DNA of 64,000 bases from Candidatus Nezhaarchaeales archaeon (GTDB taxonomy: Archaea > Thermoproteota > Methanomethylicia > Nezhaarchaeales > WYZ-LMO8). Under the pieces are notes generated by a model. The model saw nothing but the letters and a program-made list of their open reading frames with translations. It ran no database searches and had not been told where the DNA came from. Of this stretch, positions 1 through 64,000 are shown one piece after another (within the stretch, counting starts at the first letter, position 1; the number at the start of each line of letters is the position of its first letter). The DNA is taken from the NCBI GenBank assembly GCA_038887515.1, contig JAWAKK010000001.1, positions 448,001 through 512,000 on the forward strand, given 5' to 3'. A program made the position numbers and the translations under genes.

Positions 1-380
1 AAAGCCTCGTTTAGAGCTCCAGCTTTAAATCCCGTAGCGGTCCTCCTATGTATAAAGATGACCTCTAGATCCCTTCGAGCACGATTACATACCTCCTCCA
101 TCGGCTTAGGATCTTGGTCATCGCACACGATTACGACCTTGATCTTATCTCTAGGATATCTTTGCTGTCGGATCGAAGCAAGGACCCTTTCAAGAAGGGC
201 CGGCGATTCTCCTCGAATAGGTATGTGAAAAGCGACAACAGGTGCACTCGAAATATATCCCTTGGGACTCAAATACCTAGAAGATGCGCTTGCTATACAT
301 ACGTGGTAGCCTAGATAAACGAGTTCTGTTATCGCTATGACTAACAATAGTGTTAGAGATAGTATCGATGCTATCTCCAT
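1..380 (-). CDS. GT2 glycosyltransferase, cellulose-synthase-like (5' part; runs off window edge; missing from ORF track)
   Basis: Manual translation from ATG at 380: MEIASILSLTLLLV (TM) ...FHIPIRGE...QRYPRDKIKVVIVCDD...IHRRTATGFKAGALNEA, typical CESA-like GT2 motifs. Confidence 0.85.
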   Translation of the reverse strand, partial: MEIASILSLTLLLVIAITELVYLGYHVCIASASSRYLSPKGYISSAPVVAFHIPIRGESPALLERVLASIRQQRYPRDKIKVVIVCDDQDPKPMEEVCNRARRDLEVIFIHRRTATGFKAGALNEA

Positions 381-427
381 GGCTTTATGCCTAATAGTAG
401 TAGATAAGCTTAGACTTAGCTATTTCT

Positions 428-706
428 CTAGTCTTCCATAAACTTGCTCTTCCACGCACCCTTAAACTTACCTACCTTATCTACAAACCAGACGCTTCTA
501 CCATCAACTACTTTATGGTAGAACTCGCTTTTGAAGCGCATTATCTCGTTTCTATATTCATCAAGCTTCTTAAAGACCCTAACCTCTGTTTCCCTCCTCC
601 TCACCCTATTCTTGCATACTGGGCATTGATATACCCTTGTTAAAGCAAAGAACTTTGAACCACAATTGCCACAGTTATATTCGTGAATTTTGATAACGTA
701 ATTCAC
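428..706 (-). CDS. Small zinc-ribbon protein
   Basis: CGNC...CPVC pair in 92 aa. Confidence 0.6.
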   Translation of the reverse strand: MNYVIKIHEYNCGNCGSKFFALTRVYQCPVCKNRVRRRETEVRVFKKLDEYRNEIMRFKSEFYHKVVDGRSVWFVDKVGKFKGAWKSKFMED

Positions 707-1074
707 AATACCACCTCGACAGAGGCACTAGAGTTAATTGAAACTATCTAATGAAAAGGTTTTTGGATTTACGTGAAAACTTTGTTTAAAAAGTTAAAGT
801 TAAGAATGCACACCTCTAAATAAGATTCTGCAATAGTCGAAAAATAGTTATCGAGAGAAACTCACTGAGAAAGTATCTGAGATTCACGGACCCGAGCAGA
901 AACCCCTTTTTAAGCTTCCGAGATACTTAGAAAGACAAAATTAATTATACCATAACTATGTGAAGAAAATCCAGAAATGTTTAAGATAGATGTACAACTT
1001 CTTCTGTTTGGACTTTAGTTGCATGCTTGTCTTAATCGACGTATTAAAACTTCAAAATTCTTTTTAGAGACCTG

Positions 1075-1281
1075 CTAGTAGTTGAAACTTCGACGCTTCG
1101 ACGTAAAGTACAATGCTTTGTGAAAACTTTTGTCTTCAAGAGGTTTATGAAACTCTTTCGTTAAGAGATCTCTGAGGGCTGTCCTTATTGCTTCACTCCT
1201 CGAAGGGTAAATCCCTGACCTAACAAGCTCATCCAGCTCTCTTAAGTAGGCTTCAGGAATTTTGACCGTTATTATCCTCAT
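1075..1281 (-). CDS. Ribbon-helix-helix (CopG/Arc/MetJ) regulator, CdrS-like
   Basis: MRIITVKIPE..LDELV..G.YPSRSEAIR.ALRDLL RHH signature. Confidence 0.85.
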   Translation of the reverse strand: MRIITVKIPEAYLRELDELVRSGIYPSRSEAIRTALRDLLTKEFHKPLEDKSFHKALYFTSKRRSFNY

Positions 1282-1580
1282 CCTATCACCTATAACGTAG
1301 GGATAACACGTTCAATAAAAGGATAGGTTATATTCTTGAATTATACATCAAAATATGCTCTCTTATTAGAATTTAAACGACCATGGCAATGGTTTTTATC
1401 AAAAGTCATCAGTTAAAGGTCAAATCACGATAAGTGAATTATTGCGAGCTTAAACCCGTTACTTAAGAAAGTCCGGGCGACTTGAAAGTACAAATTAATT
1501 TACAGCTGACTTCTCACATAAAGCTTATATTAAATACAGTTTCAGGCTAACTTCGTGTCGAATTGTCTCGGTGATGAGTA

Positions 1581-3041
1581 TTGAAATTGATAAAGAGTAC
1601 AAGGAGCCTATGCCCCGAATGCCTACAAGTTATCGATGCAAGCGTTTACGAAGAAAATGGGCGCGTATATATTTCTAAATCATGCCCTCAGCACGGAGAG
1701 TTCACAGACGTCTATTGGAGCGACTACGAACTTTACTGCGAAGCCGAGAAGTGGAGTGTCGTAGGCACGGGTATATGGAACCCTCAAAAGAAGAAAGAGA
1801 AGGGTTGCCCTTACGATTGCGGATTATGCGAGAACCATAAGACCTGTACAGTGCTAGGAATCATAGATGTCACAAATAGATGCAACCTTAATTGCCCGAT
1901 ATGTTTTGCCCACGCAGGAGCTATCGGTTACCTCTATGAACCAAATAAGGATCAGATAAGACAAATGCTAAAGAACCTTAGAGGGCTTAAACCCATACCT
2001 CCTACAGCTCTTCAATACTCAGGCGGGGAACCTACCATTAGAAAGGATTTACCAGAGCTAGTTGCCATGGCTAAGGAGGAGGGCTTTAGGCACGTAGAGG
2101 TCAACAGCAACGGTATTGTTCTGGCAAAGAACATAGATTTCTATAAGGAGTTGCTTGATGCAGGCATGTCAACTATATACCTTCAGTTCGATGGCTTAAC
2201 GGATGACGTCTACATTAAGACAAGAGGGCTCCCGCTTCTTGACGTCAAGTTTAGAGTTATAGAAAACGCCAGAAAATTGAATCACGACTCCATAGTTCTA
2301 GTGGTGACCCTCGTCAAGGGGATTAACGATCATCAATTGGGCGATATAATAAGGTTTGCAGCCAAGAACTGCGATGTTGTTAGAGGGATAAACGTCCAGC
2401 CGGTCTCGATAACCGGAAGGATAAATAAAGCAGAGAGAGAAAAGATGAGGATAACTATACCAGACTTTATGAAGCTATGCGAAGAACAGACTGGAGGATC
2501 AATTAGGGTCTCTGATTTTAGGCCAGTACCTTGGCCTGTGGCTTTAGCTAGAGCTGTTGGAGCTCTTAAAGGCAAGAGCTATCCAGAGTTCACGGCTCAC
2601 CCACATTGTGGTGTTGCCACGTTCTTCTTGGTAGAAGGCGATGATATCATTCCCGTGACAAGATACGTAAATGTAGATAAGGTAGCAGAGGACTTCTGGG
2701 AGGTCTATAAGCTTGCATCTGAAGGTAAAAGGTTTAGAGCATACATAAAACTTATGAAGACTAGTAGCCGAATTAAGGGAAGGCTTAGGAAGTACATGTT
2801 GAGCGTACTAGTTAAAGGATCTTATGATGCTCTCGGACAACTCATGAGAAAGATGGTGTTGCTGGGCTGCATGCACTTCATGGATCCTTACAACTTTGAT
2901 ACCCAAAGAGTTGAGAGGTGCTGCATTCACTACGCTCTACCTGATGGAACCATAAGGCCCTTCTGCACCTACAATAGCATCCATCGATCGTCAGTGGAAA
3001 AAGCCTTGAGTACCCCAATTTCGCTTAAAACTGAGAGTTGA
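1581..3041 (+). CDS. tes: Tetraether lipid synthase (Tes/GDGT-MAS, MJ0619 family radical SAM)
   Basis: N-terminal CPEC..CPQH metal site, CPYDCGLCENH cluster motif, CNLNCPIC radical SAM motif, C-terminal MHFMDPYNFD..RV.RCCIHY...PFC. Confidence 0.88.
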   Translation: MKLIKSTRSLCPECLQVIDASVYEENGRVYISKSCPQHGEFTDVYWSDYELYCEAEKWSVVGTGIWNPQKKKEKGCPYDCGLCENHKTCTVLGIIDVTNRCNLNCPICFAHAGAIGYLYEPNKDQIRQMLKNLRGLKPIPPTALQYSGGEPTIRKDLPELVAMAKEEGFRHVEVNSNGIVLAKNIDFYKELLDAGMSTIYLQFDGLTDDVYIKTRGLPLLDVKFRVIENARKLNHDSIVLVVTLVKGINDHQLGDIIRFAAKNCDVVRGINVQPVSITGRINKAEREKMRITIPDFMKLCEEQTGGSIRVSDFRPVPWPVALARAVGALKGKSYPEFTAHPHCGVATFFLVEGDDIIPVTRYVNVDKVAEDFWEVYKLASEGKRFRAYIKLMKTSSRIKGRLRKYMLSVLVKGSYDALGQLMRKMVLLGCMHFMDPYNFDTQRVERCCIHYALPDGTIRPFCTYNSIHRSSVEKALSTPISLKTES

Positions 3042-3051
3042 CCTAGTAAAT

Positions 3052-3918
3052 ATGACTAGGAAAGGCCTACTAAGAGAGTTAACCAAAAAGATTGCACCGC
3101 CAAATTTATTGGAGAAGGTACCTAAAGGATTTGAGATCATAGGGGACATAGCAATTCTAAACATACCAAGAGAGCTTGAAGAATATAGATTTAATGTGGC
3201 CGAAACCCTCCTAAATTACTTAAAACCTAGAATTAGGCTCGTAGTCAGAAGGACATCACCTGCCAAGGATCCTGAAAGGGTTCATAATTATGAAATCTTG
3301 GCAGGGTCTGGAAGCTTTGAGACTTTACATAGAGAGAGCGGATGTGTTTTTAAGTTAGATATATCCAAGGTATTCTTTACGTCTAGACTTCAATACGAGA
3401 GGTATAGGATAGCAAGTATCGTTAAGCCTGGCGAGCTTATAATAAACATGTTTGCGGGTGTAGGACCTTATTCGATAATCATAGCGAAGAGGGTTCCGGG
3501 CGTTAAAGTTTACTCCATAGATGTAAACCCTGAAGCTTACAGGTTCATGGTGGAGAATATAAAGTTGAATAATGTTGAAGACAAAGTCGTACCGCTTTTA
3601 GGCGACGCATCAGAAGTCATAGATACTCACGATCTTAAAGGCATAGCGGACAGGGTTCTAATGCCATCGCCTGAACATGCAATTAACCACTTAGTTAAGG
3701 CTGTTAAGGCTTTGAAGAGAGAAGGATTCATCCATTACTATGATGTGGCTTGTCGAGTAGATGACTTGCAAGGTTACGTAGAAGATAAAGTATCGCCAAT
3801 TCTAGACGACTTAAACTTGGAGTGGAAGATAAGCTTTGTTAGACCTATAAGATCTGTGGCCCCCTACAAGCGCTACGTTTGTGCCGATATTTACTTGAAT
3901 AAGAAACGGGCTTGCTAA
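3052..3918 (+). CDS. Trm5/Taw2 family tRNA methyltransferase (m1G37/wyosine pathway)
   Basis: FEIIGDIA, ETLHRESGC.FKLD..KVFF, NMFAGVGPYS, ADRVLMP. Confidence 0.85.
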   Translation: MTRKGLLRELTKKIAPPNLLEKVPKGFEIIGDIAILNIPRELEEYRFNVAETLLNYLKPRIRLVVRRTSPAKDPERVHNYEILAGSGSFETLHRESGCVFKLDISKVFFTSRLQYERYRIASIVKPGELIINMFAGVGPYSIIIAKRVPGVKVYSIDVNPEAYRFMVENIKLNNVEDKVVPLLGDASEVIDTHDLKGIADRVLMPSPEHAINHLVKAVKALKREGFIHYYDVACRVDDLQGYVEDKVSPILDDLNLEWKISFVRPIRSVAPYKRYVCADIYLNKKRAC

Positions 3919-4196
3919 GTCACTCTCCTAACTTTACACACTATGACTTGATCAATGCTTCTTATGGCTGCACTGTTTTCAACTATTATTTTCGTTACCT
4001 CATCGAAATCTATGTTTGAACCAGTGATTGTTATTTTAACGGTTTCAGTTTTTGCGTCAACTTCCGTCACGATTACATCGACTTCTCTGACACCTTTAGC
4101 TGAGCATATTGCCCTAGATAGTTCTGTTATAGGTATCTCTCTCGGCTTTAACGCATCTATGAGGAGCTTCCTTATAACTATTGACATATGAAACAC
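3915..4196 (-). CDS. DUF211 family protein
   Basis: IRKLLIDALKP...EVDAKTETVKITITG..ID...SIDQV; paired with VIT1-like gene as usual. Confidence 0.8.
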   Translation of the reverse strand: MFHMSIVIRKLLIDALKPREIPITELSRAICSAKGVREVDVIVTEVDAKTETVKITITGSNIDFDEVTKIIVENSAAIRSIDQVIVCKVRRVT

Positions 4197-4205
4197 CTAA
4201 TACAC

Positions 4206-4859
4206 TTATACATAGATTCCGAGCAAGACTATAACCATTGCTGATGCAATTCCAGCCATTACCATATACAAGATGTACCCTACAGGCTTATTTCTAGCTA
4301 TCCTACCTAAGAAGAAGCCCAATAAGCCTAGCATCACAATGCTAATCACCATTGAAGTTATGACGCTCACGGTGAAGTCCAACATAAATACTTGAGAGGC
4401 TACGAAGGGCATCGATAGAATCGTGCACACTATGAGAGGCGAAATTCCATCAATTACTGAAACTATGAAGACCGCCAATCTCGATGACTTTTCAAATATA
4501 GATCCCTTCATTTCTTGAAACATAGTTTCTTCGAGTTCACGTACCTTTCTTTCTCTCTCAGCTTTCTCGGTCAAATAAGCCCCTAAAGATCCTGAAAAGA
4601 ACATCGCTAAACCGGCTGAAAGTATAGTCCTAACTATTATGCTCGGATTTTCAATGCCTGAAATCCACATGCCCATTATTATCCCTAACGCGGCTAAAGC
4701 ACCGTCGAACATATTCATGACAAAGTATCTTCTACATATTTCGGTTACTCCACTTATTACTATCATTCTTTTAATGCTAGCACTAGGTTTACGCTTAAGT
4801 ATAGTAGGCGTATGAACCTTATAACGCCGTTTCGACCCGTTACTACCATGTTCCTCCAT
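4206..4859 (-). CDS. VIT1/CCC1-like membrane metal transporter
   Basis: RRYFVMNMFDG, GAYLTEKAERER, five hydrophobic segments. Confidence 0.75.
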   Translation of the reverse strand: MEEHGSNGSKRRYKVHTPTILKRKPSASIKRMIVISGVTEICRRYFVMNMFDGALAALGIIMGMWISGIENPSIIVRTILSAGLAMFFSGSLGAYLTEKAERERKVRELEETMFQEMKGSIFEKSSRLAVFIVSVIDGISPLIVCTILSMPFVASQVFMLDFTVSVITSMVISIVMLGLLGFFLGRIARNKPVGYILYMVMAGIASAMVIVLLGIYV

Positions 4860-4992
4860 ATGCTCTAGCGCAAAGTGACACCCCTCTATTCGGGGGTTTA
4901 AGTTTTATGCTTTTATTACGTAAGACGTTGAGAAGTAAAACTTATTAGCCTTCTATAAAAAGTTGTAGGCTTGCGGAGGCTTCAGATCATGG

Positions 4993-6570
4993 GTGATCGT
5001 CAAATCGAGGTTCATTGAGATATACGATACCACTCTAAGGGATGGAGCTCAAGGCGTTGGGATTAGCTTCTCGCTTCAAGACAAAATAAGTTTAACGTTA
5101 AAACTCGACGAGTTCGGAATACCCTTCATTGAAGGGGGTTGGCCCTTCTCAAACCCCAAGGATGAAGAGTTCTTTAAAGCAATAAAGAATTATCACCTTA
5201 AGTATGCTAAAATAACAGCTTTTGGAAGCACTAAGAGGAAAGACGTTAAACCTGAAAATGACGAAAACCTTAATGCTATAATCGACTGCGGCGTAGATTA
5301 CGCAACGATATTTGGTAAAGCGTGGACCCTTCATGTCAGGGAGGTTTTAAAAGTTAAGCTCCATGACAACCTAGATATGATATACGATTCGATAAGCTAT
5401 CTAAGGGACCATGGAATAAAAGTGATATTTGATGTCGAACACTTCTACGATGGTTACAAGGAGGATCCCGAGTACGCTATAAAGGTACTCGAAGTTGCTT
5501 GGGAAGCCGGTGCCGAGAGACTTGTTCTATGCGATACCAATGGAGGTACCCTGACTCACGAGTTCTACGAAATAACGAAGAAAATATGCGAAAAGTTTGG
5601 CAGCAGTATAGGAGTCCACTGTCACAACGACTCTGGATTAGCCGTGGCCAATAGCTTAATGGCTGTAATAGCCGGGGCAGTTCATGTTCAAGGGACCATT
5701 AACGGTATTGGAGAAAGATGTGGTAATGCAGATCTCTGTCAAGTAATTCCTGCTTTGGAACTTAAAATGGGCCTTAAAGCTTTAAGGAAAGCTAATGGAC
5801 TTCAAGAGCTTAAAACGCTTTCGACATTTGTATATGACCTCGTCGGGATGGATCCCAATCCGTATCAACCCTACACGGGACAATACGCGTTTGCTCATAA
5901 AGCTGGTGCGCATAGCGACGGAGTAATAAAAGTGTCGAGGGCATATGAGCATATAGACCCATCGCTTGTAGGTAATGAAAGGCTTATAACCGTCTCTGAG
6001 CTTTCGGGTAGATCCGCTATAGTCTACAAGGCTAGAAAGTTCGGGCTGAACCTTGATAGAAACGATTCTGTGGTCCTAAAGGTTTTGAGAACGGTCAAAG
6101 AACTCGAATCTTCCGGCAAGAGATACGAAGATGCTGATGGCTCGCTTTACCTTCTAATACTGAAGTCCATGGGTAAATATAGGCCTCACTTTGAAGTATT
6201 GTCGTGGACCGTCACGAGTAGAGCAAGTAAAACAGGTGTAAAGTCTTTATGTAATATAAAGCTCAAAGTTAAGGGGAGGATAATTGCGAGCACTGCGGAA
6301 GGAATAGGCCCCGTACACGCACAGGACTTAGCCCTAGTCGAGGCTTTAAAGTCTGAGTATCCATGCATTGAAGCCGTTAGACTGATGAACTACAAGGTGT
6401 CAATAGTTGGCAGAAGCGCAGGAACGGCATCGGTTGTAAGGGTTCTCATAGAGTTTGAGGGGAACGGAGAGTATTGGTCGACAGCAGGGTCTTCAGCTAA
6501 CATACTTGAAGCAAGTATGGAGGCGCTAGTTGATGGATACGAGTTTTACCTCCATAGACGCGAACCGTGA
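4993..6570 (+). CDS. cimA: Citramalate synthase (DRE-TIM family)
   Basis: DTTLRDGAQ, IEGGWP.SNPKD, HCHND, GIGERCGN, FAHKAG.H, C-terminal regulatory domain. Confidence 0.85.
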   Translation: MIVKSRFIEIYDTTLRDGAQGVGISFSLQDKISLTLKLDEFGIPFIEGGWPFSNPKDEEFFKAIKNYHLKYAKITAFGSTKRKDVKPENDENLNAIIDCGVDYATIFGKAWTLHVREVLKVKLHDNLDMIYDSISYLRDHGIKVIFDVEHFYDGYKEDPEYAIKVLEVAWEAGAERLVLCDTNGGTLTHEFYEITKKICEKFGSSIGVHCHNDSGLAVANSLMAVIAGAVHVQGTINGIGERCGNADLCQVIPALELKMGLKALRKANGLQELKTLSTFVYDLVGMDPNPYQPYTGQYAFAHKAGAHSDGVIKVSRAYEHIDPSLVGNERLITVSELSGRSAIVYKARKFGLNLDRNDSVVLKVLRTVKELESSGKRYEDADGSLYLLILKSMGKYRPHFEVLSWTVTSRASKTGVKSLCNIKLKVKGRIIASTAEGIGPVHAQDLALVEALKSEYPCIEAVRLMNYKVSIVGRSAGTASVVRVLIEFEGNGEYWSTAGSSANILEASMEALVDGYEFYLHRREP

Positions 6571-6656
6571 TGGCTGTATCGAGTCGGCCTTCAAGCTCCA
6601 TAGCTTTTAAAACTTATTAGCTTTAGTAAACCATTAACTAATTCGGTGGATGCGTC

Positions 6657-7070
6657 TTGTTCGATGGCTTTAGGGCTCTCAGGATGAAGATCCTAGCAGA
6701 GAAGATATCTGTAGACGACGCTATGCGTTGTCTCTTGGGCTTAAGTCGAGACGAAGTTAAAGCGTACTTCATGCTACTAAATAACCCTATGACCATTGAG
6801 GATATAGCAAAAGCCTTAGGCAAAAGCAAGCCTTCCGCTTACAGGATAGCTGTTAAGCTTACAAACATGGGTCTCCTAGTAAGGAAAGCTTACCTAATAG
6901 ATAAGGGAGGGTACTACTACAAGTATGAAGCCGTCGAACCAGAAAAAGTTAAGAGAGAATTACAGGAAGCAGTTAACGTCGTGTGCAAGAAGGTAATGGA
7001 GGCTTTGCACCAAGATTTCGAGGAGATCAAGAGAAGGCTGCAAAGTACCGAACCCAGAAGGGCCGCTTAA
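6657..7070 (+). CDS. TrmB-like winged-helix transcriptional regulator (likely start ATG 6684)
   Basis: CLLGLS..EV..Y..LL, HTH, GGYYYKYEAV pattern. Confidence 0.75.
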   Translation: MFDGFRALRMKILAEKISVDDAMRCLLGLSRDEVKAYFMLLNNPMTIEDIAKALGKSKPSAYRIAVKLTNMGLLVRKAYLIDKGGYYYKYEAVEPEKVKRELQEAVNVVCKKVMEALHQDFEEIKRRLQSTEPRRAA

Positions 7071-7155
7071 AGCTCACTTTTTAAAATCACATTAAATAAT
7101 TCATAAAACTTAAAGTTCCCTTGCCCGTCTTCCTAAAAGTTGGTGTAACTAGACC

Positions 7156-7623
7156 TTGTCAGTGAGAATATCCCCACTTCAAGTCTATAAGCTTCTACCC
7201 GGGTTGAATTGTAAAAAATGCGGTACGACCTGTATGGGTTTTGCAGTTAAGCTCGTAAGTAAACAAGCTAAAATAGAAGAGTGTATGCCGCTTATTGTCG
7301 AACCTAAGTACTCTGATAAGCTGGCGAAATTGAGAGAACTTTTGGCTCCAGTAATTTCTGCGAGCGAGACTTTAATTCAAATAGATTATGAGAAGTGCAT
7401 TGGATGCGGCAATTGTGTCGTTGCATGTCCGGAAAACATAATTTTAGATCCGATGACTTCGAAAGGTTACAATCCGAAGAAAGCCGACGCTCTATGGACC
7501 ATTGAGGACGGCAAGATAAAGATCCTACACTTAGAGAAGTGTAGACGTTATCCTCCATCGAGGCTGAACTGCAACGTCTGCGAGCTTGTCTGTTATAGCG
7601 GGGCTATTAGAGTGGTGGCGTAG
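7156..7623 (+). CDS. fwdG: Fe-S domain + 2x[4Fe-4S] protein, FwdG-like
   Basis: YKLLPGLNCKKCG.TCMGFA..C Fe-S domain plus CIGCGNCVVACP and C..CNVCELVC. Confidence 0.7.
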   Translation: MSVRISPLQVYKLLPGLNCKKCGTTCMGFAVKLVSKQAKIEECMPLIVEPKYSDKLAKLRELLAPVISASETLIQIDYEKCIGCGNCVVACPENIILDPMTSKGYNPKKADALWTIEDGKIKILHLEKCRRYPPSRLNCNVCELVCYSGAIRVVA

Positions 7624-7625
7624 AA

Positions 7626-8861
7626 GTGATCGTAGAGAATGCGGTGTGCACCGGTTGCTCACTATTTTGTAACGATATAGATGTAGAAGTAGAGAACCTT
7701 TCAGTTATTAAGACGAGAGGTGCTTGTAGTCATGGAACTGCTAGGCTTAAGGGCTTTCATCAGAACAGGCTTAAGGAGCCGCTTCTAGAAGGCAAAAAAG
7801 TTGGTGTTGACGAGGCTGTAGAGGCTATAGCTGAGAAGATCAAGCAGTCTAGAGCTCCGTTAATTTATGGCGGAGAGTCATCTAGCAATAGGGTCGTCGA
7901 ACTAGCATTAAGATTGGCGGAGAAAATCTACGCATACTATGATTCTCCACCTTCCATATGCAGAATAACGGTACCTATCCAAGAAGAAGTTCGAGTTAAA
8001 AACTTAACACTCGATGAGATATTAGACGAAGCCGACTTTGTGCTCTACTGGGGCGTAAGCATAGCCGACACACACTTGCGGCACGCCAGTAAGTACGCGG
8101 TTATGCCTCGAGGTAGAACGATAAAGATGGGGAGGGAAAACAGAGTCGTTTCGGTGATAGACGTAAGGGAATCTATGAGTATGAAGATAGCTCAACATAG
8201 GATAGTAATTAATCCTTGTACTGATATTTACATGGTTAAGGCAATAATGGACTCTATGGAGGGGTCAGCCCAAATACTTGGCGCATCAACAGCAAGACAA
8301 GTAATGTTAATGTCATCTGACCTTAAAGGCGCCTCATCTATAGCAATTTTCTTAGGTCGAGGCATAATGAGATGCGGAAAGGGTGAAGAAAACGTAAGGG
8401 CACTCTTAAGTTTAGCGAAAACGCTAATTGAAGAACGTAAGTGCTCAGTCCATCCATTAGCCGAAAATATTAACTCTTACGGCCAAGCGAAAGTTATGTG
8501 GAAAACCTTAGGGACATGCCTACCGTACAACTTTAAAGAAAGAAAGGTGGTGGAACCAGTTGACTCTTTACTTGCACGTACGAACATAGATTTCGTCCTA
8601 GCCATTGGTAGCGACTTCCTCACCCAGATACCTCTTCAAATTTCAAAGAAACTTAAAGGAAAGATAGCGTGTACTACCGAGCTAAAAAGCGTGACGCAGG
8701 CCTATTCTAATATCGCTGTGCCAGTCAAAATTTTAGGGGTCGAGACTGGAGGAGTCGTTACTAGGACGGATGGGGTGGACGTTGAACTCAAACATTTTAT
8801 ATGTAACGAAGAATTGCCAAGCGAAGAAGAGGTCTTAAATCGCCTGCTATCTTTAATCTAA
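7626..8861 (+). CDS. fwdB: Formylmethanofuran dehydrogenase subunit B-like W/Mo-pterin protein (divergent active site)
   Basis: CTGCSLFCND..C [4Fe-4S] motif, TLDEI..ADFVLYWG...THLRH.SKY...PRG, GVETGG...RTDGV. Confidence 0.75.
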   Translation: MIVENAVCTGCSLFCNDIDVEVENLSVIKTRGACSHGTARLKGFHQNRLKEPLLEGKKVGVDEAVEAIAEKIKQSRAPLIYGGESSSNRVVELALRLAEKIYAYYDSPPSICRITVPIQEEVRVKNLTLDEILDEADFVLYWGVSIADTHLRHASKYAVMPRGRTIKMGRENRVVSVIDVRESMSMKIAQHRIVINPCTDIYMVKAIMDSMEGSAQILGASTARQVMLMSSDLKGASSIAIFLGRGIMRCGKGEENVRALLSLAKTLIEERKCSVHPLAENINSYGQAKVMWKTLGTCLPYNFKERKVVEPVDSLLARTNIDFVLAIGSDFLTQIPLQISKKLKGKIACTTELKSVTQAYSNIAVPVKILGVETGGVVTRTDGVDVELKHFICNEELPSEEEVLNRLLSLI

Positions 8862-8871
8862 GGTGTTATAG

Positions 8872-11256
8872 ATGCTTCAAATCAGTAGCGATCTGTCGGC
8901 TCAAGAAAGCGTAGAAAGAGTATTGATATTCGTGTGTAAATGCGGTACAAACATTGCAGGCGTAATAGACGTAGGGCAAGTAATTAGGCACTTTTCAGGT
9001 AAAAGCGGAGTGATTGTTAGGGATCACGAGCACTGTTGTAGCAATGATGGTCTCAAGAAAATAAGGGAAGCAATAAAAGAAGAAAAGGTTTCGAGATTAA
9101 TAATAGCATGTTGCACTCCATCGCTTCATGGAGAGCTGTTCAAAAAAAATGCCGAAGAGGCTGGCTTAAATCGAGGATTCGTGGAGATAGTAAATATACG
9201 AGAACAATGCTCATGGGTTCACTATCATGACCCTGAAAGAGCTACTAACAAGGCGATAGACCTCATAGAGATGGCGCTAGCGGCAGCTCGACATACTGTG
9301 CCAACTAAAGTCCTTAAAGTGCCTGTTGAAAAGGCCGTCCTAGTAATTGGAGGAGGAGTTGCCGGAGTTACTGCAGCACTATTGCTAGCAGAAATGGGCT
9401 TTAAAGTCTATTTAGTAGAGAGGGAGGGCTTCATAGGGGGGCATATGGCTAAGTGGGATAAAGTGTTTCCAACACTGGATTGTAGTATATGCGTCTTAGG
9501 CCCCCAATTATCTAAACTTTACAATCATCAGAACGTAGAGGTACTGACTCTAAGCGAAGTCAAGTCTATAAAGGGTTTTCCAGGAAATTATGAAGTAGAG
9601 ATATTAAAAAAGGCTCGGTACGTTAATGAGAAGCTCTGTAATGGTTGTAATAAATGTCTCGAAGTTTGTCCAATACAATTGCCTAACGAGTATGATTATG
9701 GCATCGGGTTTAGAAGCGCAATAGTGAAGCCGTCGCCGGAAGCCGTCCCACAGGCCCCCTACATAGACTTAAAGCACTGTATTGGATGTTATTGTTGTTT
9801 CGGAGTTTGCGATCCTAAAGCTATAGATTTTAAGGATGAAGATAAAATAATAAAGCTTAAAGTTGGAGCCATAGTCGTCGCCACGGGCTTTAAGCCTTCC
9901 CAATTCAAAGAGCTAGCTGACTACGGCTACGGAAAGATACCGGACGTTGTAACCGGTGCAGAATATGAGAGATTATTGAACAGCTCCGGTCCGACGAATG
10001 GAACTATTGTAAGGATATCTGATGGAAGGAAACCTAAAAAGATAGCCTTTATTCAATGTGTTGGCAGTAGGAGCGATAGGATAGGTCGTAGGTATTGTAG
10101 TAGGGTATGCTGTAACTACGCAATAAAGCAAGCGGTCCAGACTAAACTTGCGAGACCGGAAGTCGATATAGCGATTTTTTACGTAGACATTAGAGCTACG
10201 GGTAAATTGGCCGAAGAGGCCTATAGACGAGCGATGGAGATGGGGATAAGGTTCATAAAAGCTAGGGTGGGCGAAGTCAAGAGGGCGAAAAATGGTAACG
10301 TAAAAGTATTTTACGAAGACATTTTAAGTGGAGAAATTACAGAAGAAGAATTCGATTTAGTGGTCCTGAGTGTAGGGATGGAGCCCCCCGAAGGGCTTAG
10401 AGACATCGCTATAATGACCGGCATCCCTATAGGTGAAGATGGCTTCCTTACTGAGTATCATCTTAAACTCAATCCCGCCGACACTTTCAATAAGGGGATT
10501 TATTTAGCTGGTGCTTGTTCAGGTCCAAAGGACATAACCGAGTCGGTGTCTCAAGCAGGGTTAGCGGCTTCGAGGATCTCAGAGCTCTTATTAAGAGGGG
10601 AAGTCGAAGTCGAGGTGTATGCTCCAATAGTGGATAGGACTAAGTGTAGGCTTTGCTTTAACTGTGTGAGAGTCTGTCCATTTAATTCCTTAAAACCCAG
10701 CAAGGGTGCTGTTGAAGTTGACGAAATAAGTTGTAGGGGTTGCGGGGCATGTATAGCGGCCTGCCCGACGGGTGCTCTAATTCCTCAAGGAAGTCTAAAT
10801 AATGAACAGATCTCAGCCATGCTGAAAGCTCTACTATCGAGGAAGAGCGAGTTTCCACTTATAGTGGCTTTTATGTGTATGTGGTGTAGTTATGCTGCAG
10901 CTGACAATGCTGGTTTGAGTAAAATCGTCTATCCTACGAACATTAGGATTATAAGAGTACCCTGCACCGTAAGAGTTTCTCCAAGTAATATATTAGAGGC
11001 TTTTAAGCTAGGAGCAGATGGGGTCATGGTACTTGGCTGTTACGAGCAAGACTGTCACTATAGAGTTGGAAGGAAGAGAGCTAACGAAAGGGTTAGAACG
11101 CTGAAAGAGCTATTAAGAAACGTCGGAATAAACCCTGAAAGACTCGTAATTGATGGCGTCGCAGCTTCAGAAGGTAAAAAGTTAGCGGAACTAGTGAGGT
11201 CCTTTGTTGAGGAAATTACTAAACTTGGCCCAATAGGCTCAGAGTTCGGGGTGTAG
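8872..11256 (+). CDS. hdrA: Heterodisulfide reductase subunit A fused to MvhD
   Basis: CKCGTNIAG, REQCSWVH, GGGVAG, DKVFPTLDCSIC, QCVGSR, YCSRVCC, GPKDI; C-terminal MvhD FMCMWCSY..GCYEQDCHY. Confidence 0.93.
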   Translation: MLQISSDLSAQESVERVLIFVCKCGTNIAGVIDVGQVIRHFSGKSGVIVRDHEHCCSNDGLKKIREAIKEEKVSRLIIACCTPSLHGELFKKNAEEAGLNRGFVEIVNIREQCSWVHYHDPERATNKAIDLIEMALAAARHTVPTKVLKVPVEKAVLVIGGGVAGVTAALLLAEMGFKVYLVEREGFIGGHMAKWDKVFPTLDCSICVLGPQLSKLYNHQNVEVLTLSEVKSIKGFPGNYEVEILKKARYVNEKLCNGCNKCLEVCPIQLPNEYDYGIGFRSAIVKPSPEAVPQAPYIDLKHCIGCYCCFGVCDPKAIDFKDEDKIIKLKVGAIVVATGFKPSQFKELADYGYGKIPDVVTGAEYERLLNSSGPTNGTIVRISDGRKPKKIAFIQCVGSRSDRIGRRYCSRVCCNYAIKQAVQTKLARPEVDIAIFYVDIRATGKLAEEAYRRAMEMGIRFIKARVGEVKRAKNGNVKVFYEDILSGEITEEEFDLVVLSVGMEPPEGLRDIAIMTGIPIGEDGFLTEYHLKLNPADTFNKGIYLAGACSGPKDITESVSQAGLAASRISELLLRGEVEVEVYAPIVDRTKCRLCFNCVRVCPFNSLKPSKGAVEVDEISCRGCGACIAACPTGALIPQGSLNNEQISAMLKALLSRKSEFPLIVAFMCMWCSYAAADNAGLSKIVYPTNIRIIRVPCTVRVSPSNILEAFKLGADGVMVLGCYEQDCHYRVGRKRANERVRTLKELLRNVGINPERLVIDGVAASEGKKLAELVRSFVEEITKLGPIGSEFGV

Positions 11257-12564
11257 ATGTTGAAAGCCTCTAAACCGATGGTCGAGGTCGAAGTGGGAGA
11301 GAAGATTCTAGGGTATAAGTGGAAGGCTCCCATCCTGGAGAAGAAGCTCTTCTATCGCCTCGACAAGTGCTTTGGTTGTGGACTCTGCGAAGTCGTTTGC
11401 CCAGTAGGAGCAATATTCATGGGACCTGTGAAGGAAATAGCATCGGGTAGAGTTGAAGCACCATATGTAATGATTGATGAAACAAAGTGCGTGGTCTGCA
11501 CGCTCTGTTCGTCCATATGTCCTTCAGGAGCACTAGAATTCAAGTATCGATCAGAACTCGAATACCCAAAGGTAAGAGGTCGTATAGAGGTAGATACAAA
11601 AAAGTGCATTCCATGTCTGCTTTGTGAGAAAATATGCCCGAGAAAAGCCATCAAAGTCGAGGTCTCACTCAAAAAGAAGAACGAGCTAGTAAAATATGTC
11701 AAAGAAGGCGAGTCGTGGGGTAAGGGTAATATAAGTATTGATGTTAAAAAGTGTTGCTATTGCGGTCTATGCGAGCTTTTGTGCGACGCCATAAAAATAG
11801 AGTGGGCTAAACCTAGACCACCCGATTTTAGACCTGGATTATCAGTAACGATAGATAAGACTGAGTGTGATTACTGCGGTCTATGCGAAAGAGTTTGCCC
11901 AGTAGGAGCAATAAAAGTTGAGTGCATAGAGTCTGCTCCTAGAGAGATAAAGGAGCCGGCCATCGAGGGCACAATAAAGATAAGCGAAGACTGCATTTGG
12001 TGTGGGCTATGTAGCAGTTTTTGCCCAGTAAACGCAATTAAGGTTGAAAAGCCCTTTGATGGTGAAGTCTTTATGGTTGAACCTAATGAATGCGATCCTT
12101 CAGGATGTAAGAATTGCATAAACGTATGCCCGATAAACATCGTTTACGTGTCCAAGCCGCCCTCGAAGAGCAAAATGCTTTTCGCTAAGAATTATTGCAT
12201 ATTCTGCGGAGCATGCGAAAAAGCTTGCCCGGTAAATGCTATACGAGTTATAAGAAAGAACATGAGACTTGAGGGCTTAAGTTCTCTTTGGTTTAACATG
12301 AACATTGAATACTTAAATAGAGTATTAGTTGGTTATAAACCTCCTAAACCCAGCATTTACCATAGAGCTGTCAGAGTGGAAGAGACATTAACGGTACCTC
12401 AGCCATCAGCTTCAATGCCTCAGACACCAAAAGGCTTTAGTACACTCGTTGAGAAAGTTGAAAGGCTTATGAAGTTACTATCAGGCACGGCCGAGAGACT
12501 GATGTTCGAGAATTCTAAGATTGATGAGTTACTACTTAAATTAAGAGGTGAAAAGCTTGATTAA
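11257..12564 (+). CDS. fwdF: Polyferredoxin, FwdF-like
   Basis: About eight CxxCxxCxxxC(P) motifs. Confidence 0.8.
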   Translation: MLKASKPMVEVEVGEKILGYKWKAPILEKKLFYRLDKCFGCGLCEVVCPVGAIFMGPVKEIASGRVEAPYVMIDETKCVVCTLCSSICPSGALEFKYRSELEYPKVRGRIEVDTKKCIPCLLCEKICPRKAIKVEVSLKKKNELVKYVKEGESWGKGNISIDVKKCCYCGLCELLCDAIKIEWAKPRPPDFRPGLSVTIDKTECDYCGLCERVCPVGAIKVECIESAPREIKEPAIEGTIKISEDCIWCGLCSSFCPVNAIKVEKPFDGEVFMVEPNECDPSGCKNCINVCPINIVYVSKPPSKSKMLFAKNYCIFCGACEKACPVNAIRVIRKNMRLEGLSSLWFNMNIEYLNRVLVGYKPPKPSIYHRAVRVEETLTVPQPSASMPQTPKGFSTLVEKVERLMKLLSGTAERLMFENSKIDELLLKLRGEKLD

Positions 12565-12900
12565 GCTTGTAGGTTCTCCTGCAGACTTCGAAACCCTGAC
12601 TTTGATTGGCAATAATTGCTCGCCCGGCCCAACTAGAGCCATGGCGTGCGGAGAAGGCGGCATAAACGTTAAGCCCTTCTTGACTTCGCTTCTAACTCTT
12701 GCCCGAACTTTTACCGAGCCATGCTTTGAACGTACCTCTACTACATCGCCTTCATTTACTCCAATGGATGAGGCGTCTTCCGGGCTCATGTATATCGTTG
12801 CCGATTCCCTCGCATATTCATCACTTAAAGAGCCAAAACGCTTTGCTTTTTCAAAGTCGTGGAAGCTCTCAATTAATAAGTCCACTTCTAGCTCGATCAC
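12541..12900 (-). CDS. fwdD: FwdD-like molybdopterin dinucleotide-binding subunit (antisense to surrounding cluster; probable GTG start 12900)
   Basis: SDEY....ATIYMSPEDA..IGV.EGD.VEV.SKHGSV.VRA......G..FMP.SPHA.ALV. Confidence 0.8.
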   Translation of the reverse strand: MIELEVDLLIESFHDFEKAKRFGSLSDEYARESATIYMSPEDASSIGVNEGDVVEVRSKHGSVKVRARVRSEVKKGLTFMPPSPHAMALVGPGEQLLPIKVRVSKSAGEPTSLIKLFTS

Positions 12901-12915
12901 AAGAGACGCAAGGGG

Positions 12916-13401
12916 GTGGGCTTCATAAATAATTTTCTTGAAGCCAGAAGGTGCATTCAATGCGGTGCCTGCACCTCGGTCTGCCCCGTATCCAAGGCAA
13001 CGAGAAAGTTTAACCCTAGACTACTGATGTATGCAGCTAAAAGAGGGGTAATAGTTAAAAGTGATGACGTATGGTTCTGCCTAAGATGTCATGCCTGTGA
13101 AGCTAAATGCCCGAATTCTATCAAGATACCGGACATCATAACTTATATGAGAAGCAAAATTTTGGAGGAAGGTTATGAGAAAAGAGTTATCGAGTTCTAT
13201 TTAGATACTGTAAAGACGCTGCTTGATAGCGGTTTAACGATTGTAGCATCTAATAATAAAATAGAGGAATTTAAGGTTGAGAATGGGTTAAATATCCCTT
13301 CATTTACGGAGGAAGTAAAGTCAGAACTTTGGGGCTTCTTGAGGAAAATTAACTTAGAAAGCAGATTAAGAGACGTGATGAAAATTGATAAAAGACTTTA
13401 G
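12916..13401 (+). CDS. hdrC: Heterodisulfide reductase subunit C
   Basis: CIQCGACTSVCP, FNPR, WFCLRCHACEAKCP. Confidence 0.85.
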   Translation: MGFINNFLEARRCIQCGACTSVCPVSKATRKFNPRLLMYAAKRGVIVKSDDVWFCLRCHACEAKCPNSIKIPDIITYMRSKILEEGYEKRVIEFYLDTVKTLLDSGLTIVASNNKIEEFKVENGLNIPSFTEEVKSELWGFLRKINLESRLRDVMKIDKRL

Positions 13402-14242
13402 CGCGGAGGCCATCCTTTTCCCTGGATGTAGGGCCCTCAACAAATATCCTGGAATCTCTAGTTCATCACTCGAAGTCTTAAAGTTGCTAGGCCTAAAGGT
13501 AAAGCTTCCTACGAACATTTTATGTTGTGGGCGTCCCGTCGAGAGCACAGGGATATTAAAAGATGAGCAAACGAATGCACTGGCCTACTTTAACTTGACT
13601 AAGCTGATGGATAAACCAAGATACTTAATCGTAGTGTGTAATGGCTGCTATTCTGTCTTTAGTAGGGCGTTGAGTTTAAGAGAACTTAAATCCGAATACG
13701 GAATTGACCCTGAATGTTTTCACGTAGCAGAGGTCGTATGGCTCAAGAGGCATGATCTTGCTAAAAAAGCCAAGCTAAACTTCAATAAACTGAAGGTCGC
13801 AGTTCAAGTTGGTTGCCACTACCTTTACTCTCCATATCGAGAAACCATTAAGGGGGAGGAAGGAGAAGATATACTAGAAGATATAGCGCTGGCTTTCAAC
13901 GCTAAAGTGGTGGACTACGAAGAAAAACGTACTTGCTGCGGAGGTCCGGTTATTAAGTGGCTTGGACACGTTACCTCTACAATATCGCACGAAAAAGCGA
14001 AAAGCTTCATAGAAAGCGATGCAGACTTGCTTTTAACTATGTGTCCAACTTGTTTGGCTACGCTCGATAAAGCTCAACAAGAGCTTATGAATTTAGGGAA
14101 AGTTGAAAGGACCATACCTATACTACATGTATCTCAATTCGTTGCTCTAGCACTTGGCTTTGACTCCGTAAAGACCTTAGGGTTTCATCTACAGCTTTCA
14201 CATCAAGAACTTCAAGCCCTCCACTCTATATTGAACGTTTAG
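13385..14242 (+). CDS. hdrB: Heterodisulfide reductase subunit B
   Basis: Two complete CCG domains: FPGC/CCG/CNGC and GCH/CCG/CPTC. Confidence 0.85.
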   Translation: MIKDFSAEAILFPGCRALNKYPGISSSSLEVLKLLGLKVKLPTNILCCGRPVESTGILKDEQTNALAYFNLTKLMDKPRYLIVVCNGCYSVFSRALSLRELKSEYGIDPECFHVAEVVWLKRHDLAKKAKLNFNKLKVAVQVGCHYLYSPYRETIKGEEGEDILEDIALAFNAKVVDYEEKRTCCGGPVIKWLGHVTSTISHEKAKSFIESDADLLLTMCPTCLATLDKAQQELMNLGKVERTIPILHVSQFVALALGFDSVKTLGFHLQLSHQELQALHSILNV

Positions 14243-15306
14243 GTTGACCCTCCTTCTCTAATCTCCCCTTCGACTTCGGGTTGAAGAAGGGACGCTAAAG
14301 CTATTATTGCGCTTGAAGCGGCGAAGTCGGTTGCTATAGTCACACCCGGGCATAGATCAACGACTGCAGAGGCGTACCTAAAGACGCCTTTAGGTATGCC
14401 TTCCCTCGAGCCCACTAAGACGTTCACCCTCTTGCCGCTTAACAGAAGCGTTCTAAGCTTATCGGCAATTGAGCCAACATATTCTCCCTCGGGCTCGAAG
14501 ACTATAATAACCTCACCGGACCTCTCTCTTACGAGCTGAAATAGATCTTGAACTAGTATCGGAACTCTGTAGACTTCCCTCCCATAAACTCTACGTTGAA
14601 CCTCGTACCTCGTCTTCATGCCATCATAGAGCCCGTCTATGAAGTCTCTTAGTTGCTTGGCATTTACTGCACCTATTATCGCTACGACGAGTTCACCTAC
14701 TTCAAACGTTTGTACTGCCCGACCTATCCTTATACCCATGTTCTTAGAAGCTTTTTCGTCTCCTAGGTATGGTAATTGGACGACAGAGATCTTCCTTAGA
14801 ACCCTTATAATGGGCTTCTTTTGGGGTGTTATCTTCTTGAACTCTTCGCTGCCCGGATAAACAGTTATGTATGCTTCATCCCCTACTATCTCTATAGCCA
14901 CAACCTTGTCCGGTTTATCTAAGTTCACGGTAGCACCCGTAGCTTCCTTAATAGCAGCCCCGACCGCTACATTAACGTCGATGCTAGTGAATTTGTGTCT
15001 TCCCCGCCTAGTAGTTCTAACGGCAAATGTTTCGTCGGGTCCTATAAGGCCATTAATCGCTTCAACTGCGACACTTGTTATCTCTTTGAGTTCTGCTTTG
15101 CATTTGACTATGGATTTTATAGCCCTTTCTATTTCAACAACTTCTTCATTAATCTTCTTCAGGAGTTCGTCTTCATTTGTCGATTCTATGAGTATTACCC
15201 CCGCAAAACCTTGAGGTGAAATCTGAACCTTAGCTTGAGGACAGAGTTCCCTTATCCTTGCTGCTGCCACCTTCTCCATTCCTAGTAAGGTTTTAGCTAT
15301 TATCAA
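14239..15306 (-). CDS. THUMP + SPOUT RNA methyltransferase
   Basis: TFAVRTTRRG.H.FTSIDVN..VG THUMP; EPEG, GSREGIP, DLCPG SPOUT knot. Confidence 0.8.
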   Translation of the reverse strand: MIIAKTLLGMEKVAAARIRELCPQAKVQISPQGFAGVILIESTNEDELLKKINEEVVEIERAIKSIVKCKAELKEITSVAVEAINGLIGPDETFAVRTTRRGRHKFTSIDVNVAVGAAIKEATGATVNLDKPDKVVAIEIVGDEAYITVYPGSEEFKKITPQKKPIIRVLRKISVVQLPYLGDEKASKNMGIRIGRAVQTFEVGELVVAIIGAVNAKQLRDFIDGLYDGMKTRYEVQRRVYGREVYRVPILVQDLFQLVRERSGEVIIVFEPEGEYVGSIADKLRTLLLSGKRVNVLVGSREGIPKGVFRYASAVVDLCPGVTIATDFAASSAIIALASLLQPEVEGEIREGGST

Positions 15307-15385
15307 GGCTTACCCCTAAATCTTTATACCGGAGATTTTGAAAATGTTCATATTGGGCTATGAGCTAGCATGTCGCGCCTGACTT

Positions 15386-15443
15386 GTGATGATGCCCTCA
15401 ATACGCGAGCCCGGCCTACCGATGTCTTTACAAGCTAAGCTGA
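15386..15443 (+). ncRNA. Candidate C/D box guide sRNA
   Basis: GTGATGA - 12 nt - GCGA ... CCGATGT - 14 nt - CTGA, 58 nt, intergenic; internal boxes degenerate. Confidence 0.45.
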
Positions 15444-15470
15444 GATGCCACAGTAGCTTTAGAGGGATAA

Positions 15471-16517
15471 TCATATAAGTGAAAGCCATTTGCTACCACC
15501 TTGCTGGAGTGATCCAACTATATTTATTTTCTCCCCGCACTTTGGACACGAATTGTCGATGGTAAGTCTCCACTTCAATATATCAAATGAAAACCTTTCC
15601 ACTAACACTTCTCTACAATTGGGGCAGTACGTGTGTTCAAGTCTATGTCCTGGAACGTTGCCTATATAGACGTACTTCAGTCCGACGTCCATAGCTACTT
15701 CAGCGGCCTTCTCTAAAATTTGTATTGGAGTTGAGGGGACGTCGAGCAACTGATAGTCAGGGTGGAACTTTAATATGTGGAAAGGGGTATCCTTACCTAG
15801 GACTTCTACTATCCTTAATGCCAGCCCTCTAAGGCTTTCTAAGTCATCTCCATACTTAGTGACTACGAGATTAGTCACTTCGACAAAGATGCCGCACTTC
15901 TTCATCTCCTTTAAAGTCTCAAATATTGGTTCAGGATCTGGGACAGACATAAACTGCCTATAAAAATTAGGGTCTCCTGAACCCTTGAAGTCAACAGTTG
16001 CAGCGTTGAGGTATTGACTTATAGTTTTGACGGCTTCGGGGGTCATATAACCGTTGGTAACAAACGTGTTGAAGAGGCCCTTTCCTTGAGATAACTTCGC
16101 TGTATCATAGGCGTACTCGAAGAATATCGTTGGCTCGGTGTAGGTGTAACTTATCCCTTGGCAACCATGCTTTATGGATGCAGAGACAACCTTTTCGGGC
16201 GGAAAGTCGAAGCCCTCTATTTCCCTGCTTTGGCTTATGACCCAATTGTCGCAGAACTTACATCTAAAGTTGCAACCTATGGTCGCTATACTCATCACGG
16301 CCGACCCGGGGTAATAATGGAAGAGAGGCTTCTTTTCTATGGGGTCTATGTTAGCGGTTATCGCTTTTCCATAAACTAAGGTGTACAGTATACCGTTAAT
16401 GTTCTTTCTAACACCACAAAAGCCTACACTACCTTTTGATATTCGGCACCTCCTGTGACATAGATTACATTCAACACTGCCATCGGATAGCTGAGAATAC
16501 AACATCGCTTCTTTCAA
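15471..16517 (-). CDS. amrS: AmmeMemoRadiSam system radical SAM enzyme
   Basis: CNLCHRRC, DPIEKKPLFH, GCNFRCKFCDNW, YTYTEP, YVYIGNVPG. Confidence 0.9.
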   Translation of the reverse strand: MKEAMLYSQLSDGSVECNLCHRRCRISKGSVGFCGVRKNINGILYTLVYGKAITANIDPIEKKPLFHYYPGSAVMSIATIGCNFRCKFCDNWVISQSREIEGFDFPPEKVVSASIKHGCQGISYTYTEPTIFFEYAYDTAKLSQGKGLFNTFVTNGYMTPEAVKTISQYLNAATVDFKGSGDPNFYRQFMSVPDPEPIFETLKEMKKCGIFVEVTNLVVTKYGDDLESLRGLALRIVEVLGKDTPFHILKFHPDYQLLDVPSTPIQILEKAAEVAMDVGLKYVYIGNVPGHRLEHTYCPNCREVLVERFSFDILKWRLTIDNSCPKCGEKINIVGSLQQGGSKWLSLI

Positions 16518-16666
16518 TTACGGTCTCCCCAACAACCCTTGTGTAGAAGCCTCATTTCAAGCTTATTGTTACTATAAAGCGAGCTTACAGAGATTATGAA
16601 AAAGTTATAAGCTAGATCCTTCTAAGTTCTAGATCCTAAACTTCGAAAACGACCTTCACAACCTTG

Positions 16667-18226
16667 TTATTGTCTTTGGGGGAACCCTCCAAACTTCTCT
16701 CTCAGTTCCCTATACAGGATCTTCCAGCCACCCATTCTCGGCAGGCTGTCGAGGAATATTACGTAGCGCGGTACCTTATAGCTAGCTATCCTCTCCTTGC
16801 AGAACTCTATTATCTCTTCACTAGTTGCCTCGACGCCCGGCTTTAAAACTATGGCTGCAGCCGGAACCTCCCCCCTTCTTTCATCGTATTTAGCAAAGAC
16901 CGCTGCCTCGGCAACTTTAGGGTGCTTAAGTAGTACGCTTTCGACTTCGGCTGGATATATTTTCCAACCAGACATTATTATCACGTCCTTCTTCCTCGCA
17001 GTTACGTATAGGATCCCCTCGTCTAGATAGCCTAAATCGCCCGTCAAGAACCAACCATCTTGTAGAAATGCCTTTGCCGTCTCCTCTGGGTTTCTCCAGT
17101 AGCCCTTGGCTACTCCGGGACCCCTCAAAGCTATCTCTCCCACCTCTCCCGGTTTTAGTTCTATCGACGGGTTTTCTGGATCGACTATCTTGACCTCACA
17201 ATAGCTTACCGGTGCTCCAACACTCTTGAACCCTTTAGATAAATGTTGGAAGGAGAAAGACACCGCGGTAGCCGTCCCTACGACGATAGTTTCAGAAAGT
17301 CCATATGCATTGACCACCTCTATGTGAGGGTACCTCTCCGTGAACCTTCTCCAAAGTTCTTCAGGTGTTGGCGCTCCACCAGTTATTATACACCTGGCGC
17401 TTCTGAGCTTATCCTCGGAGCCTGGAGGCGCGTGAAGCAGTGAATAAAGTACTGGAGGCATCCCGGATAGGATCGTAGCCCTGTTTTCATCCGCCAACTT
17501 CAAGTACTCGTCCAGGTTGAAGCGCTCCATGATCACGAAGGTTGCCCCGTACCTTAATGCTGTTATCCCCCAACTGACACCAACGTGAAAATGCGGATAG
17601 ATTCCGAGGTATACGTCGCTCTCCGTTAACTTTAAAACCCATCTTTCAGCTTCGACGGCTGCCATCCAGTTCCCGTGAGTCAACATCGCACCTTTAGGTC
17701 TACCGGTAGTCCCCGACGTATACTGTATTTGACATAAGTCGTCGAACGAGCAATTCTCAGGGACGCATTTAGTAGCTGAAGTCTCTATTACCTCACTTAT
17801 GCTGATGGTACTGCCAACACCTTCAAGCGATAGGACCTTTACTTCACTTAAGTCGACATTAACCTTTGGCAGTACGTTAATGCAAACGTCGTCTAACGCT
17901 ATTATAACCTTCGGTTCGGAGTCGTTTATTATGTTCGTTAGTTCCTCCGACTTGAAGTCCGGATTGACCGGAACCGCTATCGCCCCTATCCTCCAGATGG
18001 CAAAGTAACTTATTATGGTCTCAGGCCTATTGCCAGTACACACTATTGCTCTGTCCCCCTTTCGAAGTCCAAGATTCTTCAGTCCATTGGCTAGCCTACT
18101 AACTTTTTCAAGAAGTTCCCTATAGGTAATGGTCTCTTGCCCTTTCGGGTACACGATTGCCTGTTTGGCACCATAATATATGGAGTTGGAGTCTAAGAAA
18201 GATGTGAAGTTAACCATTAGCATCAC
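16667..18226 (-). CDS. AMP-forming acyl-CoA synthetase (long-chain fatty acid-CoA ligase family)
   Basis: YTSGTTGRPKG, YGLSE, GWFLTGDLG, YKVPR. Confidence 0.9.
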   Translation of the reverse strand: MMLMVNFTSFLDSNSIYYGAKQAIVYPKGQETITYRELLEKVSRLANGLKNLGLRKGDRAIVCTGNRPETIISYFAIWRIGAIAVPVNPDFKSEELTNIINDSEPKVIIALDDVCINVLPKVNVDLSEVKVLSLEGVGSTISISEVIETSATKCVPENCSFDDLCQIQYTSGTTGRPKGAMLTHGNWMAAVEAERWVLKLTESDVYLGIYPHFHVGVSWGITALRYGATFVIMERFNLDEYLKLADENRATILSGMPPVLYSLLHAPPGSEDKLRSARCIITGGAPTPEELWRRFTERYPHIEVVNAYGLSETIVVGTATAVSFSFQHLSKGFKSVGAPVSYCEVKIVDPENPSIELKPGEVGEIALRGPGVAKGYWRNPEETAKAFLQDGWFLTGDLGYLDEGILYVTARKKDVIIMSGWKIYPAEVESVLLKHPKVAEAAVFAKYDERRGEVPAAAIVLKPGVEATSEEIIEFCKERIASYKVPRYVIFLDSLPRMGGWKILYRELREKFGGFPQRQ

Positions 18227-19740
18227 TTCAGAGGCTCTAAAGCTTCAGAGGAAGGCTTCTTAGTAAGTAAACTAACAATGAAGAACAGCGGCAACGAAAC
18301 TGCTAAAGCTGGTAAGACGGCGTGTACGCTGGTGGTTTTATATAGGAATAAGTGCCAAGATAAACCGATCACTAGACCTGAAATCATTGACGATATTGCG
18401 CCGATTTTTGTAGCCCCCTTCCAGTAGAGACCTATAGTTACAGGACCTAAGAAGCAGACGAAAAGTGTTCCGAAAGCTGCTGCAACTATGTCGACTATTA
18501 TTTCTTCTTGGACTAACGTCAGCATAAGCGATATCGCGGCGAATACTATTGGAACGACCCTTGCCAAGGCCACCAACTTGTCCTCATGTACCTCAGGCTT
18601 AAACGATTGTATTACATCTCTCGTAAGAGTTGCTGACAACACGATGAGAGTTACTGCTAGGGTTGACATTGACGCCGCTACCGGTGCTGCTAATATTAGG
18701 CCTCGCACGCCTGAGGGTGCGAGGATGTTTATGGTCCTGGGAATAACCCAATCAGAGTCCTTCATCAAGCTTGCGACCTCGCTGACTGACAATTGCTTAT
18801 CGAGGATTAAGTGGCAGAACGCACCTAGCGAGAAAACGGTAATCGCATAAGCTGCCACTAGCACTGGCCCTAAAAGCCTTCCCTTACTTATTACTTTTAC
18901 ATTTTTAGCAGCATAAAATTGCATCAGCAAGCTTGGTAGAGCCACTTGAGCCATGCTTATTGAAAACGTTATTCCCATTATCATTTGCGGGACCATGCCA
19001 GTCTCCATTGCCCGGGGCGGTCCGGCACCATCAAGCTTAAGCCATAAGGATCCGGGCAATTTGTCCATTATCATCATTTGTTGAAGCTTCTTAATGCCTT
19101 CAAATGGACCACCAACGGCTGCCATTATGTAGCCGAAAGCTAAGAAAGCGGCCAAGAGCATCAGAGAACCCAGTAGAAGGTTGTTGAGTATGGCGGCTCG
19201 AAGCCCACCGAGACCGACATATATTAAGACAGGAATTGTTAATAGCATCAAGCCCACTTCAAAGCTCGTGCCCAGGAGCGTAGCAATTATTATCGCGCCC
19301 CCCTTGTAAACGCTGGTCAAGTACAGTGTGAAGAGGAATATCATAACCATTGCCGAGACGGCTTTCGCAGCCCTACTTTCGTACCTGCGTTCTATGAAGT
19401 CTGGTATGCTAATTATGTTAGTTTTCGAGGCATACTTGAACAACCTTTCGGCAACTAGAATCCACATAAGCACTACTCCTATTACGTGCCATGCCGTAAG
19501 CCATGCTCCAAAGCCTAAATTAAAGAGATACGTAGCACCTCCTCCTCCAAGGAAGGAGGCGGCGCTGAAATATGTGGCCATTATGGAGAAGGCTAGAGCA
19601 ACTGCTCCAAGCCCCCTTCCCGCCAGGAAGTAGCCGGTCATCGACTTGCTGACGCTGTAACCCTTGACCCCTATGAGGATTACCACAACCACCATGACTA
19701 TTATCACGGAGATATCAAGGAAGTCTAGTCCCATGCTCAC
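18223..19740 (-). CDS. Sodium:solute symporter
   Basis: YFLAGRGLG, SAASFLG, AASMST, about 13 TM segments. Confidence 0.9.
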   Translation of the reverse strand: MSMGLDFLDISVIIVMVVVVILIGVKGYSVSKSMTGYFLAGRGLGAVALAFSIMATYFSAASFLGGGGATYLFNLGFGAWLTAWHVIGVVLMWILVAERLFKYASKTNIISIPDFIERRYESRAAKAVSAMVMIFLFTLYLTSVYKGGAIIIATLLGTSFEVGLMLLTIPVLIYVGLGGLRAAILNNLLLGSLMLLAAFLAFGYIMAAVGGPFEGIKKLQQMMIMDKLPGSLWLKLDGAGPPRAMETGMVPQMIMGITFSISMAQVALPSLLMQFYAAKNVKVISKGRLLGPVLVAAYAITVFSLGAFCHLILDKQLSVSEVASLMKDSDWVIPRTINILAPSGVRGLILAAPVAASMSTLAVTLIVLSATLTRDVIQSFKPEVHEDKLVALARVVPIVFAAISLMLTLVQEEIIVDIVAAAFGTLFVCFLGPVTIGLYWKGATKIGAISSMISGLVIGLSWHLFLYKTTSVHAVLPALAVSLPLFFIVSLLTKKPSSEALEPLK

Positions 19741-19841
19741 TCGCCCCTAGAGGCTTTGTAGGCTCCATAGATCAATCCAATCAACAGCACGACTATCGCA
19801 GCTATGTAACCGCTTAGTATTAATGGATCCATATCAACCAT
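19737..19841 (-). CDS. Small single-TM symporter accessory peptide (34 aa, below ORF cutoff)
   Basis: MVDMDPLILSGYIAAIVVLLIGLIYGAYKASRGE*; its TGA overlaps the symporter GTG (GTGA). Confidence 0.7.
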   Translation of the reverse strand: MVDMDPLILSGYIAAIVVLLIGLIYGAYKASRGE

Positions 19842-19891
19842 ATGATTCGCCTGCCTACTTATGGACATAAATGAATTTTTTAAGCCTTTTG

Positions 19892-19907
19892 TGTACATAT
19901 ATGTACA
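19892..19907. promoter_or_regulatory. Perfect 16-bp palindrome in divergent promoter
   Basis: TGTACATATATGTACA. Confidence 0.5.
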
Positions 19908-19953
19908 TTGAAGAAAATCATATTAGGTAGGGTAAGAAAATTATTGATGTGCG

Positions 19954-20778
19954 ATGAGGCTTTGCGAATTACCTTGTAAACATCATCAATTTAAAGTTAA
20001 GGCTGAAGACACTCTAGCTACGGCCATTAATGCTATGTCTAAAGGATCTAGCGTCTTTTTAGTGGTTGACAATGATGATAGACTACGCGGTTTAATTACA
20101 ACTTCAAGGGTACTAAGTTTGCTTTCAGCCCTTAAACTAAGCTCTAGGCTTAGCACTTACCCTATAAGCTTATTCGTAAACGAGAGAGCTATAGCAATGC
20201 ACTACGAATATCCAATAGAGGCAGCTCTTCAGTTGATGGTTGAAGAGAGGAAGCATTATATAGCCCTTGTGAAAGGGATTAAGGCCATCGGGCTACTTAG
20301 CTACAGGTGCTTTCTAAGTATGCTTTTTAATTTAAAGTTAGAAATTGACCTAGAAAAACTGGCATCAAAGCACATAGTAACACTCCTAGCCCACAACAGC
20401 CTTGCTGAAGCCTTTAGAGCAATGGCGTCTATTGATTATTATGAAGTCCCAATAGTAGAAGACGAAATAGTAGGAATCTTGAGATTACGCGACATAATAA
20501 GCGAGGTCCTCGACAAGGGGTTGGAGAAACTCAAGGTAATTAACGTCTATGGTAAGTGTAAGCTCTTGGATAGTAAAGCGAGGAGGTTCGATGAGGTATT
20601 AAAGCTTGCACTTAAGGAAGACATAAATCTCGTACCTTTGTTAAGAAGTGATGGAAGCTATGGCTTCATTAAGCTCGAAGACCTATTTACGCATGTTGTA
20701 GCGGAGCTTGGAGCATTTAAGGTGGCTGAACTAATTAGATCGAATAGATGTGCTCCACAAAGTGTTTGTGGGGCGTAA
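19954..20778 (+). CDS. CBS-domain protein (divergent)
   Basis: VVDNDDRLRGLIT, VPIVEDEIVGIL.LRDI repeats. Confidence 0.75.
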   Translation: MRLCELPCKHHQFKVKAEDTLATAINAMSKGSSVFLVVDNDDRLRGLITTSRVLSLLSALKLSSRLSTYPISLFVNERAIAMHYEYPIEAALQLMVEERKHYIALVKGIKAIGLLSYRCFLSMLFNLKLEIDLEKLASKHIVTLLAHNSLAEAFRAMASIDYYEVPIVEDEIVGILRLRDIISEVLDKGLEKLKVINVYGKCKLLDSKARRFDEVLKLALKEDINLVPLLRSDGSYGFIKLEDLFTHVVAELGAFKVAELIRSNRCAPQSVCGA

Positions 20779-20781
20779 AGA

Positions 20782-21354
20782 TTGACTTCGCCCTTTGGAA
20801 ATAGTATAAAGGTTTTACTTCAACCAATAGGCTCAATCGGCGAAACGATGTACGAAGTCTCTTCGAAGCTTAACGAGACTTTTAAGTTGTTCACTTTTGT
20901 GGTCTCTTGTAAGCGTATGGAAGTACCTTTTCATGCCTTCAACGAAGATAGGGGGCAATACAACTCTTCAGTTATCTTAGATGAGCTATCAAGACTATAC
21001 AATAGGGGTTTCTTCGAGGGTTACCAACGGATCATAGGGTTAGTAGATGTAGATGCCTATGTTCTAGGTCTAAACTTCGTCTTCGGCGAAGCATTACTTG
21101 GAGGGCCCGTAGCAGTCGTATACCTGGCTAGGCTTAAGCCCGAGTTTTATGGTAAATCATCAAATCAAGAACTCCTCATAGAGAGGACTTGTAAGGAAGT
21201 AGTTCATGAGCTAGGACATACGTTCGGGCTAAGACACTGCTCTAACCCTAGGTGCGTCATGTATTTCAGCAATACAATTTTCGACACCGATCACAAAGAT
21301 CTATCGTTTTGCCTAAGATGCCAATCGCTTTTGATCGGCAATCTTATGATTTAA
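20782..21354 (+). CDS. amzA: Archaemetzincin Zn metalloprotease
   Basis: HELGHTFGLRHCSNPRCVMYFS...FCLRC. Confidence 0.9.
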   Translation: MTSPFGNSIKVLLQPIGSIGETMYEVSSKLNETFKLFTFVVSCKRMEVPFHAFNEDRGQYNSSVILDELSRLYNRGFFEGYQRIIGLVDVDAYVLGLNFVFGEALLGGPVAVVYLARLKPEFYGKSSNQELLIERTCKEVVHELGHTFGLRHCSNPRCVMYFSNTIFDTDHKDLSFCLRCQSLLIGNLMI

Positions 21355-21396
21355 AGTAGGCTTAATACCTTCAATTCTAGCTTTAGTATAATTGAA

Positions 21397-22077
21397 GTGA
21401 TGACCTTGTACATACCGTCTAAAGCTCGCTTGGAAGTTATTGCAGATTCGAGAGAAGCCTCTACAGCTAAGCACATAATCGACGAGATAAAAAAGCTTGG
21501 AGCGCTGGTTCGTGTAGAGTTTCTCGATGCCGGCGATTATATAGTTTCGAGCGATATCGCTATCGAACGTAAGACAATAAGCGACTTTATATCGACTTTA
21601 ACTAAAAGGGACATATTTGAGCAATTAAACAAGGTTAAAAGTTACTTTAGTAAGCCGATTTTAGTACTTGAAGGCGATATAGGGTCTGTGCCCATGATAA
21701 GTTCGATAAACATGAATGCCGTACTCGGGGCTCTGGCATCGATAGCTAGAATGGGAATTTCAATTATACCTTCGCCATCACCTTCAACTACTGCCAAGCT
21801 AATAGTTTACTTAGCCAAACAAGAGAGAAAAGGCGTTCGACAGGCCAAAGTTAGAACTAAACAGGTAAGTAAGGACGATATATATGAGGAACAAATATTC
21901 TTCTTGTGTGGGCTCCCGATGATAGGGAGGGAAAGAGCCAAAGCCATATTAAGGGTATACAGAACGCCCATCGAAGCGCTTAAGAGGGTCGACGGTTGGG
22001 CAAAAATGGTTGAAGGCATCGGAGAAGCCACGGTAAAGAGGGTTAAAGAGATCTTGGAGACCCCCTTTAGAACTTAG
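21397..22077 (+). CDS. xpf: Short XPF/ERCC4 structure-specific endonuclease
   Basis: DSRE, GDYIV, IERKT..DF, C-terminal HhH pair. Confidence 0.88.
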   Translation: MMTLYIPSKARLEVIADSREASTAKHIIDEIKKLGALVRVEFLDAGDYIVSSDIAIERKTISDFISTLTKRDIFEQLNKVKSYFSKPILVLEGDIGSVPMISSINMNAVLGALASIARMGISIIPSPSPSTTAKLIVYLAKQERKGVRQAKVRTKQVSKDDIYEEQIFFLCGLPMIGRERAKAILRVYRTPIEALKRVDGWAKMVEGIGEATVKRVKEILETPFRT

Positions 22078-22240
22078 ACGTCCCAAAGCTCACGAGACCA
22101 TCTTTATTGAATAATTTAAGAGTAGCCTGAGTCGTCCATCATCATATAGCGGCTTTAGTGGCCTGCGATCTACGAATTCATCAGAAAGGAAGTTTATGTC
22201 AATTCACTTAAATAACTAAAATGTTGGAGTTTTAAACCAA

Positions 22241-22777
22241 TTAGGTCCTCGACTTCTTAGTAGTCAGTAGAGCGCCGACTATTACATCGCACTTGAAGTA
22301 GCCGAGCCTTTTGGCCGCTACGCCTACCTTAAGTGACGCTTTAGCCTTTATACCCAGAGATATGCAAAGCTTCGTAATGTAGTCTACTGTAGCTCCTAAA
22401 TCCAAGGCTCTGATAATGCATGTTGGTCCTGGAAACAATAGCCCTTCCCTTCTATTCTTAAGCATATCTTCGCATGTTGGGAAGCCACATGCACCGCAAT
22501 TCATCTTTGCAATTTCCCCTCCATCTTTCAGCCCCACTAGCATAACTACGTCTGCAAGCCTTACATCTTCAATCTCTGCTTTATATGAAGGATCTCTAAG
22601 CTCTTCCGCTAACTGGTTCATGTACTTTGCAAGCTCCTCCTTCTGCTCTCCATCTACAAGCTTAGTTTCGATGGATTTTGCACTCAAAGCACTTTTAGCG
22701 ACGATTGTTATGAGGTTTATGATTGTTACTAGCTCACTATGCTTGTACGTTGGAGTTTCAACATCCATAAGAATCAC
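22241..22777 (-). CDS. DUF2148-like Fe-S protein (divergent)
   Basis: NCGACGFPTC...GPTC...LDLG. Confidence 0.65.
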   Translation of the reverse strand: MILMDVETPTYKHSELVTIINLITIVAKSALSAKSIETKLVDGEQKEELAKYMNQLAEELRDPSYKAEIEDVRLADVVMLVGLKDGGEIAKMNCGACGFPTCEDMLKNRREGLLFPGPTCIIRALDLGATVDYITKLCISLGIKAKASLKVGVAAKRLGYFKCDVIVGALLTTKKSRT

Positions 22778-22873
22778 TTATGGACTTCTTAAGAGATAAG
22801 ATATCTCTAGAGGGTGACCTTAAAGTTCTTAGAAAAATAAGATGCTGCAAGCTACTCTTCTCACTTCAAGAGA

Positions 22874-23914
22874 TTAAGGAATTAAGATCTGTCTCCCTAC
22901 AACCTTTGATTGCTCTATATTGTCGAGAGCTTCGTTTGCTTCCTCCAATTTCATGACCTTCGAAATTACGGGCTTCAATTTACCCTTTTCGGCAAGTGCA
23001 ACCGTCCCGATAAAGTCCGCTTGTGAGCCTACGTGTACACCAGTGAACTCTGTCTCCTTAAAGACTAGCAATGCACTAGGATGCTTAAGTTCAGCTCCAT
23101 AGAAACCTACTATAATGTACTTACCCCTTTTTGAAAGGGCAAACGGATATACTGATAAGGTCTTTTCAGAGCCTACGAAGTCTATGATGGCATCGGCCCC
23201 CCTACCTTCAGTTAGGAAGTTTATCTCTTCGACTACATCGCTAGCCCTACCGTCAATTACGTAGTCTGCCCCAACCTTTTTAGCTACGTCTAAGGCCTCT
23301 TCTCTTACGTCGACACCTACAACAGTAGCCCCCGAAGTCGACTTGGCTATCTGAATAGCCATTACCCCTAGGCCGCCAACCCCGACGACGAGGAGCGTCT
23401 TTGAGGGATCTGTTAGCTCGGCCTTCTTTACTGCCCTATACGCTGTTACACCGGAACAAGCAAGGGGTGCTGCTTCTATTGGCGATAGCTTCTTTATCTT
23501 CGTTAGAAACCTGTAGTGAGGTACCTTGACGAATTCGGCGAAACCTCCATCCATATGTATTCCGAGAAACTTCAGGTTATCACATAGGTTCTCTTCACCG
23601 GTCTTACAGTAGTAGCAAGCACCACAACCCTGCCATGGGTTTACCACTACCATGTCCCCCTTGCTTATCCCTCGAACTTCTTCTCCAATTTCCTCGACCA
23701 CGCCAGCAACTTCATGACCTAAAGTTAAGGGGGGCTTTATCCCAAGCTTACCCACATTAATTCCACCTACATAGCCACTTCTAATGTGAACATCGCTGTG
23801 ACATACTCCTGCAGCGCGTACTCTCACTAGAACTTCATAGCCCTTAACTTTAGGTATCTCTAACTCTGAAAGAACAAGATTTTTCCCCGTCTCCACTAAC
23901 CTCATGGCCTTCAT
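22874..23914 (-). CDS. adh: Zn-dependent NAD(P) alcohol dehydrogenase
   Basis: GVCHSD, GHE, CGACYYC..C structural Zn site, Rossmann GVGGLG. Confidence 0.9.
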
Positions 23915-24154
23915 GAAATCCCCACCTTCAAAAAGGAAGGTTAACTCCTTGATCTACTTATAAAACTTGCTTACCTTAAGAATGCCACTACAACTTCAAA
24001 GCTTAAACCCTTCTAAATCAATAGAAAGGTGTCGTTCGCGGATCGGGGCATGATATGGTTTGATATCGCTGTAGCGCGAGTTCTAACTTCTTCAGCTTTT
24101 AATAGAGTATAGTTTTATGAGTATCTAATAGCCCTACTAAGGGGTTTTGAGGTT

Positions 24155-24970
24155 ATGGCTTCTAATACGCAAGAGTTATTTCTCGTACTTAGGCCTTCGA
24201 AATTCGGATACTCGAATTCGATGGCAGCCTTGATCTTGTACTCCACCGTGATAAGCTACGATATTAAATATGTGTTAGCAGACCTTCCTCAAGGGTTTGA
24301 GGCCATCCTAAAGCGTTATGAAGAGGCGAGGGAAGCATTAAGTGCAGCTGTTAGGTACGGCCTGTTATTCTATTCGGAGAGCATAATGAGAGCCTGCGAA
24401 CCCATGATATCATGCCTTTCTAAACTTATTAAAAGAGGTGTGAAAGTTGTATGTTACTTGAACTTGGCAGACCTTGAAAGAGAAAGAGAACTAGCCGTAG
24501 AAGTTTCGAGGTTGGTTCTCAGGGCTTCAGTTAAGAAGCTCGATGACTATGAAATTAGAGAGTGGCTTCGAATATTAAGCGAATACAGCACTGAATGTAA
24601 GAAGACAGCTGACAGCCTGTTAGAAATATTGAGCGTAACTGATGCTTCTAGAATGGCCGTCCTAACAGGCTTAGAGGGCTTTCAGTTAGTCGAGATTCTC
24701 AAGAAACGAGGGCTTGAGGTCAAGGTAAGGGCCGCTGGCCTCCCGTACGTTCGAAGTCCTCTAGAAGTTATGGTATTGAAATATGAGAGGGGAGAACTGA
24801 GCGTCGACGAACTTAAATGTCTAGTTAATGATTACGTCGATTACATTAAGAACTATGTAGTCAGGTATGAGACACTTGAAGAAGCTCATATAGCTTGGAG
24901 CTGTAAGAAGGCTCCTTGGCTTAAAAGTCTTTTTCAGCATGAAATTGTTGGCAATAATATTTGTAGCTAG
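24155..24970 (+). CDS. Hypothetical protein
   Basis: 271-aa ORF with SD-like GAGGT before ATG; no family recognised. Confidence 0.6.
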   Translation: MASNTQELFLVLRPSKFGYSNSMAALILYSTVISYDIKYVLADLPQGFEAILKRYEEAREALSAAVRYGLLFYSESIMRACEPMISCLSKLIKRGVKVVCYLNLADLERERELAVEVSRLVLRASVKKLDDYEIREWLRILSEYSTECKKTADSLLEILSVTDASRMAVLTGLEGFQLVEILKKRGLEVKVRAAGLPYVRSPLEVMVLKYERGELSVDELKCLVNDYVDYIKNYVVRYETLEEAHIAWSCKKAPWLKSLFQHEIVGNNICS

Positions 24971-25310
24971 GATGCAGGCTCTACGTAGGAGTAAAAATCG
25001 TAGTCCAGCTTCGATAGGACCTCGGCTGAGTCAATCCTCCTAGGTAACAAGGCTACTCCTACTATCTCTACGATTCTTTTTAAATGAAGCTTTTTGGTTA
25101 TTGCGTATGCTACAAGCTTGAAGTATGAGCTCTATGTATCATTACCACGATTATCTGGAAAGCAGAAGACGTAGCTCTAAAGTCTCTCAACAGCTCTTCT
25201 GATGAATGGATTAGCTGAGACATGCTTGTCATTCATTTTTTCCTAAGAGTGGAGTTAACGTATCTAATTAGAGGCTCATGAAACAGTTTTGGAACAACTA
25301 GAAGACTGAG

Positions 25311-25748
25311 TTATGTTTGCGAATTCGACTTCACTCCTATAACCTCATCCACAGCCTTATTAGCCAGCTCATCGGCTCTCCTATTAAGCTCTCGGTCTAT
25401 GTGATGGTAGTATACCTTCGAGAATAGCTTCTCTTTCTGCTTAATTTCTCTAAAAAGCTTCTTCAAGTTTTGGCTTCTAACCTTATAGAGCCCGGTTATC
25501 TGCTTAATTAAGAGCTCCGAATCACTAAATATGTGGAGGATCCCCTTTAGGGATAGGGAGTGACATATTTCCAGAGCCCTCATCAGGGCCATGTACTCTG
25601 CTTGGTTGTTCGTAAAGTTCAATCCTAGGAACTCGTAGTGCTCTAAGAGGACCTTGCCGGCCTGATCTGTTACCACTATGCCTATCCCAGCTGGTCCTGG
25701 ATTTCCTCGCGACGATCCATCCACGTAGACCTTGCATACTAAAGACAT
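25311..25748 (-). CDS. rnhA: Ribonuclease HI
   Basis: DGSSRGNPG, TNNQAEY, DSEL, N.RADELAN. Confidence 0.92.
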   Translation of the reverse strand: MSLVCKVYVDGSSRGNPGPAGIGIVVTDQAGKVLLEHYEFLGLNFTNNQAEYMALMRALEICHSLSLKGILHIFSDSELLIKQITGLYKVRSQNLKKLFREIKQKEKLFSKVYYHHIDRELNRRADELANKAVDEVIGVKSNSQT

Positions 25749-25751
25749 TTA

Positions 25752-26204
25752 CTAGCTCCTCAACTTAAACTTCCTGATCCTTATATTTGCATCTCTTAAA
25801 ATCTTAGCTGACTCCTCATCCTCATAGTCAGAGTCGTATACTATCTCCTCTATCTCAGCATTAACTAACATCTTAGCACATATTATGCATGGGAAGGTTG
25901 TAGTATAGAGAGTGGCCCCCTTCGTACTAACCCCAAAAACAGCTGCTTGAATTATCGCATTCTGCTCGGCATGCACCCCTCTACAGAGCTCATGCCTTTG
26001 ACCTGATGGAACCCTCAACTCCTCCCTCAAGCAATTCTTACAGTGTGGTAGTCCCTTAGGAGCTCCATTGTATCCCGTAGCTAGAATCCTCTTGTCCTTG
26101 ACTAGTAGAGCTCCAACCTTCCGCCTAAGACACGTGGATCTTGAGGACATGACGTGGGCTAGTCTCATGAAGTACTCGTCCCAACTAGGTCTCTCCTCAA
26201 CCAC
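25752..26204 (-). CDS. dCMP deaminase (ComEB-like)
   Basis: [24 protein letters not shown]. Confidence 0.9.
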
Positions 26205-26281
26205 TTCAACCTCAACCTAGATTAAGGACTAGGAAACCAACTTTAAGCCTTGCTCAGCGAATCTTGAATTTAAAGGGGTCT

Positions 26282-27661
26282 CTACCACCTCTGCTTGAAG
26301 TGGGGTATCTCTCCTCCTCGAGCAATGAAGTCTTTGGGGGTAAATCTCCCGACATCTAGAACGACAGTCTTCCCAAGTAGGCCCCCAAAGTCCACCTCGT
26401 CTCCAGGCTTTGCACCTGGTACTGGAATGAGCCTTACTCCCAAGCACTTTCCATTGATGACGCCTATCGAAAGCACGTCTGATATCAGTCCAGCGATGAC
26501 CTCAACTGGAGTATCCCCCGGTATGCAGACCATATCTAAGCCTGTTGAACATATTGAGCATGAAGCTATCAGGGTCCATATGGATGCTGAGCCTCTCTTG
26601 AAGGCTTCGGTTAAGCCTAAATCCTCGCTTCCAGGAAGCATGACTCCACTGAAGCCTCCAACATTTGTAGCTGCCATTGAGCCAGCTCTCTTTAGAGCTT
26701 CTGTGAGGAGAGCTAGTGATGTTAACGTTCCTGGAGCTCCAAAGCTCTCAATGCCCATAGCCTCAACTATGTCGGCAACCGAGTCTCCGATCTTCGGGCT
26801 GGGTGCTAATGATAGGTCTACTGTGCACAGCCTTATCCCCATTCTCCTCGCTATCTCCCTTCCGATGAATTCGCCAGCTCTCGTTATCTTGAAGACGGCT
26901 CTCTTAATCTCCTCAAGCAGCTCGGTTAAGCTCTTACCTTGACACCTAGATTTGATAGCGTGCTCAAGGACTCCTGGTCCGCTTATCGCTATGTGTAATG
27001 CGACTTCGGGCATGTTATGACCATGGTGGGCTGCTGGTAAGAAGGGGGCGTCCTCAGGCATGTTAGCAAAGACACCTAGCCTAGTACAACCGATGCCTTT
27101 AGGTGTTCTACTACTAAGCTCCTTGATTTGCTTTGAGACGTCGAGGATTGAATTAATGTTAATTCCTATCCCTGATTGAGCTGCGTTTACTGATGAGAAT
27201 AGTCTCTCAGTTGAACTTATGACTTCAGCTATGGATGAGATTACAACCATGTCGCCCGGCGTTGCCCCCCTAGCTACGTAAGCTGAAAGCCCGCCGACGT
27301 AATTAATCCCGCACTCACGAGCTATGTCATCTATCAGTGAGGAGATCTCAAGGAGCACCTTCATACCGTACTCTAAGCTAATGGAGGAGTAAGGTTCGAT
27401 GAGGATGCTTAGAGGAGTTATTGATAGTCTCTTGTTAACTATTGGGACTTGATAGCGCTCAGCAACCTCATCAACTATGCTCGCGAAGCTCGGTAATATC
27501 CTCTTAAGCTTCTTCTCTATCTTACTCATCATATTTGAGGGGTTTGAGTCTACGCAGTCCATTAAGCTTAAGCTTAGAGTAGTAGCTCTGATGTCGAACT
27601 TCAAGTACCTTATCATCTCTATGGTTTCAAGTATCTCCGATGGATGGACTACGATCGGCAT
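26282..27661 (-). CDS. UPF0210/DUF711 (PFL-like) protein
   Basis: EILETIEM..DIR, IVNKR.SITP, SGPGV, FKITRAG, VDLSLAP, GLDM..IPGD. Confidence 0.88.
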   Translation of the reverse strand: MPIVVHPSEILETIEMIRYLKFDIRATTLSLSLMDCVDSNPSNMMSKIEKKLKRILPSFASIVDEVAERYQVPIVNKRLSITPLSILIEPYSSISLEYGMKVLLEISSLIDDIARECGINYVGGLSAYVARGATPGDMVVISSIAEVISSTERLFSSVNAAQSGIGININSILDVSKQIKELSSRTPKGIGCTRLGVFANMPEDAPFLPAAHHGHNMPEVALHIAISGPGVLEHAIKSRCQGKSLTELLEEIKRAVFKITRAGEFIGREIARRMGIRLCTVDLSLAPSPKIGDSVADIVEAMGIESFGAPGTLTSLALLTEALKRAGSMAATNVGGFSGVMLPGSEDLGLTEAFKRGSASIWTLIASCSICSTGLDMVCIPGDTPVEVIAGLISDVLSIGVINGKCLGVRLIPVPGAKPGDEVDFGGLLGKTVVLDVGRFTPKDFIARGGEIPHFKQRW

Positions 27662-27968
27662 GCATCCGTCACCACTCGATACACCAAGCCTTTGAATTTA
27701 AGCTTAAATAAAAAGGTCTTGCTCGGAGTGTGCAAGCGCTCCCTCTCGTGGAGACAATTTCGTTAGCACTTCAGAGATCTAGGAAAGAGATGACCAAAAT
27801 CCATCATACTCATGGTAATGGAACTACAGCTACTTCGGTTTAAGAAAGGAGATCGCTAAACCTTATGCTGCGATGCACCTCAAACCAGTATTGAGCAGAG
27901 AGCGATAGCGTGTTAGAACCTCTTGGCCTTGACGTTGACTTCGTAAAATTGCTTGTGCCACTCATTAT

Positions 27969-28673
27969 TTATGAAGATTGCTTTACTTGTCTTTTAAAGG
28001 TGGCTCCGTTGCTTTGAAGAAGCACAAACTCTACTATCTCCAAGACTCCATCTCCGTTGTCTCGATAAGCTATGTAGTCAGCCTTTTCCTTCAAGGATTG
28101 CTCAGCATTAGCTACAGCAGCTTTGAAGTCAGCTATCGCGAAAAGCTCTAAATCTATTTCCGAGTCTCCAATGACTATGGTGTAGCCATCAACGTTTAAA
28201 AGCTTAAACGCTTCCTTTACCCCAAGCGCCTTACTTACTCCTTCGGGGAGGACAATTACGTATCCCTTGTTGTTTCTTAAGACCGTTTTCACCTCTAGCT
28301 TCGAGATTTCGGGTTTAACTAAATCCATGTACTCAAGCTTGAAAGCTATGGTGTTTTCCTTCTCTTCGATGAATGGAAGGTGCGCTAACTTCTTCACACT
28401 TGCTACCCATCGTTCATCAGCGAAGCAGTAGTACACTCCGCTGCTTGGTATATAAACCGAGAGGCCTGCTTCAGTAACCCATGCATCGAAGATTCCTTTG
28501 AGGTCGGTTCTCTTCGATAAGTACCTTCTATCCCTACCAGTGGCGAGCACCAACGTCCAACCTTGGTTTCTTAAGCGCAACAACGACTCTTTGATGTACG
28601 GCTTTAGGGGGTCGTCGCCACCCCTTGTAAGGGTTTCGTCTAGATCCACGACTAAGATCTTACTCGACCTCAA
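27969..28673 (-). CDS. HAD-IIB phosphatase (phosphoglycolate/Cof type)
   Basis: DLDETLT, LATGR, K, GDSEID motifs. Confidence 0.85.
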   Translation of the reverse strand: MRSSKILVVDLDETLTRGGDDPLKPYIKESLLRLRNQGWTLVLATGRDRRYLSKRTDLKGIFDAWVTEAGLSVYIPSSGVYYCFADERWVASVKKLAHLPFIEEKENTIAFKLEYMDLVKPEISKLEVKTVLRNNKGYVIVLPEGVSKALGVKEAFKLLNVDGYTIVIGDSEIDLELFAIADFKAAVANAEQSLKEKADYIAYRDNGDGVLEIVEFVLLQSNGATFKRQVKQSS

Positions 28674-29406
28674 CCTCCAGCCCTCTTGAAGAGAAGCTCC
28701 TCGCCATCTTAGCTACCAGCCACCTCAGCTTCCTCACGTTAACTATTGGAATGCTTACGAGCGCTTCGACTTTGTTCTCCTTCTCGCTAATAGTTAAGAC
28801 CTCAGGTTCTCCAAACAGTTCAGGCTTTATCTCCATTAAGACCTCTTGAACAGCGTTTCTGACCTCTCCTACGCCCTTCCCATGAAAAGTTAATCTAAGC
28901 TCAACGTGCTTCACAATCGATTGCGACTTATTAATGATAGGGTTCTTCAGGAAGTATGAATTAGGTACTATTACTAGGTCACCTTCATAAGTTATGATCT
29001 CGGTATCTAATGCCTTAACAGTTCGAACAGTGCCTTCCACGTCACCGACCTTTATTTGATCTCCAACTTTAAATGGTCTCCTCAGAACTAGGTATAACTC
29101 TGAGGTCAAGTTAAGGATTACATCTCTCAAGCCAATGATCAGCAACACTACGATTATCACAGCAATTGCTGTGAGGATCGTCGTCTCTAAACTTAGAATG
29201 CTTATGGCAGCAACTACGCCTATGAATATGATGAAGTACCGAAAGATCTCAGCTACCCTCTTAGCAAATTCTGCTCCGAAGTTCGATAACACTCGTTCTA
29301 AGCTTGAGCGTGCATAGTTACTAATGAAGCATGCCAAGGCTACAGCTATAATAGCCATTACGATCCTTAAAAGGAGGTTTATCATTGGTTCTGAAAGCTC
29401 AAACAA
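28660..29406 (-). CDS. mscS: Small-conductance mechanosensitive channel
   Basis: Three TMs, RPFKVGD.IKVG..EG.V, VIVPNS. Confidence 0.85.
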   Translation of the reverse strand: MFELSEPMINLLLRIVMAIIAVALACFISNYARSSLERVLSNFGAEFAKRVAEIFRYFIIFIGVVAAISILSLETTILTAIAVIIVVLLIIGLRDVILNLTSELYLVLRRPFKVGDQIKVGDVEGTVRTVKALDTEIITYEGDLVIVPNSYFLKNPIINKSQSIVKHVELRLTFHGKGVGEVRNAVQEVLMEIKPELFGEPEVLTISEKENKVEALVSIPIVNVRKLRWLVAKMARSFSSRGLEVEVE

Positions 29407-29409
29407 CTC

Positions 29410-30060
29410 TTATCCCTCCACAACTCTTAATAATCTCTTAACTTTCTCCTCATATCCAACTACGTAAGCTCTCCATCCAACGTCGACCTCATCAATAGAG
29501 TTCGTTATCTCGCCTACTGGAGATACGAAGAGAGCAGCTAGGTCACGGTTCTTAGCCATCTCCTTCTTAAGTCGAGAAAGAAGTCGTCTATCACCCACCT
29601 TTATCGATACTACTTGAACTCCGGTTCTATGAAAGCTGTACAAAATGTTTACCTTGGCATCCAAGATCTCTGAAAACTCTATTGGTATCATTTTGTAGGG
29701 ATTAACTATGAAGGCTATCCCCTCTTTCAAGAAGATTTCAGCATTAAGTGGGTTGTTGATTATCGTTATTACTAGTGGAATGTTGCTCTCCTTAGCTACT
29801 TTGCAGTATCGAAGATTTAGTGAATCGCTTTCTGTAGCGGCTACGACCGCGTCTAGGATTCTCCCATTAGCTTTGATGTATCCCTCCACTTCATCGATAT
29901 CTAGCTGAATTATCTCTGCAAAGGGGAATAGCTTTGAGAGAACGTAGACCTTTTCGCTCGTAAACTCAACTATCATGAGCTTCCCGCTAAGATCTATCCT
30001 CTTAATGGTTTCCGCTGCAAAGTAGGCTGAGTGGCCCCCTCCAATTAGTAAGACCCTCAA
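29410..30060 (-). CDS. TrkA-N/RCK domain protein
   Basis: LLIGGGH, VVAATESDSLN, FIVNP. Confidence 0.7.
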   Translation of the reverse strand: MRVLLIGGGHSAYFAAETIKRIDLSGKLMIVEFTSEKVYVLSKLFPFAEIIQLDIDEVEGYIKANGRILDAVVAATESDSLNLRYCKVAKESNIPLVITIINNPLNAEIFLKEGIAFIVNPYKMIPIEFSEILDAKVNILYSFHRTGVQVVSIKVGDRRLLSRLKKEMAKNRDLAALFVSPVGEITNSIDEVDVGWRAYVVGYEEKVKRLLRVVEG

Positions 30061-30800
30061 ATGAATTCCCCATCAACTTCGGGCTTCAAGTTGAGACTCT
30101 TAACGCTCTTTAAGTACTTCTCGGCCCAGTAAGCATCTATTTTACGGTCCCTAATAGCTCTTTTCAGTATAGCTTCTGCAACCTCATAGGCCATATCCGT
30201 TAACGCGTGCAGAGGCTTCATCTCATGGTCCTTGTATCCAAGGTCCTTCTCAACGATCTTTGCTCCAAGCTTGTGAAAATCAATTAGCAAACCTACGTCC
30301 ACACCCCACCCTCTTTCAAACTCTACCTTATAGAACAATTTCCTTAATCCAGCAATCTCACCGCTTAAAGGCTGCTTGAACTTCGCCAGCTCAGGATAAA
30401 ACATCCTTAAAAGAGGTTTAGCAACTAACTCCGTAACTCTCCCAGCAGCCCTATCAAAACACCCCTTCACAAAGGCTGCCCACTCACTAATTAATGGTTC
30501 AGCTAAACTTTCAATGAAATCTGGAGTCAGGTTCTTGATGTCTACATCTAGAAAGACTAAAATATCTCCTTCCGCAAGATAAGCTCCATCCCGCATGGCT
30601 ATGCCCTTACCTGGATAAACCAAGTTGCTTTGAACTATGACCTTAGCACCCTCTTTTCTGGAAACTTCAACTGTCCCATCACTGCTACCGCCATCAACAA
30701 CTATCACTTCCATTACATGCTTTGCCTTAAAAGCTGTCTTTACAGCCCTCTTAACGTATTCCTCCCTATTCTTCACTGGAAAAATTACGGAGATCTCCAT
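30057..30800 (-). CDS. gpgS: Glucosyl-3-phosphoglycerate synthase-like glycosyltransferase
   Basis: PGKG.AM, DVD, GRVTELVAKPLL..F.PELA...QPLSGEIA, GVDVGLLID. Confidence 0.75.
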   Translation of the reverse strand: MEISVIFPVKNREEYVKRAVKTAFKAKHVMEVIVVDGGSSDGTVEVSRKEGAKVIVQSNLVYPGKGIAMRDGAYLAEGDILVFLDVDIKNLTPDFIESLAEPLISEWAAFVKGCFDRAAGRVTELVAKPLLRMFYPELAKFKQPLSGEIAGLRKLFYKVEFERGWGVDVGLLIDFHKLGAKIVEKDLGYKDHEMKPLHALTDMAYEVAEAILKRAIRDRKIDAYWAEKYLKSVKSLNLKPEVDGEFI

Positions 30801-30997
30801 GATAACATCCTAAATAATATTATAAGTTAGGGATACATAAATTATTACTTCAGGAAGCTCAAGTGCATGTACTAGAGTTTAGACGCACTTAACAGCATCA
30901 TCTATGTTGCCCGTAGCTTTAACTAAAAAGTCTACTGATACAAGGTTTAAATATTCATAGTCATAATTCGTGAATTTGAGGTATTGACCAGGGTGAA

Positions 30998-31375
30998 TTG
31001 ATGAAGTATCAAGAGCTGGCTTGCATCGTCTGTCCGCGTAGCTGTCTTTTGAGAGTTGTGATGAGTAATGAAAAGATCGTGGTTGAAGGCGCTAACTGTC
31101 AACGTGGTGTGGAGTATGCAGAGGAGGAAGTTTCTAATCCTAAACGAATTGTCTTCACCGTCATACCAGTTGAAGGCGGTGATCCACCCATAGTATCTGT
31201 GAAAACCACTAAGCCAATACCAAAGTTAGCTATACGTGAGCTCGTAACTAGGTTGCTTAACGTGAAGCTTAAAGCTCCGGTACTTGAAGGACAAATCGTC
31301 TTAAAGAACTTTCATGGAGCAGATGTCGTAGTAACGAGGAGATCTTTACCTACACGTTCTAGACATAACTCTTAA
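30998..31375 (+). CDS. DUF1667 CxxC protein (G3P dehydrogenase-associated)
   Basis: CIVCPRSC..C.RG..YA..EV..PKR, VSVKT.KPIPK. Confidence 0.8.
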   Translation: MMKYQELACIVCPRSCLLRVVMSNEKIVVEGANCQRGVEYAEEEVSNPKRIVFTVIPVEGGDPPIVSVKTTKPIPKLAIRELVTRLLNVKLKAPVLEGQIVLKNFHGADVVVTRRSLPTRSRHNS

Positions 31376-31499
31376 CTTGGTAAGGCTAATTTAGCCTTTA
31401 CGTGCCTTACCTCTATGCCGGGTGTGTCAGGTGCCTATCCTATCTTTGGCATTGAAGAACTTGATGATTGCTTGGGAGAACTTACATAAGGCATAGTAA

Positions 31500-33062
31500 T
31501 TGATGGGTGAAGCTGTCATGTACATTATGGCAATAGATAGCGGAACCACAGGTAGTCGTGTGGGGCTTTTTAATGAAGAGGGCAAGCCAGTAGCATGGTG
31601 CTATAGAGAGCATACACAAATATATCCACATCCTGGCTGGGTTGAACATAACCCCATCGAGATATGGGAGAACGTTAAGTACTGCATTAAAGAAGTTGTG
31701 GCTCAAAGCAACGTTAAGCCGAAGGAGATAGCTGGGATAGGCGTGACAAACCAAAGAGAGACTATTGTGGCTTGGAATCCAAAGACTGGTATAGTCTACG
31801 GTAATGCTTTGGTTTGGCAAGATAGGCGTACGGTGAACTACGTTGAGTACCTCAGAGAAAACTACTTAGAAATGATAAAGGAGAGAACTGGGCTCATACC
31901 GGATCCCTACTTCTCAAGCACCAAGATATGGTGGATGCTGGAAAATATTGAAAGTCTCCGTGAAAAGGCAAAAAGAGGTGAAGCGGTTTTCGGGACAATA
32001 GATACGTGGATCATATGGAACCTAACGAGAGGGTCTAAAGAAAACTTAACTCCGGAGTTTAACGGAGCCTTTGTGACGGATTATAGCAATGCTAGCAGAA
32101 GTATGATATTCAACATAAGGAAACTTGAATGGGACCTTGAGCTGGCAGAGGTGCAAGGGATGATACCGATAGAATCACTACCACTGACAAGACCGAGCAT
32201 AGATAGAGAAATCTATGGGTATACTGGGCTGGAGATGAGGTCAATTCTAGGCTCTGTGGAGGTGCCAATAGCAGGTGATGCAGGAGATCAGCAGGCAGCT
32301 CTCTTTGGGCAAGCTTGTTTTAGCGAGGGGGATGTGAAGTGCACCTATGGTACTGGTAACTTCATATTACTGAGCACTGGAAGAAGTGTGATAAGTTCAA
32401 GGCATGGTCTCCTTGTTACAGTTTATTACAGTGATAAGCCGAAGTCAGCTTACTATGCCCTTGAAGGTAGCATATTTGTGACTGGTGCGGCTATTCAATG
32501 GCTTAGGGACGGTTTGAAAATAATAGAAGTTTCAGCTGAAGTGGATCCTTTAGCTGAAGCAGCTGAAGACACTGGTGGAGTGTACTTCGTCCCAGCCTTC
32601 ACGGGACTGGGTGCACCTTACTGGGATCCGTACGCTAGAGGGCTGATAATCGGCATAACAAGGAACACCACGAGAAGGCACATTGCAAGAGCAGCGCTTG
32701 AATCGATAGCCTACTTGACCCGCGATGTAGTGGAAGTAATGAAGTTAGACGCAAGGAGGGAGATAAGCATACTGAAGGCTGACGGTGGAGCTTCTAGAAG
32801 CAACTTCTTAATGCAGTTTCAAGCAGACGTCCTCGGCATTAAGGTTATCAGACCAGTCGTTTATGAGACCACAAGCCTCGGAGCAGCATTCATGGCTGGG
32901 CTTGCAACAGGTGTTTGGAAGTCATTAGAAGAATTAAGTAGAGTATGGAAGCCTGAGAAGGTCTTCGAACCCAAGATGTCATTTGAAGAGCGAGAGAAGC
33001 GGTATGCAAATTGGAGGGCAGCAGTTAAAAGAGCCCTCAACTGGGCTAAGGAAGCTTCATAG
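31500..33062 (+). CDS. glpK: Glycerol kinase
   Basis: DSGTT, GWVEH, TNQRET, WQDRR, GDQQAALFG, YALEGS, PAFTGLGAPYW. Confidence 0.95.
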   Translation: MMGEAVMYIMAIDSGTTGSRVGLFNEEGKPVAWCYREHTQIYPHPGWVEHNPIEIWENVKYCIKEVVAQSNVKPKEIAGIGVTNQRETIVAWNPKTGIVYGNALVWQDRRTVNYVEYLRENYLEMIKERTGLIPDPYFSSTKIWWMLENIESLREKAKRGEAVFGTIDTWIIWNLTRGSKENLTPEFNGAFVTDYSNASRSMIFNIRKLEWDLELAEVQGMIPIESLPLTRPSIDREIYGYTGLEMRSILGSVEVPIAGDAGDQQAALFGQACFSEGDVKCTYGTGNFILLSTGRSVISSRHGLLVTVYYSDKPKSAYYALEGSIFVTGAAIQWLRDGLKIIEVSAEVDPLAEAAEDTGGVYFVPAFTGLGAPYWDPYARGLIIGITRNTTRRHIARAALESIAYLTRDVVEVMKLDARREISILKADGGASRSNFLMQFQADVLGIKVIRPVVYETTSLGAAFMAGLATGVWKSLEELSRVWKPEKVFEPKMSFEEREKRYANWRAAVKRALNWAKEAS

Positions 33063-33089
33063 TTATCAGAATAGAGAGAAGTGGTGTCG

Positions 33090-34558
33090 TTGAGGATCAT
33101 TATCATAGGAGCAGGAGTTGTTGGAGCAAGTATAGCCTACGTATTCTCCACCATCAAGGACCTAGAAGTGATCGTAGTAGAGAAGGAACCTGATGTTTGT
33201 TGGGGGGGTTAGTAAAGCTAATACTGGGATCATACATCCAGGTCACGAGGAGGATCCAAGAGTTCATCCTTTGAGAGCAAAGTTATGCGTAGAAGGCAAT
33301 AAGCTTTGGAGGAAATGGTCTTCACTAATGAACATACACTTCGAGGAGAGGGGGGAACTTATGATTTTCATAACACCAGAGGAAAGAAAGGAAGCTCTAA
33401 AGTACGTCGACCTTGCTAGGCTTAACGATGTGCCTGGAGTTTATATGCTTGAAGGACGTGAGGTTCTATTATTGGAGAAAAACGTGTCACCAAATGTACT
33501 TGGTGCAGTATACGCTAAGACTGCTGGTGTCATAAGCCCCTTTGAAGCCACCATAGCATTGGTAGAGAACGCCGTTGCGAATGGTGCAAGACTCTTAGTC
33601 AACACAGAAGTTGAGAGGATCGTCGTCAAGAATGGAGTGGTTAGAGGGGTTAAAACCAAGAGGGGTTTCATAGAGGGCGACGTAGTTGTAAATGCTGCAG
33701 GTCTTTACTCAGATAAGCTAGCACACACAGCCGGTGTAGAATTGGATTTCGAGATAAAACCAAGAAGAGGGCAGTACCTCCTTTTTGAAAAGGAGGCTGA
33801 GCCCAAGCCAAGAACAATACTTCATACGACACCCCCTAACCAAAGGAGTTTACGTCGTAACAACAGTTCACGGAAATCTCCTAGTAGGACCCACAGCCGA
33901 GGATTTGGACTATGAGGAAAGGGAGAATACCGCTACCACTGAAGCTGGGCTGGAACAATTAATTAAAGAGGCTCCAAGGATATACAGAATTCCGCCAAGA
34001 TCGAAAGTGATAAGATTCTTCAGCGGCTTAAGGCCTGAGCCACCTAATGGTAATTGGCTTATAAAGGCGTATGTCGAACCATGGGGTCTAGTCAACGTAG
34101 CAGGAATCAGGTCCCATGGGCTAACAGCTGCTCCTTCAATAGCATATTACGTCAAAGAGGTTGTTGAAGAGACTTTCGACTTAAGGCTTGAAGATAAGGA
34201 GGAGGTTAAGGTGGTGAAGAGCATAGAAAGGATGGCCGAGAAGAGTTACGAAGAGATAGACAAGCTCATACAGCAGAATCTCGACTACGGTGAAGTGATT
34301 TGCTATTGTGATGTGGTCTCGAGAGCTGAAGTACTTGAAGCACTGCAAAGGATCCTTGGAATAGGAGCTGAGCCCACGATTGATGGAGTAAAGTTTAGGA
34401 CGACCGCTGGCTTCGGTAAGTGTCAAGGATCTAGATGCAGAATAAGCATCGCCCAGATAATCTCTGAAGTCACTGGCAAGCCCCTCCACGCTGTGATGTG
34501 GAGGAGAGCCCCAATAGGTGTAGGTGATGTAAAGGTGCTCTTGAGGCAAAGAACATGA
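33090..34558 (+). pseudogene. GlpA-like FAD glycerol-3-phosphate dehydrogenase with two frameshifts
   Basis: TTG 33090 MRIIIIGAGVVG; frame breaks at G7 (33202-33208) and C5 (33832-33836); C-terminal C.C..G.CQG..C BFD-like domain. Confidence 0.8.
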
Positions 34559-35808
34559 GGCAAGTGAATTACGAAGCTGTCGTGATAGGTGGAGGACCAG
34601 CCGGGCTAGCAGCTGCTACAAAATTGGCCAAGAACGGCTTGAACATACTCCTCATAGAGAACAAGAGGTACCTTGGTGGAATACCAGTTCAATGTGTTCA
34701 CACAGGGTTTGGGCTTCTCCATTTCAAAAAGGACATGGCTGGAACAGAGTTTGCACAGAAGCTAATAGACATGTTCTTGAACACAGGAGCAGACTACATG
34801 GTTAAAGCTCACATTAGTGAAATAAGAGAAAAGACTCAGAGCACCTACGAGCTATTTGCAATATCTCGCGATGGTGTCTACAAGATAGAGACAAAGGACT
34901 TAGTTTACGCTGCAGGCGCGCGTGAGAGAAGCATATTTGAGATATGGGTGACAGGAGAGAGGCCTGAGGGCATTTATACAGCTGGAGAAGCTCAGGCATT
35001 AATGGACCTGTACGGCATCATGCCTGGAAGAGAGGTAGTAGTCATTGGAAGCGGCGATGTCGGCTTGATAATGGCTCGTAGGTTCGCTCTTGAAGAAGCG
35101 AACGCGAAGGCCGTCATAGAGATCATGCCCTACCCCGGCGGGCTAATTAGGAACGTTGTGTGGTGCTTGCATGACTTCAATATACCACTCCTCCTTAGCC
35201 ACATGGTGAAGAGGATTGAGGGCAAAAATAGAGTTGAGAAGGTTGTTGTGTGTAGAGTGGACGAAGAGCTGAAGCCTATACCGGGCTCAGATTTCGAGTT
35301 GAAGTGCGATACTGTAATAGTCTCAGCTGGCCTTAGGCCCGACATAGATCTGCTAGCTAAATTGGGCGTAGAGATTGATCCCGCTACAGGTGGTCCAGTG
35401 GTGAACGACCTTCTTGAGACGAGCAAGCCTAGAGTGCATGTCGCTGGGAACACGTTACTCATAAACGATTTGGTGGACTACGCCGTAGAGCAGGGTGAGT
35501 GGGCTGCTGAAGGTTTCTTAGAGAGGCTTGATGAGCAAGGGGACCATGAAGCCAAGATTAAAGTAGAGGCTGGCGAGGGCTTAAGATTTGTCGTGCCCCA
35601 CTACATTTCAGGTCTGAGGGATGTGATGTTCTACATGAGGGTTCGTATGCCAATAGAAGACGTGACGCTGGAGGCTGACGAGATAGGACTTCGCATGAAG
35701 CTTTACAAGGCTAGGCCCGCTGAGATTATTAGAATTAAGATCCCGAAGAAAGCACTTATGAGAGCTGAAGGGGTAGGCACCATAACATTTCATGTGAGAA
35801 GAACATAG
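34555..35808 (+). CDS. FAD/NAD(P) oxidoreductase, partner of the GlpA-like subunit
   Basis: GGGPAG, QCVH.GFG, GARER, GSGDVGLIMARR. Confidence 0.85.
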   Translation: MRQVNYEAVVIGGGPAGLAAATKLAKNGLNILLIENKRYLGGIPVQCVHTGFGLLHFKKDMAGTEFAQKLIDMFLNTGADYMVKAHISEIREKTQSTYELFAISRDGVYKIETKDLVYAAGARERSIFEIWVTGERPEGIYTAGEAQALMDLYGIMPGREVVVIGSGDVGLIMARRFALEEANAKAVIEIMPYPGGLIRNVVWCLHDFNIPLLLSHMVKRIEGKNRVEKVVVCRVDEELKPIPGSDFELKCDTVIVSAGLRPDIDLLAKLGVEIDPATGGPVVNDLLETSKPRVHVAGNTLLINDLVDYAVEQGEWAAEGFLERLDEQGDHEAKIKVEAGEGLRFVVPHYISGLRDVMFYMRVRMPIEDVTLEADEIGLRMKLYKARPAEIIRIKIPKKALMRAEGVGTITFHVRRT

Positions 35809-35920
35809 TAGTAACTCAAGCAATTGGTGCTGATCGCCCGACACCTCGTTTCCTCTACGTCGACTGCATGGCAAGAGATATTACAGTTAAGCTCAAAAAC
35901 TCAATAACTGGGTGCTGCCC

Positions 35921-36752
35921 TTGGCTTATTTTGAAGAGTTTGTAAAGCTTTGAAGCGGGATCGAGGTCTACCATAGATGTTGGACGGCAACTAATAGTAA
36001 AGGACTCATAGTGGGGATCCACGGCTTCGCGGAGCATGGTGGTAGATATGAGCATGTGGGCAAGTTCTTTGCAGATAATTTCTACGACTTCTGCATCATG
36101 GATTTAAGGGGGCATGTGAGAACAGCCGAGAAGACCACAAGGGGGTACGTAAAGAAGTTTGAAGACTACTTGGACGATCTAGGAGCGTACATAGAGTACG
36201 TGTCGTCGAGGACAAGGGCATGAGAAGGCATATTTACTAGGCCACAGCATGGGCGGCTTAATAGCAGTTTACTACGCTGGCTGCGTCGGTAAATGCGTTA
36301 GGACCCTCATTATCAGCGGGGCAGGAGTGTACTTAGTTATCCCAGCTCTGCAAAGACTTCTATTAGTGCTTCTTAGCGCTATCTCGCCCATGAGAAGGAT
36401 TGCCCTACCAATAGACCCAAGAGAGCTCTCGACCGATCCTGAAGTCGGTAGAAGGTATATGGAGGACCCCCTAGTATTCAAAGACCCCACAGTCAAGCTC
36501 CTACGCGAGCTCATAGGGGCTTCCCAAAGAGTTTGGAGGTACGTTGAGAAGATAAACGTGCCAGCACTAATAATGCATGGAGCCGACGATAAGATAGTGC
36601 CCGTCGAAGCATCAAGGAAGCTGTACAATGCGCTTAAAATTCAAAATAAAAATTTAAAAATATACCCCAACATGAAGCACGAAATTTTAAATGAAGTAGC
36701 TAAGCAAAACGTCTTGAGCGACATACTAGGGTGGCTTCAATCGCATCAGTAA
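35921..36752 (+). pseudogene. Lysophospholipase/monoacylglycerol lipase (alpha/beta hydrolase), disrupted
   Basis: TTG 35921, in-frame TGA 35951, +1 shifts near 36000 and 36215; HGFAEH, DLRGH, GHSMGG, HGADD, HE motifs spread over three frames. Confidence 0.85.
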
Positions 36753-36843
36753 AACCTCTTTTTTATGTTGTAAAGTTCTGTGAAGCATCAATTAAGCTTC
36801 GACCTCTTAAACTACTCTAAGGACGTTATTGACTGTTTCGAGG

Positions 36844-37131
36844 TCACACTCTGTGCATGGCCTTAAATATGTCGGAGTGTTGGACGAAAACCTCAACGCC
36901 CAGCTCCTTAGCCTTAGCCTCAAGCCTCTCTCTAAGCTCGTTCAAACTGCACCTAGCCTTGCTCATGTCAGCAATCATTATCATCGCGAAGAAGCCCCTT
37001 AGAACGGTTTGGCTAATATCCTCGATGTTCACATTAAAGCTCGCCAAGACGTTCGCAATTCCAGCAACTATACCTGGCTTATCGACACCTATAACCGTGA
37101 TCACTATAAGATCTTTATCGTGAGACCGCAT
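36844..37131 (-). CDS. ACT domain protein UPF0237
   Basis: ITVIG.DKPGIVA, NIEDISQT, DIFKAMHRV. Confidence 0.88.
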   Translation of the reverse strand: MRSHDKDLIVITVIGVDKPGIVAGIANVLASFNVNIEDISQTVLRGFFAMIMIADMSKARCSLNELRERLEAKAKELGVEVFVQHSDIFKAMHRV

Positions 37132-37590
37132 AGTTTACACCCAATAAGCAAATTAAACATCTTTAAACATTTTTAAACACTTTGAGAAAATAATGCTAGA
37201 TGCAACGAGACAAAGGAAAATAACCATTGAAAATTTCGGAAAGCCTTGTCGTAATTATCGTAATTATTGCTCACGTTCTGCATAACTACTATTAAAGGTT
37301 TAGTAGCTTGTTAGAGTCTTACAGGGTTGTATAATCTTGTCGATGTGCAGTTCCTCTTACAACCTTCATAAAAGTTAGAGGAATTTGCTTTGATAATTTT
37401 CTTTTTAAATAGTAATAAAGAGCTTCGTTAAAATGTGGTCAAGCTAGTTACTTTGTGTTTACGGAAGCTGCTTCAAAAATTAAAAAGTTGAAGCGAATAA
37501 AGCTGTACGATGTTTAGCTGAATCTTAAAAATTTTTAAATAAAAAATATGAAGTTTTAGTGTAATAAGAGAATACTGAAGGGAAGGCGAT

Positions 37591-40182
37591 TTGATGAAAA
37601 AGAGTGTTGGAATCCCCATACTTATGATCATCCTACTGACCTTCAACGTTTTTGCAACAATATCGATATCAGCCTCAGCTGAAAGCGGTCCAGCAACAGA
37701 CACCATAGAATTTAAGAGAGTCCCCGTGGACCTGGCGGCTCAAGCATTAAAAGCTGGCGAGATAGACTACTACATTTTCGGGTTAAGGCCAGCTCAGGCC
37801 GAGGCGTTGAAAGGTGATCCAGACGTAGCTCTATACTATGCGCCTGCTGGTTTAGTCAGTATTGTACTGAACCCAGCACCAGCACCAAAAGGAACATTGA
37901 ATCCGCTCTCAATAAGAGAAGTGAGGTTTGCTTTGAATTATCTGCTTGATAGGGATTACGTCGTTAATCAGATATACAAAGGGTTTGCAGCACCAATGGT
38001 AACGTTCCTCTCTCAATACGATCCCGACTACGTAACAATCTACGATATAATAGCTAAATACGACTTTAAGTACGATCCAGTAACTGCCGCAGCCATAATT
38101 GATAAAGCATTGACACGAGCTGGTGCCAGCAAAATAGGAGGAAAGTGGTACTACGATGGCAAGCCGATAACCCTAAACTTCATTATAAGAATTGAAGATG
38201 AAAGAAGAGAGATAGGCGACATGCTCGCCTCAGCACTTGAGAGTGTGGGCTTCACAGTTAACAGGCTCTACATGGCTTTTGGGCAAGCAATATCAATAAT
38301 ATATGGAACTGACCCTAAAGAATTGCAATGGCACCTCTATACTGAAGGCTGGGGTAAGTCAGCCCCTGAAAAGCACGATTATTCAATCATCAACCAATTT
38401 GGTGCACCATGGTATGGTTACATGCCAGGTTGGCAGGAAGCCGGGTACTGGCAATACGAGAACTCTACAATAGATGAACTTGGAAAGAAGATCTACATGG
38501 GTAACTTCATGAACAAAGAGGAGAGAGACGAGATGTACAGGAAGGCCACGGAGATGATAATTCAAGAGTCTGTGAGAATATGGATCGCTACAAGGCTAGA
38601 AGCACATCCAACTAAGAAGGAGGTTAGCGGATTAACAGAGGATGTGGGTACAGGGCTTAGATCACCATTTAATCCACGAGAAGTCTACATACCTGGTAAG
38701 ACCACCATAAGAATTGGTCACCTGTGGGTTCACACCGAGAGTACTGCTTGGAACCCGATAGGAGGTCACGATGATGTGTACAGCGTGGATATATGGAGGG
38801 CTGTACATGACCCGTTTATGTGGAGGCATCCATTTAGTGGAGCGCCCATTCCCTTGAGGTGGAGTTACAAGGTTACAACAGCTGGACCAGTAGGTAGCCT
38901 ATCCGTCCCTGAAGATGCCTTCATATGGGATGCGGTTTCAGATACATGGAAGCTTGTAGGGAGGGGGGTGACGGCTAAGAGCAAGGTCGTTTTCGATCTG
39001 TCAAAGTACGTGGGTACAAAGTGGCATAATGGTCAGACGATAACTTGGGCTGACGTTTTGTACGCGATATACCAAGCCTTTGAGATAGCTTATGACCCAA
39101 TAAAAAGCTCTATAGAATCGTCCATAGCTGCAACACTCAGTGAGACACTTAATCTATTTAAAGGCTTTAGAATAGTCGATGAAAAGTACTTAGAGGTTTA
39201 CGTGGACTACTGGCACTTTAGCGATGATTACATAGCTGAATATGCCGTCATCCCAGGAGGACATTATCCATGGGAATTGCTCGCTGCTATGGATAAAGTT
39301 GTCTTTGAAGATAAAGCAGCTATGTACTCGAGAAGCGCCTCTAAGAGTTATGGAGTTCCATGGCTTTCAGTTAATTTGAAGATGCACGGCGAACTAGTTA
39401 AGACAGCATTAGAGAAGATAGAGTTCGGTGATTATAAAAAGATCTTTACAGTAGGAGGCAAAGTCTACGCGAGCGAGGCAGAATTTGCAGCTAGAAGAGC
39501 TGCTGATATCGCGTGGTTCAACGATAAGGGTCACTTAGTAATTAGCGATGGACCATTCTATCTTAACGTATTTGACCCGGTAGCTCAATATGCTCAACTT
39601 AAAGCCTTTAGAGATCCAAGCTATCCGTTCTCGAAAGGTGATTGGTATTACGGTAAGCCAGAGCCTCCTAGAGTAGTTAGTGTAGGAGTACCAATGGTTG
39701 TTCCTGGCGGGTCAGCGTCAATAATAATTGAAGTTCAAGGCCTTCCACCTCTTGGAGTAAAGTACTTGATTAGAAATCCGATAACCGGAGACGTAGTAAG
39801 CATCGGAGATGCTGAAGCCCTAGCAGCTTCGAAGTTCGTCATTAGAATGTCGCCTACATTTACAGGAGCCTTGGAACCAGGACTCTATGAGCTGACTGCT
39901 ATTGCATATAGTGAGCAAGTAGCTTTCGTAGACGCAACTAAAACATACTTCGACGTCTTCAATGTACGGCCTTTGGAATCCACCTTCCGAGACATTGGAA
40001 CGGCCTTGTCTCAAGAAATAGCAAGGATAAGCAGTACCCTAGACTCTTTAACTCAAAGTCTAAACACCCTTGCGGCACAAGTGGGTAGCATGTCGATAAT
40101 GCTTATAGTCATAGCAGTACTCATCATAGTAGGCATAGCAGTTAGCAGCATGGGCCTCCGAAGGAGAACGGTAAAAGCCTAA
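37591..40182 (+). CDS. ABC peptide transporter substrate-binding protein with C-terminal membrane anchor
   Basis: Signal peptide, VRFALNYLLDR, KWHNG..IT.AD, C-terminal coiled coil + TM. Confidence 0.85.
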   Translation: MMKKSVGIPILMIILLTFNVFATISISASAESGPATDTIEFKRVPVDLAAQALKAGEIDYYIFGLRPAQAEALKGDPDVALYYAPAGLVSIVLNPAPAPKGTLNPLSIREVRFALNYLLDRDYVVNQIYKGFAAPMVTFLSQYDPDYVTIYDIIAKYDFKYDPVTAAAIIDKALTRAGASKIGGKWYYDGKPITLNFIIRIEDERREIGDMLASALESVGFTVNRLYMAFGQAISIIYGTDPKELQWHLYTEGWGKSAPEKHDYSIINQFGAPWYGYMPGWQEAGYWQYENSTIDELGKKIYMGNFMNKEERDEMYRKATEMIIQESVRIWIATRLEAHPTKKEVSGLTEDVGTGLRSPFNPREVYIPGKTTIRIGHLWVHTESTAWNPIGGHDDVYSVDIWRAVHDPFMWRHPFSGAPIPLRWSYKVTTAGPVGSLSVPEDAFIWDAVSDTWKLVGRGVTAKSKVVFDLSKYVGTKWHNGQTITWADVLYAIYQAFEIAYDPIKSSIESSIAATLSETLNLFKGFRIVDEKYLEVYVDYWHFSDDYIAEYAVIPGGHYPWELLAAMDKVVFEDKAAMYSRSASKSYGVPWLSVNLKMHGELVKTALEKIEFGDYKKIFTVGGKVYASEAEFAARRAADIAWFNDKGHLVISDGPFYLNVFDPVAQYAQLKAFRDPSYPFSKGDWYYGKPEPPRVVSVGVPMVVPGGSASIIIEVQGLPPLGVKYLIRNPITGDVVSIGDAEALAASKFVIRMSPTFTGALEPGLYELTAIAYSEQVAFVDATKTYFDVFNVRPLESTFRDIGTALSQEIARISSTLDSLTQSLNTLAAQVGSMSIMLIVIAVLIIVGIAVSSMGLRRRTVKA

Positions 40183-40311
40183 ATCCACTTCTTTTAATTC
40201 ATCTTTTTTTTTACTATTTGTCAGAGGATCAACAATTTTAAGGAAAGCTTTATATTTTCTTGAGATATTGGCGTAACGTTACGTGAAGCGCCGACCTCAA
40301 GGTGTTAGTTA

Positions 40312-41361
40312 TTGGGTCTCAAAAGAGCTTTGGCATTTAAAGCTACGAGCCTAGCGGTCGTTTTGTTATTTGTTTTGCTGTTAACTACAATAATCATAGG
40401 TGCAACGGGTATATCAGATAAGATACTAAGTGGCATGGTCCAAGACAACTTAAGGGCTATTCGACAAGAGCTAGCGCGTGAGATAAGAGACCCAGAGGAT
40501 TTAGAGAGAACTTTAGAGAAAATCAAAGAGGATCTTATTAGAAGTTACGGCTTAGATAAGCCGTGGTACGTCAGAATGCCTGACATGGTGTGGAGGATAT
40601 TGACGCTTGATCTTGGCAATTCCAGAACGGTAGCCAGCTTTTCTGGAAGCAATAAAATCTCTGATATAATATTGGAAAGGCTACCTAATACCGTATTCCT
40701 CATGATTACGGTCTTGATCATAAACTTTGCTTTAAGTTTAATGATAGGCGTTAAGGTCGCCACGAAACCTGGCTCATTCCTCGACAGGTTCGTTTCAATG
40801 TATTCTGCCGTGTCTTATGCTCTACCGACTTGGTGGTTGGGTATAATCATGATTTTGGCATTCGCTTTCTACCTCAAAATATTTCCATTTGGCGGTATGT
40901 ATAGTACACCACCACCAACAGACCCTTTAATGCGTAGTCTTGATTTAGCTTGGCACCTTTGCCTTCCAGTACTGACCTTAGTGATAGCAACGTCAGGTTC
41001 ATGGATTTACATAACTAGGAGCATTGTTATAACAACAGCTCAAGAAGACTTCGTAACTATAGCTAGAGCTAAGGGTCTTTCAGAAAGGACAGTTTTATGG
41101 AGGTACATAATTCGAGCTGCAGCGCCTCCGATTCTGACTAACCTTATTTTAAGTTTAGCTGCTTATCTTAGTGGAGCAATACTTACAGAGACCATCTTCT
41201 CATGGCCTGGGATGGGCCTTTTATACTTTGAGGCCATAATGTCTGTAGATGAAGCGCTAATACTTGCTTTAACGTACATGTACACACTCATATACGTCAT
41301 TGCAAGGTTCGTTCTTGAAGTCCTTTATGTCACGGTTGATCCACGGGTGAGGTATGCATGA
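40312..41361 (+). CDS. ABC peptide permease (DppB-like)
   Basis: YGLDKP, ERLPNT, ARAKGL, ETIFSWPGMG, DPRVR. Confidence 0.9.
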   Translation: MGLKRALAFKATSLAVVLLFVLLLTTIIIGATGISDKILSGMVQDNLRAIRQELAREIRDPEDLERTLEKIKEDLIRSYGLDKPWYVRMPDMVWRILTLDLGNSRTVASFSGSNKISDIILERLPNTVFLMITVLIINFALSLMIGVKVATKPGSFLDRFVSMYSAVSYALPTWWLGIIMILAFAFYLKIFPFGGMYSTPPPTDPLMRSLDLAWHLCLPVLTLVIATSGSWIYITRSIVITTAQEDFVTIARAKGLSERTVLWRYIIRAAAPPILTNLILSLAAYLSGAILTETIFSWPGMGLLYFEAIMSVDEALILALTYMYTLIYVIARFVLEVLYVTVDPRVRYA

Positions 41362-42791
41362 GTAGATACCTCAGAGAGAATTTAAGCGAATTCTGGGCAA
41401 GCAAGACTTCGAAGATAGGATTGGCTTTCCTATTAGTACTTGTTTTAATTTCGATGTATGTTGTACTCACATTCCCCCTAGATTATGGAACACGCTACTG
41501 GAATAATCCAAAGTACTGGGTCGACAACCCCAAGGTTGCAATGCCTGAGTGGATCAACTTCTTCACTGGGAATAAGTTTCTTGAACATAAAATACTATCA
41601 ACAAGCACCATTCAGAGATCGTATCCTTCAGGAGCTTATTACATTAAGTCTTACGAGTTCGTATACGAACTTACTGTCGAGCAATCCCCCCTGTTTCTCA
41701 CATTAAAACTTGATAATGTAACTTATTTCTCAAAACCTCCAACAATAGAACTGCTCGTAACGAGGCCTGACAATAGCACCATCAGCATGTATAAGTTCAT
41801 AGTTGAAGCACCTATTGCAGGCGAAGAGCCGCCATACAACAGGTATGTAGTTGAACCGAAGAGAATAATGTTGAGTGGAGAGCCACAATTGTCTTTGGTT
41901 CTCTCAAACTTCTTGCTAGATAGATATAATCTGTCTATTGAGTCAAAGACTTTGGCTGAGATTGGTTACGAAAAAATTATTTTCGGAGAGCCTTACGATG
42001 GTGACTTTAAGCCGCTTAAGGGTAAGTATATTTTTACGGTCCTACTTTATGCAAGAGATGTTAGGGATCAAATAGATAGAGTAACAATAGTTGTTGGCGG
42101 CCAAGTTTATGGATTAATGGGAACTGACGTCCTAGGAAGAGACTTGTCGCAAGGATTACTCTTCGGCTTCCCAGTTGCTCTACTTATAGGAGTTGTTGTC
42201 TCGATCTTGTCCACTATAATCGGTGCTACGCTAGGAATCGTTAGTGGGTATATTGGAGGACGGGTAGACGTGATGATACAACGTATTTGTGACGTGATGA
42301 ATAATATACCTCAGCTCCCACTTCTCATATTCTTGACTTTCATATTTGGGGGGAAGCTCTGGATAATCGTGATTATTCTAGTGATCTTCGGATGGCCATC
42401 ACTCGTAATAATCGTTCGATCTATGGTATTGCAAGCAAAATCTTCACCCTTTATTGAAGCAGCCATATCAGTAGGTGCATCACGGTGGCGCATAATGATT
42501 CGACACATTTTCCCGCAGGTGGCACCATACGTCTTAGCTCAAATGATATTCTTCACACCTTCAGCAATACTTGCTGAAGCTGCCCTAAGCTTTTTAGGAT
42601 TGGGCGATCCATCAATACCGACTTGGGGTCAAATTCTCGAATACGGTTTCCGTAATGGAGCCGTTTTTCTAGGCTATTGGTGGTGGATACTGCCTCCAGG
42701 TCTGTTAATAGTTTTCTCCGCAATAGCGTTCGTGTTCATAGCTCTTGGTTTAGAGCCCGTTGTAAATCCAAGATTAAGGCGGTGGCGATAA
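41358..42791 (+). CDS. ABC peptide permease (DppC-like) with large extracellular loop
   Basis: GTDVLGRD, EAA..GAS, LSFLGLGDP..PTWG. Confidence 0.9.
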   Translation: MSRYLRENLSEFWASKTSKIGLAFLLVLVLISMYVVLTFPLDYGTRYWNNPKYWVDNPKVAMPEWINFFTGNKFLEHKILSTSTIQRSYPSGAYYIKSYEFVYELTVEQSPLFLTLKLDNVTYFSKPPTIELLVTRPDNSTISMYKFIVEAPIAGEEPPYNRYVVEPKRIMLSGEPQLSLVLSNFLLDRYNLSIESKTLAEIGYEKIIFGEPYDGDFKPLKGKYIFTVLLYARDVRDQIDRVTIVVGGQVYGLMGTDVLGRDLSQGLLFGFPVALLIGVVVSILSTIIGATLGIVSGYIGGRVDVMIQRICDVMNNIPQLPLLIFLTFIFGGKLWIIVIILVIFGWPSLVIIVRSMVLQAKSSPFIEAAISVGASRWRIMIRHIFPQVAPYVLAQMIFFTPSAILAEAALSFLGLGDPSIPTWGQILEYGFRNGAVFLGYWWWILPPGLLIVFSAIAFVFIALGLEPVVNPRLRRWR

Positions 42792-43760
42792 ATGTCTCTC
42801 CTCGATGTCCATAATTTAAAGCTTTACTACAAAACTTTGAGGGGAACGCTCAGAGCAGTGGATGGAGTAAGCTTTTCTTTAGAGAAAGTGGAAACATTAG
42901 GGCTTGTAGGTGAATCGGGCTGTGGAAAGTCAAGTACAGCCACAGCAATAATGCGTCTCTTGCCGAGAAACGTTGAGCTGTATGATGGGAAAGTACTTCT
43001 AAATAGCATTGATCTGTTGAAGCTTAGTGAAAAAGAATTTAGAGAGAAGATAAGGTGGAAGAAAATCTCAATAGTTCCTCAGGGGGCAATGAACTCTTTT
43101 AACCCAGTTCTAAAGGTTGGCTTTCAAGTTGCTGAACCCCTAATGGTACATTTAAATATGAAAAGGCCTGAAGCTTTAAAGAAGGTTAGAGAGCTCTTCA
43201 AACTCGTAGGGCTGCCACCAGATTATATTGATAGATATCCGCACGAGCTCAGTGGCGGTATGAAGCAACGAGCCGCTATTGCTATGGCCTTAACGCTTAA
43301 TCCCGAGGTAGTAATTTTAGATGAGCCCACCTCAGCCTTGGATGTAAGTATTCAAGCACAAATAATGAACCTTCTAAAAAATTTGAAGAAGGAATTAGGA
43401 CTATCTATGATATTTATAACTCATGACATTGCTTTGGCAAGCGACATATGCGACAAGATTGGCGTAATGTACGCTGGACAGATCGTTGAGCTATCTTCAA
43501 GTGAAGGCGTGCTACTAAATCCAAAGCACCCTTATACACAAAAGTTGATATCTAGCATTCCACGTTTGAGAGAAGAGAAAATGCCAGAGTTCATACCGGG
43601 AGCTCCACCTGATCTTATAAACCCACCACCCGGTTGTAGATTCCATCCGAGATGCCCATACTCCGATGGAAAAAGATGCGCCAGAGAAGAGCCAGAGATG
43701 ATAGAGATTAAGGACGGCCACTTCGTAAAATGTTGGCTCTACAACGGTGGTTCTAGATGA
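42792..43760 (+). CDS. ABC peptide ATPase (DppD-like)
   Basis: GESGCGKS, LSGGMKQR, DEPT, HPYT, GCRFHPRC. Confidence 0.92.
   Translation: MSLLDVHNLKLYYKTLRGTLRAVDGVSFSLEKVETLGLVGESGCGKSSTATAIMRLLPRNVELYDGKVLLNSIDLLKLSEKEFREKIRWKKISIVPQGAMNSFNPVLKVGFQVAEPLMVHLNMKRPEALKKVRELFKLVGLPPDYIDRYPHELSGGMKQRAAIAMALTLNPEVVILDEPTSALDVSIQAQIMNLLKNLKKELGLSMIFITHDIALASDICDKIGVMYAGQIVELSSSEGVLLNPKHPYTQKLISSIPRLREEKMPEFIPGAPPDLINPPPGCRFHPRCPYSDGKRCAREEPEMIEIKDGHFVKCWLYNGGSR
43616..43709 (+). repeat. 94-bp perfect direct repeat, copy 1
   Basis: Identical to 44593-44686. Confidence 0.9.
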
Positions 43761-44743
43761 GTAACTCTATATTGGAACTACAGGAAATAAGGACTTATTT
43801 TTACGTTAGAAAAGGACTATTTAAGACATTAACCGTGAAGGCAGTTGACGGAGTATCTATCAACATAAGTAAGGGAGAAACTGTTGCTATAGTAGGTGAG
43901 TCAGGAAGTGGAAAATCAACTCTCGGCAGAACTGCACTTAAGCTCGTTAAACCTGTTTCTGGCAGAATTATTTTTGAAGGTAAAGACATAACTCATCTTT
44001 CTGGGGACTTAAAATGGTTTAGAAGAAGAGCACAAATGATATTTCAAGACCCTTACACTTCATTGAACCCATTCATGAGCATCAAGCAAATAATAGAAGA
44101 ACCGCTAATGGTACATGGATTCGACGAAGGGGAAAGAGAAAAGAGAGTAATTAAAGCTCTTGAAGACGTGCGCTTGCTACCTCCTGAAGAGTTTCTATCA
44201 AAGTACCCACACATGCTGTCTGGTGGTCAGAGGCAGAGAGTTGGCATAGCAAGGTGTCTAGTACTTGAACCTGTCTTCATCGTCGCCGATGAGCCCGTCT
44301 CTATGATCGATGCATCTAGCAGAGTAGAAATACTTCTCTTAATGCGCTCTTTACAGAGAAAGTACGGTATTGGCATAATGTACATTACGCATGATATAGC
44401 CACGGCAAAGTACTTTTCAGATAGGATAGCAACCATGTATGCTGGGAAAATTGTCGAATTGGGCTCTTCCCAAAAAATCCTGAAGAATCCACTTCATCCA
44501 TACACAATGGCTTTAATAGATGCCGTTCCGGACCCAGATCCTCAGAATAGATTTAGACTTAGAAGAGTTGTGGCAGGTGAACCGCCAAATCCTATAAACC
44601 CACCACCCGGTTGTAGATTCCATCCGAGATGCCCATACTCCGATGGAAAAAGATGCGCCAGAGAAGAGCCAGAGATGATAGAGATTGAAGGAGATAGAAA
44701 AGTCGCTTGTCACTATGTAGAGAAGTTTATTAAGGGGATATGA
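43757..44743 (+). CDS. ABC peptide ATPase (DppF-like)
   Basis: GESGSGKS, LSGGQRQR, DEP, HPYT. Confidence 0.92.
   Translation: MSNSILELQEIRTYFYVRKGLFKTLTVKAVDGVSINISKGETVAIVGESGSGKSTLGRTALKLVKPVSGRIIFEGKDITHLSGDLKWFRRRAQMIFQDPYTSLNPFMSIKQIIEEPLMVHGFDEGEREKRVIKALEDVRLLPPEEFLSKYPHMLSGGQRQRVGIARCLVLEPVFIVADEPVSMIDASSRVEILLLMRSLQRKYGIGIMYITHDIATAKYFSDRIATMYAGKIVELGSSQKILKNPLHPYTMALIDAVPDPDPQNRFRLRRVVAGEPPNPINPPPGCRFHPRCPYSDGKRCAREEPEMIEIEGDRKVACHYVEKFIKGI
44593..44686 (+). repeat. 94-bp perfect direct repeat, copy 2
   Basis: Identical to 43616-43709. Confidence 0.9.
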
Positions 44744-44932
44744 AAGCGAGAAGTTAATCGATAAAAATACAATAAAATTAGGTTTTTACAAAGTAATGAC
44801 GTTTCTTAAATTGATACGTTAGAATGCCTAGATTCAGCTTAAAAACTATGAAAGCTTAGGGAAATGCTTATGTTAATGAAGTCGACTTTATGAATGCGTA
44901 TTGCGTATTAAAAACCCTTAAAGGGGTATTGT

Positions 44933-45142
44933 ATGAGGAGGGGAAAGAACAACGATCTTAGAGACTTGTTTGAAGCGATTAAAGAGTTAAAGCATTTACT
45001 TTCATCTGACGGACTAATTGATTTACACCATGATGAAGTGAAGGAAGGCTTTATAGACTCAAGCTCAATAGACAAATTCGGCTTACACATTGTAGGAGAT
45101 ATAATTGTCGGAACCGCCTTAGGATTTGGGGGCTCACGTTAA
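44933..45142 (+). CDS. Small hypothetical ORF, possibly frameshifted
   Basis: 69 aa; another frame continues past the G5 run near 45128 (LTLIILAPER...) into the next gene. Confidence 0.35.
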   Translation: MRRGKNNDLRDLFEAIKELKHLLSSDGLIDLHHDEVKEGFIDSSSIDKFGLHIVGDIIVGTALGFGGSR

Positions 45143-45274
45143 TAATTCTTGCTCCTGAAAGAAGCATGACTGACTATACCGAAGGTATATCTTCCTTGTT
45201 AAGAGCTCTCAGAAAGAAATATAGGGTCTTTGACCGTCAAGAATTTATGGTGAAGAAGCCTACGGTGGAAGCTT

Positions 45275-46672
45275 ATGGCAAAGATTCTATTAGCGATACC
45301 GCCTGGCTGCGATAAACTCGAAATATATCAAGTCGCAGGGATTAGGGCCCCTCCTTTGGGGTTGGCGTGGATAGCGAGCGTACTTGAAAGATATGGCCAT
45401 GACGTTAAAATTGTCGATTCTCCAACGTTAGGTCTCTCACTTACAGACTTTATTAAAATTGTTGGTTCATGGTGTCCAGATATAGTTGGTTTGAGCTCTT
45501 TAACTCCAACTATTAAGCTTGCATACAAAACAGCGAAAGCGGTCAAGACGTTGAATAGGGACATTAAGATAGCGATGGGAGGAGTGCATACGACGTTCAT
45601 GTGGCGCGAAGTACTTAGCGAGTGCCCGTACGTAGACTTTGTTGTGTTGGGCGAAGGTGAAGGGTCTATGCCCCAGCTTGTCGACGCCCTAGAGAAGGGG
45701 GTCAAGCCGCGTAATGTGCCCGGTATAGCTATGAGGAATGAGAATGGGGAACCTGTATGTACTGGCCCTTGGAAGCTTGTAGACTTAGAAGACTTACCTC
45801 CACCGGCAAGACACCTCTTGCCGATGGATAAGTATACAGCCCTCGGTAAGCCAGTAAATATAGTCCACGTAATGGCTAGTAGGGGCTGCCCCTATGGATG
45901 TATATTCTGCGCCACCAGCTATTACTTTGGCAGGAGAGTTAGATTTAGAAGAGTTGAAAGTGTCCTTAACGAGATCGTCGATTGTATTGATAAATATAAG
46001 ACCAAGACCTTCGTGTTCACGGACGACGAGTTCACAATAAGTAAGAGGTGGATAGAAAGCTTCATAAGAGGGCTAAAGGAAATGGGGGTAGATATACAGT
46101 GGACATGTGGAGCAAGGGTCGATAGCGTTGACGAGAAACTTCTAGCGAAAATGTATTCCAGCGGTTGTCAAACAATATACTTCGGTGTTGAATCTGGTTC
46201 TCAGAGAACTATAGATAAGATAGGAAAGAGGATAAGCTTAAGTCAAGTTAAGAGAGTCTTCGAGACGGTTAAGAGGATAGGGGGGTCTGCTGTCGCTACG
46301 TTCATCTTTGGCTTTCCTTGGGAGACTGTAAGTGACATGAAGCAAACCATGAAGTTCGCGATGGATTTAGATCCAGATTACGCACAATTCACATATGCTA
46401 CGCCTTATCCTGGTACTCCGCTATTCAATATAGCTAAAAGGTTCAATCTCATAGTAGACCACGATTGGAGTCACTTTACTACTGTAAGGCCAGTTATGAG
46501 GGGCTTTTACTTCACTATAAGGGATGTTGAAGCAGTGTTTAAAGAGGCTTATTTAAAGTTCTATACAAGGCTCAAGTTCTTGGCGAGACAAATTAAAATG
46601 GGACTCTTCAGGGATTTCATTAAAGTCATACTCAACAACGTAATAATACCTGGACTTAGAAACTGGCTTTAA
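45275..46672 (+). CDS. Cobalamin-binding (class B) radical SAM protein
   Basis: PPLGLAWIASVL, GGVH.T, GEGE, SRGCPYGCIFC, GVESGS, TPYPGT. Confidence 0.9.
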   Translation: MAKILLAIPPGCDKLEIYQVAGIRAPPLGLAWIASVLERYGHDVKIVDSPTLGLSLTDFIKIVGSWCPDIVGLSSLTPTIKLAYKTAKAVKTLNRDIKIAMGGVHTTFMWREVLSECPYVDFVVLGEGEGSMPQLVDALEKGVKPRNVPGIAMRNENGEPVCTGPWKLVDLEDLPPPARHLLPMDKYTALGKPVNIVHVMASRGCPYGCIFCATSYYFGRRVRFRRVESVLNEIVDCIDKYKTKTFVFTDDEFTISKRWIESFIRGLKEMGVDIQWTCGARVDSVDEKLLAKMYSSGCQTIYFGVESGSQRTIDKIGKRISLSQVKRVFETVKRIGGSAVATFIFGFPWETVSDMKQTMKFAMDLDPDYAQFTYATPYPGTPLFNIAKRFNLIVDHDWSHFTTVRPVMRGFYFTIRDVEAVFKEAYLKFYTRLKFLARQIKMGLFRDFIKVILNNVIIPGLRNWL

Positions 46673-46705
46673 TACTGTAACTAAGTGATTCTAAAGTTGA
46701 ATTGA

Positions 46706-46773
46706 GGAGCCATCAGATGACTCTCTACTCATCACGTTAAAATCCGCTCATTGAAGTTATCATCATCAGCTCC
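46706..46773 (-). ncRNA. C/D box guide sRNA
   Basis: Minus strand: GGAGC..ATGATGA-TAACTTCAATGAG-CGGA-TTTTAAC-GTGATGA-GTAGAGAGTCAT-CTGA..GCTCC; 5-bp terminal stem; TATA-like CTTTAAA about 27 nt upstream. Confidence 0.8.
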
Positions 46774-47051
46774 ACATCTAAGACGTTCACGCATGAGGGG
46801 CTTTAAAGCTTTTCAGTAAAATAAGGTACTGCATTTATAAGGGTTAATTAATTATCGACTACGTGCCACCCTTGCTAATTCTCCTAGCAGGCCATGAACC
46901 TTATAACAAGGCTAGCTTCTCAAAGATTTGTATAGCGAGTATAAAGTAAGAATTTTACAAAGGGGGCAAGAGCAAAACAACTCTAGACTTATATAGCTTT
47001 TCGAATTCACTCTAAGAGGTCGCCTATTAACAGTAGTGGGCGAGTGGTTGG

Positions 47052-48308
47052 GTGAATAGAGTGAAATCTTTAACTGAGAAGATACTAAGTAGAGCTTCTA
47101 AGAAGGTCGTTACGCCAGGAGACGTAATTGAAGTCGACGTCGACGTGGTAGCTTTCCACGACCTTACAGGATACCACGTGATAGAAGTTGTAGAGAAGGT
47201 CGGAGCAAAGAAACTAGATAAGCTTAATGGACTTGTCGTAGCATTCGACCATTTAGTGCCGCCACCTGACGCGAGAAGTGCCGAAATTCAGCAAGTAATC
47301 AGGAGATTCGTAAGAGAATTTAAAGTTCCCAACTTCCACGATGTGGGTTATGGAATCCTCCACCAAGTCCTCGTGGAAAGGTACGTTTTGCCCGGTCAAG
47401 TTGTAGTTGCAGCTGACAGCCACACCTCCACTTCAGGCGCCCTCGGAGCTTTTGCTCAAGGTATGGGGGCAAGCGATGTAGCTGCAGCATTAATAACTGG
47501 GAAGACGTGGTTAACAGTTCCGCAGCCCTTCAAGCTGATCTTAGAAGGCAAGCCAAGACAATGGATAACGGGTAAAGAAGTATCATTGAAGCTACTTGAA
47601 GAGTTTAAGGCGGACTACTTTGGTGGCATGTCGATAGAGACCTTCGTGAACGATCCTAAAGCGTTTCCAATGGATTATAGGTTAACGCTTGCAAACATGG
47701 GCATAGAGATGAATGCTGACGCCATAGTGTTCGTTCCAGACGACGTAACTGTAAGTTACTTAGAGACCACTAGGGGCATTAGAGTTTCAAACGCCGAGAA
47801 GCCAGATAGGGGCGCTGAGTACGTTGACGAGTACGTCCTTCAACTGGACGAGGTAGATTTCCTTGTATCAGCTCCCAGCAGTGTCGACAACGTTAAAAGC
47901 GTTAGAGAGCTCGCGGGCGTTGAAGTAGACTTAGTTTTCATAGGATCCTGTACTAACGGTCGTCTTAGCGACATAGAGATAGTAGCCAAGTTATTGAGGG
48001 GTAAGAAGGTGAGGACAAGATGTATAGTCATACCAGCTTCTTGGAGCGTCTTTAAGAGCGCATTAAAGCTAGGGTACATTCAGACGCTCGTAGAATCCGG
48101 CTGTATAGTTACCTATGGTACGTGCGGGCCGTGCATAGGAGGACACTTCGGGGTAGCTGGGCCCAATGAAGTTGTTGTGTCTACGTCAAATAGAAACTTC
48201 GTCGGAAGAATGGGTAGCCCACAGTCAAAGATTTATCTGTCAGGGCCAGCTGTAGCTGCAGCTACAGCAGTATTGGGCAGGATAGCTGATCCGAGTGATG
48301 TCTTATGA
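47052..48308 (+). CDS. leuC: 3-isopropylmalate dehydratase large subunit
   Basis: [39 protein letters not shown]. Confidence 0.9.
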
Positions 48309-48793
48309 TAGTCGAGGGCAAAGTAATCAAATTAGGAGACAAAATAGATACCGACGTGATAATACCGGCTAAACACCTAAAATATACGGATCCCCAATAC
48401 TTGGCTCAGCACGTCTTCGAACCCATAGACCCTGAATTCTACAAGAAAGCTCAAGGAGCAATAATTGTTGCTGGAAAGGTTTTTGGGATGGGCTCATCAA
48501 GGGAGCAAGCGGCCATAGCCATAAAGGCCGCAGGAGTAAAAGCCGTCGTAGCGGAGTCTTTTGCTAGAATTTTCTATAGAAACGCCATAAATAACGGTCT
48601 GCCAGCGATAGTGTGCCCAAATATAACTAGAGAAGTAAATGATGGAGATGTAATCTCAGTAAATATAGAAACAGGAGAAGTACGTGCAGGATGCAGAGTC
48701 ATTAAAGGTAAGGGAATAAGTGGAATGGCACTAGAAATACTAAAAGCTGGAGGGCTCATAGAGTTTTTGAAGAAATTTCAGCTGGAGCAATAA
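48305..48793 (+). CDS. leuD: 3-isopropylmalate dehydratase small subunit
   Basis: [33 protein letters not shown]. Confidence 0.9.
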
Positions 48794-49006
48794 ATTCTCT
48801 AACACATTTTTATTTCCATCGTAATTGATCTTAAAGCAAGATTCAATTTACAGCTTTCCACGTTTATACATCGGATAAAAACCAGCTAAGTTTACGCTGA
48901 ACCTAATATTAAGTGGCTTTATTGTCCATACCCCCATCGAACTCATTATACAATTTTAAATACCTGCTATTTCAATGGTCTCAGAACTTTGAGGTGTGAA
49001 TGAACG

Positions 49007-50272
49007 TTGTCGGGAATCGTCAATTCGCTGGTCGCGTTGTTCCTATCGTTAGGATTTCTTGGAATAATGTTATTTAAGCGCGCGAAGCTCGGAATATCAC
49101 TCAATGTTACAGCTATTCTTTTAGCGATTCTTTCAATGGATCTACGTGAAGTTCCAAAGGTCTTGTACTCTAGCGTCAATCCGATAACAATTGAAGGCCA
49201 GCTCGCTTTAACAATGGTCTTCACAGCATTTGGAATTATGCTACTTAGCCAATTATACAGAGAAACTGGAACTATGGACGAGTTAAATAGGACCCTTGAG
49301 AGGATAATTAATAACCCAAAGGCAATTTTAAGTATAATCCCCGCCATAATAGGGCTCCTACCAGTTGCCGGTGGGGCTCTGATATCAGCCCCTGTAGTTG
49401 ATGCTGAAGGTAGTAAGCTGAAGCTCTCGAAACCTAGGAAGGTTTACGTAAACATATGGTTTAGACATATAATACTTTTAGCGTATCCGCTGTCGCCCAT
49501 GTTCGTAATCACGATAGCCCTAACAAGAATAACTTCTACGACATTAATCTTAATGGTCCTACCAATTATGGTCTTTATGGCTATCATAGGTTACGTAGTA
49601 AGTTTTAACAATGCGAATATCGAGAAGCTTAACGCATTTAACAATACAGCTGTGGGCAACAAAATTTTAGATTTAAAGAGGTTCTTGAAGTCGTCCTCAC
49701 CGATAATGGTATCGATAGTCGGAGCTATTGGGCTCGGCCTTTTTAATAGCGAGCTCGCCAAACGTGGAATAGACGTCTTAATAGCAACTATTATGGGTTT
49801 AATCACGTTGAGTACTGTATCCAAAATGTCTTCAAAAGAGCTCATAAACTCTCTAAAAAGCCCAATCGTATACGACATAACACTTGCAACTTATGGAGCA
49901 CTCTTATTGAGAAGCGTAATAAACGCTTCAGAGATTCCAGAGATTTTAAATAACCTAATCCCGAGGGGGAATTTAAGCCTCCTCTTAGCGATAGCTATAC
50001 CAATGTTATGCGGCTTCTTTTCGGGTTCAGCTGCAGGTGGCTTCGCTATAAGTATTTCAGTTCTCGGAGGGCTTATGAACATAGCTCCAAAGGATATCGC
50101 ATTGCTTTACATGACGTCATATCTCGGGTACGTAATTTCGCCAGTACATCTCTGCCTAGCGTTTACAATAGATTACTTTAAGGTCTCCATAGGCAAGGCG
50201 TACAAGGAGCTTGTTCCGTCAATCTTTGCGACTCTTATAGCTACAGTCGTTTTTTACGTTCTTTTTCCATGA
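49007..50272 (+). CDS. DUF401 family membrane protein
   Basis: PAIIGLLPVAGGALISAP, NIWFRH, SPVHLCL. Confidence 0.8.
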   Translation: MSGIVNSLVALFLSLGFLGIMLFKRAKLGISLNVTAILLAILSMDLREVPKVLYSSVNPITIEGQLALTMVFTAFGIMLLSQLYRETGTMDELNRTLERIINNPKAILSIIPAIIGLLPVAGGALISAPVVDAEGSKLKLSKPRKVYVNIWFRHIILLAYPLSPMFVITIALTRITSTTLILMVLPIMVFMAIIGYVVSFNNANIEKLNAFNNTAVGNKILDLKRFLKSSSPIMVSIVGAIGLGLFNSELAKRGIDVLIATIMGLITLSTVSKMSSKELINSLKSPIVYDITLATYGALLLRSVINASEIPEILNNLIPRGNLSLLLAIAIPMLCGFFSGSAAGGFAISISVLGGLMNIAPKDIALLYMTSYLGYVISPVHLCLAFTIDYFKVSIGKAYKELVPSIFATLIATVVFYVLFP

Positions 50273-50396
50273 ATTAAAGTACACGATCTAGGTAAACCCA
50301 ATAGATCTAGGGTATTTCATTTCTATAATCGATAAGTCCCGAATTTAAGGAAACTTCTAAAAAGTTAGTTATGGGAAAAAATACTGGTGCAATATT

Positions 50397-51362
50397 ATGA
50401 CCTCCAAATATAAGAGGTTTTTAAAGCGTCTAATCGTAAGCAAGGCTCCTGAAGGACTTTTTCCACCGGAAACAAAAGCCTTTTGGATGGAGTCAAGGGA
50501 CCTTGAAGGCTATCAAGGACACATCGGTATAGCGTATATAGAGAAAGCATGCACTCTACACCCGGTGGATAAGAATAAAACAATTGTCCACCAATATGAC
50601 GAATTGATACTGCTTGTTGGGACTAACCCGGAAGACATGTTAGACTTAGGCGGGGAAGCGACTATAATTATTGGAGAGGAAAGGGAGGAGTACTTGTTTC
50701 AAGAGTCCACGGTAATAGCAATACCTAGAAAAACTCCTCACGGTCCCTTGAAAATCGAAAAACTGGGAAGACCTATGATAAACATAATCTTAAGCAACTC
50801 GCCTAGCTACTCAGCTGACTTCTTAAGCTGTAGCCTACAAACCTCGAAGGGCCTTAAGTACTCTGACCATGTAAAGAGATTATTTACTTCTAAGAGTGCT
50901 TATGAAACTTGGCTTTCTCAAGGCCCAGTAAAAATTGATGAAAGAGGAGTAATGGATCTGAGAAGCGCAAGCCGTCCTGGAGAGTCTTATCAAATAGTTC
51001 AAATGACCCCTGAAGACTTGAAAGGCATAAACATTAGCTTTTCATGGGAGTTCTTTAAGACTACCGGGACTTGGATGTCAACTAGGTACGCCCACGTCCA
51101 CCCCGAACCTGAGTTACTAGCCTTCTTGAGCTTAGATCCGTCAAGGATTGACGACCTCGGAGCTTCAGTAGAGTTCTGGTTTGGATCCGAAAGAGAAGTT
51201 TACGTAATCGATAGACCTACCTTGGTGACGATTCCTAGGCCTTGGATACCTCATACCCCCGTAGTAACTCAAAGAGTAGATAGACCGTTTGCTTTCATGC
51301 TAGTAGTACCCGGAACCTACAGCTTCGCTGGATACGTCGAGACCGGAGATGACGTATACTAA
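50397..51362 (+). CDS. Protein with two tandem cupin-like repeats
   Basis: Repeat H...E...G/L..P....DLG......G.ERE.Y.......IP....H.P occurs twice. Confidence 0.6.
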   Translation: MTSKYKRFLKRLIVSKAPEGLFPPETKAFWMESRDLEGYQGHIGIAYIEKACTLHPVDKNKTIVHQYDELILLVGTNPEDMLDLGGEATIIIGEEREEYLFQESTVIAIPRKTPHGPLKIEKLGRPMINIILSNSPSYSADFLSCSLQTSKGLKYSDHVKRLFTSKSAYETWLSQGPVKIDERGVMDLRSASRPGESYQIVQMTPEDLKGINISFSWEFFKTTGTWMSTRYAHVHPEPELLAFLSLDPSRIDDLGASVEFWFGSEREVYVIDRPTLVTIPRPWIPHTPVVTQRVDRPFAFMLVVPGTYSFAGYVETGDDVY

Positions 51363-51453
51363 AGTTGTATCGTAAGTTGAAGTTGGACCAGGGAGCTGAA
51401 TAGAAAAAGACTAACCATGCAGAGACGGCTGGACTCTATACATACGGGTCTTC

Positions 51454-51933
51454 TTAATCCTTCAATTTACCCGGTAAGTAAAACTCCTTTACAAACTTCC
51501 TAGAGAGCTTGCTTTTACCTAGTAGTATGTAGGCTACTGCAACTAGAAGGGGTGTGTGGACCACTATTAAGAGAGCGAGCGAAAACACTTTAATCCATAG
51601 GTCTATGTAGGAGAGAAGAATTATAATGTTGGCTAGTACACCGCCCCCACTTATAGCTATAAGCATTAATGCTACTGCTAGCTTCTCGCTTACTTCTTTT
51701 TTAAGCAATGAAAGAACGTCAAGCGCTAAAGATATAGCCATGACTGCTGAAAACCATGCAAATAGGGAGGCCACAGCATCTGCCTCCAAGAACTTTATAG
51801 TAGAGTATATGGTGAAGGATAGTAAAAGCGTACATTTAAAGAAGGGGAACCTCAATTTACGCCAGCTAAGATAAGCGACTAAATATCCAAAAGCTATTAC
51901 AATGATAACTACGATAAGCGTCAGCTCCGCCAC
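51454..51933 (-). CDS. Hypothetical membrane protein
   Basis: About five hydrophobic segments. Confidence 0.6.
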   Translation of the reverse strand: MAELTLIVVIIVIAFGYLVAYLSWRKLRFPFFKCTLLLSFTIYSTIKFLEADAVASLFAWFSAVMAISLALDVLSLLKKEVSEKLAVALMLIAISGGGVLANIIILLSYIDLWIKVFSLALLIVVHTPLLVAVAYILLGKSKLSRKFVKEFYLPGKLKD

Positions 51934-52057
51934 AGGTTCAAAAGACTTCTGCGATTCGGATAAATATATTTTCCCTTGACGTATTAAATTAACTAATCAA
52001 GACCCTAAACTTGAAACTTTAAAAGAAAAAGGTCTTTGTAGAAAGATTAGTCGAGTA

Positions 52058-52909
52058 ATGGTTAGAGTTGCAATATTTAGGGGTTCAAACCCAGTTGAGG
52101 TGGTCATCAAAGCTATAGAGTCGATAGAGGGCGACGTAAAGACCTTAATACTTAGTGGGAGGCCCATTCTCATAAAGCCAAACTATATAACTGCTGATCA
52201 CCCATCAACAGGAGTGACGACCGATGCTAGAGTAATAGAGGGAGTAATCAAGTTCCTTAAAGAGAGGGGGGTAAATGACATAGTTATAGGTGAAGGCAGC
52301 GGGTTCGTAGACACTTTTGAAGCATTCAGAGTTGCAGGTGTAGATAAGTTAGCTGAGAAGTGGAATGTTAAACTGGCTGATCTTAACAAAGACGAGTTCA
52401 TAGAAGTATACCCTCCAAATCCCTTCGCCTTAAAGAAAGTTAAGGTAGCTAGGACAGCTCTAGAGAGAGCTATAATTAGCGTTCCTAAGTTGAAGGTTCA
52501 TAGACTTGCCACAGTCACTTTAGGCTTAAAGAACATGATGGGGGTTTTGGAGTCGAAGGGAAGTATGCACAATGGTAGGCTCCACGAGAATATAGCCGAC
52601 TTAGTGTCAGTCTTAAAACCAAGCCTAACAGTCATAGATGGAATAATAGCTGGAGAAGTTCATGAAATGAGTAGAAGCCCTGTAGAAATGAATGTAATAG
52701 TAGCCAGCACAGATCCAGTAGCTGCAGACGCAGTGGGATCCATGATAATGGGTATCGATCCAAGGGAAGTCAAGCACCTCGTATTGGCCGAGAAGAAGGG
52801 TCTCGGAACACTTCGCTTAGAAGAAATAGAGATTGTGGGAGAGCCGATAGAGAAAGTTGCGAGAAAGTTTCGTAGATCTCTACTGTCAAAGTTCCTGTCA
52901 TTGTTTTAA
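52058..52909 (+). CDS. DUF362 family protein
   Basis: ILIKPN, GVTTD, VPKLKVH...TLGLKN.MG, DPVAAD. Confidence 0.85.
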   Translation: MVRVAIFRGSNPVEVVIKAIESIEGDVKTLILSGRPILIKPNYITADHPSTGVTTDARVIEGVIKFLKERGVNDIVIGEGSGFVDTFEAFRVAGVDKLAEKWNVKLADLNKDEFIEVYPPNPFALKKVKVARTALERAIISVPKLKVHRLATVTLGLKNMMGVLESKGSMHNGRLHENIADLVSVLKPSLTVIDGIIAGEVHEMSRSPVEMNVIVASTDPVAADAVGSMIMGIDPREVKHLVLAEKKGLGTLRLEEIEIVGEPIEKVARKFRRSLLSKFLSLF

Positions 52910-53519
52910 GATCGTATTAATTCAACTTTAAAACCTTCAAAGGACGCTTAGGACGCAAAAAGAGGAGTTTTTGACGTCAATCATGAAGACGCTAATTCCT
53001 CAAATAGGTGGATTGATCAAAAGCTGTGCATTATAGCTATAGTTCGGCTTAGAATTGATGATCTATGCTGGGATAACTACTGATACCATGGCAGGACAAT
53101 ATTAACTACTTTACTAACTTTATGAAGACCATTTACTTGCTAGTCGGCAATTGTAGATAAGCACCGATTAAACGACTTTCACCGAGAGGGTGTGTTGGAT
53201 ATAAGGACTAGATATATTACTTTGTAGTGCTCAAGGCATGTCTTTTTGTTTTATAGTATTAACTTTAGCACTAATTATAATTATCGTAACAATCTTAATT
53301 CTACCCGTAGAACAACGACTAGATGGCGTACAATACATTAAGAGTTTTAATGGTGTTCAATAAAGTTGCTTCACTAAGCCCTTAGTACTTACCTCTACTT
53401 TCCCTGAAGGGGCAACTCGTTGCTAAATAAGCAATCCCAACCCAACATGGATTCATGCAAGAAGAGAATCGAATCAACTTAAATACATTCTAGCCTATAA
53501 ATTCCACTTGTGGCATAGA

Positions 53520-53789
53520 ATGTCTGAGGGAGAATTAAAGGAAGTTGGCATAGTAACTCATTATTACACGAAGATAGGTGTAGCAGTAATTAGTTTAACA
53601 GATACGTTGTCTGTTGGAGATAGGATCCTCATAAAGGGACCAACTACAAACTTTGAGCAGAATGTTGAGTCCATGCAAATAGAACGCAAAAACGTTATCG
53701 CCGCTTATGGCGGGCAAAGCATCGGCTTAAAGGTTATTCAGAAGGTTAGAGAAGGAGACAAAGTTTACAAAATTATCCAGAAGAAGTAA
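53520..53789 (+). CDS. Small beta-barrel protein (EF-Tu domain II/U32 C-terminal-like)
   Basis: VG.VTHYYTKIGVA..L...L.VGD.I.IKG.TT.FEQ.VESMQI. Confidence 0.7.
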   Translation: MSEGELKEVGIVTHYYTKIGVAVISLTDTLSVGDRILIKGPTTNFEQNVESMQIERKNVIAAYGGQSIGLKVIQKVREGDKVYKIIQKK

Positions 53790-54110
53790 ATGAATCATAA
53801 TCTCTTTTTTACGTTCTAAACTACGAAATCTTAAGGTAGCTTTAAGCTCCTTTCCACGAAGTACTTCATAAATTGCAGTTAGTGGCGGTAGTAAATTTTA
53901 TTTCGAAACGAGGGCACCTACATCGATTTTTCCTCAATATAAGCTATATAAACTGTGATTAACATCAACAAGTTTAAGGGATTGCTCTTCTAGCGCTTCT
54001 TCGTATCTTAGCTAAAGAAAATTGATGGTTATCTTTGTTATCTCTATCTTAATATTTAAGCTGAACCTCTTAAGGAACATAACTTTTCAATGACTCCTTT
54101 TAAGTGGCTT

Positions 54111-55340
54111 TTATTGACGAGAGAGAAGTAAGTCTAGCCTCCTCTTAACCGACTCTATGAACTGCTCAGTCGTCAGAACTGCTTTTACTGGTCCTTCGCA
54201 CACATTAGCTATATCTTGAGTAACCATTCCGTCCTCTATTGTAGTCTTTGTTGCCACCTCAAGCATATCCGCGAATTTGACGAGGTCGTCGAGCTTATCC
54301 TTCTGGCCCCTCATCTTCAAAGCTCTAGACCACGCATATATTATCGCTGTAGGGTTTGTGGAAGTCTTCTCACCCTTGAGGTATCGATAGTAGTGTCGCT
54401 GAACAGTTCCATGGGCTGCCTCCGACATGTAATATCCTTCAGGGGACATGAGCTCAGAGGTCATCATGGCGAGACTCCCCGAAAAAGCTGACGCGACCAT
54501 GTCAGAGAGCACGTCTCCATCGTAGTTCTTAGCTGCCCACACGAAGCCTCCTTCAGACCTAACAGCCCTAGAGTAGGCATCGTCTATTAAGTAGTACTCA
54601 TACTTTAACCCCTTTTTCTCAAAGTCTTCCTTGAATTCCTTATCGTAGACCTCGTTAAATATTTCTTTGAACCTAGTATCGTAGACTTTTGATATTGTTT
54701 CTTTAGTAGCGAACCAAACATTTAGGTTATTGATTAAGGCGTACTTGAAAACTGACTTAGCGAAGGACTCTATCGACTTATCTAGGTTATAGTATGCTTG
54801 CAAAACCCCGGAGCCTGCAAGTTTAGGTAATTTAACTCTCGTCTCCTTGCCAGATACAGATATAAACACTACTTCAGCCTCGCCAGGCTCTCCAAATCTT
54901 AACCCGACACCCGAGTATATATCGCCAAAAGCGTGACGTGCAACAACTATAGGTTTCTTCCAGAACCTAACTGCTGGCGCAATATTTTTGACCATTATTG
55001 GAGCTCTAAATATGGTTCCGTCCAGCATCTCTCTTATCGTGGCATTAGGGCTCTTCCACTCCTTCTTCAAGTTGTACTCCTTAACTCTTTCTGCGTTTGG
55101 CGTAATTGTAGCACACTTGACGCCGACCCCCCATCTCTTGATCGCCTCGGCTGCTCTTATAGTGATTTCATCGTTAGTTTCATCTCTAACCTTCACGTGT
55201 AGGTCGTAATATTCAACTTTAAGCTCGATGTAGGGTTCAATTAGCTTCTCCTTGACCCAATGCCACAAAACCCTAGCCATTTCGTCTCCGTCTATTTCCA
55301 CTATGGGGTTTACCATCAGTATCCTTTCCATACCGGACAC
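54111..55340 (-). CDS. icd: NADP-dependent isocitrate dehydrogenase, subfamily II (eukaryote/Thermotoga type)
   Basis: PIVEIDGDEM, VKCATITP, WKSPNATIR, RHAFGD.Y, KNYDGDV.SD, EAAHGTVQRHY. Confidence 0.9.
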   Translation of the reverse strand: MSGMERILMVNPIVEIDGDEMARVLWHWVKEKLIEPYIELKVEYYDLHVKVRDETNDEITIRAAEAIKRWGVGVKCATITPNAERVKEYNLKKEWKSPNATIREMLDGTIFRAPIMVKNIAPAVRFWKKPIVVARHAFGDIYSGVGLRFGEPGEAEVVFISVSGKETRVKLPKLAGSGVLQAYYNLDKSIESFAKSVFKYALINNLNVWFATKETISKVYDTRFKEIFNEVYDKEFKEDFEKKGLKYEYYLIDDAYSRAVRSEGGFVWAAKNYDGDVLSDMVASAFSGSLAMMTSELMSPEGYYMSEAAHGTVQRHYYRYLKGEKTSTNPTAIIYAWSRALKMRGQKDKLDDLVKFADMLEVATKTTIEDGMVTQDIANVCEGPVKAVLTTEQFIESVKRRLDLLLSRQ

Positions 55341-55592
55341 GCAACTAGAAGGTTGACGAGAACGAAGATATAAAGTTGATCACCTCCTCAAACCTCAACT
55401 AGAGAAGGCTTAGCGAGGTTCCTCATATTATACGCAAACGGTATGATATGAGGCATTTAAATCGCATTAAGCATAGATGGTTTTACAACGCCATTGACTT
55501 TAAATTCCTAAGCATTCTAGTTAAGATGTTTTACTACGAGAGAGGGACGAGAAATCCTTAAACCTTAGTCTAAATGTTTGTGATCGGTCAAG

Positions 55593-56735
55593 ATGATCTC
55601 ATATAACTGGCGACTTAACATTGCAACTATGTTATTCTTCACGTTCGTTCAAGTGGTGGTTCCGCTTATACCAAGATACGCGGTATCCATAGGTATGCAG
55701 CCATTCATTATAGGTGTAGCGACGTCAAGCGTCTCTATTTCTGCCATATTGTCTAGGCCTATCGGAGGAATTTTGAGCGATAGGGGGTCTAGGAGGAATC
55801 TTATGGTCGCCGGGGTCGCATTAGTCTCTACATCCTATGTATTACTTTCACTTTCAAGAGACGTGAGCACGATAGTAGCTTCAAGAATCCTCGAAGGGGT
55901 AGCGGTAGCGTTGTTCGTTCCCTCGTCTATCGCCAGCGCAATAGACTACGCTCCTGAAGGAAGGGTAGGCGAGGCTCTAGGCTGGAGAAGCCTAACTATA
56001 GGGGTAGGCTTCTCGCTTGGACCTGCCCTAGGAGGATTTATGTCAGAGGTTTTTGGCTACAACGATACCTTTATGCTTGCAGCAGTTCTCGTGCTTATTA
56101 CGATCCCCCTTGTGGCGTCATGCAAGGAAAAGGTCCGCATACACAATACGAAGACTACTAGGATGTATTTAATTGAGTTAAGAAGACCTCACTTCATACT
56201 CGCTCTCACGAGTTTAATAATTTATTCGTTGGCGTGGACTGGGCTCCTTACATTTTTATCTGCATACCTAAAGATTCAAGGTTTTGGAGATATAGAAATA
56301 GGGCTCTTCATGGCCATTCAGGCCGCGGTTAGCCTAGTATTTAGGGTCTTTGCTGGAAGGTTCTCTGACGTGAAACCTTATTTAGCAACTACTATAGGGC
56401 TCTTCGTGATATCGGCATCTTTCTCCGCCATATACTTCTTTGAGGAACCTCCACTACTCTACATAGCATCGCTCGTGTATGGCCTAGGTGTAGGCATATA
56501 TGTTCCGGCATCTCAAACGCTTGCCTTAGCAAAAGCATCAGCAGAAAGTAGAGGTCTTCTTTCAAGCATATATACTATGGGCTTGGATCTAGGAAATTTA
56601 AGTGGTCCTACGTTTTTCGGGTTTCTTATCGAGAGCTTCAAGAGCTTCAACATAGTTTTCTTGGTGGCCCCATTCTTACCATTCATGTCAGCCTTAACGT
56701 TACTACTACACGCAATTAAGAATGAGTTGCGATGA
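55593..56735 (+). CDS. MFS transporter
   Basis: RPIGG.LSDR.SRR motif A, about 12 TM segments. Confidence 0.9.
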   Translation: MISYNWRLNIATMLFFTFVQVVVPLIPRYAVSIGMQPFIIGVATSSVSISAILSRPIGGILSDRGSRRNLMVAGVALVSTSYVLLSLSRDVSTIVASRILEGVAVALFVPSSIASAIDYAPEGRVGEALGWRSLTIGVGFSLGPALGGFMSEVFGYNDTFMLAAVLVLITIPLVASCKEKVRIHNTKTTRMYLIELRRPHFILALTSLIIYSLAWTGLLTFLSAYLKIQGFGDIEIGLFMAIQAAVSLVFRVFAGRFSDVKPYLATTIGLFVISASFSAIYFFEEPPLLYIASLVYGLGVGIYVPASQTLALAKASAESRGLLSSIYTMGLDLGNLSGPTFFGFLIESFKSFNIVFLVAPFLPFMSALTLLLHAIKNELR

Positions 56736-56847
56736 AGCCTTGAATGACTAAGCCACTTAAAAAGTATTAAAAACAAGCTCTTTACAATAGACTTCAACAG
56801 TAAAGAAAGGTTCTTAAAGCAGTTGAATCGATGTATTGGCGTAGCAC

Positions 56848-56913
56848 CTACTTAGACTTAGGAGCTTTTTCTTCCTTCTTCTCTCCTTTCTTCTCCTTCT
56901 TAGCCTTGCACAT
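56848..56913 (-). CDS. Candidate 21-aa Lys/Glu-rich micropeptide
   Basis: MCKAKKEKKGEKKEEKAPKSK*, SD-like AGGCGGT and TTTATA upstream. Confidence 0.5.
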   Translation of the reverse strand: MCKAKKEKKGEKKEEKAPKSK

Positions 56914-57163
56914 ACAGACCGCCTAAGAAGATTTTGATAGCGCTAGGAAATATAAAATTAGCTAAGTGAAGGCGACAATCGTGTGCTCTAAGCTTAAAAT
57001 TTAAGCGATAAGGAGGGGTGAGGGGTTCACTTTAACGTGTAAGCTACATAAGTTAGATGCATAATTTTCATGTAGGCCTTGCAAGTAGTTGCGTTGCTTT
57101 CTTAACTCATGTATTTTGTCAAGAAGAATAAACTATCTACTTCCTATGAACTCAGCAGGTTTG

Positions 57164-57994
57164 CTATGCTCTGAAGTAATTGAAAGCCTCACTTAGGCTT
57201 GATACCTCCACGACGTTTATACTATAACCTTGTGACCTTAGGTACTCTTCAACGTTAACCATTTGAGGTCTATAGTACCTTAGCGTTAATGGGCCAACCC
57301 TCCTCTCGGTAACCACATATATAGTATCTTCGCTTTGGCCCGGAGGAACGAGGAATATTTTTGCTCCCGCTTTAGCTGCGGCTTCAGCCTTGTATAATAT
57401 CCCGCCAACCTGTCCTATAGCCCCGTTCTCATCTATTGTCCCCGTTAATACAACGTCGCCCCTTATAGGAACCCCAAGTAGGAGGGATGATGCTAGGACC
57501 GCTACTGCAGCCCCAGCAGATGGGCCGTCAACGATGTATATGCTTTCGTTGCTTACCACTCTTAGCATTAAGTCTAGGTCAGAAGCGTTTACACCAGTAA
57601 ACTTTTGAGCTGCCCTAAAGGCTGTTTCCGCAGCTTCTTGAAGCTCTATGCCTATCTTAGGAGATGTCGAGACGTAAACTTGACCCTCGCCCTCTATTAG
57701 AGCCCCTTGGAGGGTCATAACCACACCTCTATATTCTCCTCCGACTACTCCAACTATACGAATTGATGTTACATTGTGTAAATAAATTAGCCCGGTACCG
57801 CCAACCCCCTTGCCGCCAGTAACACTCTCACCGCTTTCAACTCCCGTAGAAACGCTACTTGTAGGCAGTTTAAGCTCGTAAAGCAACATGTAGGAAAGAA
57901 CGCCGTTAAGCGCTAGGCTAGCAATTAGTATACATACCAATACGTAAACCTTGGTGGAGGCCTTTTTATTGCTTAAGACATCGACGGTAACCAT
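57164..57994 (-). CDS. Membrane-anchored Lon-like (S16) serine protease domain without ATPase
   Basis: N-terminal TM, VDGPSAGAA, TGTI...G.IGQVGGI.YKAEAA Ser-Lys dyad. Confidence 0.85.
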   Translation of the reverse strand: MVTVDVLSNKKASTKVYVLVCILIASLALNGVLSYMLLYELKLPTSSVSTGVESGESVTGGKGVGGTGLIYLHNVTSIRIVGVVGGEYRGVVMTLQGALIEGEGQVYVSTSPKIGIELQEAAETAFRAAQKFTGVNASDLDLMLRVVSNESIYIVDGPSAGAAVAVLASSLLLGVPIRGDVVLTGTIDENGAIGQVGGILYKAEAAAKAGAKIFLVPPGQSEDTIYVVTERRVGPLTLRYYRPQMVNVEEYLRSQGYSINVVEVSSLSEAFNYFRA

Positions 57995-58311
57995 TAAGAT
58001 ACCCTCTAAGGCGGAGAGGGAGAAGAGGTATTATAAACTTTGTTCTCCTGAGAGGTATTCGCTCTAGGTATCAATTAAAAAAATTCTTAAAGTAGACGGG
58101 GTGAAGAACTTATTGAGCTTGCTCCTCGTAAAGCTATACCGTGAGCTCTTAGTTCAGCAACGGCTATTCAACAAGACTAGTTTACCGTTAACGTAATTGA
58201 ACACCGCGTTTTTGGCTTAAAGCTCATATGTTTTAGCCCCATAAATTGGCCTTACTTAGCCAGAGAGCTTATAAGCTTCTATGGTCTAATCAATTATCGA
58301 GGTTATGAAAG

Positions 58312-58608
58312 ATGTCCCTTCCACCTGAAGTCTCTTGGGTCGTACCTATAATTGCTCCATTCATCATAGGTCTATTAGTGGGGATAGTCATGAAGAAGGC
58401 TTTTAAGCTTGCCTTGGCTCTGTTAGCGTTAATAATAGTACTAGGAGTTTTTGGATACATAACCCTTCCAAGCATAAAAGACGTTATCGAGACTTCCATG
58501 GCCGTACTACCAAAGTTTCAAGAAAAACTTGGACCCCTAATCAATTTGCTGCCATATTCATCAATTATGTTCATAGCAGGATTAATAATAGGGCTGTGGA
58601 AAGGTTGA
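58312..58608 (+). CDS. Small membrane protein, FUN14-like
   Basis: FIIGLLVG...KKAFKL...; C-terminal LP.S..FIAGL.IGL.KG. Confidence 0.55.
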   Translation: MSLPPEVSWVVPIIAPFIIGLLVGIVMKKAFKLALALLALIIVLGVFGYITLPSIKDVIETSMAVLPKFQEKLGPLINLLPYSSIMFIAGLIIGLWKG

Positions 58609-58674
58609 AGCGCGTCTGATAAACCTAGAAGAATCTTTCATTCTCCGTCTTTGTCTACCTACGACTATGATATC

Positions 58675-58700
58675 TTGTAGTTTTTACGTAAAAACTACAA
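58675..58700. repeat. Perfect 26-bp palindrome
   Basis: TTGTAGTTTTTACGTAAAAACTACAA. Confidence 0.8.
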
Positions 58701-59135
58701 TTCTACACTCCTTTTGTAACAATAAAATTCAATTTCATAGTACGCAATATTTTCTCTCGCATTCTCCATCACCTCTTTTATTTGGTTGTTTAAACTTTTC
58801 CTACAGTTATCTACTTGGTTTCTACAGTTCAACCTAGGTTTGCCGTGAGAAGCCTTTACTCCTGATTCATCGAACAGAAGATCATAATAGTATTAATAAT
58901 AATATCTTAACTCTTACCTAAAGCCTTATTAAGGTCCTCAAGAGAGGCATTGACACTTCTTAAAGCTACTCTAAAGCCCCTTCCAGTATTACGAGCAGCA
59001 AAACCTTCAGTTATAGGTATTACGATAAAAATGGGACTTGAAACTTTAACCGCTGTTAGCCCTATTTTTTCCATTCAACTTTTTAACATACATTTTTATT
59101 AGTGCTAACCCCTTGAAAGGTCAAGGGGATGTCAC

Positions 59136-59789
59136 TTGTCTAAGATTGAGAGGTTCGCTAAGAGATGGGATAGACAGTTGAAGGAGCCAACGTCGTCCAA
59201 AGTGAAAACTTTGTTCTTCCCCGACGTCCCTCTAAAGTATAAGATAGACCTAGCGATAAGTAAAATGAAAATACAAGTAGATAAACTCGATCAAGTAAGT
59301 GCAAGACTCATGAACAGAGATAAGGAAATCTTCGAGAAGGTTGTCGACGCATACATGAAGCATGATACCGAAAGAGCTACCCTCTATGCAAATGAGCTCG
59401 CCGAGTTAAGAAAGATGAGTAAAATTATACTGTACAGTAAATTGTCGCTCGAAAAGGTTCTCTTAAGGCTTGGGACTATAAAGGATGTCGGTGAGCTCCT
59501 AATTGCGGTGGCACCAGCTGTAGGTGTTGTAAGGGCAATTAAGAGTAGTCTGTCGGGGCTACTACCTGACGCAGAACAAGAGCTAAGAGAGTTGGGCGAC
59601 GTTCTTAACGGGCTAGTTACAGAAATAGGCGAAACGACAGGACAATCGCCAGTACTAGAGGCTACTGAAGAGGCTCAGAAGATCTTGGAAGAAGCAATGA
59701 TGATGGCTGAACAGAAAATGAGAGAGAAGTTACCTGAAATACCAACTTCAGGGGTAGCATCCTCAGATAAACAGAAGACCATCAAGTAG
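59136..59789 (+). CDS. cdvB: ESCRT-III/Snf7 family CdvB paralogue (CdvB1/B2-like)
   Basis: RD..IFEKVV.A....D..RA.LYANELAE.RK..K, LE.V.LRL.TI, EAQKILEEA..AE..LPEIP. Confidence 0.85.
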   Translation: MSKIERFAKRWDRQLKEPTSSKVKTLFFPDVPLKYKIDLAISKMKIQVDKLDQVSARLMNRDKEIFEKVVDAYMKHDTERATLYANELAELRKMSKIILYSKLSLEKVLLRLGTIKDVGELLIAVAPAVGVVRAIKSSLSGLLPDAEQELRELGDVLNGLVTEIGETTGQSPVLEATEEAQKILEEAMMMAEQKMREKLPEIPTSGVASSDKQKTIK

Positions 59790-59917
59790 GGGTTGAGCGG
59801 TTTAAATCCAAGATCGACCTACAAAATACTGATATCCTTAGAATTTTTTACAACGTTTTAGAAAGTTTAGCGAACAGTGCTAGTAAGGAATAACTTGCAA
59901 TGATTATACCTTTATCG

Positions 59918-60895
59918 CTACATCCTTCCTTTAAAGGAGCCTTCTAAGAAGGCCTTGTAGAGTCTTATAGGTTTAGTCTCTCCTGGGTCCACTTTTCTTA
60001 GCTTTGCTAAAATAATTGATGAAAGGCCTACAATCCACGAACCAAATAGCATGGTCTCGAGGTAACCCGATTTGCCGACATCAATTATCTTAGGATCGTA
60101 GCCAAGTCCTCTAAAGTAATCAGCTGCAAAGTCTATTAGGGTGCTAGGACCGTCTTTAAAAAGTACTGGCCTCAACCAATCTCTCCGCATCTCCTCCCAC
60201 CCGACTATATCGTTATGCCCCCACTCTGGTAACACTTCAACCTTACACAAAACCTTCGAGTTTTCGTTAAACTCATTCTTAGCCCTAAGCCCCAGCGGGT
60301 AAAGGTCCTCTGTTACTACGAAAACAGGGAAGCGCGAGTACAACGAAGAAGCTAGCTCTTCCGAGACCTTGAGGGCTGTCTGATCTTTAAGTACCTCAAC
60401 TCCCCTCTCTACGTTCAAGTTTAGGTTCAACAGCGAGCCGAGTAATTTTACGGTCCCCGCAAGCAGTGCTGGCAATGCCGATCTTGGAACATGACCTTTC
60501 TCAACTGTGATACGCGGTATCTTCAGCTCTTCAGCTACTGCTAACAATTGCCCGCCGGAAGCAATTACTGAAGTCTTAGCCCCTCTTTTGACGACCTCGC
60601 GGAATGCAATTATAGTCTCTAAGGTCTCACCTGAGTAGCTCAGAGTTATAGCAAGCCAATTCTTACCAACACACTTTGGTGGGTAAAAGTTCTTAACCGT
60701 AATTATTGGAATTTCGATCGTCTTCTCTAAGTACTTCGAGACCATATCTCCGACTATTCCGGAGCCTCCCATACCGATAAAGGCGATGCCTCGAAGAGAA
60801 TTTAGATCTAAAGTCTCAGCATCCAGTACTTCGTTCCTCAGAGCTCTCTCGAGCTGAGAGCTCCAATTAAGGTAGTCTTCGAATAGGTAGTCCAT
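59918..60895 (-). CDS. Bifunctional phosphoglucose/phosphomannose isomerase
   Basis: GMGGSG, SYSGET.ET, PR, KNEFNENSK, PEWGHN. Confidence 0.9.
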   Translation of the reverse strand: MDYLFEDYLNWSSQLERALRNEVLDAETLDLNSLRGIAFIGMGGSGIVGDMVSKYLEKTIEIPIITVKNFYPPKCVGKNWLAITLSYSGETLETIIAFREVVKRGAKTSVIASGGQLLAVAEELKIPRITVEKGHVPRSALPALLAGTVKLLGSLLNLNLNVERGVEVLKDQTALKVSEELASSLYSRFPVFVVTEDLYPLGLRAKNEFNENSKVLCKVEVLPEWGHNDIVGWEEMRRDWLRPVLFKDGPSTLIDFAADYFRGLGYDPKIIDVGKSGYLETMLFGSWIVGLSSIILAKLRKVDPGETKPIRLYKAFLEGSFKGRM

Positions 60896-61124
60896 TCGCC
60901 TTACCTCTAAAAGTCATTCATATAGGCTCTATATCTATAAACGTAGCAGGACTTCAATAAGGAATTCCTCAAAAATGTCACTTGAACTATGAACGGCTCT
61001 CTAGCCCGTTACGCGATAGCCCTAGATGCTGTACAGGCTTTAACGGTCCTAAAGGTTCTTCAACATTAAAGCAGTAGGCATATCTTCAACACGAATACCT
61101 GTAGTATGTGTTTACTCTATTAAG

Positions 61125-62018
61125 TTAAACGAATGAGGACATGACCTCAGAAGCGAACTTCTTAGTCATATCTATATATTTCTCGGGTGGAGGCGTTGGG
61201 ACGAACTCGATTATGAAATATTGGCATCCAGCTTTCTGGTAGCTCTCTATGACATCAACGCATTCAGAAAAGTCTCTTATTATAAGCCCTATCATTAATA
61301 GGTAGCCAAATGTAAATTGACTCGGATCCCTTCCATACTTCTTCATGTACTCTTTAATTATCTTTACCCTCATCTCGTAGTCCTCTGGAGAGCGAACCCC
61401 ATGTGGGGATGGAGGGGGAACAGAATGAGGGAACCAGCCGTCAAAATACTTCGCGGTTAACATAAGGGCCCGTTTTCCTAAGCCCCCAGACCACAATGGT
61501 GGGTGAGGTCTTTGTATAGGTTTTGGTAGTAAAATCGCGTTTCTTAACTTATAGTACTTCCCCTCGAAGTTTACGTTATACTCGGTCCACAGTTTGAGTA
61601 TTAATTCTAAGCCTTCTACGAACCTCTCTAACCTCGTATCGACGTCTTCGAGCTTTGCTTGAGGAGAATAATTTACAAACTCACCTTCATAGAAGCCTAT
61701 TCCAAACCCGGCTATAACTCTACCCTTCGAGAGGTAGTCAACGTTAGCTATTACCTTAGCAAGTTGACTGGGGATCCATCTAGGTATCGGATTCACAATG
61801 CTTCCAAGCCTTATCTTGTTGGTCTTAGCTGCTACGTAAGCTAGAGTGGTCCAGCAGTCTACTAATTCGTTTGATGGAAATGGAGGAACTGGAAGCTCGT
61901 AGTGGTCCGGTATGACTATAGAGTCGAAGCCTAGATCTTCAACCGTTATACACCAATCTGCAAACTTACTTACATCGCTCCAAGGATGTGGTGATGGATT
62001 TATACCGAAGCGTAGCAT
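61125..62018 (-). CDS. LLM-class (probably F420-dependent) oxidoreductase
   Basis: PDH, TLAYVAA.T..IRLG, LAK...VD.LS.GR, F.GKYY, PKP.Q.PHPP. Confidence 0.85.
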   Translation of the reverse strand: MLRFGINPSPHPWSDVSKFADWCITVEDLGFDSIVIPDHYELPVPPFPSNELVDCWTTLAYVAAKTNKIRLGSIVNPIPRWIPSQLAKVIANVDYLSKGRVIAGFGIGFYEGEFVNYSPQAKLEDVDTRLERFVEGLELILKLWTEYNVNFEGKYYKLRNAILLPKPIQRPHPPLWSGGLGKRALMLTAKYFDGWFPHSVPPPSPHGVRSPEDYEMRVKIIKEYMKKYGRDPSQFTFGYLLMIGLIIRDFSECVDVIESYQKAGCQYFIIEFVPTPPPEKYIDMTKKFASEVMSSFV

Positions 62019-62090
62019 GACTTAAACTCTCCAACGTTTAGTTATAAGCTTTAAGTACCGTTTAGCATAGCACATGGAGGTTACTCTACC

Positions 62091-63374
62091 TCAGAAGTTA
62101 GGGCGTATGAATATTAAGTAATGCAGCACCTCTCCAACAAGTATCGCCGCTACTGTGTAGGGCACTCCAAACCTCATGAACTCTACGAAAGAGACTTTAA
62201 ATCCCTTCTTCTCTAGTAAGCCAACGGCTATAGCGTTTGCCGACGCCCCTATGTAAGTGCAATTTCCACCTAAGCTTCCTCCTATGAGGAGGGCCCACAT
62301 GAGGGTGTGGACATCCATGGATGAAGTCGTTGATAACTTCATCACTACCGGTATCATGGCAGCGAAGTACGGTATGTTGTCTATGAAGGCGGAGAAAAGT
62401 ACTGAAATCCATATGATGGTAGTTGAAGCTACCATGATGTCGGACTTGCATAAACCACAGAGCATTGATGCTACCGCATCTATGAAGCCCGTTTCAGCTA
62501 ATCCACCAACCATCAATAGAACGGAGGCCACGAATACTGTTGACTTCCAGTCAATCCCTTTAATCACTTTTTTAAGTGATCTGTCTCGCGGGGCTCTTAA
62601 AGCTAAAAGTATTAAAGCCCCCATGATTGGGGGGAACCATAGGGGTATTCCGTAGATATTTCTGATACTCAAAAGTGCAATTACAACAGCTAAAACCCCG
62701 ATGGCTTCTACGAGTAAGGCCTTATCCTTTATAGGTTCAAGTTCGATACTGAAGCTTGACGAGCGTGAATTCTTAAGGTACTTCTTAGCCGTAATCGTTA
62801 GTGTTAGAGCAGCTACTGGGCATGAAGCCATTATCATGAAAAATATGCTAGGCTTTCCCTCAAATACTATGAAGTCTAAGAAACTCATGTTTAAGGCGGA
62901 CGCAACCATCATGCTTGGCGGGTCTCCAATCATGAGGGCTGCACCCACTAAGTTAGAGCCCAACGCGACGCCGATTACGTACGGTACGGCACTAACTTCA
63001 AAAGCTCTTGCAAGACTAATTGCTATTGGAGCAAGGAGCAGGGTCGTCGAGACGTTGTCTAAAATAGCTGAGATTAGAGAGCCCAAGAGGACTAGGGTTA
63101 TCAGAGCATGCATTGACCTAAATCCAGTAATCTTCACTATCTTCGATGAAATCCAACCTGCAAGGCCTGACATCTCTAGGTAGTAAGTTATTATCGACAT
63201 TCCTACCAGTAGTCCTACAACGTTTACGTCTAAGTACTTTGGAGCCTTGTCCAAGGGCAGTATACCAACAGCTATAAGGGTTGCTATTGAAACTAAACCT
63301 ATGTAGACCCTATGCACCTTACCCCACACGATGAGCACTACTGATATCGCAAAGATAGCGACTGCAATTATCAT
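62091..63374 (-). CDS. ArsB/NhaD/P-protein family ion transporter
   Basis: LDNVST, IGDPP, IDNIP, GGNCT.IGASAN. Confidence 0.85.
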   Translation of the reverse strand: MIIAVAIFAISVVLIVWGKVHRVYIGLVSIATLIAVGILPLDKAPKYLDVNVVGLLVGMSIITYYLEMSGLAGWISSKIVKITGFRSMHALITLVLLGSLISAILDNVSTTLLLAPIAISLARAFEVSAVPYVIGVALGSNLVGAALMIGDPPSMMVASALNMSFLDFIVFEGKPSIFFMIMASCPVAALTLTITAKKYLKNSRSSSFSIELEPIKDKALLVEAIGVLAVVIALLSIRNIYGIPLWFPPIMGALILLALRAPRDRSLKKVIKGIDWKSTVFVASVLLMVGGLAETGFIDAVASMLCGLCKSDIMVASTTIIWISVLFSAFIDNIPYFAAMIPVVMKLSTTSSMDVHTLMWALLIGGSLGGNCTYIGASANAIAVGLLEKKGFKVSFVEFMRFGVPYTVAAILVGEVLHYLIFIRPNF

Positions 63375-63599
63375 ATCGCTCAGCGTTGTCAGTACCCCCT
63401 GACTGGTACGGTCTAGCCGCTTTCTTAAAACCTCGTAGCCGGAAACTTATATTTCGACCCATCACTTCAAGTTCTAAGAATCGATATTTTGCCTACCTAC
63501 GTCATCGGGATCGTTGTAACAAAAGCTAATGAAGCTTCGAATATAGCCTCTACTTATGCTCAGAGGGTATGAAAAAGTGTGAGAAAAGAATATAGTTGC

Positions 63600-63968
63600 T
63601 TAAAGGGCCATGCCGCACACCGAACACTTGTATGTATCTCGCCTAACAGACCAATAAATTATTGCTGGGACTACACCTATTACCAGAACTAGTAGTAGAA
63701 ATGCTATTGATGTTGCTATCGCAACTGGGTATAGTGCTGAAATTAATGCTTCAAGGCCAAAGAGCTCTAAAGGGGTATCAGCAGTCATCGACCTTAAAAG
63801 TGAGGATAGGGCCAGCATGAAGAGTACGTTGAAGACCAGAAATATCAAGAAAGGTAGAAGCCCTATAACCATTAGCCCAGCAAATGTGAGACGAGAAAAG
63901 CGCTTCTTAGGCACGATCCTGCTGTGACAGTACGGGCACTCTATTTCAACCGTAGTCTGTCCGCTCAT
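63600..63968 (-). CDS. Membrane zinc-ribbon protein, LITAF-like architecture
   Basis: CPYC - two hydrophobic helices - CSVC. Confidence 0.55.
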   Translation of the reverse strand: MSGQTTVEIECPYCHSRIVPKKRFSRLTFAGLMVIGLLPFLIFLVFNVLFMLALSSLLRSMTADTPLELFGLEALISALYPVAIATSIAFLLLVLVIGVVPAIIYWSVRRDTYKCSVCGMAL

Positions 63969-64000
63969 AGTTCACCTGCTAAAACAACGTATATGGTTTA

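Follow-up and report, generated by a model that had tools for sequence, protein, structure and literature searches.

The cultured Ca. Methanonezhaarchaeum fastidiosum YNP3N carries a "Fwd-Hdr" cluster that, in the published description of these genes, comprises a second FwdBD set colocated with HdrABC, FwdF and FwdG; the soluble Hdr lacks an accompanying FdhAB or MvhABG, and a separate FwdABCD set with fused FwdBD lies beside other Wood–Ljungdahl genes (Kohtz et al., Sci Adv 2025; PMC12700198). In Methanosarcina, a trio of FeS-protein, FwdB and FwdD genes has been named fwdG2B2D2 and hdrA-pfd (hdrA-polyferredoxin) genes have been noted, with fwd2 listed as poorly expressed in M. acetivorans (Rohlin and Gunsalus, 2010; PMC2838876). 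According to the account of M. acetivorans HdrA2B2C2, this HdrA-MvhD fusion enzyme works with F420H2 and ferredoxin, and no Fwd-like subunit was present when its activity with F420H2 was demonstrated (Yan et al., 2017; PMC5296606). Supercomplexes of methanogens include Fdh-Hdr-Fmd of Methanospirillum hungatei (PDB 7BKB) and Mvh-Hdr-Fmd of Methanothermobacter marburgensis, and the paper on the latter treats FmdF "Groups 3-6" outside classical methanogens as uncharacterised and unlikely to build the known architectures (PMC13580544).

Here, we analysed a window of 64,000 nucleotides (448–512 kb of contig C1) from a 94%-complete Nezhaarchaeales genome; the host is a hot-spring archaeon whose methane-making genes have been lost. 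The tightly packed Hdr and Fwd genes that the initial annotation reported behind a TrmB-like regulator are indeed present (Table 1). All seven cluster genes and the regulator were confirmed where they had been placed, apart from the strand of fwdD. The genes are tightly spaced: three gaps measure 2, 10 and 0 nt, one convergent pair overlaps by 24 nt, and another overlap spans 17 nt. The regulator gene ends 85 nt upstream of the cluster, and a homolog with approximately 70% identity occupies the same position in all three Nezhaarchaeales loci whose sequence covers this upstream region (L006, L007 and L009), of which L006 comes from the type MAG WYZ-LMO8. Taken as a whole, the locus is best explained, with moderate confidence, as encoding a single soluble Hdr-type complex for flavin-based electron bifurcation (or confurcation). 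The same annotation had called it a candidate new complex; the cluster type had, however, already been published as "Fwd-Hdr" for YNP3N (Kohtz et al., 2025; PMC12700198).

Table 1. Genes of the Hdr-Fwd cluster and its upstream regulator, with the supporting family matches (positions within the window).
Feature	Position	Strand	Evidence
TrmB/Lrs14/Sta1-like winged-helix regulator	6657..7070	+	PF01978 6.6e-12; NF053606 1.6e-13
FeS_G, FwdG-like three-cluster FeS protein, 155 aa	7156..7623	+	PF04060 1.2e-11 and two ferredoxin motifs
FwdB', divergent FwdB paralog	7626..8861	+	TIGR03129 258 bits, below the cut-off of 327.8 bits
HdrA2-type HdrA with fused C-terminal MvhD	8872..11256	+	NF040770 985.7 bits; PF02662 1.9e-47
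FwdF-like polyferredoxin, 8 [4Fe-4S] motifs	11257..12564	+	NF042909 264.7 bits, residues 29-351, below the cut-off of 375
FwdD', FwdD-like molybdopterin-dinucleotide-binding domain protein	12541..12900	-	PF01568 3.4e-15
HdrC-like subunit, 2x[4Fe-4S]	12916..13401	+	TIGR03290 75.5 bits, below the cut-off of 160
HdrB-like subunit, two complete CCG motifs	13385..14242	+	PF02754 4.4e-22; TIGR03288 110.8 bits, below the cut-off of 345

Two gene calls needed revision. A FwdD-like gene is present as initially annotated, but it is read from the minus strand and converges on the polyferredoxin gene; its likely start is the GTG at 12900, placed by alignment with Nezhaarchaeales homologs within an ORF open to 12960, and its product shares 39% identity across 66 aa with the FwdD domain found in the fused FwdDB of the same genome. 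As a shadow ORF that matches neither a protein family nor a PDB entry, the plus-strand ORF 12548-12928 was rejected as fwdD. The gene labelled fwdG does encode a FwdG-like protein, but the plain label omits an extra N-terminal RnfB/CdhE-type [4Fe-4S] domain (PF04060, residues 14-45) that precedes the 2x[4Fe-4S] part. Because PF04060 and the two ferredoxin motifs together supply 12 cysteines, we regard FeS_G as FwdG-like with one extra cluster; all 12 cysteines are invariant among 19 homologs. In the PDB it is closest to M. hungatei FmdG (7bkb_L, 2.1e-08), a match that covers the C-terminal half. The predicted FwdB'–FeS_G interface scored 0.92, whereas the best of three controls scored 0.00, against a mark that is attained in 58 of 80 solved complexes and 2 of 110 mismatched pairs; runs shared at least 98% of contacts, with partner pLDDT of at least 89. 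This predicted contact may only mirror a solved complex of the like pair FwdB–FwdG.

The HdrA match to NF040770 spans model positions 1-777, with FAD/pyridine-nucleotide motifs beginning at residue 155, four CxxCxxCxxxC motifs and the MvhD domain at residues 664-786 (PF02662). The HdrC-like subunit has two CxxCxxCxxxC motifs, and the HdrB-like subunit, which matches PF02754 in two stretches and the HdrB structures 9sfi_C, 5odc_B and 8rvv_B at approximately 1e-24, retains the GC...CC...CxxC cysteines in both halves. The polyferredoxin contains seven CxxCxxCxxxC motifs, one variant motif at residues 278-291 and a Cys-free C-terminal extension of approximately 85–100 aa, and its homologs at related loci align over approximately 420–435 aa.

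As the initial annotation stated, FwdA, FwdC, MvhAG and FdhAB are not encoded within the window. The absence of MvhAG and FdhAB extends to the whole 94%-complete genome, which yielded no FdhA-grade match and no Mvh-type hydrogenase, so that the claimed lack of an Mvh or Fdh donor holds genome-wide. Its hydrogenases, one cytosolic type with four subunits and two types of group 4, do not resemble Mvh, and a 908-aa DMSO-reductase-family protein is the sole further large pterin enzyme. Genome searches found no second HdrA and no second Hdr set: 23 further HdrA-search matches cover ferredoxin-type or dinucleotide-binding stretches only, and the only other CCG protein is the product of an HdrD-like gene flanked by two GlcD-like genes. 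Likewise, mcrA, mcrG, ComA and ComD were not found in this 94%-complete assembly, where the CoM search covered the ComA/ComDE route. Single copies of FwdA and FwdC lie at C1:40.9-43.4 kb, in a canonical ftr-mtd-fwdDB(fused)-fwdA-fwdC-mer-mch cluster that has no FwdF or FwdG of its own; no other FwdF/G-like gene was found elsewhere in the genome.

Because this canonical cluster exists, the FwdB' of the window is a paralog, with a score of 257.9 bits compared with 534.6 bits for the canonical copy. FwdB' retains the [4Fe-4S] cysteines and the metal-ligand Cys, and its residues C112, R113 and A279 map to C118, H119 and R288 of 5t5i_B. In FwdB, we take Cys118 to be the metal ligand and His119 and Arg288 to be catalytic, roles reportedly established for these residues by Wagner et al. 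(2016); the residue numbering agrees with the structure 5t5i_B. The replacements His119→Arg and Arg288→Ala set FwdB' apart from every solved FwdB. An ordinary second Fwd, in which the local B, D, F and G subunits share the sole FwdA and FwdC, would be consistent with the single copies of both, with the full-length alignment of FwdB' to five FwdB/FmdB structures (E 2e-39 to 3e-33) and with the co-occurrence of FwdA in 14 of 15 genomes carrying FwdB'. We nevertheless consider it very improbable: the canonical fused FwdDB directly adjoins FwdA and FwdC, and FwdB', which is only 26% identical to that canonical copy and scores under the TIGR03129 cut-off, lacks both Arg288 and His119 and retains only 55% of a set of 64 positions with at least 90% conservation across 15 canonical FwdB sequences. 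The FwdB/D pair of the window is a second, divergent copy encoded apart from FwdA/FwdC, and the locus is therefore not a split but ordinary Fwd.

In a midpoint-rooted tree of 224 FwdB-like sequences, the window copy falls on a FwdB' side of 141 tips (support 0.919), apart from the canonical side of 83 tips. The Arg equivalent to Arg288 occurs in 25 of the 83 sequences on the canonical side and in none of the 141 FwdB' members, among which the ligand Cys is kept in 74 and lost in 67; the four [4Fe-4S] cysteines are kept in all FwdB' sequences whose N-terminus is present. The window belongs to an "Ala-Glu" clade of 18 tips (support 0.994), all with the ligand Cys, that contains a Nezhaarchaeales subclade of eight tips (support 1.0). 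FhcB, from the formyltransferase/hydrolase complex (Fhc) of methylotrophic bacteria, is homologous to FwdB but has no redox active site left and works in a complex that does not reduce CO2; Fhc contains FwdA/FwdC homologs and no Hdr. GC-rich bacterial FwdB-like sequences without the Cys and the Arg, likened to FhcB, were seen in the profile search and the tree, where they fall on the canonical side and not in the family of the window.

The FwdB' family is widespread in archaea, and the cluster is conserved in relatives. An FeS protein is encoded directly upstream of FwdB' in 77 of 80 related loci, and in all 13 loci with both FwdD' and the polyferredoxin detected, the two genes converge. HdrA2 and the polyferredoxin are present in 23 of the 80 loci (13 of the 44 having at least 4.5 kb on both sides), and HdrC'B' in eight of 80. 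Within the GTDB class, 15 of 62 genomes carry FwdB', and mcrA is absent in 12 of these carriers, seven of which are at least 90% complete. Family f1 of this lineage, to which the window belongs, also includes mcrA-positive genomes. The locus is most likely the Nezhaarchaeales version of an old, widespread archaeal module.

For YNP3N, it has been proposed on the same gene set, expressed in culture, that FwdB'D' oxidises formate and that electrons pass through FwdG/FwdF to HdrABC, which splits them by bifurcation between CoM-S-S-CoB and ferredoxin, the complex being a formate-driven substitute for Mvh/Fdh-Hdr (Kohtz et al., 2025; PMC12700198). In favour of this reading, ordinary FwdBD converts CO2 and formate into one another, the ligand Cys and [4Fe-4S] site are retained, and no other Fdh or Mvh is encoded to feed the only HdrA of the genome. 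Moreover, R113, which immediately follows the ligand Cys in the Nezhaarchaeales subclade, could take over part of the role of the missing Arg288, in which case formate chemistry may still occur. However, both replaced residues, the family-wide lack of the Arg, the frequent loss of the Cys and a genome without mcrA, mcrG, ComA and ComD argue against this published formate/heterodisulfide role, which we judge improbable here; with 12 of 15 carriers lacking mcrA, a methanogenic-heterodisulfide role cannot be the general one.

A less improbable, though still unlikely, alternative is that FwdB'D' is catalytically dead and serves, with the FwdG-like protein and the polyferredoxin, as scaffold and wire only, allowing HdrA2 to swap low-potential electrons directly with the canonical FwdDB-A-C and CODH/ACS of the Wood–Ljungdahl pathway. 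The loss of the ligand Cys in 67 members alongside the kept [4Fe-4S] cysteines, FwdA in 14 of 15 carriers and a canonical cluster without FwdF or FwdG, in a genome with no other FwdF/G-like gene, are consistent with this idea. So is the N-terminal domain of FeS_G: among NCBIfam models it best fits the N-terminus of the ACDS gamma subunit, and it shares 47% identity across 66 aa with a stretch next to cdhA (C1:664.0-664.2 kb). Yet cdhA is approximately 207 kb distant from the cluster, the ligand Cys is invariant in the clade of the window, and a FwdD-like pterin-capping protein is retained. The kept Cys and FwdD' could fit a working pterin site, possibly with a C1 compound as substrate.

The wiring of the favoured Hdr-type bifurcating complex can be sketched from homology to the solved Hdr-Fmd supercomplexes and the conserved gene order. 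HdrA2, with its FAD, FeS clusters and fused MvhD, would form the bifurcating core, and HdrC'B', with intact non-cubane-cluster cysteines, the high-potential arm for disulfide reduction. The eight-cluster polyferredoxin and the three-cluster FwdG-like protein would conduct low-potential electrons into or out of the FwdB'D' module. This module presumably neither catalyses the usual CO2/formate reaction nor supplies FwdA; it may be a W/Mo-pterin site modified for a different substrate or, about as likely, a redox scaffold. As judged from M. acetivorans HdrA2B2C2, the electron donor or partner would most probably be F420H2 or ferredoxin rather than H2 or formate. Given a genome without mcrA, mcrG, ComA and ComD, and the absence of mcrA from most carriers, the disulfide is probably other than CoM-S-S-CoB from methanogenesis. 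A functional tie to ordinary Fwd may also exist, given the co-occurrence with FwdA and the canonical cluster without FwdF/FwdG. A seven-gene FeS/flavin cluster that combines HdrABC with an altered second FwdB/FwdD pair persists in an archaeon without methane-making genes.

Compared with the Hdr-Fmd supercomplexes, the locus encodes homologous HdrABC, MvhD, FmdF-type polyferredoxin, FmdG and FmdB/D (PDB matches of cluster proteins to the M. hungatei complex: 7bkb_H, 7bkb_L and 7bkb_B) and shares the idea of bifurcated low-potential electrons wired directly to a pterin module, but it lacks FmdA/FmdC, Fdh and Mvh, has MvhD fused to HdrA and an altered FwdB' active site. The HdrA matches the HdrA2 model over its full length (986 bits). 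Methanosarcina loci have the same FeS-protein/FwdB' pair, at L030 approximately 2 kb from an HdrA-MvhD fusion and polyferredoxin, and their FwdB' falls, like that of the window, on the side of the tree that lacks the Arg; it is, however, only 30–32% identical to the window copy, FwdD follows FwdB and HdrB2C2 lies elsewhere, whereas in the window all seven genes stand together with FwdD' convergent with the polyferredoxin. YNP3N belongs to the same order as the source genome, which differs in lacking mcrA, mcrG, ComA, ComD and a second Hdr set. The passages on the YNP3N cluster considered here make no mention of a minus-strand FwdD, an extra FwdG FeS domain or the His119/Arg288 replacements (PMC12700198). 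The residue pattern gives no support to the formate oxidation proposed there, and the altered active site of this already published cluster type speaks against that role.

The eight genes between 6657 and 14242 of the window (C1:448001-512000) belong to a source genome of 1.29 Mb in nine contigs with a completeness of 94%; they are listed in the table with their neighbours and related features of the same contig (C1). All genes named in the initial annotation were found in this interval, with two corrections. FwdD is present, and its frame runs on the minus strand. The gene called fwdG does contain an FwdG-like part, and is not a plain FwdG because it carries an extra N-terminal PF04060 cluster domain; it is referred to here as FeS_G. 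The plus-strand ORF at 12548-12928 was rejected as fwdD, as its translation is of low complexity, has no Pfam, NCBIfam or PDB match, and lies antisense to the true frame.

Features of the window (plain coordinates) and of the rest of contig C1 (prefixed coordinates; L109 and L110, the same regions as extracted loci)
Feature	Position	Strand	Details
TrmB/Lrs14-like regulator	6657-7070	+	
FeS_G, 155 aa	7156-7623	+	N-terminal PF04060 (RnfB/CdhE type), then FwdG-like two-cluster part
FwdB' (divergent FwdB paralog)	7626-8861	+	FwdB-like, full-length alignment to solved FwdB/FmdB
HdrA with fused MvhD (HdrA2)	8872-11256	+	NF040770, PF02662
FwdF-like polyferredoxin	11257-12564	+	Eight clusters; FwdF model match at residues 29-351
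FwdD'	12541-12900, frame open up to 12960	-	PF01568, 3.4e-15
HdrC'	12916-13401	+	Two [4Fe-4S] motifs
HdrB'	13385-14242	+	Two CCG motifs
Radical SAM protein	1581-3041		HMPTM N-terminal zinc ribbon (PF23545, 3.3e-21)
AMP-forming acyl-CoA synthetase gene adjoining a sodium:solute symporter gene	16667-19740	-	
Canonical FwdB match	C1:39655-40914		534.6 bits
MtrH homolog	C1:115816-116700		419 bits
MtrH homolog	C1:240426-241262		208 bits
GlcD-like, HdrD(TfrB)-like, GlcD-like trio	C1:232736-236993 (L110:3737-7994)		Only other CCG-domain protein of the genome
Molybdopterin protein (908 aa, C1:254.6-257.3 kb) and four-cluster FeS partner	C1:254590-258160 (L109:5591-9163)		Sodium:solute symporter adjoining
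Stretch beside cdhA	C1:664035-664232		47% identity over 66 aa to N-terminal FeS domain of FeS_G

FwdD' shares 39% identity over 66 aa with the genome's own FwdD domain. Its likely start is the GTG at 12900, which leaves only some 15 nt to where hdrC' begins on the opposite strand, and its 3' end overlaps that of the polyferredoxin gene by 24 nt, also on opposite strands. Given this antisense gene between the polyferredoxin and hdrC', hdrC'B' would either be read through across it or be served by promoters within coding sequence. Metatranscriptome reads on 4900-15400 numbered zero in only about 3% of each of two runs (X2 and X3, same study), a sampling that says nothing on expression or strand. 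Past its FwdF model match, the polyferredoxin continues at the C-terminus for roughly 85-100 aa without any Cys (residues ~335-435), and its homologs in Bathyarchaeia, Baldrarchaeota and Thorarchaeota have similar total aligned lengths. Among the flanking genes, the radical SAM protein is a probable methylase of methanopterin biosynthesis, in keeping with the presence of H4MPT pathway genes in the genome, and the acyl-CoA synthetase and symporter pair possibly serves organic-acid uptake and activation.

HdrA2 matches NF040770 over model positions 1-777 of 777 with 985.7 bits, under the 1100-bit "exception" cut-off, and combines an end-to-end FAD/FeS core match, four ferredoxin motifs and the fused MvhD domain (1.9e-47). 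HdrB' reaches 110.8 bits on TIGR03288 against a cut-off of 345, and HdrC' 75.5 bits on TIGR03290 against a cut-off of 160. The window copy is the sole HdrA of the 94%-complete genome, the 23 other matches covering ferredoxin-type or dinucleotide-binding stretches only. A weak HdrB match at C1:235 kb was rejected as a second Hdr, since it is a CCG protein of the HdrD/TfrB type with a GlcD-like gene on either side.

The canonical enzyme is encoded on the same contig as a 580-aa FwdD-FwdB fusion, together with an MptN-type glutamate ligase, Ftr, Mtd, FwdA (716 bits), FwdC (232 bits), Mer and Mch. FwdA and FwdC, beside the fused FwdDB, lie 415 kb from the window cluster. This canonical cluster contains neither FwdF nor FwdG, and no other FwdF- or FwdG-like genes were found by tblastn of the window proteins against the genome. 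The family search gave two FwdB matches in the genome, the canonical one, above the 327.8-bit cut-off, and one of 257.9 bits in the window, below it, which rules out that the window holds the only fwdB/D. Because the canonical FwdDB stands beside FwdA/FwdC and shares 26% identity with FwdB' (110/424 positions), the alternative of a split but ordinary Fwd, weighed in the initial annotation, does not apply.

That annotation had also noted the absence of an Fdh or Mvh electron donor from the window, and the search of the 94%-complete genome likewise identified no FdhA and no Mvh-like hydrogenase. The top non-Fwd match, the 908-aa protein, was rejected as FdhA since it belongs to the DMSO/TMAO-reductase family; it represents a second pterin enzyme in this small genome. 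Three [NiFe] hydrogenase large subunits are encoded, none of them Mvh-like: one belonging to a cytosolic set of four genes, whose other three products are an FeS, an FAD/NAD-binding and a small subunit, and two of group-4 type, adjoined by FrhB and by a NuoH-like gene, respectively. The CODH/ACS subunit CdhA is encoded about 207 kb from the cluster, so that no linkage to CODH/ACS is seen in the source genome. Searches of the 94%-complete genome for mcrA, mcrG, ComA and the sulfopyruvate decarboxylase alpha subunit (ComD) gave no match, coenzyme M synthesis being covered via the ComA/ComDE route only; within this scope, a cellular supply of CoM-S-S-CoB for HdrB'C' is not supported. Two MtrH homologs are present in this genome without an mcrA or mcrG match, which fits the Mtr remnants described in the available literature text for MCR-less Methanonezhaarchaeia.

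On TIGR03129, FwdB' scored 258.3 and 257.9 bits, under the equivalog cut-off of 327.8, and it aligns over its full length with the solved FwdB/FmdB proteins 8rja_B, 9sfi_Q, 9sw6_J, 5t5i_B and 7bkb_H (E 2e-39 to 3e-33). Matches to solved FwdB, HdrB and FmdG are decisive for the predicted folds of FwdB', HdrB' and FeS_G. The N-terminal [4Fe-4S] site (CxxCxxxC...C) is kept in FwdB', with C8, C11, C15 and C34 invariant in alignments A1 and A2, and the four cysteines are present in nearly all of 224 aligned FwdB-like sequences. We take Cys118 of M. wolfeii FwdB to be the Cys/Sec ligand site of W/Mo, and His119 and Arg288 to be catalytic; work by Wagner and colleagues from 2016 reportedly assigned Cys118 as the tungsten ligand and described His119 and Arg288 as common to formate dehydrogenases. 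In the alignment to this protein (5t5i_B), C112 of FwdB' retains the position of Cys118, R113 replaces His119, and A279-E280-N281 corresponds to Arg288-Gly289-His290, with Arg288 changed to Ala and Gly289 to Glu. Formate/CO2 enzymes of the FwdB fold use the Arg that FwdB' is without. The available text of Lemaire and Wagner (2024; PMC11656701) yielded nothing on the FwdB Arg and His residues or on paralogs, and the available literature passages on FwdB', HdrA2, the polyferredoxin and fwd2 yielded no mention of an altered FwdB' active site.

In a word-indexed search with FwdB', 28 of 7686 candidate proteins reached E <= 1e-3: the window copy itself, 21 at 55-83% identity (several labelled Nezhaarchaeales by their source), three at 35-39% and three canonical-like ones at 25-26%. 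A profile search against 1.84 billion representatives identified 1407 proteins with E <= 1e-3, and for 211 of these E was <= 1e-30. Scanning of GTDB species genomes revealed 212 confirmed loci, the best 80 of which were used for synteny and tree. Hosts of these best 80 of 212 loci include Nezhaarchaeota, Baldrarchaeota, Bathyarchaeia, a "Kor3" Thermoproteota MAG, Methanomethylicota, Promethearchaeota (Hermod-, Thor-, Hel-, Jord- and Freyarchaeota among them), Methanothrix, Methanosarcina and Methanoperedens.

Gene order and strands of the window are matched in four Nezhaarchaeales loci (L006-L009), which confirms conservation of the cluster in relatives. Among the best 80 of the 212 loci, the FeS protein is directly upstream of FwdB' (same strand, gap of at most 150 nt) in 77, the HdrA-MvhD fusion and polyferredoxin occur in 23 (13 of the 44 with at least 4.5 kb on both sides), and HdrC' and HdrB' in eight, namely L006-L009 plus L010, L011, L018 and L025. 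FwdD' and the polyferredoxin are convergent in all 13 of these best 80 of 212 loci in which both were detected, and a TrmB-like gene is present in 3/3 Nezhaarchaeales loci that reach far enough upstream.

FwdG is a subunit of about 80 aa with two [4Fe-4S] clusters, a small ferredoxin that docks on FwdB. All 12 cysteines of FeS_G are invariant across 19 homologs, and its C-terminal half matches FmdG/FwdG (7bkb_L, 2.1e-08; 5t5i_G, 4.8e-07). The C1 stretch resembling its N-terminal domain is presumably the N-terminus of CdhE/ACDS gamma. Complex prediction for FwdB' and FeS_G scored 0.92 versus 0.00 for the best of three controls, passing a mark that 58 of 80 solved complexes attained, as against 2 of 110 mismatched pairs; because a like complex, FwdB-FwdG, has already been solved, this pass shows likeness and is not proof of binding. 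Contact agreement between runs was at least 98% and partner pLDDT at least 89, and the predicted interface comprises the FwdB' cluster region and residues 147-163, including the signature motif of the family.

For phylogeny, 224 sequences were aligned (the best 80 of 212 loci, the window copy, the genome's canonical FwdB, six word-search proteins and, once 12 sequences under 380 aa had been removed, 136 of the 148 representatives P0033-P0180), and a FastTree tree with approximate supports and midpoint rooting only was built. Group A (141 tips, support 0.919) holds 76 of the best 80 loci and has the ligand Cys in 74/141 tips and Arg at the Arg288 position in none. Group B (83 tips, support 0.997) contains canonical FwdB, bacterial FwdB-like sequences and four Asgard loci, with Arg in 25/83. 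The window FwdB' falls in an 18-tip clade with Ala-Glu at 279-280 (support 0.994), all of whose tips keep the ligand Cys, and within it the Nezhaarchaeales subclade of eight tips (support 1.0) shows Cys-Arg at 112-113. This subclade retains 55%, and other FwdB' groups 52-79%, of the 64 positions whose conservation among 15 canonical FwdB sequences is at least 90%.

Some FwdB' among the best 80 of 212 loci have neither the ligand Cys nor the Arg and retain the [4Fe-4S] cysteines and the FeS-protein neighbour. These are found in Methanothrix/Methanocrinis (L034, L035, L038, L043, L050, L052, L053, L055, L056, L059, L068 and L070), Hermodarchaeota (L020, L021 and L023), and Thorarchaeota with one further archaeon (L045, L051, L066, L072, L074 and L080); other Methanothrix loci retain the ligand Cys.

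Since genomes of the GTDB class are related, the following carrier counts serve as description and have no statistical meaning: the FwdB' paralog is present in 15 of 62 genomes (36-100% identity, ORFs of ~416-435 aa, one partial), mcrA is present in three carriers and absent from 12, seven of which are at least 90% complete, and FwdA is encoded in 14/15, the exception being 62% complete; in family f9, mcrA is found in 31/32 genomes and FwdB' in 0/32. The remaining matches in the class show 27-31% identity in ORFs of 571-825 aa like the fused canonical FwdDB, except for one 433-aa ORF in genome G050.

The cluster products most likely form a single soluble bifurcating or confurcating complex, in which HdrB'C' would be the disulfide-reducing arm and the polyferredoxin and FwdG-like protein would wire HdrA2 to FwdB'D'. 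Formate oxidation coupled to heterodisulfide reduction is the only mechanistic proposal found in the available printed text for the Nezhaarchaeal form (Kohtz et al., 2025; PMC12700198). As a general function, formate oxidation feeding methanogenic heterodisulfide reduction is argued against by the missing Arg288 and His119 in FwdB', the complete absence of Arg at this position from the family (0/141; tree with the best 80 of 212 loci) and the retention of the cluster, as the only Hdr, by genomes that lack MCR, although the Arg adjoining the ligand Cys in the Nezhaarchaeales subclade would suit a weakened form of it. The same three points argue against FwdB'D' as an ordinary Fwd isoenzyme. With the whole cluster as its only Hdr and without MCR, ComA and ComD, the source genome is a clean natural test of the formate proposal.

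For the window's clade, in which both the ligand Cys and FwdD' are strictly conserved, a bound cofactor in FwdB'D' seems favoured, whereas for the FwdB' family at large a scaffold role seems favoured, the ligand Cys being lost in 67/141 relatives (tree with the best 80 of 212 loci). It is conceivable, albeit rather unlikely, that FwdB'D' is a W/Mo-pterin enzyme whose rebuilt pocket (Cys kept, Arg288 to Ala, Gly289 to Glu, His119 to Arg) accepts some substrate that is neither CO2 nor formate, and that it feeds electrons into, or draws them from, a bifurcating HdrA2-HdrB'C' complex with a disulfide other than CoM-S-S-CoB. Such an enzyme would be a previously unrecognised energy-coupling system that survived the loss of methanogenesis in Nezhaarchaeales, with relatives in Baldrarchaeota, Bathyarchaeia and other archaea. 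Retention of the only Hdr without MCR, ComA and ComD, together with an FwdB' without the Arg, points to a function, independent of methanogenesis, in keeping ferredoxin or F420 in balance for the Wood-Ljungdahl pathway.

The proposal that the locus encodes a candidate new complex is not supported, as Kohtz et al. (2025; PMC12700198) have already published the gene set from a culture, Ca. Methanonezhaarchaeum fastidiosum YNP3N. What the window holds is the Nezhaarchaeales representative of an already known type of putative Hdr-polyferredoxin-Fwd-like module. The HdrA-polyferredoxin-FwdG'B'D' module spans Nezhaarchaeales, Baldrarchaeota, Bathyarchaeia, Korarchaeia-type MAGs, several Asgard groups, Methanothrix, Methanosarcina and Methanoperedens. 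According to the portions of these articles at hand, fwdG2B2D2 and hdrA1-pfd were named in Methanosarcina, with weakly expressed fwd2 genes (Rohlin and Gunsalus, 2010; PMC2838876); HdrA2 and its polyferredoxin were mentioned for ANME without a link to FwdB' (Chadwick et al., 2022; PMC9012536); and FmdF polyferredoxins outside classical methanogens were called uncharacterised in a 2026 paper (PMC13580544). Yan et al. (2017; PMC5296606) showed that HdrA2B2C2, an enzyme with the HdrA-MvhD fusion, works with ferredoxin and F420H2; as far as the available text goes, heterodisulfide reduction of this kind is known from no enzyme other than the recombinant one of M. acetivorans. For YNP3N, the available text of Kohtz et al. 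(2025) describes an additional FwdBD set whose genes lie together with those for HdrABC, FwdF and FwdG, no FdhAB or MvhABG with this Fwd-Hdr set, a FwdABCD cluster elsewhere in which FwdBD is fused and Wood-Ljungdahl genes are the neighbours, and the existence of MCR-less species and families in the class. The window and the rest of its genome match all features of this "Fwd-Hdr" cluster of Methanonezhaarchaeia as given there: the second FwdBD with FwdF, FwdG and HdrABC, the separate fused FwdBD with FwdAC next to Wood-Ljungdahl genes, and the absence of FdhAB and MvhABG from the cluster.
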